From Balanoglossus misakiensis (Eukaryota > Animalia > Hemichordata): a stretch of DNA of 64,000 nt. Made by a program: the position numbers and the translations under genes. The notes below the pieces were generated by a model. It did not search any database, was not told the DNA's origin, and saw nothing but the letters and a program-made list of their open reading frames with translations. The DNA is taken from the NCBI GenBank assembly GCA_040954595.2, contig CM082578.2, positions 339,740 through 403,739 on the forward strand, in the 5' to 3' direction. This document shows, piece after piece, positions 1 through 64,000 of the stretch; within the stretch, counting starts at the first letter, position 1; every line of letters starts with the position of its first letter.

Positions 1-1018
1 TCCCCCCCCCCTACATAACATGCGGTCTGCCGATGTCAGTTTACCCGGCAGTACTGCAGGCCGTGCCCCCAACTAACGTCGGTGTTTGAAACGCCCTGGT
101 TAAATTCGAGCTTTCTCTACAAATTGACAGGCAATAATGCAGTCCTACCCGAACAAATGTCGAGTGTTGACCCGCTGTGACTTTCCCTCTTCGGTTTGCC
201 CGACTTAGCCAACGTCTTTGTACTAGAGTGTCAGGTCTTTTGCAGAGCCAGGCCGAAGGAAATCCGACTTGATCACCGTTGCTAACGAACGCTAGTGTCT
301 GTCATGGTGTGCCGGGGTTTTAGTCGAGCCAGGCCGTAGGAGATCTGACTTGATCATCGTGGTCAATGTACGCGTGTTTCCGCTCTAAAGTGCCGGGGCT
401 TCAGCTAAACCAGGCCGTAGGAAATCCGACGTAATCACCGTTGATAACTTACGCCAGTCTGTGTCATATAGAGCCGGTGCACCAGCCGAGTCACGCCGTA
501 GGAAATCTGACTTGATCAACGTGGTCAATGTACGCCTGTTTCTGCTCTAGAGTGCCGGGGCTTCAGCTGAGCCAGGCCGTAGGAAACCCGACGTGATTAC
601 CGTTGTTAACTTACGCCAGTCTGTGTCCTATATATAGTGCCGGGGCATCAGCCGTGCCAGGCCGAAGGAAATGTGAGTAGATCAACGTGGTCTCTGTACG
701 CGTGTTTCTGCTCTACAGTGCCAGGGCTTTAGCCAAGCCATGCCGTAGGAAATCTGACTTGATCAACGTTGCTAACGAACGCTAGTGTCTGTCATAGTGT
801 GCCGGGGTTTCAGTTGAGCCAAGCCGTAGGAGATCAGACTTGATCAACCTGGTCTCTGTACGCGTGTTTCTGCTCTAGAGTGCCGGGGCTTTATCCAAGC
901 CATGCCGTAGAAAATCTGACTTGATCACCGTTGCTAACGTACGCTAGTGTCTGTCATATTGTGACGGAGATTTAGCCGAGCCAGGCCCTAGAAAAATCGA
1001 CTTGTTCAACGTTACCAG
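1..1018 (-). repeat. Partial unit of the ~2.05-kb composite macrosatellite, reverse orientation (poly-C, unique segment, ten 81-bp monomers)
   Basis: A gccg(t/a)agga-type motif recurs at 252, 333, 414, 495, 576, 661, 742, 823, 904 and 985 (81-bp period, one 85). The segment is the reverse complement of the array units after 7737. Confidence 0.95.
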
Positions 1019-1405
1019 TGTAGTAACCTCGATGTGCCGTCTCAAATGGCGCCCTAATTCACATCAAAGGCCACAGGGTTCTATAGTATTTGCCGTTAAC
1101 TAACTGGAGCTCACCATCGCCGACGAACATTCCTTGTCAGATGTCACATAAAACGCTGCTCGGAACTTTACACGAACATTTAATGACTGAACATACAACA
1201 CTGGCACTGGATGATGCGTCGCGGTGGTTGAAGTTTCCGTAGAAAACTGGCAAAAATCCCCAGGCTAACTGTGCAAAAGTCCTCACATGTGCGCCATGGA
1301 ATTTTCCAGATATTTTCTAAACAAAAGCGCATGCGCTAATGTACTCACAGCGCGAGGGCGCTAGACTAAATATTTCAGTTTCTCTAAGAACTGGGCGTCC
1401 TTACA
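1019..1405 (-). repeat. 3' LTR (387 bp) of BEL/Pao element 1, left-arm copy
   Basis: Reverse complement of 7350-7736. TGTA...TACA termini; abuts satellite at 1018. Confidence 0.8.
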
Positions 1406-1773
1406 CCAGCCCCCAAATTGTTCATGAAAAAACATTAACAATTTCCATCCTAGCAAATTCAAAACGCCAACATCCATATGTGCCGAAATTACATATCAAA
1501 TAGAAATTACAAAACAATATCTATAAATATCTCGAAACGCGAAGTCGAAAGTTTTTCAGGAAACGCGAATACAAGAATCCTTTTCTTCATGAATGTGATG
1601 ATACATCCTTGACCATGCCCAGACCTCGTCCGGTCAATCATGCTGCCAAGCATGATATCCAACACATCTGTACTTCAAAGATGAGATCAAACGCTGGACG
1701 TAGTGGATAGACTGGCCACTACTTGAGATCGTTGTTATTACAGCTGCTGGTAACTGCAACCATACCAATACCA

Positions 1774-4700
1774 CTAAGTCTGTGCTTCCAGCAATGTGCA
1801 CAACTTATCATATGGTCTTTCTAAAACACTGGATCTGGTCTTCACCAATACTCGTCTCACCACCCCTTTCCGATCAGGCATAACTTTGACGATTACACCC
1901 AAAGGCCACGCATTTCTGGAGGTGTTCTCATCCTTTTCCAATACAAATCTGACAGATACTGCACTTGCTTCCATCTGTGTACAGCATACAAGTCGTTCTT
2001 CTCCGTCACACCAGGGGGTGTTGCTGCTCCCTTCATAGTAAGCAACATACTGGGTGTCAATGCTTTTAAGTCTCTAACGTCGTCCGACGATACTGTAATC
2101 TCATGCGGTCCATCTGTACGACGACTTTTGTTCTTGGCACATCTCAACAATGTGTCACCCACTTTACGTATCCAGGCCACTGCTTTCTTCAGTTTATACC
2201 AACTGGAGTAGTGGTCTATCATTTTCTGAACCGTCTCCTCCGCATTAACGGACATGGATCGATCCGCCCCTTTGTCAGGCGTCTGTCGTTCTCCCGAAAC
2301 AACAGGTACTGTTCCCAACACAACGGGTACAGTTTCTTCTTCCGACCTCAAGGCTATTCTATGCACTAGTGCAGATTTCTTCACCTCTGGATCTTCTGGA
2401 TCTAGCTGTGTATTGTAGCTATCACTTGGCCATTTGTCTTGTGTCTTCCGCAAGAAATCAGGACCACCTATCCATCTTTCGTTCTTCAGAAAAGCATCTG
2501 CCGGGTTGTCACTGGTATTAATGTAGCGCCAGTTCGCTGGGTCTGATCCTCCTCGAATCACTGCTAGTCTATTCGCCACGAAGGTATGAAATCTTGTGGT
2601 TTCGTTGTTTATGTACCGCAGCACGGTTTTGCTATCCGTCCAAAACACGGATTCATTGATTGGCAAATCCATCTCCTTTCTGAGAAGTTTGTCAAGCCTC
2701 ACTGCTACAGTAGCTGCAGTTAATTCCATTCGTGGGATCGATATTTGCTTCAATGGAGCCACTCTTGCTTTGGCCATCATCAAAGTGCTGTGGATGTTTC
2801 CGCTTTTGTCGATCAACCTAAGATATGATACAGCGCCATATCCATTTTCGCTGGCATCAGCAAAGTGATGTAGCTGAGCTGTGTCTACTTCACCAAAGTG
2901 CTCGGGCTTTATACATCTGGGTACTGCGAAACACTCTTCTAATTTCGGTAGATCCCTCAACCAATTCTCCCACACTTTGCGTTGTTTTCCAGGAATATCA
3001 TCATCCCAGCCTAGTTTTGCTTTACACAGCTGCTGCAAAAGCATCTTGGGTGGCAGAAGCGCTGGTGCTGCCATGCCCAGTGGGTCGTATAATGAACTAA
3101 CCACTCCTAGAATTCCTCGTCTGGTCGCTGGTTTCTCTTTAGTACGATTTCTGAATCCGAATTCGTCAGATTCCACGTTCCACTGCATACCGAGTGCATG
3201 CTCCATTGGCAAGTCATCTCGCTCCAAGTCTAAGTTCTTCACCTCTATCGCCCTTTGTTCTTCAGGTATTGCTTCCAAAACTGGACGCGTATTGCTGATC
3301 CACTTTGTGAGCTTGAACCCTGATTTCTTACAGGTGTCTGTCAGCCCTTCAGCCAAAGACTTTCCTTCCATCACTGTTGATGCTGCCTTCAACATGTCAT
3401 CAACGTAGAAGTTTCTAGATATGGTGTTCTTGACACTCAGATCAGAAGTATTGTCTGAAGCATTCTTCAACGCGAAGTTTGCACAACTGGGTGACGATGT
3501 AGCCCCGAAGATGTGCACTGTCATTCGGTACTCGACAGGAGGTTCCTCTACATTACCATTAGGCCACCACAGAAAACGCTGGAAATCTCGGTTTTCTTGC
3601 GACACGCCAACTTGAGAGAACATAGCCTCTATATCTGACATCAGTGCTATCCGCTCTTCACGAAAACGTATAAGCACTCCTACAAGTGAACTGGTCAGAT
3701 CCGGTCCTTGCATTAATTCCTTGTTCAAAGAAGTTCCCTTGTATTCTGCACCACAGTCGAAGACTACCCGGATTTTCTGTTTCTGTGGATGGTATACTCC
3801 ATGATGGGGAAGATACCATTTCTTTCCAGGATTGCCTTCCAATTCTTCCTGTGGCACCCTTTCAGCATAGCCTTTGTCTATAATACTTTCCATGAAGGTA
3901 GTATATTCTTGACGATAGTCATCGTTGTTTCTAAATTTCTTTCCCAACTGAGAAAGCCGATATTCTACTGCCACTTTGTTGTTTGGCATCGTAACACCGT
4001 CATCACGAAACGGTAATGGCACCTGGTAATGACCATCAACAAACTGCGTTTGTTCGTACGCAATCTTCATGAACTTTCTATCTTCAACCGAATCTTCGGG
4101 TTTGTCATCTATGATGCGCTCGCTGAACTCGTGATTGAAGTGGTTGATTAACTGCTGATCAATCGCCGGTCCAACTTGTATTCTACAGACTGTTGCGGCA
4201 GTTTCATTTTCTGACACGCCAGCCCCCGTAAGGAAACCATTTACGAACCAGCCTAAACGGGTACGTACGGCAAATGGTCCATCTCCATTACTGTTTATCA
4301 CTTCCCATGGTTCAAACGCTTCAGGAACGTTACCACCGATGAGTAGGCCTATTTCCGCATCTATCTCAGGCAGGCGTACCTTACGCAAATAAGGATACTT
4401 GCCAATGTCATCTTGTGTAACGATGAGATCTTTCGAAGCAGGAATTTTCTCTTGCGTATATGTAGCTGGAAGTTTGATGATGTAATGCTCATCAAGATCT
4501 GAAACTTCTGGACCCTTGATAACACGACTATCAGCTGATTTACTTCCAGTGATAGTGTTCAGCATAATCTTTGTTTTCTTACCACCGACGTTCAGTTGTC
4601 GGCGAAGTGTTTCCGTACAGAATACTGTGTCACTGCCGTTGTCAATAAAGGCGTACGTTTGTACACTAAGACCACTCGATCTACATTTGACCTTGGTCAT
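1774..4700 (-). pseudogene. BEL/Pao pol remnant: aspartic protease, RT, RNase H; integrase core deleted; C-terminal integrase tail in another frame
   Basis: ORF 1893-4700: AFIDNGSDTVF (protease), YLPHHGV/KIRVVFD/FYVDD (RT), HFADASENGYGAV..FWTDS (Pao RNase H). It jumps directly to the post-catalytic LTPSMLL/RWKQVQYL segment. ORF 1774-1974 carries the WPLGVIV..ERPYDKLC tail. Confidence 0.92.
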
Positions 4701-6981
4701 TACCAGGTGCCATTACCGTTTCGTGATGACGGTGTTACGATGCCAAACAACAAAGTGGCAGTAGAATATCGGCTTTCTCAGTTGGGAAAGAAATTTAGAA
4801 ACAACGATGACTATCGTCAAGAATATACTACCTTCATGGAAAGTATTATAGACAAAGGCTATGCTGAAAGGGTGCCACAGGAAGAATTGGAAGGCAATCC
4901 TGGAAAGAAATGGTATCTTCCCCATCATGGAGTATACCATCCACAGAAACAGAAAATCCGGGTAGTCTTCGACTGTGGTGCAGAATACAAGGGAACTTCT
5001 TTGAACAAGGAATTAATGCAAGGACCGGATCTGACCAGTTCACTTGTAGGAGTGCTTATACGTTTTCGTGAAGAGCGGATAGCACTGATGTCAGATATAG
5101 AGGCTATGTTCTCTCAAGTTGGCGTGTCGCAAGAAAACCGAGATTTCCAGCGTTTTCTGTGGTGGCCTAATGGTAATGTAGAGGAACCTCCTGTCGAGTA
5201 CCGAATGACAGTGCACATCTTCGGGGCTACATCGTCACCCAGTTGTGCAAACTTCGCGTTGAAGAAAGCTCCAGACAATACTTCTGATCTGAGTGTCAAG
5301 AACACCATATCTAGAAACTTCTACGTTGATGACATGTTGAAGGCAGCATCAACAGTGATGGAAGGAAAGTCTTTGGCTGAAGGGCTGACAGACACCTGTA
5401 AGAAATCAGGGTTCAAGCTCACAAAGTGGATCAGCAATACGCGTCCAGTTTTGGAAGCAATACCTGAAGAACAAAGGGCGATAGAGGTGAAGAACTTAGA
5501 CTTGGAGCGAGATGACTTGCCAATGGAGCATGCACTCGGTATGCAGTGGAACGTGGAATCTGACGAATTCGGATTCAGAAATCGTACTAAAGAGAAACCA
5601 GCGACCAGACGAGGAATTCTGGGAGTGGTTAGTTCATTATACGACCCACTGGGCATGGCAGCACCAGCGCTTCTGCCACCCAAGATGCTTTTGCAGCAGC
5701 TGTGTAAAGCAAAACTAGGCTGGGATGATGATATTCCTGGAAAACAACGCAAAGTGTGGGAGAATTGGTTGAGGGATCTACCGAAATTAGAAGAGTGTTT
5801 CGCAGTACCCAGATGTATAAAGCCCGAGCACTTTGGTGAAGTAGACACAGCTCAGCTACATCACTTTGCTGATGCCAGCGAAAATGGATATGGCGCTGTA
5901 TCATATCTTAGGTTGATCGACAAAAGCGGAAACATCCACAGCACTTTGATGATGGCCAAAGCAAGAGTGGCTCCATTGAAGCAAATATCGATCCCACGAA
6001 TGGAATTAACTGCAGCTACTGTAGCAGTGAGGCTTGACAAACTTCTCAGAAATGAGGTGGATTTGCCAATCAATGAATCCGTGTTTTGGACGGATAGCAA
6101 AACCGTGCTGCGGTACATAAACAACAAAACCACAATATTTCATACCTTCGTGGCGAATAGACTAGCAGTGATTCGAGGAGGATCAGACCCAGCGAACTGG
6201 CGCTACATTAATACCAGTGACAACCCGGCAGATGAGTGCTCTAGAGGTCAGAAAATAGATGCTTTTCTGAAGAACGAAAGATGGATAGGTGGTCCTGATT
6301 TCTTGCGGAAGACACAAGACAAATGGCCAAGTGATAGCTACAATACACAGCTAGATCCAGAAGATCCAGAGGTGAAGACATCTGCACTAGTGCATAGAAT
6401 AGCCTTGAGGTCGGAAGAAGAAACTGTACCCGTTGTGTTGGGAACAGTACCTGTTGTTTCGGGAGAACGACAGACGCCTGACAAAGGGGCGGATCGATCC
6501 ATGTCCGTTAATGCGGAGGAGACGGTTCAGAAAATGATAGACCACTACTCCAGTTGGTATAAACTGAAGAAAGCAGTGGCCTGGATACGTAAAGTGGGTG
6601 ACACATTGTTGAGATGTGCCAAGAACAAAAGTCGTCGTACAGATGGACCGCATGAGATTACAGTATCGTCGGACGACGTTAGAGACTTAAAAGCATTGAC
6701 ACCCAGTATGTTGCTTACTATGAAGGGAGCAGCAACACCCCCTGGTGTGACGGAGAAGAACGACTTGTATGCTGTACACAGATGGAAGCAAGTGCAGTAT
6801 CTGTCAGATTTGTATTGGAAAAGGATGAGAACACCTCCACAAATGCGTGGCCTTGGGTGTAATCGTCAAAGTTATGCCTGATCGGAAAGGGGTGGTGAGA
6901 CGAGTATTGGTGAAGACCAGATCCAGTGTTTTAGAAAGACCATATGATAAGTTGTGCACATTGCTGGAAGCACAGACTTAG
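4694..6981 (+). pseudogene. Inverted duplicate of BEL/Pao pol remnant (RT-RNase H to C-terminal tail)
   Basis: Near-identical to the minus copy from GHYQVPLPF onward. Retains 27 bp (ECSRGQKID) missing from the left arm, with a few substitutions and a 1-bp indel near 6853. Confidence 0.92.
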
Positions 6982-7349
6982 TGGTATTGGTATGGTTGCA
7001 GTTACCAGCAGCTGTAATAACAACGATCTCAAGTAGTGGCCAGTCTATCCACTACGTCCAGCGTTTGATCTCATCTTTGAAGTACAGATGTGTTGGATAT
7101 CATGCTTGGCAGCATGATTGACCGGACGAGGTCTGGGCATGGTCTAGGATGTATCATCACATTCATGAAGAAAAGGATTCTTGTATTCGCGTTTCCTGAA
7201 AAACTTTCGACTTCGCGTTTCGAGATATTTATAGATATTGTTTTGTAATTTCTATTTGATATGTAATTTCGGCACATATGGATGTTGGCGTTTTGAATTT
7301 GCTAGGATGGAAATTGTTAATGTTTTTTCATGAACAATTTGGGGGCTGG

Positions 7350-7736
7350 TGTAAGGACGCCCAGTTCTTAGAGAAACTGAAATATTTAGTCTAGCGCCCT
7401 CGCGCTGTGAGTACATTAGCGCATGCGCTTTTGTTTAGAAAATATCTGGAAAATTCCATGGCGCACATGTGAGGACTTTTGCACAGTTAGCCTGGGGATT
7501 TTTGCCAGTTTTCTACGGAAACTTCAACCACCGCGACGCATCATCCAGTGCCAGTGTTGTATGTTCAGTCATTAAATGTTCGTGTAAAGTTCCGAGCAGC
7601 GTTTTCTGTGACATCCGACAAGGAATGTTCGTCGGCTATGGTGAGCTCCAGTTAGTTAACGGCAAATACTATAGAACCCTGTGGCCTTTGATGTGAATTT
7701 GGGCGCCATTTGAGACGGCACATCGAGGTTACTACA
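7350..7736 (+). repeat. 3' LTR (387 bp) of BEL/Pao element 1
   Basis: Preceded by a PPT-like GGGGGCTGG (7341-7349). Starts TGTAAG and ends ACTACA; ATTAAA at 7571. Satellite resumes at CTGGTAACG (7737). Confidence 0.8.
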
Positions 7737-9939
7737 CTGGTAACGTTGAACAAGTCGATTTTTCTAGGGCCTGGCTCGGCTAAATCTCCGTCACAATATG
7801 ACAGACACTAGCGTATGTTAGCAACGGTGATCAAGTCAGATTTTCTACGGCATGGCTTGGATAAAGCCCCGGCACTCTAGAGCAGAAACACGCGTACAGA
7901 GACCACGTTGATCAAGTCTGATCTCCTACGGCTTGGCACGGCTGATGCCCCGGCACTATATATAGGACACAGACTGGCGTAAGTTAACAACGGTGATTAC
8001 GTCGGATTTCCTATGGCCTGGTTTAGCTGAAGCCCCGGCACTTTAGAGCGGAAACACGCGTACATTGACCACGATGATCAAGTCAGATCTCCTATGGCCT
8101 GGCTCGACTAAAACCCCGGCACACCATGACAGACACTAGCGTTCGTTAGCAACGGTGATCAAGTCGGATTTCCTTCGGCCTGGCTCTGCAAAAGACCTGA
8201 CACTCTAGTACAAAGACGTTGGCTAAGTCGGGCAAACCGAAGAGGGAAAGTCACAGCGGGTCAACACTCGACATTTGTTCGGGTAGGACTGCATTATTGC
8301 CTGTCAATTTATAGAGAAAGCTCGAATTTAACCAGGGCGTTTCAAACACCGACGTTAGTTGGGGGCACGGCCTGCAGTACTGCCGGGTAAGCTGACATCG
8401 GCGTACCGCATGTAATGTAGGGGGGGGGAGGGAAACAGAACGGTTCAATGCTACATTTATCAGATATCAGCTAATTTTGGACAATCATCTAAAATCTAAA
8501 TCATTTTTTCATATTTGGATATCTGATGATGTATGAAATTTCCATTATATGTAAAAATGGTGCTGATTATAAAAATGCACTCTGAATGAGCTGATTTAAT
8601 ACAAAATTGCGTTTTATTCGTTTTTGAACCAAAAAGGTCATTTTTAGGCAAAACATTCTTTATTTTTTAATTCGGTGACCTGATCATATATAAACAATTG
8701 CTTGTATGTTAAAAGTTTTTCTGACTTTTAAAAGCAGTGACACTGGCGGCATTCAACACGAAAATAACAATTTTAGCCACAATTTGGTCAAAATGGTAAA
8801 TTTTTGAAAATTACAAAAAATACCTGTTTTCTACATTTTCGGAAATCTGATGGAGTATAGAATGCTCTTCGTATCTATATATATCGATACAAATTCCACA
8901 AAAGACCGTCTAATTTGGCTCACTGCAGACAAATTGCGTTTTACCAAATTTTCCTTGAAAATGTCATTTTTAGAAAAAAAATAAAAAAACCTTTGTTCTT
9001 CGAATTTGGTGCCCTGATCATATATGACATGTTGATTGTATGTTAAAACTTTCGACCACTCCAAAAATGCAGAGATATTGACGGAATTCAAGAAAAAATA
9101 GCCATTTTGGCCATATTTTGACAAAAATGGTAAATTTTAAAAAAATCTTAAAAAATTAACTCTTTTCTTCATTTTCGGAAATATTATGGAGCATGAAGTG
9201 TCGTTCTCTTGTAAAAAGTGCTGCAAATTCCAGAAAAGGCGGTATAATTTGAATCACCCAAGTCAAAATTACCATTTTCGACATTTTCCGAAAAATTGTC
9301 TTTTTTACAAAATAAAAAAGAATAAATTCTTTTCTTAGTTTCAAACGGGTAGAGATACTTTCCACACGGGTTTTCTTACATTGAATTCCCGTTCATCAAC
9401 TCAGATTTCCTACAGCATAAGTCGGCTAAAACCCCGGCACTCTAGAGCAGAAACACGCGTACAGAGATCACGTTGATCAAGTCTGATCTCCTACGGCTTG
9501 GCTCGACTAAAACCCCGGCACACTATGACAGACACTAGCGTTCGTTAGCAACGTTGATCAAGTCAGATTTCCTACGGCATGGCTTGGCTAAAGCCCTGGC
9601 ACTCTAGAGCAGAAACACGCGTACAGAGACCACGTTGATCTACTCACATTTCCTTCGGCCTGGCACGGCTGATGCCCCGGCACTATATATAGGACGCAGA
9701 CTGGCGTAAGTTAACAACGGTAATCACGTCGGGTTTCCTACGGCCTGGCTCAGCTGAAGCCCCGGCACTCTAGAGCAGAAACAGGCGTACATTGACCACG
9801 TTGATCAAGTCAGATTTCCTACGGCGTGACTCGGCTGGTGCACCGGCTCTATATGACACAGACTGGCGTAAGTTATCAACGGTGATTACGTCGGATTTCC
9901 TACGGCCTGGTTTAGCTGAAGCCCCGGCACTTTAGAGCG
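7737..9939 (+). repeat. Composite macrosatellite, ~1 unit with monomer deletions
   Basis: 81-bp monomers, poly-G at ~8420, AT-rich segment ~8440-9400, then monomers again. Confidence 0.95.
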
Positions 9940-10866
9940 AGACGTTCTTTGCCGAGTAGGATGCTGTCAGACAACGCATCGACTTATTTATCGGCTGCCA
10001 ATGAAATCAAAACACTGTTTGATACGCCAGAAGTAAATGACTTTCTCGCCGCACATCGTGTACAATGGACGTTTATACCGAAGCGCGCGACCTGGTTTGG
10101 TGGCTTCTGGGAGAGGCTGATTGCTTTGACAAAGAACGCTATTAGGAAAACTCTCGGTCGAGCTAACCTAACCTTTGATGAACTCGCAACAGTTGTGACT
10201 GAAATTGAAGCCGTTTTAAACGACAGGCCGTTAACGTACGTGTCATCCAGTATAAACGACAACATTGGATTGACCCCAAATCACTTGCTACATGGCAGGA
10301 CACTGACATCATTGCCGTACATCGAGATCACCGACGAAGAGGTGATTGACCCATCTTACTGTGATAATCGTGAAATCAACAAAAGATATGAACATCTATC
10401 AAGATTACACGATCAATTTTGGCGAAGATGGTCGTCCGATTATCTGACTGCCCTACGTGAACGACATCCCACCAAAGGAACTCGTGATAATGTCATCAAG
10501 GTCGGAGATGTCGTGATAATACACAGTGACACTGACAAACGTCCGAAATGGCATTTAGGAACTGTAACAAGGTTGATCTTCGGTAATGATAAACTGGTAC
10601 GATCTGCGGAGTTGAACACCGCAGGTGGTCCTACAAACCGACCTATCCATAAATTGTACCCATTGGAAGTTGTCTCCAAGGAGCTGTCAACTGTGTCTGG
10701 AGATAATACAGGTATTGGAGCAGATTCCAACACGAATACTGAAACAGTCGACACAGCTGGAGCCTCTGAAGATTCCTCGGTGAAGGCGGATGTTGTACCC
10801 CCGAGACGACCTGTCAGAGACTCTGCAGTTGCCGCTCGAGTACGAATAGCGGATCTCTCTATTTGA
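9940..10866 (+). pseudogene. BEL/Pao integrase C-terminal fragment
   Basis: RRSLPSRMLSDNAST, FIPKRATWFGGFWERL, EIEAVLNDRPL, LTPNHLL, FWRRWSSDYL, RPIHKLYPLE. The N-terminal zinc finger and first catalytic Asp are absent. Confidence 0.92.
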
Positions 10867-11040
10867 CTTTGAAATTGGAAAACAATTTCGATCGCATTGT
10901 GACTGTTATCATGTTTACTGACACAATGAACATTAGTTTATTATCCTTGAACACTTTAGGTGACTTTAATCATATTTCATGTTATTTGATGTTTTTTTTT
11001 TTCTGACGATTTTCGAGACTTTCCTTTGCGCGGGGGAGAA

Positions 11041-11376
11041 TATGGAGAAGTGAGAGATTTACTCCAGAAGGATCACGTGACGGAAACTCTTACCCTATCA
11101 GAGTTGACTTTGTTTCCCGCCAAACTTTATACTTGTAGCAGATTTATTGTAATTTTTGAGTGTTTGCTCCGGCGTTCGTGGGACTTATATATAACCCAGT
11201 TTTGGCGCTTTCGGGCAGCATTTTCTAAGGAGCTCTGTGGTGTTACTTTGTTGTTGGATTCAGATGGTAATAAACCAGTGTTTTACCTAGCACTGAATCG
11301 TTCGCTTCTTTTCCGACGTCAGTATACTCGAACCCCCTCCCGGGAGTATTGATCACTGCCACGATACTTCCCCACA
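11041..11376 (+). repeat. 3' LTR (336 bp) of BEL/Pao element 2
   Basis: Start TATGGAGAAG is an imperfect inverted match to end CTTCCCCACA. AATAAA at 11269; directly follows the PPT. Confidence 0.75.
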
Positions 11377-14300
11377 ATTTGGTCAAAATTGTAAATTTTT
11401 GAAAATTACAAAAAATACCTGTTTTCTACATTTTCGGAAATCTGATGGAGTATAGAATGCTCTTCGTATGTATATATCGATACAAATTCCACAAAAGACC
11501 GTCTAATTTGGCTCACTGCAGACAAAATTGCGTTTTACCAAATTTTCCTTGAAAATGTCATTTTTAGAAAAAATAAATAAAAAAACCTTTGTTCTTCGAA
11601 TTTGGTGCCCTGATCATATATGACATGTTGATTGTATGTTAAAACTTTCGACCACTCCAAAAATGCAGATATATTGACGGAATTCAAGAAAAAATAGCCA
11701 TTTTGACCATATTTTGACAAAAATGGCAAATTTTTAAAAAATCATAAAAAATTAACTCTTTTCTTCATTTTCGGAAATATTATGGAGCATGAAGTGTCGT
11801 TCTCTTGCAAAAAGTGCTGCAAATTCCAGAAAAGGCGGTATAATTTGAATCACCCAAGACAAAATTACCATTTTCAACTTTTTTTCGAAAAATTGTCTTT
11901 TTTACAAAATAAATAAGAATAAATTCTTTTCTTAGTTTCAAACGGGTAGAGATACTTTCCACACGGGTTTTCTAACATTGAATTCCCGTTCATCAACTCA
12001 GATTTCCTACAGCATAAGTCGGCTAAAACCCTGACACTCTAGAGCAGAAACAGTTGCACACTGGTAACGTTGAACAAGTCGATTTTTCTACGGCCTGGCT
12101 CCGCTAAATGTCCGTCACAATATGACAGACACTAGCGTACGTTAGCAACGGTGATCAAGTCAGATTTTCTACGGCATGGCTTGGATAAAGCCCCGGCACT
12201 CTAGAGCAGAAAAACGCGTACAGAGACCACGTTGATCAAGTCTGATCTCCTACGGCTTGGCTCGACTGAAACCCCGGCACACTATGACAGACACTAGCGT
12301 TCGTTAGCAACGTTGATTAAGTCAGATTTCCTACGGCATGGCTTGGCCCTGGCACTCTAGAGCAGAAACACGCGTACAGAGACCACGTTGATCTACTCAC
12401 ATTTCCTTCGGCCTGGCACGGCTGATGCCCCGGCACTATATATAGGACACAGACTGGCGTAAGTTAACAACGGTAATCACGTCGGGTTTCCTACGGCCTG
12501 GCTCAGCTGAAGCCCCGGCACTCTAGAGCAGAATCATGCGTACATTGACCACGTTGATCAAGTCAGATTTCCTATGGCGTGACTCGGCTGGTGCACCGGC
12601 TCTATATGACACAGACTGGCGTAAGTTATCAATGGTGATTACGTCGGATTTCCTACGGCCTGGTTTAGCTGAAGCCCCGGCACTTTAGAGCGGAAACACG
12701 CATACATTGACCACGATGATCAAGTCAGATCTCCTACGGCCTGGCTCGACTAAAACCCCGGCACACCATGACAGACACTAGCGTTCGTTAGCAACGGTGA
12801 TCAAGTCGGATTTCCTTCGGCCTGGCTCTGCAAAAGACCCGACACTCTAGTACAAAGACGTTGGCTAAGTCGGGCAAACCGAAGAGGGAAAGTCACAGCG
12901 GGTCAACACTCGACATTTGTTCGGGTAGGACTGCATTATTGCCTGTCAATTTATAGAGAAAGCCCGAATTTAACCAGGGCGCTTCAAACACCGACGTTAG
13001 TTGGGGGCACGGCCTGCAGTACTGCCGGGTAAGTTCACATCGGCGTACCGCATATAATGTAGGGGGGGGGGGGGGAACAGAACGGTTCAATACTACATTT
13101 ATTAGATATCAGCTAATTTTGGACAATCATCTAAAATCTAAATCATTTTTTCATATTTGGATATCTGATGATGTATGAAATTTCCATTATTTGTAAACAT
13201 GGTGCTGATTATAAAAAATGCACTCTGAATGAGCTGATTTAATACAAAATTGCGTTTTATTCGTTTTTGCACCAAAAAGGTCATTTTTAGGCAAAACATT
13301 CTTTATTTTATTAATTCGGTGACCTGATCATATATAAACAATTGCTTGTATGTTAAAAGTTTTTATGACTTTTAAAAGCAATGACACTGGCGGCATTCAA
13401 CACGAAAATAAAAATTTTAGCCACAATTTGGTCAAAATGGTAAATTTTTGAAAATTACAAAAAATACCTGTTTTCTACATTTTCGGAAATCTGATGGAGT
13501 ATAGAATGCTCTTCGTATGTATATATCGATACAAATTCCACAAAAGACCGTCTAATTTGGCTCACTGCAGACAAAATTGCGTTTTACCAAATTTTCCTTG
13601 AAAATGTCATTTTTAGAAAAAAAAAATAAAAAAACCTTTGTTCTTCGAATTTGGTGCCCTGATCATATATGACATGTTGATTGTATGTTAAGACTTTCGA
13701 CCAATCCAAAAATGCAGAGATATTGACGGAATTCAAGAAAAAATAGCCATTTTGGCCATATTTTGACAAAATGGTAAATTTTTAAAAAATCATAAAAAAT
13801 AACTCTTTTCTTATTTTTTCGGAAATATTATGGAGCATGAAGTGTCGTTCTCTTGTAAAAAGTGCTGCAAATTCCAGAAAAGGCGGTATAATTTAAATCA
13901 CCCAAGACAAAATTACCATTTTCGACTTGTTTTCGAAAAATTGTCTTTTTTACAAAATAAATAAGAATAAATTCTTTTCTTAGTTTCAAACGGGTAGAGA
14001 TACTTTCCACACGGGTTTTCTAACATTGAATTCCCGTTCATCAACTCAGATTTCCTACAGCATAAGTCGGCTAAAACCCTGACACTCTAGAGCAGAAACA
14101 GTTGCACACTGGTAACGTTGAACAAGTCGATTTTTCTACTGCCTGGCTCGGCTAAATCTCCGTCACAATATGACAGACACTAGCGTACGTTAGCAACGGT
14201 GATAAAGTCAGATTTTCTACGGCATGGCTTGGATAAAGCCCCGGCACTCTAGAGCAGAAACACGCGTACAGAGAGCACGTTGATCAAGTCTGATCTCCTA

Positions 14301-17300
14301 CGGCTTGGCTCGACTAAAACCCCGGCACACTATGACAGACACTAGCGTTAGTAAGCAACGTTGATCAAGTCAGATTTCCTACGGCATGGCTTGGCTAAAG
14401 CCCTGGCACTATAGAGCAGAAACACGCGTACAGAGACCACGTTGATCTACTCACATTTCCTTCGGCCTGGCACGGCTGATGCCCCGGCACTATATATAGG
14501 ACACAGACTGGCGTAAGTTAACAACGGTAATCACGTCGGGTTTCCTACGGCCTGGCTCAGCTGAAGCCCCGGCACTCTAGAGCAGAAACAGGCGTACATT
14601 GACCACGTTGATCAAGTCAGATTTCCTACGGCGTGACTCGGCAGGTGCACCGGCTCTATATGACACAGACTAGCGTAAGTTATCAACGGTGATTACGTCG
14701 GATTTCCTACGGCCTGGTTTAGCTGAAGCCCCGGCACTTTAGAGCGGAAACACGCGTACATTGACCACGATGATCAATTCAGATCTCCTACGGCCTGGCT
14801 CGACTAAAACCCCGGCACACCATGACAGACACTAGCGTTCGTTAGCAACGGTGATCAAGTCTGATTTCCTTCGGCCTGGCTCTGCAAAAGACCCGACACT
14901 CTAGTACAAAGACGTTGGCTAAGTCGGGCAAACCGAAGAGGGAAAGTCACAGCGGGTCAACACTCGACATTTGTTCGGGTAGGACTGCATTATTGCCTGT
15001 CAATTTATAGAGAAAGCTCGAATTTAACCAGGGCGTTTCAAACACCGACGTTAGTTGGGGGCACGGCCTGCAGTACTGCCGGGTAAGCTGACATCGGCGT
15101 ACCGCATGTAATGTAGGGGGGGGGGGGGAAACAGAACGGTTTAATACTACATTTATCAGATATCAGCTAATTTTGGACAATCATCTTAAATCTAATTCAT
15201 TTTTTCATATTTGGATATCTGATGATGTATGAAATTTCCATTATATGTAAAAATGGTGCTGATTATAAAAATGCACTCTGAATGAGCTGATTTAATACAA
15301 AATTGCGTTTTATTCGTTTTTGCACCAAAAAGGTCATTTTTAGGCAAAACATTCTTTATTTTTTTAATTCGGTGACCTGATCATATATAAACAATTGCTT
15401 GTATGTTAAAAGTTTTTATGACTTTTAAAAGCAGTGACACTGGCGGCATTCAACACGAAAATAACAATTTTAGCCACAATTTGGTCAAAATGGTAAATTT
15501 TTAAAAATTACAAAAAAATACCTGTTTTCTACATTTTCGGAAATCTGATGGAGTATAGAATGCTCTTCGTATGTATATATCGATACAAATTCTAAAAAAA
15601 AAGACCGTCTAATTTGGCTCACTGCAGGCAAAATTGCGTTTTACCAAATTTTCCTTGAAAATGTCACTTTTAGAAGAAAAAAAAATAAAAAAACCTTTGT
15701 TCTTCGAATTTGGTGCCCTGATCATATATGATATGTTGATTGTATGTTAAAACTTTCGACCACTCCAAAAATGCAGATATATTGACGGAATTCAAGAAAA
15801 AAATAGCCATTTTGGCCATATTTTGACAAAAATGGTAAATTTTTAAAAAATCATAAAAAAATTACTCTTTTCTTCATTTTCCGAAATATTATGGAGCATG
15901 AAGTGTCGTTCTCTTGTAAGAAGTGCAGCGAATTCCAGAAAAGGCGGTATAATTTGAATCACCCAAGACAAAATTACCATTTTCGACTTTTTTTCGAAAA
16001 ATTGTCTTTTTTACAAAATAAATAAGAATAAATTCTTTTCTTAGTTTCAAACGGGTAGAGATACTTTCCACAAGGGTTTTCTAACATTGAATTCCCGTTC
16101 ATCAACTCAGATTTCCTACAGCATAAGTCGGCTAAAACCCTGACACTCTAGAGCAGAAACAGTTGCACACTGGTAACGTTGAACAAGTCGATTTTTCTAT
16201 GGCCTGGCTCGGCTAAATCTCCGTCACAATATGACAGACACTAGCGTACGTTAGCAACGGTGATCAAGTCAGATTTTCTACGGCATGGCTTAGATAAAGC
16301 CCCGGCACTCTAGAGCAGAAACACGCGTACAGAGACCACGTTGATCAAGTCTGATCTCCTACGGCTTGGCTCGACTAAAACCCCGGCACACTATGACAGA
16401 CACTAGCGTTCGTTAGCAACGTTGATCAAGTCAGATTTCCTACGGCCTGGCTCGACTAAAACCCCGGCACACCATGACAGACACTAGCGTTCGTTAGCAA
16501 CGGTGATCAAGTCGGATTTCCTTCGGCCTGGCTCTGCAAAAGACCCGACACTCTAGTACAAAGACGTTGGCTAAGTCGGGCAAACCGAAGAGGGAATGTC
16601 ACAGCGGGTCAACACTCGACATTTGTTCGGGTAGGACTGCATTATTGCCTGTCAATTTATAGAGAAAGCCCGAATTTAACCAGGGCGTTTCAAACACCGA
16701 CGTTAGTTGGGGGCACGGCCTGCAGTACTGCCGGGTAAGCTTACATCGGCGTACCGCATATAATGTAGGGGGGGGGGATAGAACGGTTCAATACTACATT
16801 TATTAGATATCAGCTAATTTTGGACAATCATCTAAAATCTAAATCATTTTTTCATATTTGGATATCTGATGATGTATGAAATTTCCATTTTATGTAAAAA
16901 TGGTGCTGATTATAAAAAATGCACTCTGAATGAGCTGATTTAATACAAAATTGCGTTTTTGCACCAAAAAGGTAATTTTTAGGCAAAACATTCTTTATTT
17001 TTTTTAATTCGGTGACCTGATCATATATAAACAATTGCTTGTATGTTAAACGTTTTTATGACTTTTAAAAGCAGTGACACTGGCGGCATTCAACACGAAA
17101 ATAACAATTTTAGCCACAATTTGGTCAAAATGGTAAATTTTTGAAAATTACAAAAAAGACCTGTTTTCTACATTTTCGGAAATCTGATGGAGTATAGAAT
17201 GCTCTTCGTATGTATATATCGATACAAATTCCACAAAAGACCGTCAAATTTGGCTCACTGCAGACAAAATTGCTTTTTACCAAATTTTCCTTGAAAATGT

Positions 17301-18653
17301 CATTTTTAGAAAAAAAACTAAAAAAACCTTTGTTCTTCGAATTTGGTGCCCTGATCATATATGACATGTTGATTGTATGTTAAAACTTTCGACCACTCCA
17401 AAAATGCAGAGATATTGACGGAATTCAATAAAAAATAGCCATTTTGGCCATATTTTGACAAAAAAGGTAAATTTTTAAAAAATAATAAAAAATTAACTCT
17501 TTTCTTCATTTTCGGAAATATTATGGAGCATGAAGTGTCGTTCTCTTGTAAAAAGTGCTGCAAATTGCAGAAAAGGCGGTATAATTTGAATCACCCAAGA
17601 CAAAATTACCATTTTCGACTTTTTTTTCGAAAAATTGTCTTTTTTACAAAATAAATAAAAATAAATTCTTTTCTTAGTTTCAAACGGGTAGAGATACTTT
17701 CCACACGGATTTTCTAACATTGAATTCCCGTTCATCAACTCAGATTTCCTACAGCATAAGTCGGCTAAAATCCTGACACTCTAGAGCAGAAACAGTTGCA
17801 CACTGGTAACGTTGAACAAGTCGATTTTTCTACGGCCTGGCTCGGCTAAATCTTCGTCACAATATGACAGACACTATCGTACGTTAGCAACGGTGATCAA
17901 GTCAGATTTTCTACGGCATGGCTTGGATAAAGCCCCGGCACTCTAGAGCAGAAACACGCGTACAGAGACCACGTTGATCAAGTCTGATCTCCTACGGCTT
18001 GGCTCGACTAAAACCCCGGCACACTATGATAGACACTAGAGTTCGTTAGCAACGTTGATCAAGTCAGATTTCCTACGGCATGGCTTGGCTAAAGCCCTGG
18101 CACTCTAGAGCAGAAACACGCGTACAAAAACCACGTTGATCTACTCACATTTCCTTCGACCTGGCACGGCTGATGCCCCGGCACTATATATAGGACACAG
18201 ACTGGCGTAAGTTAACAACGGTAATCACGTCGGGTTTCCTACGGCCTGGCTCAGCTGAAGCCCCGGCGCTCTAGAGCAGAAACAGGCGTACATTGACCAC
18301 GTTGATCAAGTCAGATTTCCTACGGCGTGACTCGGCTGGTGCACCGGCTCTATATGACACAGACTGGCGTAAGTTATCAACGGTGATTACGTCGGATTTC
18401 CTACGGCCTGGTTTAGCTGAAGCCCCGGCACTTTAGAGCGGAAACACGCGTACATTGACCACGATGATCAAGTCAGATCTCCTACGGCCTGGCTCGACTA
18501 AAACCCCGGCACACCATGACAGACACTAGCGTTCGTTAGCAACGGTGATCAAGTCGGATTACCTTCGGCCTGGCTCTGCAAAAGACCCGACACTCTAGTA
18601 CAAAGACGTTGGCTAAGTCGGGCAAACCGAACAGGGAAAGTCACAGCGGGTCA
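11377..18653 (+). repeat. Composite macrosatellite, ~3.5 units
   Basis: The same spurious short ORFs recur at 11780, 13828 and 15889 (~2.05-kb period). One unit near 16450 lacks about five monomers. Confidence 0.97.
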
Positions 18654-18655
18654 TT

Positions 18656-18940
18656 ATGGTGGTCTTCGGTAACGCCAACGAAGCCAGACAGATTTTATTT
18701 GCGGCCCCTGGATGCCTGAAAGGAAACAAGTTGAAAGGAAACCAGATTTATGTGTCTGACGATGTAAGCAAGAAAGTATACGCGGAACGGAAGAGGCTAC
18801 TACAGTATGCAAGCAAGATAAAGAGAGAAGCGTCGACGAAAAGCTGCTACATAGCTTGGAAAGTGCCGGCAACACTCGTAATCAAGTACGCTAATGGTGT
18901 CAAAAAGGAACTCACGGTAAATGACATTCCAGAAAAATGA
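18656..18940 (+). pseudogene. C-terminal fragment of LINE ORF1p
   Basis: IYVSDDVSKKVYAERKRL..WKVPATLVI resembles the L1-type ORF1p RRM/CTD end. It begins at the 5' truncation point. Confidence 0.7.
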
Positions 18941-19400
18941 CATTTGTAAATGTAAATGAAAATTGTAAATGTAAACTGGATAGTAGCGTACGACTTTGAA
19001 TTACCAAACACAGTATTCATAGAATAACGGTAACGTTGTCGGCCATTGATTTTAAAGATCTTAATACACCTCCGACACAGAGAAGGTGTGGCACTCGAGC
19101 AGAGTAGGTTTTTTTTTTCTTGCCCTTCTTTTTTGTTCTTTTTGTATTTCTTCTCCTTTTCGTCTTGCCCCCTTTCCCTGTTTGTTTTTTTCCTCCGGGG
19201 AAGGGAGTTTCGTCTCTTCTCAGTCTTCTCTTTTTTTGGCCCTTTGGGTTTTTTTCTCTCGCCTCTGTCGGCCCTTAGGGTGTGTTTGTCTTGTTTGTTT
19301 GTTGTTTCTTGATGGGTTTATTTCAAAGCGGGACACATCAGTCAATTTTCAGAAATGTTTTTGGAAGCAGTCGACACAACACATTTCATGACAATTTGAA

Positions 19401-22400
19401 ATGGATTTTTCAGTTTTGACGTTTAATACAAGAGGGCTCCGTAGTTTCAAAAAAAGGAAAAAACTTGGATGTTGGTTAAATAGTAAGAACCCCACATTTA
19501 CTTTCTTACAAGAAACCCACAGTGTAAAAGACGATGTTCACTTTTGGTCAACTCAATTTAATGGTCGCTGTTGGTTTTCGCATGGAACAAACAATAGTAG
19601 AGGTGTAATAACAATTATCAATAACCCAAATATTATAGTTAACAATTCTGTAACTGACGATATGGGTAGATTTATTCTTATTGATGTAAATTTAGACAAT
19701 ACGCCTTGTATACTACTTAATGTATATGCACCCAATATAGAGAAAGAGCATGTAATTTTTCTAGAAGAAATGTATTTTTTGCTGGTCAAATATGTAACCG
19801 ATCCCAACACAATTGTCATTTTAGGAGGGGATTTAAATTTCACCTATAATATTGCCCTTGATCGGGGAAAGTCCATTGCTCTTTTAGATAGGATATCTGA
19901 CGTCTTCAATTTGATTGATATATGGAGGGTGCGTCATGAAGAAAAGAGAGGTTTTACCTGGAGAAGGCGCAGGCCTTATATCACTCAGAGTAGACTTGAT
20001 TATTTTTTCATTTCTAGCGATTTACAGCAACAAATCAGTAGCGTTCAGATTATTCCTGGAGTGGATTCCGACCATTCAGCTGTCTCTTTGGTGTATAAAT
20101 CTTGCCAAAACGAGCGGGGTCCTGGCTACTGGAAGTTTAATTCTAGTTTAATTTACGACAGTACTTTCAAAACCATTCTGCACGATAATATTGACGAGTG
20201 GATTAGTGAATCCACTAGGTTAAATGATGGGGTTCGTTGGGACTTCATAAAATTTAAGATTAGAGGTTTTGTGATTGACTACAGCAAAACAGTGGCGAAA
20301 AAACGTAGACAGAATTTACAGAATCTTGAACTGTCGGTGAATTTTCTTGAGGGTCTTTGTTCTAATCATCCTACAGTGCAAAATTACGAGATGCTCGAGT
20401 CAGCAAAGAGTGATTTGGAGAAAGTTTATGATTATATTACAGAAGGAGCGGTCGTAAGATCCAGGATTAATTGGTACGAGAAAGGTGAAAAATGTAACAA
20501 GTTCTTTTTAGGTTTGGAAAAGGTAAATAAACGCAACTCGAGTATCAGCAATTTGAAGAAAGATGAGTATACAATTATAGACAACCCAAAGAATATTTTG
20601 TGTGAAATTAAGCAGTTTTATGCCAAGCTTTACTCAAGGTGCGCCACAAACTCCAACGATGTGCATTATTTCCTGGATGCAAATTTACCAATGTTGTCAG
20701 AGAATGATAAAGTTTTGTGTGAGGGTCCTTTGACCCCTGGGGAAGTTTTCTCTGTTCTTCTCTCCCTTCCAGACAACAAAAGCCCCGGCAATGATGGCCT
20801 TACAAAAGAATTTTACGTGGCGTTTTGGCCACAGGTGGGGAATTTAGTTTTGAATTCTCTCAATTATGGTTACAGAACGGGGGAATTTTCAAATTCACAG
20901 AAACAGAGTGTCATAACTCTGATTGATAATCCTGGGAAGGATCAACTCTATCTGAAAAATTGGAGACCAATCTCCCTTATGAATGTTGACATGAAGCTTG
21001 CTTCAAAATGCCTTGTTAAACGTATTGAGAAAGTTTTGCCCTGCTTAATTGGTGACTCCCAAGCGGCCTTTGTCCGGGGGAGAAACATTGGTGATTATAT
21101 CCGTTTGATAGATGAGATTTTTCATCACACCTGTAATGCTGATATTCCAGCAATTTTATTAGCCATAGATTTCGAAAAAGCTTTTGACACTGTAAGTTGG
21201 GATTATCTCTACAATACATTGTCATCCTTTAATTTTGGAGTGTCCTTCATCAACTGGGTTAAAGCCTTATATTTTAACATTGAAAGCACTGTAATGAACA
21301 ATGGGTTTGGGACTGGCTATTTTAAGCTTGAGAAGGGAGTGCGCCAAGGCGACCCTTTGTCACCTATGTTATTTATTCTGGTTTTAGAAACACTCTTGCA
21401 TTCAATAAGAAATAACCGGCAAATTAGTGGTATCAATATTGGCAGTGTTGAAATTAAGGAGTCGGCGTTCGCCGACGATATGACCTGTTTTTTATCAAAT
21501 GAAAACTCTGTAAGAATTGTTTTTGAAATGTTAACTTCCTTTTATAATGCTTCTGGTTTGAAAGTCAACAAAGATAAGACAGAAGCTGTTTGGCTTGGGA
21601 AATGGAGACTTCGAAAAGATGAGGCGTTCGGGGTAAAGTGGCCCACCCCTACTATCAAGATTGTGGGGATTCATTTTTCTTATAATGAAAAAATTGCCCA
21701 GGAAAAAAATATTGTTACCCCAGTCGAAAATCTAAAAAAGGTCCTCAATATGTGGAAAACTAGGAATTTGACCATCATTGGGAAAGTTCAAGTTATTAAG
21801 TCATTGGCAATTTCCAAATTAACATATGTGCTTACACACGTAATTTTTCCTAATGAAGTAATAGGTCGGGTTCATAAGTTAATTTATAATTTTCTCTGGA
21901 ATGGACAAGACCGGGTTCGCAGGAATGTAATGATAGGGGAGGTGGGCCAAGGAGGCTTAAAAATGCCCAATTTAGATGTGATGATAAAAACAAAGCAAGT
22001 ATTACTGATTAAACGCCTGTTGAATGAGGAATGTAAACACCCTTGGAAACACATTGTCTTACACAGTTTAGAGAAAGTCGGTGGAAAATTACTTTTTAAA
22101 TGTAACTTCCGCACCAATCTTTTGCCTGTCCAAGTTTCCAGTTTTATAAATAATTGTCTTGTCACATGGTCAGAAATCAACATAATTCCAAATACTACAG
22201 ACCAGGTGATTTGGAACAACAGAAACGTCCTCGTTGGAGGAAAGTCGGTATTTTATAAGGCTTTTTCTGACGCTGGCTTTAATTTCATCCCTGACATGTT
22301 TACAGGTTTTAATAGAGTATCATGGTCTGTATTTGAGCAGAAAGGCCTGAATTTAAATCAGAAATTGAAGTGGTTAGGATTGACACTTTCTGTTCCAAAC

Positions 22401-23090
22401 AAGTTAAAAAATTGTACCAAAGCACATAGTGTACATAAGCTTTGTATTTCATTGAATGGCACAATCTGTAATTTAGACACTTTAACGAAAAAGAGTTTGA
22501 AATGTAATTTGAACGACCGTATTATAGAGACTCCAAAAAGTCAAGCAACACTGGAAAAAATGTTGAATATATTTAATCTAAACTGGGAAAAAATGTATGA
22601 CTTCACTTACAAGTTATCAATACATTGTAAGGCTAGAGCTTTTCAATTTAAATTACTTCACAATATTTTGTATACAAACAAACAGCTAAACAGGTACAAT
22701 CCACAGAAATTTCCAACTGCTCTTTGTGATTTATGTAAAGTGGAAACAGAGTCCATCGACCATTTATTTCATAGTTGCAATTGTACTACTGCTCTCTGGA
22801 GGGACCTACTGTTTACGTTGGGTATCCCTCTTAAATTGAAAAAACCACCATCAGTGTTATGTATGGTTTTGGGTGACCCAAACGAGACTTTTATAGTCAA
22901 TTTTATAGCAATGCAAGTTAGAATGTACATTTACTACTGTAAATTAAATAATCGAATTCCGAATATCACTGGGTTTATTGTTCAGCTCAAAAACATACAT
23001 GAAATTGAACTTAAGATTGCAACTGCAAATCATAAAATGTACTTTCATCTTAAAAAATGGTCATCACTTATGAGGTATATAACAAACTGA
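19401..23090 (+). CDS. LINE ORF2p (APE endonuclease, reverse transcriptase, C-terminal CCHC zinc finger), 1229 aa
   Basis: FNTRGL, FLQETH, LGGDLN, SRLDYFF, SDHSAV (APE); NWRPISL, DFEKAFD, QGDPLSP, FADD (RT); CDLC..ESIDHLFHSC. Lacks 8 aa (SGGNPKPW) present in the second copy. Confidence 0.95.
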   Translation: MDFSVLTFNTRGLRSFKKRKKLGCWLNSKNPTFTFLQETHSVKDDVHFWSTQFNGRCWFSHGTNNSRGVITIINNPNIIVNNSVTDDMGRFILIDVNLDNTPCILLNVYAPNIEKEHVIFLEEMYFLLVKYVTDPNTIVILGGDLNFTYNIALDRGKSIALLDRISDVFNLIDIWRVRHEEKRGFTWRRRRPYITQSRLDYFFISSDLQQQISSVQIIPGVDSDHSAVSLVYKSCQNERGPGYWKFNSSLIYDSTFKTILHDNIDEWISESTRLNDGVRWDFIKFKIRGFVIDYSKTVAKKRRQNLQNLELSVNFLEGLCSNHPTVQNYEMLESAKSDLEKVYDYITEGAVVRSRINWYEKGEKCNKFFLGLEKVNKRNSSISNLKKDEYTIIDNPKNILCEIKQFYAKLYSRCATNSNDVHYFLDANLPMLSENDKVLCEGPLTPGEVFSVLLSLPDNKSPGNDGLTKEFYVAFWPQVGNLVLNSLNYGYRTGEFSNSQKQSVITLIDNPGKDQLYLKNWRPISLMNVDMKLASKCLVKRIEKVLPCLIGDSQAAFVRGRNIGDYIRLIDEIFHHTCNADIPAILLAIDFEKAFDTVSWDYLYNTLSSFNFGVSFINWVKALYFNIESTVMNNGFGTGYFKLEKGVRQGDPLSPMLFILVLETLLHSIRNNRQISGINIGSVEIKESAFADDMTCFLSNENSVRIVFEMLTSFYNASGLKVNKDKTEAVWLGKWRLRKDEAFGVKWPTPTIKIVGIHFSYNEKIAQEKNIVTPVENLKKVLNMWKTRNLTIIGKVQVIKSLAISKLTYVLTHVIFPNEVIGRVHKLIYNFLWNGQDRVRRNVMIGEVGQGGLKMPNLDVMIKTKQVLLIKRLLNEECKHPWKHIVLHSLEKVGGKLLFKCNFRTNLLPVQVSSFINNCLVTWSEINIIPNTTDQVIWNNRNVLVGGKSVFYKAFSDAGFNFIPDMFTGFNRVSWSVFEQKGLNLNQKLKWLGLTLSVPNKLKNCTKAHSVHKLCISLNGTICNLDTLTKKSLKCNLNDRIIETPKSQATLEKMLNIFNLNWEKMYDFTYKLSIHCKARAFQFKLLHNILYTNKQLNRYNPQKFPTALCDLCKVETESIDHLFHSCNCTTALWRDLLFTLGIPLKLKKPPSVLCMVLGDPNETFIVNFIAMQVRMYIYYCKLNNRIPNITGFIVQLKNIHEIELKIATANHKMYFHLKKWSSLMRYITN

Positions 23091-23255
23091 GAATACCAGA
23101 TTGTTTTGTTTTTTTTTCTCTTCTTTCCATTAAGTTATGCTTCCAAAAAATAATTGTCAATTTTTTTTTTTTTTTTTTTTTTAAATCTACTTATGTATCA
23201 AAATGACTGTTTGTGTTCCCAATAAAAAGTATTAAAAAAAAAAAAAAAAAAAAAA

Positions 23256-26200
23256 GTCACAGCGGGTCAACACTCGACATTTGTTCCGGTAGGACTGCAT
23301 TATTGCCTGTCAATTTATAGAGAAAGCCCAAATTTAACCAGGGCGTTTCAAACACCGACGTTAGTTGGGGGCACGGCCTGCAGTACTGCCGGGTAAGCTG
23401 ACATCAGCGTACCGCATATAATGTAGGGGGGGGAACAGAACGGTTAAATACTACATTTATCAGATATCAGCTAATTTTGGACAATCATCTAAAATGTAAA
23501 TCATCTTTTCATATTTGGATATCTGATGATGTATGACATTTCCATTATATGTAAAAATGGTGCTGATTATAAAAATGCACTCTGAATGAGCTGATTTAAT
23601 GCAAAATTGCGTTTTATTCGTTTTTGCACCAAAAAGGTCATTTTTAGGCAAAACATTCTTTATTTTTTTAAATCGGTGACCTGATCATATATAAACAATT
23701 GCTTGTATGTTAAAAGTTTTTATGACTTTTAAAAGCAGTGACACTGGCGGCATTCAACACGAAAATAACAATTTTAGCCACAATTTGGTCAAAATGGTAA
23801 ATTTTTGAAAATTACAAAAAATACCTGTTTTCTACATTTTCGGAAATCTGATGGAGTATAGAATGCTCTTCGTATGTATATATCGATACAAATTCCACAA
23901 AAGACCGTCTAATTTGGCTCACTGCAGACAAAATTGCGTTTTACAAAATTTTCCTTGAAAATGTCATTTTTAGAAAAAAAAAATAAAAAAACCTTTTATC
24001 TTCGAATTTGGTGCCCTGATCATATATGACATGTTGATTGTATGTTAAAACTTTCCAAAAATGCAGAGATATTGACGGAATTCAAGAAAAAATAGCCATT
24101 TTGGCCATATTTTGACAAAAATGGTAAATTTTTAAAAAATCATAAAAAATTAACTCTTTTCTTCATTTTCGGAAATATTATGGAGCATGAAGTGTCGTTC
24201 TCTTGTAAAAAGTGCTGCAAATTCCAGAAAAGGCGGTATAATTTAAATCACCCAAGACAAAATTACCATTTTCGACTTTTTTTCGAAAAATTGTCTTTTT
24301 TACAAAATAAATAAGAATTAATTCTTTTCTTAGTTTCAAACGGGTAGAGATACTTTCCACACGGGTTTTCTAACATTGAATTCCCGTTCATCAACTCAGA
24401 TTGCCTACAGCATAAGTCGGCTAAAACCCTGAGACTTTAGAGCAGAAACAGTTGCACACTGGTAACGTTGAACAAGTCGATTTTTCTACGGCCTGGCTCG
24501 GCTAAATCTCCGTCACAATATGACAGACACTATCGTACGTTAGCAACGGTGATCAAGTCAGATTTTCAACGGCATGGGTTGGATAAAGCCCCGGCACTCT
24601 AGAGCAGAAACACGCGTACAGAGACCACGTTGATCAAGTCTGATCTCCTACGGCTTGGCTCGACTAAAACCCCGGCACACTATGACAGACACTAGCGTTC
24701 GTTAGCAACGTTGATCAAGTCAGATTTCCTACGGCATGGCTTTGCTAAAGCCCTGACACTCTAGAGCAGAAACACGCGTACAGAGACCACGTTGATCTAC
24801 TCACATTTCCTTCGGCCTGGCACGGCTGATGCCCCGGCACTATATATAGGACACAGACTGGCGTAAGTTAACAACGGTAATCACGTCGGGTTTCCTACGG
24901 CCTGGCTCAGCTGAAGCCCCGGCACTCTAGAGCAGAAACAGGCGTACATTGACCACGTTGATCAAGTCAGATTTCCTACGGCGTGACTCGGCTGGTGCAC
25001 CGGCTCTATATGACACAGACTGGCGTAAGTTATCAACGGTGATTACGTCGGATTTCCTACGGCCTGGTTTAGCTGAAGCCCCGGCACTTTAGAGCGGAAA
25101 CACGCGTACATTGACCACGATGATCAAGTCAGATCTCCTACGGCCTGGCTCGACTAAAACCCCGGCACACCATGACAGACATTAGCGTTCGTTAGCAACG
25201 GTGATCAAGTCGGATTTCCTTCGGCCTGGCTCTGTAAAAGACCCGACACTCTAGTACAAAGACGTTGGCTAAGTCGGGCAAACCGAACAGGGAAAGTCAC
25301 AGCGGGTCAACACTCGACATTTGTTCCGGTAGGACTGCATTATTGCCTGTCAATTTATAGAGAAAGCCCGAATTTAACCAGGGCGTTTCAAACACCGACG
25401 TTAGTTGGGGGCACGGCCTGCAGTACTGCCGGGTAAGCTGACATCAGCGTACCGCATATAATGTAGGGGGGGGGGACAGAACGGTTAAATACTACATTTA
25501 TCAGATATCAGCTAATTTTGGACAATCATCTAAAATGTAAATCATCTTTTCATATTTGGATATCTGATGATGTATGACATTTCCATTATATGTAAAAATG
25601 GTGCTGATTATAAAAATGCACTCTAAATGAGCTGATTTAATGCAAAATTGCGTTTTATTCGTTTTTGCACCAAAAAGGTCATTTTTAGGCAAAACATTCT
25701 TTATTTTTTTAATTCGGTGACCTGATCATATATAAACAATTGCTTGTATGTTAAAAGTTTTTATGACTTTTAAAAGCAGTGACACTGGCGGCATTCAACA
25801 CGAAAATAACAATTTTAGCCACAATTTGGTCAAAATGGTAAATTTTTGAAAATTACAAAAAATACCTGTTTTCTACATTTTCGGAAATCTGATGGAGTAT
25901 AGAATGCTCTTCGTACGTATATATCGATACAAATTCCACAAAAGACCGTCTAATTTGGCTCACTGCAGACAAAATTGCGTTTTACAAAATTTTCCTTGAA
26001 AATGTCATTTTTAGAAAAAAAAAATAAAAAAACCTTTTATCTTCGAATTTGGTGCCCTGATCATATATGACATGTTGATTGTATGTTAAAACTTTCGACC
26101 ACTCCAAAAATGCAGAGATATTGACGGAATTCAAGAAAAAATAGCCATTTTGGCCATATTTTGACAAAAATGGTAAATTTTTAAAAAATCATAAAAAATT

Positions 26201-29200
26201 AACTCTTTTCTTCATTTTCGGAAATATTATGGAGCATGAAGTGTCGTTCTCTTGTAAAAAGTGCTGCAAATTCCAGAAAAGGCGGTATAATTTGAATCAC
26301 CCAAGACAAAATTACCATTTTCGACTTTTTTTCGAAAAATTGTCTTTTTTACAAAATAAATAAGAATTAATTCTTTTCTTAGTTTCAAACGGGTAGAGAT
26401 ACTTTCCACACGGGTTTTCTAACATTGAATTCCCGTTCATCAACTCAGATTTCCTACAGCATAAGTCGGCTAAAACCCTGAGACTTTAGAGCAGAAACAG
26501 TTGCACACTGGTAACGTTGAACAAGTCGATTTTTCTACGGCCTGGCTCGGCTAAATCTCCGTCACAATATGACAGACACTATCGTACGTTAGCAACGGTG
26601 ATCAAGTCAGATTTTCAACGGCATGGGTTGGATAAAGCCCCGGCACTCTAGAGCAGAAACACGCGTACAGAGACCACGTTGATCAAGTCTGATCTCCTAC
26701 GGCTTGGCTCGACTAAAACCCCGGCACACTATGGCAGACACTAGCGTTCGTTAGCAACGTTGATCAAGTCAGATTTCCTACGGCATGGCTTTGCTAAAGC
26801 CCTGACACTCTAGAGCAGAAACACGCGTACAGAGACCACGTTGATCTACTCACATTTCCTTCGGCCTGGCACGGCTGATGCCCCGGCACTATATATAGGA
26901 CACAGACTGGCGTAAGTTAACAACGGTAATCACGTCGGGTTTCCTACGGCCTGGCCCAGCTGAAGCCCCGGCACTCTAGAGCAGAAACAGGCGTACATTG
27001 ACCACGTTGATCAAGTCAGATTTCCTACGGCGTGACTCGGCTGGTGCACCGGCTCTATATGACACAGACTGGCGTAAGTTATCAACGGTGATTACGTCGG
27101 ATTTCCTACGGCCTGGTTTAGCTGAAACCCCGGCACTTTAGAGCGGAAACACGCGTACATTGACCACGATGATCAAGTCAGATCTCCTACGGCCTGGCTC
27201 GACTAAAACCCCGGCACACCATGACAGACACTAGCGTTCGTTAGCAACGGTGATCAAGTCGGATTTCCTTCGGCCTGGCTCTGCAAAAGACCCGACACTC
27301 TAGTACAAAGACGTTGGCTAAGTCGGGCAAACCGAACAGGGAAAGTCACAGCGGGTCAACACTCGACATTTGTTCCGGTAGGACTGCATTATTGCCTGTC
27401 AATTTATAGAGAAAGCCCGAATTTAACCAGGGCGTTTCAAACACGGACGTTAGTTGGGGGCACGGCCTGCAGTACTGCCGGGTAAGCTGACATCAGCGTA
27501 CCGCATATAATGTAGGGGGGGGGAACAGAACGGTTAAATACTACATTTATCAGATATCAGCTAATTTTGGACAATCATCTAAAATGTAAATCATCTTTTC
27601 ATATTTGGATATCTGATGATGTATGAAATTTCCAATATATGTAAAAATGGTGCTGATTATAAAAAATGCACTCTGAATGAGCTGATTTAATACAAAATTG
27701 CGTTTTATTCGTTTTTGCACCAAAAAGGTCATTTTCAGGCAAAACATTCTTTATTTTTTTAATTCGGTGACCTGATCATATATAAGCAATTGCTTGCATG
27801 TTAAAAGTTTTTATGACTTTTAAAAGCAGTGACACTGGCGGCATTCAACACGAAAATAACAATTTTAACCACAATTTGGTCAAAATGGTAAATTTTTGAA
27901 AATTACAAAAAATACCTGTTTTCTACATTTTCGGAAATCTGATGGAGTATAGAATGCTCTTCGTATATATATATCGATACAAATTCCACAAAAGACCGTC
28001 TAATTTGGCTCACTGCAGACAAAATTGCGTTTTACCAAATTTTCCTTGAAAATGTCATTTTTAGAAAAATAAAATAAAAAAACCTTCGTTCTTCGAATTT
28101 GGTGCCCTGATCATATATGATATGTTGATTGTATGTTAAAACTTTCGACCACTCCAAAAATGCAGAGATATTGACGGAATTCAAGAAAAAATAGCCATTT
28201 TGGCCATATTTTGACAAAATGGTACATTTTTAAAAAATCATAAAAAATAAACTCTTTTCTTCATTTTCGGAAATATTATGGAGCATGAAGTGTCGTTCTC
28301 TTGTAAAAAGTGCTGCAAATTCCAGAAAATGTGGTATAATTTGAATCACCCAAGACAAAATTACCATTTTCGACTTGTTTTCGAAAAATTGTCTTTTTTA
28401 CAAAATAAATAAGAATAAATTCTTTTCTTAGTTTCAAACGGGTAGAGATACTTTCCACACGGGTTTTCTAACATTGAATTCCCGTTTATCAACTCAGATT
28501 TCCTACAGCATAAGTCGGCTAAAACCCTGACACTCTAGAGCAGAAACAGTTGCACACTGATAACGTTGAACAAGTCGATTTTTCTACGGCCTGGCACGGC
28601 TAAATCTCGTCACAATATGACAGACACTAGCGTACGTTAGCAACGGTGATCAAGTCAGATTTTCAACGGCATGGGTTGGATAAAGCCCCGGCACTCTAGA
28701 GCAGAAACACGCGTACAGAGACCACGTTGATCAAGTCTGATCTCCTACGGCTTGGCTCGACTAAAACCCCGGCACACTATGACAGACACTAGCGTTCGTT
28801 AGCAACGTTGATCAAGTCAGATTTCCTACGGCATGGCTCAGCTGAAGCCCCGGCACTCTAGAGCAGAAACAGGCGTACATTGACCACGTTGATCAAGTCA
28901 GATTTCCTACGGCGTGACTCGGCTGGTGCACCGGCTCTATATGACACAGACTGGCGTAAGTTATCAACGGTGATTACGTCGGATTTCCTACGGCCTGGTT
29001 TAGCTGAAGCCCCGGCACTTTAGAGCGGAAACACGCGTACATTGACCACGATGATCAAGTCAGATCTCCTACGGCCTGGCTCGACTAAAACCCCGGCACA
29101 CCATGACAGACACTAGCGTTCGTTAGCAACGGTGATCAAGTCGGATTTCCTTCGGCCTGGCTCTGCAAAAGACCCGACACTCTAGTACAAAGACGTTGGC

Positions 29201-29777
29201 TAAGTCGGGCAAACCGAACAGGGAAAGTCACAGCGGGTCAACACTCGACATTTGTTCCGGTAGGACTGCTTTATTGCCTGTCAATTTATAGAGAAAGCCC
29301 GAATTTAACCAGGGCGTTTCAAACACCGACGTTAGTTGGGGGCACGGCCTGCAGTACTGCCGGGTAAGCTGACATCAGCGTACCGCATATAATGTAGGGG
29401 GGGGGGGAACAGAACGGTTAAATACTACATTTATCAGATATCAGCTAATTTTGGACAATCATCTAAAATGTAAATCATCTTTTCATATTTGGATATCTGA
29501 TGATGTATGAAATTTCCAATATATGTAAAAATGGTGCTGATTATAAAAAATGCACTCTGAATGAGCTGATTTAATACAAAATTGCGTTTTATTCGTTTTT
29601 GCACCAAAAAGGTCATTTTTAGGCAAAACATTCTTTATTTTTTTAATTCGGTGACCTGATCATATATAAGCAATTGCTTGCATGTTAAAAGTTTTTATGA
29701 CTTTTAAAAGCAGTGACACTGGCGGCATTCAACACGAAAATAACAATTTTAACCACAATTTGGTCAAAATGGTAAAT
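23256..29777 (+). repeat. Composite macrosatellite, ~3.3 units
   Basis: Periods of ~2041, ~2049 and ~1884 bp; the last unit lacks two 81-bp monomers. Confidence 0.97.
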
Positions 29778-29816
29778 TGCAATATATTCGACTCTGCGGG
29801 AATACGCACACTGCAC
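29778..29816 (+). repeat. Left (partial) terminal/subterminal inverted repeat
   Basis: TGCAATATATTCGACTCTGCGGGA, followed by ATACGCACACTGCAC, a further partial motif copy. Confidence 0.8.
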
Positions 29817-29848
29817 AAGATGTGGGAGGACCCTTGGCTTTGATTACA

Positions 29849-30080
29849 TTTGAATTTCGAGGAGTTCGATCGTGTTTTGACAACGTCCGACGACATTCGG
29901 GCGAATGATCGGGCGATCAACCACCCACGATCGACATTTTCTACTTTCATGTTGCATTTCGAGGAGGTCGATCGTGTTTTTGACGATGTCCGACGACATT
30001 CGGGCGTTGAAAATAATAAATGATCGGGCGATCAACCACCCACAATCGACATTTTCTACTGTCCTGATGTTGCATTCGTA
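29849..30080 (+). repeat. ~102-118-bp tandem repeat, ~2.1 copies, CpG-rich
   Basis: tttcgaggag.tcgatcgtgttttga..gtccgacgacattcgggcg..tgatcgggcgatcaaccaccca..atcgacattttctact occurs twice. Confidence 0.85.
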
Positions 30081-30808
30081 AGTGGTAAACCCAATGACCA
30101 ACAGAGCAAGGTCCGTTCCCTGCGTGTCGGATCACATCCCATCGCGCAACAATTTCGCTGGAGACTGTCGCTGCACTCACGCCATATGCACATCTTTGCG
30201 TTCTAATTCGAGCGGGAAGTGAGTTATCCCGTCTATGCTTGTTCCGGAAAACCCGTGTTATGACGTCAAGGTCATTCATTGATACAAGATCGCACTGTTG
30301 ACGTGCGACGCGTTTGCAAATCAAAATCCACGCAAACGATTTTCCGGGCAGGACTATGACATGTTCACAGGATGAATGCACTGCAAAAAACGTGATGTCT
30401 GCAGAGCATGTATGTGCCATCACCCATATGACAGGCTGCAGCTTCATGAACACGAGCTAGAAACAAAGGCCATGCGTATGTACGTGTGCACGTTCCGTGT
30501 CTTCTCCTTGCTATATGCATTCGCGTTCCGAAAACACACGGTAAAACTCATCAAAATGTGTTGTTATTTTATATGCGATGTCTGTACAGTGTGCACGCAA
30601 TTTTCGCCTTTTATGTGCCAAATAAACTATTGAAACTTCTGCTCTTGTCTTGGTATTTTTCTTCTTCTTGGCATCGCTATTAAACCTCTCTTGTACATAT
30701 ACGTTCAATTTTAGAGATAACGTGTAGGCCCCCTCAAAGAAAGCCGGTTGCCCCCTCAAAGAAAGCCGGTGTTGCTAGTTTGGCATTTGTTGCTAGTATT
30801 CTGAATAT

Positions 30809-31649
30809 CTCCCCTGTGACAGCACAAGTCCACGAGCACCTGTGGTCCGAGGTCTGGGACCGTCGATTTTAAGTGTGTTAAAAGTAATGCAAACTTAACC
30901 TCAAAACTGAATATTTTCCCTATACTTGAACATGCATAATTACAATAGAATAAATTAAAATAAAAGACTAAATGAAATCAGATCTTTAAACCAAATAGTG
31001 TTTTGAATAGAGCAATTACTACTCTATATCATATATAAAAGACAAAACAAATACATTAAAAAAAAATTTCCAAGTGTCCAAAAAAATTATTCTTTTGTTT
31101 TTATACATGTTAAGTCTATGGGCATTATTTCAGTCTATTTTGCAACAACATTTGGAATACTTAATGGCGTCCAATCTCAAAAGTGTAAACTTTTTTATAT
31201 TCTAGAACATCTCATGATGGTTTCTGGAAAGTTTCATCTTTGAAATGCTTAAAATAAAAAAATTCGAGGTCAAAGGTCAAAGGATAATGAAATCCGACAT
31301 AGGTAAACCAACAACTATAAGCAATGGCGAAGTTGACCTTGACCTTCGAATTTCAAAATTTTTTCACCACACCACATTAAAACAACTTATTATCAATCTA
31401 TCCTGTAATTTTCAGTGGTTTCCAACTATATTAAGGGGGTGACACCGCGTACCCTAAAAAGTATGTTTTTTTCAATAGGTTTTTCCGCAATAACTTTTCA
31501 AGGTCAAGTTCAAAGTTGGTCAAATTTTAGTATGTTATAAAACTCGCCGAGACCTTTCTGAAAATATATAGTTTGTTATGGTTTATGTAAAATTTAAAAG
31601 TACCTACCAAGAAATCCGTCCATGCACAATTTGGACTTGCCGTCTGGAG
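30809..31649. mobile_element. Possible non-autonomous MITE-like insertion
   Basis: Imperfect inverted ends (CTCC..GACAGCACAAGTCCA / TGGACTTGCCGTCTGGAG). AT-rich interior with GGTCAAAGGTCA / TGACCTTGACC motifs. Confidence 0.35.
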
Positions 31650-34119
31650 CAACTTGCATATACCCACCAAGGCATTTTTTTGGCCTTTCTAAAAATGTTT
31701 TTTTTTAAAGGCTGGGGTTAGACAGGGGACCAAAATCAATAACAACAACCTAAAAGATAACAAAATAAATCCAAACAATTTTTTCTAACCCTCTTTTTTT
31801 GGCCAAACAAGACATAAGTTGGGCATTGGGGGACTCGACCTTAAAAAACATGGAAGGGTTGACTTGTTTTTGTTGATATTTTTTGTTGTTGTTGTTTACA
31901 TGTTTACCTACATTGTATCAAAAGGAGGGGTAAAAAAAACATTGGCAAGGCAGTAGGGTTAGAGCCCGAAATCTCAGGTCCCCTAATGCCCGTTGGACCC
32001 TAATTAGGGTTAGGGTTAGGGTTAGGGGGTTTAAGATCACATACTGGTACATGTGTATGTTTTGTGAGTTGTGTGATGTATTTTGTAGTACAAGGGATGT
32101 CAATACATCCATACAGGAGTGCCTATATGAGCGCAAGTCTCTTTTCAGGATTTCTCTGTAACACTTCAAATTTTTGACATTATCGGTGTCATCCTTTCAC
32201 AAAAATTAATGACCCTCCCCTTGACAAGTGCCCAAAACGTAGCGGCCCTCCCCCAAACCGTTGCATGAGAAATGGTGACCCTCCCCCCAATCGCACCGGC
32301 CCTCCCCCCTTGTTAATTCTGACCAGGCCCTTACCGCGCGGCCGATGCCTCCCCTAAGTTGGCAGTAGTTTCGACTAGAATTTCCACTGCAAACCAAAAC
32401 ATGGTTCATGCACGCAAACTTATGTAAGAGTAAAAGCTCGGGTCATCAGTAACATGTGTCTGAAATATTGCATTTTCTTGTGTGAAAGTTTTGCCATCCA
32501 ACGTGCATGTAAGGCTGTGCATGAATGTACATTGTACTGCACTGTAAACTTGGACATTGCATTACCGCAAGGATTTAATTTCATTCCACCAACAAATCAG
32601 GGCCATGGGCAGATATTCACCCATTTAGGCCGAAACCATCACTTTTAGCTTTCAATAGTTAACATGACTTTAGTTGGGGTCTTAATCGGCAACGGGGCTG
32701 AAATCGGCAGCTTTACCTGCCGATCTTATCCCTTAGAAGCCATGGTTTGTTTGTCAAGGCATGCGCGGGGACGTATTCGGCATGGTGCCGAATTCGGCAC
32801 AACACCGGGACTAAAATAAAATGTTTGCTGATAAAAATGTTAATGGTGTTGCATCATTTTGTCGTTCATCCTGGAGTGACTGTGATCCTGTCAATCATAT
32901 TGCGACAATTATTTTTTTCAAGGTTGTACCAATAAAAACCTAACATATCCAATAGTGTTTGTCGTTTATTTATTATCTTATTTGGGGTGCCCCCGATGCC
33001 TACACATGTACATACTTCGTACTGTATTACGTTCGCTTCTGCTTTTAATCTCGTTTGAAATGCCGTTTTCTTCGTGTATACGTTTGCATTTGTGCCTAAT
33101 CTTGAAATGTTTTTGGGCTCACGTGATAAAACCGCGATTATTTGACCCTTTTTGTGAGATTTTTATTATGTGTTGTATTCTTTGGGTTCATTTTGTTTTA
33201 CTGATAAGGGTTTTCCTTCATGTCTACGTGATGCTAAGATGCTCTATGTGAATCGGTCTGGGCGGGGTTCATCGGTACGCTCATTTTGCGCAAGGCAATC
33301 TGCGCCACTCAACTAATATTTCTCTATGATCGGGTTGACATGTAGGATGAGTCGGTAGAAGGGAAAATAAACTTATAAGACCGTTTCATTTTATAAGCAG
33401 TCTCATTTAGAATGATGACCCATCGGATGCAATACTTATGCTAAAAGTATACCTACTGGCACAGAAATTTAAGTTCAACTAAGACTTCATCGTCACATTC
33501 GACCGAGTTAAAACATAAATAATCACTGTGGACAAATACTGTGGAAGTTATATCTCACGGTGGTATTTCCTCCCGAGTAGAATGGTTAAAAGCACTAATA
33601 GCTCGATAATCGGAGTGAGAATAACGAACAACATTTACACCTGTTTTCAGTTATTGCCTTGTTCGTTTTATCACAGACAATTTGACTACTAGTATTTTTC
33701 TGTGGTTTTATTCCATGAGAGTAGCGTGTTGACTGAAGAACTTGTGGAGATCATTATTGCCTACATTTGTGAACTCTGTTATAGCGCTCAACAGAAACAA
33801 ATTTTAAAACCTTGTTGACTGACATCTTAGTTGACAACCTTTTGCTTTCCCAAGTTGTAGGCCTACTCCATATATGATATTCATTTTGCAGTTTTTTCTC
33901 GAACAACTTCCTACCGATAAGGTCGTCACCCGGTGACCAGCACACAGACTTGTACACCGTAACGCCATTCAAGGCCGTGATGTCGGGCGAGACTTAAAGT
34001 TATCAGAAATTGATTAAGTTCGTGGTTACAACAACTCACACATATTCATAATTATAGGCCAATGTACCGAAATATCGTACGTTCGTTCAGTGCAGCACTC
34101 AAATGATATAGTTTTATAA

Positions 34120-34370
34120 TAGGTCTGGTATGTTAGTCTTGCCAGTTCGCGTTCTTATTGCCGAAAGTTGGGTCATTTAGCTCGCTATCATCAACGGTGT
34201 AGTATGGTAATGTGGTGATAGGACGGCGATGTAATAAGGGGTCAAAGGTGGAAGATCCTCGGAATCTGACGAAAGATGGGTGAGGGACGATCGTTTAGGG
34301 TAGCCTCGATTTCGTTGAGGACCGTCTGTAGCTCATCAACAGACACGAAGCGTCGACCTAGAACTTTTCT
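34120..34370 (-). pseudogene. Degenerate BEL/Pao integrase fragment (third family), not in the ORF track
   Basis: Manual translation gives KVLGRRFVSVDELQTVLNEIEATLNDRP, then after frameshifts THLSSDSEDLPPLTP..LLHRRPITTLPYYTVDDSELNDPTF. This is collinear with the integrase at 9940-10866. Confidence 0.8.
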
Positions 34371-34401
34371 GTGAGATATTTTAGTGGGGAGCGCGTTTTG
34401 G

Positions 34402-34408
34402 TATAAAA
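34402..34408 (+). promoter_or_regulatory. Candidate TATA box for the NRF1-like gene
   Basis: TATAAAA 150 bp upstream of the ATG at 34552. Confidence 0.35.
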
Positions 34409-34551
34409 CACCATTCTACGCGGCAATTTGCATACAATTAGTGTTAAACACACCTGTTCTCGCACGTTTAGTACAGGGTAAAGGTCACTTGTCCGTCGGA
34501 CAAAAGACTTTTATTTTTCACTTGTCCGGGCTGTCCGATCTTCTCTATGTC

Positions 34552-35808
34552 ATGATGCAGTTCCCAAAGAAGTACCAAAGGCAACAGTGGCAGTCACTGA
34601 CTGCACACTTTGACAAATTTCACACGAAAACACAGATTGAAGCTGCAGTTGTTGCAACGTTTTTCGATCCCGTCACCAAGAAACGGATTTTTGTCATCCA
34701 TGGCACCCAGCCACTTGCCAGAACCCTTGAAGCAAACGTTTCAACATTTCTGACTGTACCAGCGCATCCTAGTGATGATAATGATCAACAACCCCCAGAA
34801 AGCGTACTGCCAGATCTAAGAAACCACCATAAGAAGAAGCTCTCTTCGTTCACTTACTATGATGTAAGAGAACTTTTACCAACATTGGTAAAATGCACCA
34901 CAAATCGTGCCCAACCTTTGTGGGACAGACCAGACATGAAGCCAGTATGGTGGCCAGCCGAAACACCGTACTGCAACCCCAGTCGGCCCGGTAAAGTGGT
35001 TGCTTCAACGTCTTCGTGGGTCACGCGCATGAAAGACGTTGCTAAGTCATGTTACCAGTATTATGGACAGGTCGAGTTGACAGGTACGTACCATTTAAAC
35101 GGTTATTTAATTAGAATGGTGAAAGTTTGCTAGACATTACTCCTGAGAATGTATAGATTCAGCAATAAACAAAATCATCCGTTTTACACGAGCTATACAT
35201 TCTTTTGAGATGAAGGCCTTGAAAACGAACATCGACTGACAAAGTTTAATTAACCACAGTACCGAAAATGACGTTTTTTTGTTAAAAGTGGTTTTTAATT
35301 TTGTTCAGCTGGTCTCTTGGTAAGTACTTCTCTGCAAAACAGTGAGAATATTTTGGCTTACTAAACTTGTTCTCACTTTTTCACAGGCGATGATGAAGAC
35401 AGTAGGCCTACTGATTGTCCGACTGGTGAGGGTGCAGCGGTTACCCGAGACCCACAACTTGAAAGCGATATTGCCCAATTTTTCTCAGGCAATAATGAAG
35501 TCAGTAGGCCAACTGATTGTCCGACTGGTGAGGGTGCAACCCAATATCCACAACCTGAAAACGATATTGCTGGGCATTCTATTATAGGTAAGCGTGTCTT
35601 TTATTGCAACTATAATGTAGATCGTGAAGAGTCATAGTCTACAAGGTAAATGTTTTTAGCCTTGACTGTAAAAAAGAAAATGTAAAAATCATACACCAGG
35701 GTCCAGTACATACATTTTTGTTCTATTCGCATCATACAGTAAAATTATTCGTGCAGATTCAAATTCGAAGTAAATTCCTCGATATCATCACTTGTTGCGC
35801 TTTTCTTG

Positions 35809-35839
<31 letters not shown>

Positions 35840-38624
35840 TGCGATGCATCGTACGTGTCATGTGAGACACTGTCGGGAGTTTGGACTTGGGTTTGTCGTG
35901 TCGAATTCACCTATGTCAAATTTATAAGCCACAGTCCCTCAAGAAAGACGGTCGGGAATCGCCCATTGTTCGGACGTGCGAATGAGGGGATTAGCTGTAG
36001 GATGCGCATTATGGTCACGTGACCACCTTAGAGTTGCGTTTTTTCCCCTTGGAAGCAAGCGGCAGTCGCCCTACTATCTATGATTTTCCCGATATGTTAG
36101 TTATGTTTGTGGAGGAACTGTGTATAAGCCAACTGACATCATTTTGTAGGTTTATATGATTCCGCTGGCAATTTTCAGGATCTAATACATTTGAATGCAC
36201 CATACGATACGTGACAATTTTATATTGAGTGTGCTCCGAGAAAAGTAACAGCGCAAAAATAGAGGACAGCGCGACATTGCACATTTATACGATATCGGAT
36301 ATTTATCGTCTAGTATCGTCTAAAACATTAAACTAGACTGTACTTTAACAACAACTTTGCCTGCTTCCCGACTATGTCGGACCTCAAAAATATCCGATAG
36401 TATCGATACTATCGATACTAGAGTCTAGTATCGTCTAAAACGTTAAAGTAGACTGCACTTTAACAACAACTTTGCCTGCTTCCCGACTATGTCGGACCTC
36501 AAAAATATCCGATAGTATCGATACTATCGATACTAGAGTCTAGTATCGTCTAAAACGTTAAAGTAGACTGCACTTTAACAACAACTTTGCCTGCTTCCCG
36601 ACTATGTCGGACCTCAAAAATATCCGATAGTATCGATACTATCGATACTAGAGTCTAGTATCGTCTAAAACGTTAAAGTAGACTGTACTTAAACAACAAC
36701 TTTCAATACTAGACGATACGTGGTGTACTGACCTCTTGAGCCGTCAGTGTGGATTTTGTGTTTTTAACGTTTGGCATTTTCAGTCATGTGTATGTGTACA
36801 TTTACCCAATTTAGTTCTACAATATTTACAAAGGTCATTTTCATCTTTTCTCTATAAAGGCACAAACACAGAAGTTGGAGCAGTGCTATCATTCATACAG
36901 CATGAATCAGATCCTCACTACCTCACACAAGATCTGAGTACAATAAATTTTGAGGATCTTGGTAAGAAATATCCCTATTACAATGTATTACTTTCTTTAT
37001 CACAGTGAAACCTCTCCAAGTTCTATGTTTAACCTCGACCATGTGGTGGAGTGATCGTGATTTAATATGTCTTAGCAAACTTAAATATACTTAAATATAC
37101 TTAAACAACAAGCCAACCAACAGGGGAAAACGGGTTGTAACTGGAGAGATACAGACTGAATTTCTTGCTTACAATCCTTTAATCAAAACAATCACTCTTT
37201 ATCTGTCCATTCAGTATTTATCTCTCCTGTTACAAGCAGTTTGTTCCACTCTGGTCAGTTTGATTGCTATCATTGTCATTATGAATTTTGCAATTACTTA
37301 AGCAATAAAACACCCCCAGCCATGGTATACCACGAGATTTTTGACCAGTTCACGACATATACGCACGAGCGATAGCGAGTGCGTATATGGAGTTGAACTG
37401 GTCAAAATCGAGTGGTATACCATGGCTGGGGTGTTTTATTGCTATTATATTATGCCAGTATATTGAAACTTTGCATATAACATTTTAAAAAGGCATTTTC
37501 TTTGACTATGATATATGACTGTGGTATATGGCTAATATATCACGGTCACGTGTCGTGTCTCGACCAATCAAATAGCGTGATTTACACCATCAATATACGG
37601 TATAATATAATAATTATTTAATAATAATGGTGTTAATGATTTTGTATTTGAATACACATAGTCATTTAAATGTGACTAGGACAATTATTATAGTTTAACC
37701 TTTGTTCAGTGGTTGTTTCATGTACTTCTTGTATGGAGAGAGGGATACCTCAGTGTTAAAAAATACCAAATTTTGCTATGTGTCTGTAAAAAGGGGTAAA
37801 AGCCATTATGTAGTCAATAGGTTTTTAATTTTTATGTTTTACCTGTGTTCTGATGACTTAAGTAAAACTATTGAATAATGTCAACCAATACACTTCTATA
37901 TTTCATTTTCTTTTCAGGTTCACATCCCATTCACCCATCACCCCAGCCAGCAACTCCATCAGCCAACAGTTCCATCAACACAAGTGCAGAATTATCACCA
38001 GTGTCTTACACACTACCACAGCAACAGCCAGCAGCACAAATCCAACAGCCAGAATCACCACCAGCAGCACAAATCCAACAGCCAGAATCACCACCAGCAG
38101 CACAAATCCAACAGCCAGAATCACCACCAGCAGCACAAATCCAACAGCCAGAATCACCACCAGCAGCACAAATCCAACAGCCAGAATCACCACCAGCAGC
38201 ACAAATCCAACAGCCAGAATCACCACCAGCAGCACAAACCCAACAACCAGCATCACTACCGCCACGCCGCAGTCAACGGTCAGGAAGGAAGACCAGAAAA
38301 GTTCAAGATGATGAAGAACTGCAACAAGAGCTGGCAACCCTGAAGAAACTCCACCAAATGAAGAAATCAGGGGACCTTCTTGACCTGGTGCTCAGTTGCC
38401 CAATTCCAAAAAAAAAGCGTCGGACAAACCCATTCCATCTAGTGGCCCTAAAAAGACAAAATCCCACTGAGTACAACAGATTATTAACTGCATTTGAAGC
38501 ATCAGAAGTTAGTGTGAATGTGGTTCTCCAGTTCATGCACCAGCACATAAAACAGTTCAAGAACCTGCAAATCGATCATGCAGAACAAGTTTTGGGCTTC
38601 ATTTGTCAAAAACTCAACTTATGA
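34552..38624 (+). CDS. NRF1/EWG/P3A2-like DNA-binding-domain protein, 4 exons (34552-35083, 35387-35587, 36860-36961, 37918-38624), ~513 aa
   Basis: Exon 1 reads VRELLPTLVKCTTNRAQPLWDRPDMKPVWWPAETPYCN..SWVTRMKDVAKSCYQYYG, which parallels NRF1 LRAFIP..YSTGRGKPGWGKESCKPIWWPEDIPWAN..SWTQALRTIVKNCYKQHG. The upstream AAVVATF..FVIHGTQPL parallels NRF1 QAIVLC..FKVFGAAPL. All three introns are GT-AG, phase 1, and the frame stays open to the TGA. Confidence 0.82.
36309..36705 (+). repeat. 115-bp tandem repeat (~3.4 copies) in intron 2 of the NRF1-like gene
   Basis: TCTAGTATCGTCTAAAAC at 36309, 36424, 36539 and 36654. Each full unit has the palindrome CGATAGTATCGATACTATCG. Confidence 0.93.
37301..37612. 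mobile_element. Palindromic MITE-like element in intron 3
   Basis: 37301-37443 is a near-perfect 143-bp hairpin centred on CACGAGCGATAGCGAGTG. A second imperfect inverted pair lies at 37443-37466 / 37590-37612. Confidence 0.75.
38028..38258 (+). repeat. 33-bp coding minisatellite (PAAQIQQPESP x6 plus one degenerate copy)
   Basis: CCAGCAGCACAAATCCAACAGCCAGAATCACCA repeated in frame in the last exon. Confidence 0.95.
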
Positions 38625-40583
38625 GTTGATATTTTCATTGTCTTTTAACTCTTTTTCCCATTCTTGTCTTTCTGTGTTAATTAATGTACATTTCAAAACG
38701 CAGTTATCAATCTGTTGTATTCTGCGGGATTTTGTCTTTTTAGCTGGGAAAATGGGAATTTGGTCAAAACTCGGTAACTTAATTATTGGTCAGATTGCTT
38801 TGCAAAGTGGTGTGTACTTTATTGAGACATCATATAGATTTTTTTGTGGTGATATCATAAAATGACTAATTTTGGTGAATTTTTTATCTTTTTCCCAAAA
38901 TCTTCTTTTACAAAAAAACTTTTCAAATTCATAACAAAAATCATTTGAGGGTGTGTAGAGGTTTTTCATTTTTTTTTTTTTTTGAATCATGGTAAGAATT
39001 CAATAGTATATTTTGGGGTGATTTTTGCCATTTTTGGTCCAAACTCTCAGAACCCTCTACCCCCATTGCTTTTAAATTTGATTTGCAGGTTACCAGGTGT
39101 GTTCTCATAATGATTTACAAAATCTATGATGAAAGTGTCAATATTTTGTGGGGGCAATATCTTGTATTTATGGTGCATACTTTCCAATTTTGATTTGAAA
39201 AAACTATATTTCTCAAAGTGTTGGGCTGATTACAAATGTACTTTAGAATTTAAGTTGTGAGTTAATGGGATGGGGTTCTTTAAAATTGTAATGGAATCAA
39301 ATCGTAGGTATTTCGGAATTTGGCTGTTCTATTTGGTGTATGTACAGTACACGTGCCATTAGCAGCTTATGGGTCAGTGTTTGCCCATTGATCTCTCTCT
39401 ATGTGTGTGTGTGTCTGTCTGTCTATGTACTTCAGTGTAGACTTTTTCTTGATTAATCCCTAAATGGGACCAGTGTCCTTGACGCTGTTTTTGACAGTTA
39501 TCTTTGAGTAGTGATTGTTTTTGACAAATATGAACGGTATATTAAAATAACACTAAAGTCCACCTCGGGTGTGTGGTGTACTTCTTTATTCAATTTTATA
39601 TACATGTGTGCCTGTGTAATGATTTGTGCATTTCTTCTTTATTAACAAGTTTATCGGTGTACGGTAGTTCTCTTTTTTAAGGATGTGGTGGCCCTGAGAA
39701 GGGCCGTTTGGTATGTGTATGCAGAGCATAGTCTCTGAGACGCTAAAAAACTTCCATGAAAACACCTCCGTAGTTGTCCTCTGATGACTGAATTTCTTCT
39801 TTAGTACCCTGCGAACACACCTCCTATACATTCCATCTCCCCATAGATGTATATGGCTGGTCTACATTCTCATTCTGATAACAAAATGGAAATTCGACAC
39901 GTCAGTAACAAATACAATAAACTGTAAAACACCACTTTCTCTTATGCATCTTGTTTTGTTTTGTCAGCACAGCAGCAATGTAAAACCATGCAGCAAGAAT
40001 TTTACTGATACAGATGATAAAGCATCATGTTAAAGTTATCTTTTACCGTTTTCATCAGCACAGTTATAAAATCGCATGATTCCAAGCATCTCATGTCTTT
40101 GGGAATATGGGTCATCTTGTTACCTCGTGTAACACATCATCCATGGATTTGCCCTCTTCATTATGGACAGTTTGTCAGTACTTCTCAAAAACTGAAACAA
40201 AATAACAGACAGACTTTATATGACGGCAGTCATGGGGAGTGACTGTGATGATGGTCTACCGTTCATAAATCTGGAAAAATATAGTTTTTGTTTTCTTGAA
40301 GTGTCTAATGCTGCAGTCACACAATCAACTGAAACAGTCAGAGAATTAATTAATAGTATTCTGTGTAATGTAAGTTGACCACAATGAAAGCAAGAATGGT
40401 CCTAAATCAATATAAATCCAGATGGTTTCAGCTATAACTCATTTGAAAAAATGTCCGAGCTATACAGTTAAAGTGCGGTTTTCAGAACAAACAAAAGACC
40501 TTATACTTTATATCAGTCATTGCTTTCTGTTCAATTAAATAGAAAAATCGGAAAAACAAACTTATCTATTTTAAAACCTTGAA

Positions 40584-43500
40584 CTACAAGTAGTTCAGGT
40601 GACTTTTCTTCTTTTGATTCCAGATTGCAAGGAACAGTCTGACATGGAAGATGAAATTATCTGGGGTCATATAAGATACTTGTGCCTTAATTTTCTGTAA
40701 TGCTGCATTGCTCTGCTCACAGATCTGGGTATTTATGTTGGCCAAACTTCTGTTGTCCTTGTACTGTTGCAGGCTATAACCTGATGAACAACTGATCAGT
40801 AAAATATAAAAGAAGATTCTTCTGTGAAAATTTTAACAGTATAAAACATAAACAATTTTTTTCAGACAAATTGATATCGTTCCTTAGAAAATTGACACAC
40901 ATGCCCTGAATACATTTCAGATACCTGATTAACAGAGCTTATGAGCCAGTCAGAAGTTGTAATTTGAGCAAACCTGTTTATGTCACCAGTCCGGGTTATG
41001 TCTCTGAGTGGAATAATAGAATTGACCAATCGGTGATTGCCATTGTGAAATTTGATTTTATCAGAGCAAAATCCTTTCCCTGTCTCCTACCTCCTAACTG
41101 ACTCCAAATATGATGTGGTTAACTGGTCGTATACTTCTTAGCTGTTCCAGTCAACTAAGCTCTGCAATTGCCAAACATAGATGATTTGAAAAATATTCTT
41201 TTGAGCTTTTTAATCTGATACTCACCCAATGTGGTTTTTCCAATGGAGACGATCCACTAAGAAAACTGTCTTCATGAAATAGTTTGGTTCTCTGAAGAAA
41301 GACAAAAAATCACTTCATTAGTTCTAATCTTTATATTCTTGCTGAAAGGAGTAAGCAACGTCAATTCATCAAATTCTTGATTTTTTTTTTTTTGGGGGGG
41401 GGGGGGTAAAACACAAAATTAACCATATGACAAGCTGACATCTCAATATGAAAAAATTGTAACAAAGTGGCTGCCAGACCACCATCTTGGATCATATCGC
41501 AAAAAAAATTGAGTTAAAGGCAAGGGTGGGCAAGCATAATTGAGCATAAAATAAAGCTTAGCCACCCTTCTCTTAAGTTTAACAGAAGTGTGGTAATCAC
41601 ATTAACATACAAAACAGTATATCAAGGTTGAAATAAGACTTACCGATTTAAACAGTACTGATGCAGCCGACATGCATTGTCATATATGACAATGGCTGGA
41701 GGTTGTCTTAGTCTTGTTGTCATAATGTTGAATGGCACTTCGGGTGACTCCACTTGCCTCATAGCCTGGAAGCCATAGCAGAACCCATGTTGACAGAACA
41801 CAGTGAAAATGCCAGGTGATAACGTAGGGTGTTTGTTGGAGATCTTTTGGCAAGTGTCATCACCATGTGCAAGTCTGTCTTTGTCTTGCCGGTACAGAGG
41901 TTTCCTATTAAATGAAAAGTGAAAGCATGATAACTAAGAGAATGGCAATGGCATGCATAGCACATGGGTACATAAACTTCCATTTTGAATACATATAAAC
42001 ATGTATACAGAAAGGTATGTCTAAGTGGGAAATGAAAATTCACAAAAGTAATGAAAATAATGCAAAAAGTGGCAGCTCTAGAGGCTTAAGACAGACTTCA
42101 ATTAACTTTCAAGTTACAGTGAGATATCCTTACCCATGAAGCTTTGGTAGGCAAGGGAAGCAAGCTACAGGGTCTTCTATTGGATCTGGATATTGCACAG
42201 TACTATCAGGTCCCTGGTTACATACTTTGTATGAGCTCCTCACTCGTAACAACACATCTCTAAGAAGGCGACGCACTTCTCTTGGGATACCATGAGGATT
42301 GTGCCCGAAATGTGACAGCAATTTGAAAATAAGAGGAGCATCTTGCTGTACAATTTCAAGTTCCCCTTGATGTCTGCTGTCAAATATATCGAGTCCGTGT
42401 ATTATTTTCTTGATGACATGTTTAGCCTGTGAATCTGGGGTCAATTGCAGAAGAGCACTTGCAGGCGAGTTTTTTGACAAATCTTGAAGAAATTGGCAGA
42501 ACTCCTTTGGGGCTAGCAGATTTCTTCCGTGTCCACTGACGAGTTGGAGAAATTCCATAAGCGAATGGAGGTGACTGTACTTTCTCATCAAATTAATCAT
42601 CACTGTGTACTCAAGGGGTGTAAGTGGTTTCTCAGCTGGCTTGTTGGTACTACAAAACTGTAATAACAGTTTCCTGACCTTGGCATTTGGTATATACACT
42701 CGGTCACAGTGACGTGTACCAATATCCAAAGGCTGGCCTTGGTCACGTGATGCCCTCTCTGGGTCTGGAAGTTCTTGCAAGAGGCGTTTGTTCAGTCCTA
42801 CACTCGTACCATCACATATCAGAACAGAAGGCTGCAGCTCACATATAGGGCATTGGTATACAGTGCCATAATTTATGTCCAATAGCCTTGCAAATGCATT
42901 CCAGGCATTCCTAAGTTTGTGGTATTTCAAAGAAACAGACTCTGATAACATAGCATGTTTTTCAGAGTAGGCCCTATTTAAGAACAGAAAGAAAGATTAA
43001 TGTCAGGTGATTGCCAGGAGTGAAAGAAAGTTTATAATGTTTATCTGTTGTAACATTTTTATACTGTACCTTCTCTGATAAGAGCCCCCAAATTAATGGG
43101 GGGTGGGGGTGAAAAGAATACAACCTGGTACATCAAGAAATGTGTTTTTGGTGGGCTTCCTAATCACCCTGTAAATTATATCATGGGAAAAATGGCGCTC
43201 TTGAGCATGTGACAGGTCTAAACAATTATCGGACTGGTAAAAGCAACAATGAACTTTTGAAATTTGATGACTGACTATATGGGTAACAGCCTTCCCTAGA
43301 GAATATTTAGACAAAAATTTTGCTTACCACCCCTTCGTTCAAGTATTAATGGGTAATTTCAGTATTGATCTTTCCTTGCTGAGCTACCAAATACATAAGT
43401 TCCCTAGTCAATGATTATATTTTTAGAAATACAAAGTATATGTACTTACCTATGGAAAGATGCCAACGGATTTCTGGACTCTACCATCAAATGAAGGTAG

Positions 43501-45938
43501 GAGAGTAATAAACTGTAGTGAATAATGTCCTTGTTGTTCAGATTAAACATCAAATCTCCATGCCCATCATAATGCAACCTGCACATACATGGACCAACAC
43601 TTGGACGATAGTACACTGCAAGGAAAATAATGACTATGTTAATATAATTACCAATACATGTAGGAGATCATTAGATAAGTGGGATGGAAGTTGCGTGTGG
43701 TCGAACGGTGATTCACTATATAGCCATATGTAGAATAATATTCACGGTGTCTTGTATCAATCAAACATTTTAATGGAAAAATGGCAGTGATCCAATGCAA
43801 CCTTAAACCAATGGTACAGTAAATAAGGTTAACTTACCCTTGATAGTTTGTTCCTCTCCTTCTACATAAACATGCTGAAGTGAATGTGTCTCATAATACA
43901 CAATGGCATCTCCAACAAGCCAATGTTGTTGTACAGGGTCATCAACATCCCATGCATGTCCATGTTGACAGGTAGAATGGGGGCCAGCACTTGGTATCTC
44001 GGGAATTAGATTATGCTGTACAGGCTGTTCTCCACTTTGTTGTTGTTGAAACTTGACCTTCAGAGAGTCATCAAGAGGGTATGAGATTGGCTTAAATGAC
44101 ACGCTTGGGAAAGTACTTTCTTTCAAAGTGCGTTCAGTTTCTTGAATCTCAACCTCATTTTGTCCACACCATATTCGGTATTCTTCAACATGGTCACATG
44201 TGGTTCTACCATATGCGCAGGTCTCACAGCTAAGTTTTTTACCAACATGTTTGTTCCTCAGAGATATTATATGTGTGTCTTCACCTATGGTAACACTAGT
44301 CAGGAACGGATTCAATGACAGGCAATCAACAATGACTGATGTGTCTGCAGAGTTGGGGTCCACTTCAACAGGTACATCAGGAAAAAGTTCACTTGCTGCC
44401 CAGGCATGAAGACAGTATTTATTTTTTTCAGTTGTGATGAACTCATCAAAGTTTTCTGGTATCCCACGCTGAGATGAGGATAATCTGGCTGCTTGGATTA
44501 ACCCATCCTGACATGAACATGTATACAGGAACTCCTGAGACGTACTCTGCACACTGTAAAATCGCAGGTTACGTTTGACAATAACGTGCTGTGATATCAA
44601 CTGCCCAGTCTCAATTTCACAATCTGACAATACATATGTATTGCCAGATGATAGCTCCCACTTTCTGTTCTGGGCTTGTAACTGATGCAGGTATTCTTCC
44701 CTTGCGTTATTGCCAATTGTACCAACTACTGAAGATATTCTGAAGAGAAACAAACAAAACTTGGTCACATATAAACATTTATGTTCACTGATTCCTCTAA
44801 AAAAGTATCTATTGTTTTGAAAGAGCATATCAATAACTAAATAAATTTTCATTGTACTCAACACATATGATACTAATTAAAAAAGCAGATCTGACCTAAC
44901 CATATTTAAACACAGAAATGTAAAAAGAAATTAACAATAGGCCAATAAAGTGTCATGTGTGATGGCAATTTTAGAGAGGCAGTGCTAGAGAAATTGATAT
45001 TTGACTAAAATGATATACAAACCATTACATTACCAGCAGCTAACCTCCCCCCCCCCCCCCCATTTTTATCTCAAGTAATGTACACACAAGGCAGATAAGT
45101 CCCCCATAAACCTGGCTTCCTATCAGGTGTTTGCTGATAACATGCCAAATTTAAAGTAGGGATACATAACCAAAGTAAGCTGTTGTAAAAATCAGTGAAA
45201 TTTCCATATTTGTGTTCTTGGGGCAATTTTGGCCGTTTTTGGTCTTAAATCATTTTTTTCTCTGATTGATTTGAAATTTGGGACTCAATTTTTATAACAC
45301 ATAAATGTTTGTGTACAACTTCTATTAAATCCTGATATCACATTTTTTTGTGCTTTTCTTTGTTAAAAATAAAACTAAAACCCTAGTTAGAAGGCCTAAC
45401 TCCAGTCTATGGTCTCCAGTCTTGGTGATCGAGTGCCAGAGATCAATTCCCCTGCTATGACTGATTACCCTTACAGAGTATTCATTGGCAGGATTTTTTT
45501 GGTTTGAAATAAAATAGTAGTTGCTGAAAACACAGGTCTTCAGGTACTTCCCCCCAGTCGTCCCACAATGCAATGCGGTTTTCAAGATGGCGGTTAATAC
45601 AGTTTTGCCCTGAGAGAGAAGGGAGGACACGATCACCCCGCCGGGATAAATCAATCAAACTATTAAAAGAATTAAATTAATGACACCTATCAACGCCTGT
45701 TGTCCGACATTTAATGAGCGACTTTCGTACCTGAAAAGGGCAAATTAATACCGGCCTTTGTCTCCTTCACGATCACATGATACTGCACGCTATGTGTTAC
45801 AAACAGTGCAACTCTAATATATACTTACTCAAAACGTTGGCGCTTTACGCTTTTAGCGATCTCCTGGTGTGGCCGCTTCTTTCTTCGCACATTCGATGGA
45901 TGGGATTCAAAAAATCGACGACGTTGTTTGCGATCCAT
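40584..45938 (-). CDS. KDZ (HMGXB3/Dileera-like) transposase, 7 exons (45938-45829, 44739-43838, 43615-43450, 42973-42134, 41904-41644, 41291-41226, 40791-40584), ~850 aa
   Basis: Manual splicing: six GT-AG introns with matching phases, 2553 nt open to TAG. Motifs: basic N-terminus (MDRKQRRR..RRKKRP), YTCSC..CLH, CETC..CDH, CMCRLHYDG..MFNLNN, AWNAFARLL..CPIC..LICDGTSVG, PGIFTVFCQHGFCYGF..ESP, VIYDNACRLHQYCLNREP, VDRLHWKNHIGCSSGY, INTQICEQSNA..SYM. Confidence 0.88.
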
Positions 45939-46041
45939 TCTCTATTGAAATGTAATCTATAATAACGAAGTACTGCCAAACTATATGCATGACGTAACGC
46001 TATTTAAACGTTTCATTTCATATCGTTGAGGGCGCCAAGAG

Positions 46042-46127
46042 TCCCGCAGAGTCGAATATATTGCATTGTGCGTGAATTCCCGCAGAGTGCCATTTATTGC
46101 ACTGTGCGTGTCCCGCACTTTGGCCCC
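46042..46127 (-). repeat. Right terminal inverted repeat region with three CCCGCA-initiated subrepeats
   Basis: TCCCGCAGAGTCGAATATATTGCATTGTGCGTG / TCCCGCAGAGTGCCATTTATTGCACTGTGCGTG / TCCCGCACTTTGGCCCC. Confidence 0.78.
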
Positions 46128-46811
46128 TCACTCTTGTCTTTTCGACACCCTTAAATACCTCACCAGTGTAGCCAGGTCTAGATAGAAACATTTGAACGGC
46201 AACAGCTAACAAACTCAGCGTAATTCAATAAAACGCCCTAACACAGCCTGAACTCGGATAATGTGTTATCCCAAAATTCATTCCGTGGAAAATAATCACT
46301 GGTCTGTTTACGTATTTCAGCCGATTTTCCAAGGACTACGGCAACCCGCCAGAAGTGAGTAGCCTGCTAATGAGATCTCCACAACATTACGTAATGACGG
46401 TCAAAGTCCGATGCCCCAGTGTCAGTCCTCAGCCCACCAAAAATGCGAAAAATATTACAAAAATCTTCTTCTCAAAATCGACGTAGCCTAGGACCTTGAA
46501 ATTTGGCACAAGGGATTTTGGCCACATGGTCTACAAAAATCGCGAAAAGAATGTACATTCCCCCATTAACGTGCAAATTAGGTCAATTTGAAAATTTCGC
46601 TCGATTATAGCCACCAAGTCACGTGACTAATTACAAATTCAAAGGGCAGGTGCACTAGTACTCATGGGCCCCAATCATCGTGCCAAACTTCATAGGCGCA
46701 GGTGCCGGAATTTCAGAGAAAAACGGGAGCAAAAAAACGACTCAAGAAGAAAGAAGAAAAACTCCAGCAATAACAGAAGGGGACCAAGCGCCTGAGGGCG
46801 CTTGGTCCCCT
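46128..46811 (-). mobile_element. Hairpin-terminated non-autonomous element (Helentron/HINE-like), partial
   Basis: Perfect 15-bp stem with 4-nt loop at 46778-46811, next to a GAA-rich microsatellite. It abuts an A-run of the satellite and has the same layout as the element at 62753. Confidence 0.6.
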
Positions 46812-49800
46812 AAATAGCCATTTTGGCCATATTTTGACAAAATGGTACATTTTTAAAAAATCATAAAAAATAAACTCTTTTCTTCATTTTCGGAAATATT
46901 ATGGAGCATGAAGTGTCGTTCTCTTGTAAAAAGTGCTGCAAATTCCAGAAAATGTGGTCTAATTTGAATCACCCAAGACAAAATTACCATTTTCGACTTG
47001 TTTTCGAAAAATTGTCTTTTTTACAAAATAAATAAGAATAAATTCTTTTCTTAGTTTCAAACGGGTAGAGATACTTTCCACACGGGTTTTCTAACATTGA
47101 ATTCCCGTTTATCAACTCAGATTTCCTACAGCATAAGTCGGCTAAAACCCTGACATTCTAGAGCAGAAACAGTTGCACACTGATAACGTTGAACAAGTCG
47201 ATTTTTCTACGGCCTGGCACGGCTAAATCTCGTCACAATATGACAGACACTAGCGTACGTTAGCAACGGTGATCAAGTCAGATTTTCAACGGCATGGGTT
47301 GGATAAAGCCCCGGCACTCTAGAGCAGAAACACGCGTACAGAGACCACGTTGATCAAGTCTGATCTCCTACGGCTTGGCTCGACTAAAACCCCGGCACAC
47401 TATGACAGACACTAGCGTTCGTTAGCAACGTTGATCAAGTCAGATTTCCTACGGCATGGCTTTGCTAAAGCCCTGACACTCTAGAGCAGAAACACGCGTA
47501 CAGAGACCACGTTGATCTACTCACATTTCCTTCGGCCTGGCACGGCTGATGCCCCGGCACTATATATAGGACACAGACTGGCGTAAGTTAACAACGGTAA
47601 TCACGTCGGGTTTCCTACGGCCTGGCTCAGCTGAAGCCCCGGCACTCTAGAGCAGAAACAGGCGTACATTGACCACGTTGATCAAGTCAGATTTCCTACG
47701 GCGTGACTCGGCTGGTGCACCGGCTCTATATGACACAGACTGGCGTAAGTTATCAACGGTGATTACGTCGGATTTCCTACGGCCTGGTTTAGCTGAAGCC
47801 CCGGCACTTTAGAGCGGAAACACGCGTACATTGACCACGATGATCAAGTCAGATCTCCTACGGCCTGGCTCGACTAAAACCCCGGCACACCATGACAGAC
47901 ACTAGCGTTCGTTAGCAACGGTGATCAAGTCGGATTTCCTTCGGCCTGGCTCTGCAAAAGACCCGACACTCTAGTACAAAGACGTTGGCTAAGTCGGGCA
48001 AACCGAACAGGGAAAGTCACAGCGGGTCAACACTCGACATTTGTTCCGGTAGGACTGCTTTATTGCCTGTCAATTTATAGAGAAAGCCCGAATTTAACCA
48101 GGGCGTTTCAAACACCGACGTTAGTTGGGGGCACGGCCTGCAGTACTGCCGGGTAAGCTGACATCAGCGTACCGCATATAATGTAGGGGGGGGGGGGAAC
48201 AGAACGGTTAAATACTACATTTATCAGATATCAGCTAATTTTGGACAATCATCTAAAATGTAAATCATCTTTTCATATTTGGATATCTGATGAAGTATGA
48301 AATTTCCAATATATGTAAAAATGGTGCTGATTATAAAAAATGCACTCTGAATGAGCTGATTTAATACAAAATTGCGTTTTATTCGTTTTTGCACCAAAAA
48401 GGTCATTTTTAGGCAAAACATTCTTTATTTTTTTAATTCGGTGACCTGATCATATATAAGCAATTGCTTGCATGTTAAAAGTTTTTATGACTTTTAAAAG
48501 CAGTGACACTGGCGGCATTCAACACGAAAATAACAATTTTAACCACAATTTGGTCAAAATGGTAAATTTTTGAAAATTACAAAAAATACCTGTTTTCTAC
48601 ATTTTCGGAAATCTGATGGAGTATAGAATGCTCTTCGTATATATATATCGATACAAATTCCACAAAAGACCGTCTAATTTGGCTCACTGCAGACAAAATT
48701 GCGTTTTACCAAATTTTCCTTGAAAATGTCATTTTTAGAAAAATAAAATAAAAAAACCTTCGTTCTTCGAATTTGGTGCCCTGATCATATATGATATGTT
48801 GATTGTATGTTAAAACTTTCGACCACTCCAAAAATGCAGAGATATTGACGGAATTCAAGAAAAAATAGCCATTTTGGCCATATTTTGACAAAATGGTACA
48901 TTTTTAAAAAATCATAAAAAATAAACTCTTTTCTTCATTTTCGGAAATATTATGGAGCATGATGTGTCGTTCTTTTGTAAAAAGTGCTGCAAATTCCAGA
49001 AAATGTGGTATAATTTGGATCACCCAAGACAAAATTACCATTTTCGACTTGTTTTCGAAAAATTGTCTTTTTTACAAAATAAATAAGAATAAATTCTTTT
49101 CTTAGTTTCAAACGGGTAGAGATACTTTCCACACGGGTTTTCTAACATTGAATTCCCGTTTATCAACTCAGATTTCCTACAGCATAAGTCGGCTAAAACC
49201 CTGACACTCTAGAGCAGAAACAGTTGCACACTGATAACGTTGAACAAGTCGATTTTTCTACGGCCTGGCACGGCTAAATCTCGTCACAATATGACAGACA
49301 TTAGCGTACGTTAGCAACGGTGATCAAGTCAGATTTTCAACGGCATGGGTTGGATAAAGCCCCGGCACTCTAGAGCAGAAACACGCGTACAGAGACCACG
49401 TTGATCAAGTCTGATCTCCTACGGCTTGGCTCGACTAAAACCCCGGCACACTATGACAGACACTAGCGTTCGTTAGCAACGTTGATCAAGTCAGATTTCC
49501 TACGGCATGGCTTTGCTAAAGCCCTGACACTCTAGAGCAGAAACACGCGTACAGAGACCACGTTGATCTACTCACATTTCCTTCGGCCTGGCACGGCTGA
49601 TGCCCCGGCACTATATATAGGACACAGACTGGCGTAAGTTAACAACGGTAATCACGTCGGGTTTCCTACGGCCTGGCTCAGCTGAAGCCCCGGCACTCTA
49701 GAGCAGAAACAGGCGTACATTGACCACGTTGATCAAGTCAGATTTCCTACGGCGTGACTCGGCTGGTGCACCGGCTCTATATGACACAGACTGGCGTAAG

Positions 49801-52800
49801 TTATCAACGGTGATTACGTCGGATTTCCTACGGCCTGGTTTAGCTGAAGCCCCGGCACTTTAGAGCGGAAACACGCGTACATTGACCACGATGATCAAGT
49901 CAGATCTCCTACGGCCTGGCTCGACTAAAACCCCGGCACACCATGACAGACACTAGCGTTCGTTAGCAACGGTGATCAAGTCGGATTTCCTTCGGCCTGG
50001 CTCTGCAAAAGACCCGACACTCTAGTACAAAGACGTTGGCTAAGTCGGGCAAACCGAACAGGGAAAGTCACAGCGGGTCAACACTCGACATTTGTTCCGG
50101 TAGGACTGCTTTATTGCCTGTCAATTTATAGAGAAAGCCCGAATTTAACCAGGGCGTTTCAAACACCGACGTTAGTTGGGGGCACGGCCTGCAGTACTGC
50201 CGGGTAAGCTGACATCAGCGTACCGCATATAATGTAGGGGGGGGGGGGGAACAGAACGGTTAAATACTACATTTATCAGATATCAGCTAATTTTGGACAA
50301 TCATCTAAAATGTAAATCATCTTTTCATATTTGGATATCTGATGATGTATGAAATTTCCAATATATGTAAAAATGGTGCTGATTATAAAAAATGCACTCT
50401 GAATGAGCTGATTTAATACAAAATTGCGTTTTATTCGTTTTTGCACCAAAAAGGTCATTTTTAGGCAAAACATTCTTTATTTTTTTAATTCGGTGACCTG
50501 ATCATATATAAGCAATTGCTTGCATGTTAAAAGTTTTTATGACTTTTAAAAGCAGTGACACTGGCGGCATTCAACACGAAAATAACAATTTTAACCACAA
50601 TTTGGTCAAAATGGTAAATTTTTGAAAATTACAAAAAATACCTGTTTTCTACATTTTCGGAAATCTGATGGAGTATAGAATGCTCTTCGTATATATATAT
50701 CGATACAAATTCCACAAAAGACCGTCTAATTTGGCTCACTGCAGACAAAATTGCGTTTTACCAAATTTTCCTTGAAAATGTCATTTTTAGAAAAATAAAA
50801 TAAAAAAACCTTCGTTCTTCGAATTTGGTGCCCTGATCATATATGATATGTTGATTGTATGTTAAAACTTTCGACCACTCCAAAAATGCAGAGATATTGA
50901 CGGAATTCAAGAAAAAATAGCCATTTTGGCCATATTTTGACAAAATGGTACATTTTTAAAAAATCATAAAAAATAAACTCTTTTCTTCATTTTCGGAAAT
51001 ATTATGGAGCATGATGTGTCGTTCTTTTGTAAAAAGTGCTGCAAATTCCAGAAAATGTGGTATAATTTGGATCACCCAAGACAAAATTACCATTTTCGAC
51101 TTGTTTTCGAAAAATTGTCTTTTTTACAAAATAAATAAGAATAAATTCTTTTCTTAGTTTCAAACGGGTAGAGATACTTTCCACACGGGTTTTCTAACAT
51201 TGAATTCCCGTTTATCAACTCAGATTTCCTACAGCATAAGTCGGCTAAAACCCTGACACTCTAGAGCAGAAACAGTTGCACACTGATAACGTTGAACAAG
51301 TCGATTTTTCTACGGCCTGGCACGGCTAAATCTCGTCACAATATGACAGACATTAGCGTACGTTAGCAACGGTGATCAAGTCAGATTTTCAACGGCATGG
51401 GTTGGATAAAGCCCCGGCACTCTAGAGCAGAAACACGCGTACAGAGACCACGTTGATCAAGTCTGATCTCCTACGGCTTGGCTCGACTAAAACCCCGGCA
51501 CACTATGACAGACACTAGCGTTCGTTAGCAACGTTGATCAAGTCAGATTTCCTACGGCATGGCTTTGCTAAAGCCCTGACACTCTAGAGCAGAAACACGC
51601 GTACAGAGACCACGTTGATCTACTCACATTTCCTTCGGCCTGGCACGGCTGATGCCCCGGCACTATATATATAGGACACAGACTGGCGTAAGTTAACAAC
51701 GGTAATCACGTCGGGTTTCCTACGGCCTGGCTCAGCTGAAGCCCCGGCACTCTAGAGCAGAAACAGGCGTACATTGACCACGTTGATCAAGTCAGATTTC
51801 CTACGGCGTGACTCGGCTGGTGCACCGGCTCTATATGACACAGACTGGCGTAAGTTATCAACGGTGATTACGTCGGATTTCCTACGGCCTGGTTTAGCTG
51901 AAGCCCCGGCACTTTAGAGCGGAAACACGCGTACATTGACCACGATGATCAAGTCAGATCTCCTACGGCCTGGCTCGACTAAAACCCCGGCACACCATGA
52001 CAGACACTAGCGTTCGTTAGCAACGGTGATCAAGTCGGATTTCCTTCGGCCTGGCTCTGCAAAAGACCCGACACTCTAGTACAAAGACGTTGGCTAAGTC
52101 GGGCAAACCGAACAGGGAAAGTCACAGCGGGTCAACACTCGACATTTGTTCCGGTAGGACTGCTTTATTGCCTGTCAATTTATAGAGAAAGCCCGAATTT
52201 AACCAGGGCGTTTCAAACACCGACGTTAGTTGGGGGCACGGCCTGCAGTACTGCCGGGTAAGCTGACATCAGCGTACCGCATATAATGTAGGGGGGGGGG
52301 AACAGAACGGTTAAATACTACATTTATCAGATATCAGCTAATTTTGGACAATCATCTAAAATGTAAATCATCTTTTCATATTTGGATATCTGATGATGTA
52401 TGAAATTTCCAATATATGTAAAAATGGTGCTGATTATAAAAAATGCACTCTGAATGAGCTGATTTAATACAAAATTGCGTTTTATTCGTTTTTGCACCAA
52501 AAAGGTCATTTTTAGGCAAAACATTCTTTATTTTTTTAATTCGGTGACCTGATCATATATAAGCAATTGCTTGCATGTTAAAAGTTTTTATGACTTTTAA
52601 AAGCAGTGACACTGGCGGCATTCAACACGAAAATAACAATTTTAACCACAATTTGGTCAAAATGGTAAATTTTTGAAAATTACAAAAAATACCTGTTTTC
52701 TACATTTTCGGAAATCTGATGGAGTATAGAATGCTCTTCGTATATATATATCGATACAAATTCCACAAAAGACCGTCTAATTTGGCTCACTGCAGACAAA

Positions 52801-52974
52801 ATTGCGTTTTACCAAATTTTCCTTGAAAATGTCATTTTTAGAAAAATAAAATAAAAAAACCTTCGTTCTTCGAATTTGGTGCCCTGATCATATATGATAT
52901 GTTGATTGTATGTTAAAACTTTCGACCACTCCAAAAATGCAGAGATATTGACGGAATTCAAGAAAAAATAGCCA
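46812..52974 (+). repeat. Composite macrosatellite, 3 nearly identical units
   Basis: Periods of ~2052 and ~2051 bp (48224, 50276, 52327). Confidence 0.97.
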
Positions 52975-55900
52975 ACGTCTTTGTACTAGAGTGTCGGGTC
53001 TTTTGCAGAGCCAGGCCGAAGGAAATCCGACTTGATCACCGTTGCTAACGAACGCTAGTGTCTGTCATGGTGTGCCGGGGTTTTAGTCGAGCCAGGCCGT
53101 AGGAGATCTGACTTGATCATCGTGGTCAATGTACGCGTGTTTCCGCTCTAAAGTGCCGGGGCTTCAGCTAAACCAGGCCGTAGGAAATCCGACGTAATCA
53201 CCGTTGATAACTTACGCCAGTCTGTGTCATATAGAGCCGGTGCACCAGCCGAGTCACGCCGTAGGAAATCTGACTTGATCAACGTGGTCAATGTACGCCT
53301 GTTCTGCTCTAGAGTGCCGGGGCTTCAGCTGAGCCAGGCCGTAGGAAACCCGACGTGATTACCGTTGTTAACTTACGCCAGTCTGTGTCCTATATATAGT
53401 GCCGGGGCATCAGCCGTGCCAGGCCGAAGGAAATGTGAGTAGATCAACGTGGTCTCTGTACGCGTGTTTCTGCTCTAGAGTGTCAGGGCTTTAGCAAAGC
53501 CATGCCGTAGGAAATCTGACTTGATCAACGTTTCTAACGAACGCTAGTGTCTGTCATAGTGTGCCGGGGTTTTAGTCGAGCCAAGCCGTAGGAGATCAGA
53601 CTTGATCAACGTGGTCTCTGTATGCGTGTTTCTGCTCTAGAGTGCCGGGGCTTTATCCAACCCATGCCGTTGAAAATCTGACTTGATCACCGTTGCTAAC
53701 GTACGCTAGTGTCTGTCATATTGTGACGACATTTAGCCGTGCCAGGCCGTAGAAAAATCGACTTGTTCAACGTTATCAGTGTGCAACTGTTTCTGCTCTA
53801 GAGTGTCAGGGTTTTAGCCGACTTATGCTGTAGGAAATCTGAGTTGATAAACGGGAATTCAATGTTAGAAATTCCGTGTGGAAAGTATCTCTACCCGTTT
53901 GAAACTAAGAAAAGAATTTATTCTTATTTATTTTGTAAAAAAGACAATTTTTCGAAAACAAGTCGAAAATGGTAATTTTGTCTTGGGTGATTCAAATTAT
54001 ACCACATTTTCTGGAATTTGCAGCACTTTTTACAAGAGAACGACACTTCATGCTCCATAATATTTCCGAAAATGAAGAAAAGAGTTAATTTTTATGATTT
54101 TTTAAAAATTTACCTTTTTTGTCAAAATATGGCCAAAATGGCTATTTTTTCTTGAATTCCGTCAATATCTCTGCATTTTTGGAGTGGTCGAAAGTTTTAA
54201 CATACAATCAACATATCATATATGATCAGGGCACCAAATTCGAAGAACGAAGGTTTTTTTATTTTATTTTTCTAAAAATGACATTTTCAAGGAAAATTTG
54301 GTAAAACGCAATTTTGTCTGCAGTGAGCCAAATTAGACGGTCTTTTGTGGAATTTGTATCGATATATATATACGAAGAGCATTCTATACTCCATCAGATT
54401 TCCGAAAATGTAGAAAACAGGTATTTTTTGTAATTTTCAAAAATTTACCATTTTGACCAAATTGTGGTTAAAATTGTTATTTTCGTGTTGAATGCCACCA
54501 GTGTCACTGCTTTTAAAAGTCATAAAAACTTTTAACATGCAAGCAATTGCTTATATATGATCAGGTCACCGAATTAAAAAAATAAAGAATGTTTTGCCTA
54601 AAAATGACCTTTTTGGTGCAAAAACGAATAAAACGCAATTTTGTATTAAATCAGCTCATTCAGAGTGCATTTTTTATAATCAGCACCATTTTTACATATA
54701 TTGGAAATTTCATACATCATCAGATATCCAAATATGAAAAGATGATTTACATTTTAGATGATTGTCCAAAATTAGCTGATATCTGATAAATGTAGTATTT
54801 AACCGTTCTGTTCCCCCCCCCCCCCCTACATTATATGCGGTACGCTGATGTCAGCTTACCCGGCAGTACTGCAGGCCGTGCCCCCAACTAACGTCGGTGT
54901 TTGAAACGCCCTGGTTAAATTCGGGCTTTCTCTATAAATTGACAGGCAATAAAGCAGTCCTACCGGAACAAATGTCGAGTGTTGACCCGCTGTGACTTTC
55001 CCTGTTCGGTTTGCCCGACTTAGCCAACGTCTTTGTACTAGAGTGTCGGGTCTTTTGCAGAGCCAGGCCGAAGGAAATCCGACTTGATCACCGTTGCTAA
55101 CGAACGCTAGTGTCTGTCATGGTGTGCCGGGGTTTTAGTCGAGCCAGGCCGTAGGAGATCTGACTTGATCATCGTGGTCAATGTACGCGTGTTTCCGCTC
55201 TAAAGTGCCGGGGCTTCAGCTAAACCAGGCCGTAGGAAATCCGACGTAATCACCGTTGATAACTTACGCCAGTCTGTGTCATATAGAGCCGGTGCACCAG
55301 CCGAGTCACGCCGTAGGAAATCTGACTTGATCAACGTGGTCAATGTACGCCTGTTTCTGCTCTAGAGTGCCGGGGCTTCAGCTGAGCCAGGCCGTAGGAA
55401 ACCCGACGTGATTACCGTTGTTAACTTACGCCAGTCTGTGTCCTATATATAGTGCCGGGGCATCAGCCGTGCCAGGCCGAAGGAAATGTGAGTAGATCAA
55501 CGTGGTCTCTGTACGCGTGTTTCTGCTCTAGAGTGTCAGGGCTTTAGCAAAGCCATGCCGTAGGAAATCTGACTTGATCAACGTTGCTAACGAACGCTAG
55601 TGTCTGTCATAGTGTGCCGGGGTTTTAGTCGAGCCAAGCCGTAGGAGATCAGACTTGATCAACGTGGTCTCTGTACGCGTGTTTCTGCTCTAAAGTGCCG
55701 GGGCTTTATCCAACCCATGCCGTTGAAAATCTGACTTGATCACCGTTGCTAACGTACGATAGTGTCTGTCATATTGTGACGGAGATTTAGCTGAGCCAGG
55801 CCGTAGAAAAATCGACTTGTTCAACGTTACCAGTGTGCAACTGTTTCTGCTCTAAAGTCTCAGGGTTTTAGCCGACTTATGCTGTAGGAAATCTGAGTTG

Positions 55901-58900
55901 ATGAACGGGAATTCAATGTTAGAAAACCCGTGTGGAAAGTATCTCTACCCGTTTGAAACTAAGAAAAGAATTAATTCTTATTTATTTTGTAAAAAAGACA
56001 ATTTTTCGAAAAAAAGTCGAAAATGGTAATTTTGTCTTGGGTGATTCAAATTATACCGCCTTTTCTGGAATTTGCAGCACTTTTTACAAGAGAACGACAC
56101 TTCATGCTCCATAATATTTCCGAAAATGAAGAAAAGAGTTAATTTTTTATGATTTTTTAAAAATTTACCATTTTTGTCAAAATATGGCCAAAATGGCTAT
56201 TTTTTCTTGAATTCCGTCAATATCTCTGCATTTTTGGAGTGGTCGAAAGTTTTAACATACAATCAACATGTCATATATGATCAGGGCACCAAATTCGAAG
56301 ATAAAAGGTTTTTTTATTTTTTTTTTCTAAAAATGACATTTTCAAGGAAAATTTTGTAAAACGCAATTTTGTCTGCAGTGAGCCAAATTAGACGGTCTTT
56401 TGTGGAATTTGTATCGATATATACGTACGAAGAGCATTCTATACTCCATCAGATTTCCGAAAATGTAGAAAACAGGTATTTTTTGTAATTTTCAAAAATT
56501 TACCATTTTGACCAAATTGTGGCTAAAATTGTTATTTTCGTGTTGAATGCCGCCAGTGTCACTGCTTTTAAAAGTCATAAAAACTTTTAACATACAAGCA
56601 ATTGTTTATATATGATCAGGTCACCGAATTAAAAAAATAAAGAATGTTTTGCCTAAAAATGACCTTTTTGGTGCAAAAACGAATAAAACGCAATTTTGCA
56701 TTAAATCAGCTCATTCAGAGTGCATTTTTATAATCAGCACCATTTTTACATATAATGGAAATGTCATACATCATCAGATATCCAAATATGAAAAGATGAT
56801 TTACATTTTAGATGATTGTCCAAAATTAGCTGATATCTGATAAATGTAGTATTTAACCGTTCTGTCCCCCCCCCCCTACATTATATGCGGTACGCTGATG
56901 TCAGCTTACCCGGCAGTACTGCAGGCCGTGCCCCCAACTAACGTCGGTGTTTGAAACGCCCTGGTTAAATTCGGGCTTTCTCTATAAATTGACAGGCAAT
57001 AATGCAGTCCTACCGGAACAAATGTCGAGTGTTGACCCGCTGTGACTTTCCCTGTTCGGTTTGCCCGACTTAGCCAACGTCTTTGTACTAGAGTGTCGGG
57101 TCTTTTACAGAGCCAGGCCGAAGGAAATCCGACTTGATCACCGTTGCTAACGAACGCTAGTGTCTGTCATGGTGTGCCGGGGTTTTAGTCGAGCCAGGCC
57201 GTAGTAGATCTGACTTGATCATCGTGGTCAATGTACGCGTGTTTCCGCTCTAAAGTGCCGGGGCTTCAGCTAAACCAGGCCGTAGGAAATCCGACGTAAT
57301 CACCGTTGATAACTTACGCCAGTCTGTGTCATATAGAGCCGGTGCACCAGCCGAGTCACGCCGTAGGAAATCTGACTTGATCAACGTGGTCAATGTACGC
57401 CTGTTTCTGCTCTAGAGTGCCGGGGCTTCAGCTGAGCCAGGCCGTAGGAAACCCGACGTGATTACCGTTGTTAACTTACGCCAGTCTGTGTCCTATATAT
57501 AGTGCCGGGGCATCAGCCGTGCCAGGCCGAAGGAAATGTGAGTAGATCAACGTGGTCTCTGTACGCGTGTTTCTGCTCTAGAGTGTCAGGGCTTTAGCAA
57601 AGCCATGCCGTAGGAAATCTGACTTGATCAACGTTGCTAACGAACGCTAGTGTCTGTCATAGTGTGCCGGGATTTTAGTCGAGCCAAGCCGTAGGAGATC
57701 AGACTTGATCAACGTGGTCTCTGTACGCGTGTTTCTGCTCTAGAGTGCCGGGGCTTTATCCAACCCATGCCGTTGAAAATCTGACTTGATCACCGTTGCT
57801 AACGTACGATAGTGTCTGTCATATTGTGACGGAGATTTAGCCGAGCCAGGCCGTAGAAAAATCGACTTGTTCAACGTTACCAGTGTGCAACTGTTTCTGC
57901 TCTAAAGTCTCAGGGTTTTAGCCGACTTATGCTGTAGGAAATCTGAGTTGATGAACGGGAATTCAATGTTAGAAAACCCGTGTGGAAAGTATCTCTACCC
58001 GTTTGAAACTAAGAAAAGAATTAATTCTTATTTATTTTGTAAAAAAGACAATTTTTCGAAAAAAAGTCGAAAATGGTAATTTTGTCTTGGGTGATTCAAA
58101 TTATACCGCCTTTTCTGGAATTTGCAGCACTTTTTACAAGAGAACGACACTTCATGCTCCATAATATTTCCGAAAATGAAGAAAAGAGTTAATTTTTTAT
58201 GATTTTTTAAAAATTTACCATTTTTGTCAAAATATGGCCAAAATGGCTATTTTTTCTTGAATTCCGTCAATATCTCTGCATTTTTGGAAAGTTTTAACAT
58301 ACAATCAACATGTCATATATGATCAGGGCACCAAATTCGAAGATAAAAGGTTTTTTTATTTTTTTTTTCGAAAAATGACATTTTCAAGGAAAATTTTGTA
58401 AAACGCAATTTTGTCTGCAGTGAGCCAAATTAGACGGTCTTTTGTGGAATTTGTATCGATATATACATACGAAGAGCATTCTATACTCCATCAGATTTCC
58501 GAAAATGTAGAAAACAGGTATTTTTTGTAATTTTCAAAAATTTACCACTTTGACCAAATTGTGGCTAAAATTGTTATTTTCGTGTTGAATGCCGCCAGTG
58601 TCACTGCTTTTAAAAGTCATAAAAACTTTTAACATACAAGCAATTGTTTATATATGATCAGGTCACCGAATTAAAAAAATAAAGAATGTTTTGCCTAAAA
58701 ATGACCTTTTTGGTGCAAAAACGAATAAAACGCAATTTTGCATTAAATCAGCTCATTCAGAGTGCATTTTTATAATCAGCACCATTTTTACATATAATGG
58801 AAATGTCATACATCATCAGATATCCAAATATGAAAAGATGATTTACATTTTAGATGATTGTCCAAAATTAGCTGATATCTGATAAATGTAGTATTTAACC

Positions 58901-59093
58901 GTTCTGTTCCCCCCCCCCCCCCCTACATTATATGCGGTACGCTGATGTAAGCTTACCCGGCAGTACTGCAGGCCGTGCCCCCAACTAACGTCGGTGTTTG
59001 AAACGCCCTGGTTAAATTTGGGCTTTCTCTATAAATTGACAGGCAATAATGCAGTCCTACCGGAACAAATGTCGAGTGTTGACCCGCTGTGAC
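52969..59093 (-). repeat. Composite macrosatellite, 3 units in reverse orientation
   Basis: Orientation flips at TAGCCA (52969-52974). Unit variants mirror those at 23256-29200, including the short deletion at ~24056 / ~58287. Confidence 0.97.
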
Positions 59094-62000
59094 TTTTTTT
59101 TTTTTTTTTTTTTAATACTTTTTATTGGGAACACAAACAGTCATTTTGATACATAAGTAGATTTAAAAAAAAAAAAAAAAAAAAAAAATTGACAATTATT
59201 TTTTGGAAGCATAACTTAATGGAAAGAAGAGAAAAAAAAAAAAAACAATCTGGTATTCTCAGTTTGTTATATACCTCATAAGTGATGACCATTTTTTAAG
59301 ATGAAAATACATTTTATGATTTGCAGTTGCAATCTTAAGTTCAATTTCATGTATGTTTTTGAGCTGAACAATAAACCCAGTGATATTCGGAATTCGATTA
59401 TTTAATTTACAGTAGTAAATGTACATTCTAACTTGCATTGCTATAAAATTGACTATAAAAGTCTCGTTTGGGTCACCCAAAACCATACATAACACTGATG
59501 GTGGTTTTTTCAATTTAAGAGGGATACCCAACGTAAACAGTAGGTCCCTCCAGAGAGCAGTAGTACAATTGCAACTATGAAATAAATGGTCGATGGACTC
59601 TGTTTCCACTTTACATAAATCACAAAGAGCAGTTGGAAATTTCTGTGGATTGTACCTGTTTAGCTGTTTGTTTGTATACAAAATATTGTGAAGTAATTTA
59701 AATTGAAAAGCTCTAGCCTTACAATGTATTGATAACTTGTAAGTGAAGTCATACATTTTTTCCCAGTTTAGATTAAATATATTCAACATTTTTTCCAGTG
59801 TTGCTTGACTTTTTGGAGTCTCTATAATACGGTCGTTCAAATTACATTTCAAACTCTTTTTCGTTAAAGTGTCTAAATTACAGATTGTGCCATTCAATGA
59901 AATACAAAGCTTATGTACACTATGTGCTTTGGTACAATTTTTTAACTTGTTTGGAACAGAAAGTGTCAATCCTAACCACTTCAATTTCTGATTTAAATTC
60001 AGGCCTTTCTGCTCAAATACAGACCATGATACTCTATTAAAACCTGTAAACATGTCAGGGATGAAATTAAAGCCAGCGTCAGAAAAAGCCTTATAAAATA
60101 CCGACTTTCCTCCAACGAGGACGTTTCTGTTGTTCCAAATCACCTGGTCTGTAGTATTTGGAATTATGTTGATTTCTGACCATGTGACAAGACAATTATT
60201 TATAAAACTGGAAACTTGGACAGGCAAAAGATTGGTGCGGAAGTTACATTTAAAAAGTAATTTTCCACCGACTTTCTCTAAACTGTGTAAGACAATGTGT
60301 TTCCAAGGGTGTTTACATTCCTCATTCAACAGGCGTTTAATCAGTAATACTTGCTTTGTTTTTATCATCACATCTAAATTGGGCATTTTTAAGCCTCCTT
60401 GGCCCACCTCCCCTATCATTACATTCCTGCGAACCCGGTCTTGTCCATTCCAGAGAAAATTATAAATTAACTTATGAACCCGACCTATTACTTCATTAGG
60501 AAAAATTACATGTGTAAGCACATATGTTAATTTGGAAATTGCCAATGACTTAATAACTTGAACTTTCCCAATGATGGTCAAATTCCTAGTTTTCCACATA
60601 TTGAGGACCTTTTTTAGATTTTCGACTGGGGTAACAATATTTTTTTCCTGGGCAATTTTTTCATTATAAGAAAAATGAATCCCCACAATCTTGATAGTAG
60701 GGGTGGGCCACTTTACCCCGAACGCCTCATCTTTTCGAAGTCTCCATTTCCCAAGCCAAACAGCTTCTGTCTTATCTTTGTTGACTTTCAAACCAGAAGC
60801 ATTATAAAAGGAAGTTAACATTTCAAAAACAATTCTTACAGAGTTTTCATTTGATAAAAAACAGGTCATATCGTCGGCGAACGCCGACTCCTTAATTTCA
60901 ACACTGCCAATATTGATACCACTAATTTGCCGGTTATTTCTTATTGAATGCAAGAGTGTTTCTAAAACCAGAATAAATAACATAGGTGACAAAGGGTCGC
61001 CTTGGCGCACTCCCTTCTCAAGCTTAAAATAGCCAGTCCCAAACCCATTGTTCATTACAGTGCTTTCAATGTTAAAATATAAGGCTTTAACCCAGTTGAT
61101 GAAGGACACTCCAAAATTAAAGGATGACAATGTATTGTAGAGATAATCCCAACTTACAGTGTCAAAAGCTTTTTCGAAATCTATGGCTAATAAAATTGCT
61201 GGAATATCAGCATTACAGGTGTGATGAAAAATCTCATCTATCAAACGGATATAATCACCAATGTTTCTCCCCCGGACAAAGGCCGCTTGGGAGTCACCAA
61301 TTAAGCAGGGCAAAACTTTCTCAATACGTTTAACAAGGCATTTTGAAGCAAGCTTCATGTCAACATTCATAAGGGAGATTGGTCTCCAATTTTTCAGATA
61401 GAGTTGATCCTTCCCAGGTTTATCAATCAGAGTTATGACACTCTGTTTCTGTGAATTTGAAAATTCCCCCGTTCTGTAACCATAATTGAGAGAATTCAAA
61501 ACTAAATTCCCCACCTGTGGCCAAAACGCCACGTAAAATTCTTTTGTAAGGCCATCATTGCCGGGGCGTTTGTTGTCTGGAAGGGAGAGAAGAACAGAGA
61601 AAACTTCCCCAGGGGTCAAAGGACCCTCACACAAAACTTTATCATTCTCTGACAACATTGGTAAATTTGCATCCAGGAAATAATGCACATCGTTGGAGTT
61701 TGTGGCGCACCTTGAGTAAAGCTTGGCATAAAACTGCTTAATTTCACACAAAATATTCTTTGGGTTGTCTATAATTGTATACTCATCTTTCTTCAAATTG
61801 CTGATACTCGAGTTGCGTTTATTTACCTTTTCCAAACCTAAAAAGAACTTGTTACATTTTTCACCTTTCTCGTACCAATTAATCCTGGATCTTACGACCG
61901 CTCCTTCTGTAATATAATCATAAACTTTCTCCAAATCACTCTTTGCTGACTCGAGCATCTCGTAATTTTGCACTGTAGGATGATTAGAACAAAGACCCTC

Positions 62001-62753
62001 AAGAAAATTCACCGACAGTTCAAGATTCTGTAAATTCTGTCTACGTTTTTTCGCCACTGTTTTGCTGTAGTCAATCACAAAACCTCTAATCTTAAATTTT
62101 ATGAAGTCCCAACGAACCCCATCATTTAACCTAGTGGATTCACTAATCCACTCGTCAATATTATCGTGCAGAATGGTTTTGAAAGTACTGTCGTAAATTA
62201 AACTAGAATTAAACTTCCAGTAGCCAGGACCCCGCTCGTTTTGGCAAGATTTATACACCAAAGAGACAGCTGAATGGTCGGAATCCACTCCAGGAATAAT
62301 CTGAACGCTACTGATTTGTTGCTGTAAATCGCTAGAAATGAAAAAATAATCAAGTCTACTCTGAGTGATATAAGGCCTGCGCCTTCTCCAGGTAAAACCT
62401 CTCTTTTCTTCATGACGCACCCTCCATATATCAATCAAATTGAAGACGTCAGATATCCTATCTAAAAGAGCAATGGACTTTCCCCATGGTTTAGGATTGC
62501 CTCCTGAGCGATCAAGGGCAATATTATAGGTGAAATTTAAATCCCCTCCTAAAATGACAATTGTGTTGGGATCGGTTACATATTTGACCAGCAAAAAATA
62601 CATTTCTTCTAGAAAAATTACATGCTCTTTCTCTATATTGGGTGCATATACATTAAGTAGTATACAAGGCGTATTGTCTAAATTTACATCAATAAGAATA
62701 AATCTACCCATATCGTCAGTTACAGAATTGTTAACTATAATATTTGGGTTATT
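59094..62753 (-). mobile_element. Second copy of the L1/Tx1-type LINE (ORF2 interrupted in the APE domain)
   Basis: Reverse complement of ~19620-23255 with the same 3' junction. ORF 59259-62753 is near-identical to 19401-23090 and is interrupted at 62753 by a hairpin element. Confidence 0.95.
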
Positions 62754-64000
62754 AGGGCCCAAGCCCAGCAGGCTTGGGCCCTATTGGTATTACTGGGTTT
62801 TTAGGGCCCAAGCCCAGCAGGCTTGGGCCCTATTGGTATTACTGGGTTTTTTCTTCTACTTCTTCTTCTTCTTCTTGTGTCGTTTTTTTGTCCAGCTAGA
62901 TCTTGAAAACGGCTGAACCTACAAATTTCAAAGTTGGCACAATGGTGCAGGCCTATGAGAGCTGGTGCAGTACCCTTGTGAATGTGTAATTAGTCATGTG
63001 ACCTGATGACCATATATGGGCAAAATTTTCAATTTGGCCTAATTTGCATATGAATGGAGATATCAAAATTCTGTTCAGATGCTTTGTGGATCATATGGCC
63101 AGGGTTCTACATGCCAAATGTCAAGGCCATTGGCCATGCCAATTTTGAGAAGAAGATTTTTAAGTATTATTTTTCATATTTTTCGACCAAGCCATGGGCC
63201 TATACTTTACATAGTAAAGCTATGACCACATATTATTTTGGATAAATATGCATACATATCTCAAAATCTGTTAGGCCCATCATCTCCAACTTTGGTGTGC
63301 AGCTAGCCTAGCATTTGTCAATAATTTTAAGCGAAAAAAAATAGTATGAAAAATCGACCGATTTTTTTATATTAATTTTTTTATTAAATTTATACCTTTA
63401 CTTATTCCTCTATGGTTAAGCTATGTCCATGTCTTATTGTGGAATTCTGGTCAGTGCAATAGTCCTGTACAGTGAGTGTCTATTGGTCAGTGAGCACAAT
63501 GGCACCAAAATAAAAGGCAAAATTTTAGGCTCACCTGTAACACCTGCTTAACTCATTAATTATGTGCATACCTAATTATGGGCTAACTAAGAGGGCTAGA
63601 GGTTTCGTTCTTGTGGGACATGGACCAGTATAGGGTCAAAATTTCTTGCCTAAATTTGGGGTGACCTCAGGTGACCTTTGACCTACTTTCCTATATCTCG
63701 GCATCCAGAGCAGGTACAGACTTGGCGTTTGGAAGGTTGGGACTAAAGTTGAAAAGCCAAAATAGGGGTCACCTGTGACACCTGCATATCTCATTAATTA
63801 TGTGCATACCTAATTCCAGGCTAACCAATAGGGCTATAGGTTTGGTTTTTGTTGAACGTGGACCAGTATAGGCTCAAAATTTATTGTCCAAATTTTGCAT
63901 GACCTCAGGTGACCTTTGACCTACTTTACCAGATCTTGGCATCGAGAGCAGGTACAGACTTGGCGTTTGGAGGGTTGGGACTAAAATTGAAAAGCCAAAT
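62753..64000 (+). mobile_element. Hairpin-terminated element with TTC microsatellite and internal ~240-bp tandem repeats (Helentron/HINE-like), runs off the window
   Basis: TAGGGCCCAAGCC-CAGCA-GGCTTGGGCCCTA hairpin present twice in tandem, (TTC)n at ~62851-62876, and ~240-bp repeats starting at ~63528 and ~63767. Inserted at a TT. Confidence 0.65.

Follow-up and report, generated by a model that had tools for sequence, protein, structure and literature searches.

An element of about 16 kb, at positions 29778-46127 of the window, carries an NRF1-like gene (gene A) and a KDZ-type transposase gene (gene B), arranged tail to tail between inverted repeats. The window is the whole stretch of 64,000 nt analyzed from Balanoglossus misakiensis (GCA_040954595.2, CM082578.2, 339,740-403,739 of the forward strand), and all positions refer to it. 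Since the same gene pair recurs in the genomes of acorn worms and of a brittle star, the element is likely a jumping gene carrying an NRF1-type protein. We regard it, with moderate confidence, as a two-gene cut-and-paste KDZ transposon (Zisupton-like, CxC4) whose NRF1-like partner probably dimerizes, binds the 36-bp end repeats, and helps to recruit or regulate the transposase.

Ends and flanks of the element

The inverted repeat of the original prediction is present as a perfect 24-nt pair (29778-29801 and 46042-46065, 100% identity); when the element was resampled 100 times under a Markov-1 model, a perfect 24-bp pair arose in none of the resamples and a 20-bp pair in 5. Its part as the true outer termini was rejected, as the right copy belongs to a tandem array (46042..46127, minus strand) of some 2.5 units of a subrepeat of about 36 bp; it is the innermost unit, and the array reaches approximately 46127. 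The left end (29778..29813, plus strand) comprises the perfect arm and the beginning of the next subrepeat. About 60 bp of outer sequence present at the right end are missing at the left, where only the inner repeat part is found and the satellite abuts at 29778. The outer left sequence was likely lost at this satellite junction, so the copy may supply proteins yet not move itself.

The noncoding left arm (29814..34551) contains short direct repeats at 29850-30076 and nested higher-copy repeats at about 30750-33200, and the approximately 2 kb upstream of gene A show no CpG depletion. To the right of the element, repeat DNA of another kind extends over about 685 bp (46128-46811), after which the satellite returns, shifted by 294 bp in phase. 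The locus interrupts an array of satellite units 97-99.8% alike, and this satellite, described earlier as gene-free, carries LINE-type and Pao-type retroelement ORFs. A scan of this copy for target-site duplications of 6-9 bp found none fitting the element ends, the left flank looking rearranged; the only 8- to 9-mers were satellite self-similarity at 46838-46841. Contigs from two DNA runs of one sample covered the left arm and both genes with even depth. A joint linking 30132 to 46075 hints at a short derivative of the element.

The transposase gene and the NRF1-like gene

Both genes, originally predicted to be convergent, multi-exon, and apparently intact, yielded models of four and seven exons with no internal stop under predicted splicing. 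Gene B, on the minus strand, encodes 817 amino acids in seven exons separated by six GT-AG introns. The coding part of exon 1 (45475..45485), with a predicted start codon and a phase-2 donor, is the least certain; exon 2 (43838..44739) encodes a SWIM-like CxC...CxH motif and a second C/H cluster, exon 3 (43450..43615) a CxC4-like cluster, exon 4 (42134..42973) a cysteine cluster, the conserved D414, and a helical insertion, exon 5 (41644..41904) the KDZ core with the conserved D715, and exon 7 (40584..40791) the conserved E774 and the stop; exon 6 lies at 41226..41291.

The assignment to the KDZ group was upheld. In single-exon scans, exon 5 alone matched KDZ PF18758 (E 0.00039, 20.6 bits, below the 26.6 cut-off) and exon 3 matched CxC4 PF18717 (18.2 bits, below the cut-off). 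The spliced model was 45-47% identical to acorn-worm proteins over nearly its full length; a 45%-identical relative scored 34.3 bits for KDZ, above the cut-off, and CxC4 was at or above the cut-off in 5 of 19 relatives. D414, D715, and E774 were present in 15/15 aligned transposases and form a putative catalytic triad. The SWIM-like C78xC80...C113xH115 was conserved in the alignment; exon 2 had no Pfam match, SWIM included, and its ESM Atlas match to SWIM (0.85) is a weak lead only. Neither CxC7, F-box, nor other extra Pfam domains were found in gene B or the 20 relatives scanned. A transposase-NRF1 fusion was rejected, the genes lying on opposite strands and no such fusion occurring among 25 proteins scanned. 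KDZ transposases have been taken as the source of HMGXB3, a link stated by no paper found in the literature search.

About 875 nt past the transposase stop, on the same strand, lies a histone 3' UTR-type stem-loop (39665..39710, minus strand; Rfam RF00032, 38 bits, cut-off 34); behind it come a run rich in purines and an AATAAA. No histone coding remnants were seen upstream of it when short ORFs were read by eye, no Rfam match was obtained in 10 related loci, and the structure may be no more than a captured fragment without function.

Gene A, on the plus strand, encodes 513 amino acids in four exons with three GT-AG phase-1 introns. Exon 1 (34552..35083) contains the start codon and the NRF1-type dimerization (MADS-like) and DNA-binding domains (aa 1-177). 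Exon 2 (35387..35587; acidic, with an internal 102-bp duplication) and exon 3 (36860..36961) are delimited by predicted splice sites, and exon 4 (37918..38624) includes a Q/P/S-rich 33-bp repeat, a basic RRSxR motif common to five relatives, a C-terminal extension, and the stop. Membership in the NRF1 family was confirmed by profile (Pfam PF10491 Nrf1_DNA-bind, 54.4 bits, cut-off 23.5), by sequence match to 8k4l (E 4.9e-14), and by structure: the AlphaFold2 model (mean pLDDT 84) best matched human NRF1 8k4l (Z 13.1) and 8k3d (Z 12.7, rmsd 2.7 over 97), followed by SRF (Z 6.1). ESM Atlas matches of exon 1, used as a lead only, were Nrf1 clusters at 0.86-0.88 and a mostly mollusc cluster at 0.91.

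Gene A shares with host NRF1/EWG/P3A2 (PF10491; 8k4l, 8k3d; PMC10810270) the dimerization and DNA-binding domains, the WWP core, and the equivalents of R206 and N242. It differs in its identity of only about 24-26%, in its C-terminal half, in the absence of the first NRF1 helices, since its start corresponds to about human residue 100, and in being multicopy and KDZ-linked. Across 10 aligned rows, R106 (human R206) was nearly invariant and N142 (N242) invariant; the Amphiura partner has no N242 equivalent. The human R244 position is occupied by serine (S144), leaving two of the three base-reading residues.

Recurrence and descent of the gene pair

The comparison covered 33 KDZ matches of 355-1133 aa and 23 of 150 NRF1-like matches, the HMMER scan with gene A exon 1 having returned 152. 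Adjacency was read from RefSeq accession order on the same sequence, coordinates and orientation being no part of the evidence. In Ptychodera flava, KDZ proteins XP_070537884-887 are followed by NRF1-like XP_070537888 on one chromosome of 39,757,568 bp, and KDZ XP_070541358 by NRF1-like XP_070541359 on one sequence of 39,134,633 bp. In Amphiura filiformis, NRF1-like XP_072021476 precedes KDZ XP_072021477 on a 3,074,194-bp sequence. Among the RefSeq proteins retrieved, a consecutive KDZ partner was thus present at 3 of the 8 named NRF1-like loci, in two phyla, whereas 5/8 named NRF1-like and 7/10 named KDZ loci had none; one of the five unpaired NRF1-like loci lies on the same 4.77-Mb scaffold as a KDZ gene, at a distance of 144 accessions. 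The chance expectation in P. flava is 0.0018 pairs, with P(>=2) of about 2e-6, assuming independence. The transposase therefore co-occurs with an NRF1-like gene elsewhere, and the earlier proposal of a two-gene mobile unit with NRF1-like cargo or accessory protein gained support from these three loci; mobility of the present copy is an inference.

Further searches returned no additional pairs. The remaining NRF1-like matches examined lay on contigs whose lengths agreed with none of those carrying the KDZ matches (compared by eye), and a word-index search for gene A exon 1 among longer proteins gave 0/805 candidates. The metagenome scan with exon 5 returned 10 loci of 1.4-9.7 kb with an NRF1-like match in 0/10, the best of which stop no more than 300 bp from the 3' end of the transposase; the scan with query P0153 gave no relatives. 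Three marginal 15-residue matches in viral contigs were disregarded.

KDZ proteins at least 90% identical were located on three chromosomes in Glandiceps talaboti and two in P. flava, a sign of recent movement. Such dispersal of near-identical transposases, the recurrence of the pair on different P. flava chromosomes, and the break in an array of nearly uniform satellite units all speak against a pair of host genes that was domesticated and no longer moves, or two elements adjoining by chance, with inverted repeats belonging elsewhere. That account, for which the intron-rich, intact genes, the lack of a target-site duplication, and the disturbed ends could be cited, is very unlikely.

The paired transposases were 38-46% identical to each other and the paired NRF1 domains 19-36%, with frames open; the linkage is therefore old, and both genes have been kept open. 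At this divergence the hydrophobic and DNA-contact core is invariant, implying long purifying selection that would not be expected had a host NRF1 copy entered KDZ elements by a single capture in early deuterostomes and then ridden along as a neutral passenger without function for the element. We consider such a passenger very unlikely, even with many retrieved KDZ loci having no partner, the short metagenome loci included, and with 4/12 of the differences listed (incompletely) for a diverged exon-1 copy falling at third codon positions, as under neutral decay.

NRF1/EWG is commonly regarded as a single conserved host transcription factor. In the tree, 10 partner-type rows were split from 27 others, including canonical NRF1, with branch support of 98/96; the partner-type proteins form a long-branch group, and long branches can cluster falsely. 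P. flava has five divergent NRF1-like paralogues on five different sequences. Consistent with the original prediction, gene A is no syntenic single-copy host gene, and its orthology to host NRF1 was rejected on the replaced R244, the separate tree group, and the multiple paralogues. The phylogenies of the two genes were compared as well: on four firm pairs the correlation was not significant (r 0.21, 9/24 permutations), and r of 0.90 (4/120 permutations) was reached only by adding an unproven fifth pair. The transposase tree was made of retrieved relatives only. The NRF1 tree is rootless, and given this, capture of NRF1 from the host fits equally well as a transposon origin.

Role of the partner and known systems

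The motif TGCGGGA-N0-4-ACGCAC, picked post hoc after inspection of the ends, occurs three times in the 64 kb, always at the element ends, and in none of 100 shuffles. It contains NRF1-like half-sites and was the sole repeated one found, located at both ends; the canonical NRF1 site is absent from the end repeats. Since the transposase start also lies about 550 bp downstream of the right-hand array, the motif cannot separate end binding from a promoter role. A KDZ transposon in which the NRF1-like protein acts as a transcriptional or chromatin regulator, at promoters or against silencing, with no part in cutting or joining, is possible but rather unlikely. It would fit the CpG-rich 5' regions of both genes beside a CpG-poor transposase body, the long Q/P/S-rich middle of the gene A protein, which resembles an activation region, the binding of host NRF1 to promoters of GC-rich DNA (PMC10810270), and the fungal KDZ elements with the epigenetic cargo TET/JBP (PMC12730594); the repetition of the motif at two ends weighs against it. 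The zinc clusters of the transposase could bind DNA unaided, which counts against the need for a helper.

In the end-binding transposon that we favor, both genes would be transcribed convergently from the CpG-rich ends. The NRF1-like dimer would then read a site altered from that of host NRF1, since it retains the equivalents of R206 and N242 but has a substitution at R244. The transposase would cut at the ends through D414/D715/E774 and insert the element elsewhere. A more speculative proposal, to which we give little credence, holds that the NRF1 fold is an ancient dedicated end-binding subunit of the animal KDZ lineage, from which host NRF1/EWG/P3A2 was domesticated, and that the stem-loop may give a histone-type nonpolyadenylated mRNA end tying transposition to S phase.

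The existence of a multicopy, transposon-linked NRF1 branch in a brittle star as well as in acorn worms means that this fold travels with KDZ elements, and explains paralogues annotated there as "Ewg-like" or "uncharacterized." The intact two-gene system allows a direct test of end recognition, poorly known in the KDZ group, and brings within reach of testing which way the exchange between NRF1 and transposons went. As the original prediction had supposed, no pairing of a KDZ transposase with an NRF1-like gene was found in the literature; KDZ elements with extra genes are already known.

Zisupton, reportedly described by Bohne et al. in 2012, is a multi-exon animal DNA transposon with a KDZ core, CxC4, a SWIM-like motif, and terminal inverted repeats. 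The present element resembles it in its many exons and KDZ core, and its CxC4-like cluster, SWIM-like motif, and inner arm pair may correspond to the other features. Zisupton is also treated in PMC12730594, PMC9297572, PMC11588098, and PMC12062965; CxC4 and a SWIM finger with the KDZ domain are given as its canonical set (PMC11588098). In contrast to the 817 aa here, its nematode and fish proteins reach 1400 aa (PMC9297572), it has no separate second gene, and its 8-bp target-site duplication (PMC12730594) was not seen at this copy with its rearranged-looking left flank. The fungal KDZ elements described in PMC12730594 (TET/JBP-bearing Kyakuja, Dileera, and Zisupton) and PMC11588098 (Cryptococcus KDZ1 and two-ORF KDZx1) are similarly large with further genes aboard; here the host is an animal and the extra gene encodes a protein of the NRF1 fold. 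"Nrf" appears nowhere in the main text of PMC12730594. For PIF/Harbinger, it has been suggested that a Myb-like protein distinct from the transposase attaches to subterminal regions and brings the transposase there (PMC4055405). The partner likely binds the element ends as that protein would, and the proposed likeness to Ping/Pong extends to a DNA-binding protein working with a DDE transposase on subterminal repeats, with an unrelated transposase family and an unrelated DNA-binding fold.

Two predicted genes and their products

Two genes lying tail to tail were predicted inside the candidate element (29778-46127): the plus-strand gene A, or partner (exons 34552-35083, 35387-35587, 36860-36961, and 37918-38624; 513 amino acids [aa]), and the minus-strand gene B (exons 45485-45475, 44739-43838, 43615-43450, 42973-42134, 41904-41644, 41291-41226, and 40791-40584; 817 aa). 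The three introns of gene A (GT-AG, phase 1) and six of gene B (GT-AG) leave spliced frames free of internal stops, and the original prediction of two apparently intact, multi-exon genes thus holds for models of 4 and 7 exons. Homology backs gene B (Glandiceps talaboti LOC144440592 is 45% identical across aa 181-812, and two further relatives are 46-47% identical from aa 6 or 15 through the end), while its 11-bp first coding exon and exons 2-3 of gene A were predicted from splice signals alone. Repeats within introns (36308-36703, 37301-37443, and 43677-43760) comprise a 115-bp tandem array, a palindromic MITE of very high depth, and a further repeat whose depth is also high.

Profile and structure-model evidence indicate that gene A encodes a divergent NRF1-fold protein, as originally proposed. 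PF10491 matched at 54.4 bits (cut-off, 23.5), aa 6-176 aligned with human NRF1 8k4l (E = 4.9e-14), and the structure model (mean pLDDT, 84) matched NRF1 with Z scores of 13.1 and 12.7, compared to 6.1 for SRF, a structural match likewise mentioned in the NRF1 structure paper (PMC10810270). The base readers named there are R206, N242, and R244, with spacers of 0-7 bp tolerated (PMC10810270); gene A retains the first two as R106 and N142 and has serine at the R244 position. Its nearest matches (40-48%) are acorn-worm proteins sharing its plan of N-terminal domain, low-complexity middle, and basic RRSxR motif near the end. In a careful tree (37 rows out of 152 matches), 10 partner-type rows fell on one side of a branch with support of 98/96, and a similar group (n = 20) appeared when 145 rows were placed in a quick tree; both trees are unrooted, and the grouping may be partly false because the branches are long. 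P0104 and P0145, two large proteins outside the KDZ-linked group, combine CXXC zinc fingers with a divergent Nrf1 domain.

A 296-bp segment (38448-38743) bordered by a 48-bp inverted repeat (88%) contains the final ~58 codons of gene A, and five relatives stop ~25-30 aa past the RRSxR motif, so the C-terminal tail may derive from an old insertion.

Gene B encodes a KDZ-type transposase. Its single exons match the KDZ and CxC4 profiles with scores under the cut-off, which its relatives exceed for one or the other. D414, D715, and E774 were conserved in a 15-row alignment, and conservation extended to the cysteine clusters and to a SWIM-like motif. The 33 relatives come from sources including acorn worms, a brittle star, lancelets, and a limpet, and KDZ proteins at least 90% identical are spread over three chromosomes in G. 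talaboti and two in Ptychodera flava.

Recurrence of the pair in other genomes

In RefSeq practice, consecutive accessions generally denote neighboring gene models; adjacency was read from accession order. Lookups covered 23 of 150 listed NRF1-like matches and 7 of 33 KDZ matches. Nine of the NRF1-like matches looked up carry RefSeq accessions: eight fall in the partner group, and one, a lacewing protein, lies outside. Of the eight, three have an accession immediately next to that of a KDZ protein from the same sequence: in P. flava, XP_070537888 directly follows XP_070537884-887 and XP_070541359 directly follows XP_070541358; in Amphiura filiformis, XP_072021476 directly precedes XP_072021477. 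XP_070548960 shares a 4.77-Mb scaffold with the KDZ proteins XP_070549104-106 at 144 accessions' distance, and the other four had no KDZ neighbor among the retrieved KDZ proteins. From the KDZ side, 3 of 10 named loci had a consecutive NRF1-like partner. The chance expectation in P. flava was 0.0018 consecutive pairs.

Paired transposases are mutually 38-46% identical and paired NRF1 domains 19-36%, low values which mark the link as old. The divergences of the two genes showed no significant correlation across the four firm pairs, the present locus among them (9/24 permutations); with an unproven fifth pair added, the figure was 4/120.

Element ends, copies, and surrounding repeats

The originally noted 24-bp perfect inverted pair was found with both arms (29778-29801 and 46042-46065), and no pair of that length arose in 100 Markov-1 resamples of the element. 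On the right, a ~36-bp unit is repeated ~2.5 times up to ~46127, with the arm as its innermost copy; next come ~685 bp of other repeats, after which the satellite resumes with its phase shifted by 294 bp. The satellite is broken off between 29779 and 46811. On the left, the inner arm abuts satellite directly, so ~60 bp of the outer end appear to be missing. No target-site duplication was detected in a scan of 6-9-mers at the element ends. Given these features, the junctions are those of a rearranged copy, not of a clean insertion. TTAGGG occurs four times in the left arm (~32005-32030).

Contigs of two DNA runs from one sample, which may be the one that the window itself came from, cover pieces within 30065-45058 with 0-2 differences each, at depths (which do not equal copy number) of 199-242 and 717-1237; diverged or variant gene A copies in that sample (34531-34932 and 37571-38020) reached 46-50 and 156-180. 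These at most hint at several near-identical copies holding both genes. A contig joining 30132 to 46075, present in both runs at element-like depth (283 and 1284), may represent a short non-autonomous derivative that shares the element's ends.

A histone-type 3' stem-loop (39665-39710, transposase strand; Rfam 38 bits, cut-off 34), the sole such match in the window, lies ~875 nt past the gene B stop. It is followed by a purine-rich run, which we take to resemble a U7 site, and AATAAA (39643-39638); no histone coding remains were seen among the short ORFs upstream. One run's contig connects it with the transposase 3' end (39607-40725). Across roughly 39490-39700, contigs ~90-95% alike reach roughly fivefold the element's depth, so the stem-loop may be a captured piece of multicopy sequence, e.g., a histone repeat flank.

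The 2051-bp satellite, which contains an 81-bp subrepeat block and is duplicated internally (~70%), makes up ~45% of the window (found across 1-59096) and flips orientation near 1-1021 and 52974-53161. Two LINE-type copies (18654-23252, plus; 59097-62780, minus) with endonuclease, RT, zf-RVT, a 1232-aa ORF, and a poly-A tail are 100% alike across 3319 nt and share one satellite position but face opposite ways. Pao/BEL-type pieces (1022-8033 and 9943-11371) include a perfect 1541-nt inverted duplication (2495-4035/4694-6234). Short repeats at 46439-46811 and 62794-63183 (72% alike, GC-rich hairpin at the end) may be Helentron-type.

A probable two-gene element and its proposed helper

A two-gene element is the simplest account, and we consider it very probable that both genes travel as one KDZ element. 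That they do so with the partner as an end-binding helper is favored with moderate confidence. The transposase would contribute a D-D-E core, and the partner keeps its dimerization domain and a DNA-reading surface, the specificity of which would be altered. The single repeat specific to the ends holds TGC/TGCG half-sites in inverted arrangement, and this motif occurs three times in 64 kb, always at element ends; it counts as a lead, since it was chosen after inspection and the three occurrences are copies of one unit. The main rival reading gives the partner a purely regulatory role. In Balanoglossus misakiensis the unit is a putative mobile element.

The element is a real, intact, and apparently undescribed KDZ transposon variant; the literature retrieved on Zisupton and on NRF1, erect wing, or P3A2 with transposons yielded no description of the pairing, which original Zisupton descriptions or Repbase may contain. 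The canonical Zisupton set has been given as KDZ, CxC4, and SWIM (PMC11588098); gene B has sub-cut-off KDZ and CxC4 matches and a SWIM-like motif. The proposed end-binding partner would find its precedent in PIF/Harbinger, for which a Myb-like protein has been proposed to attach to subterminal regions and recruit the transposase (PMC4055405).
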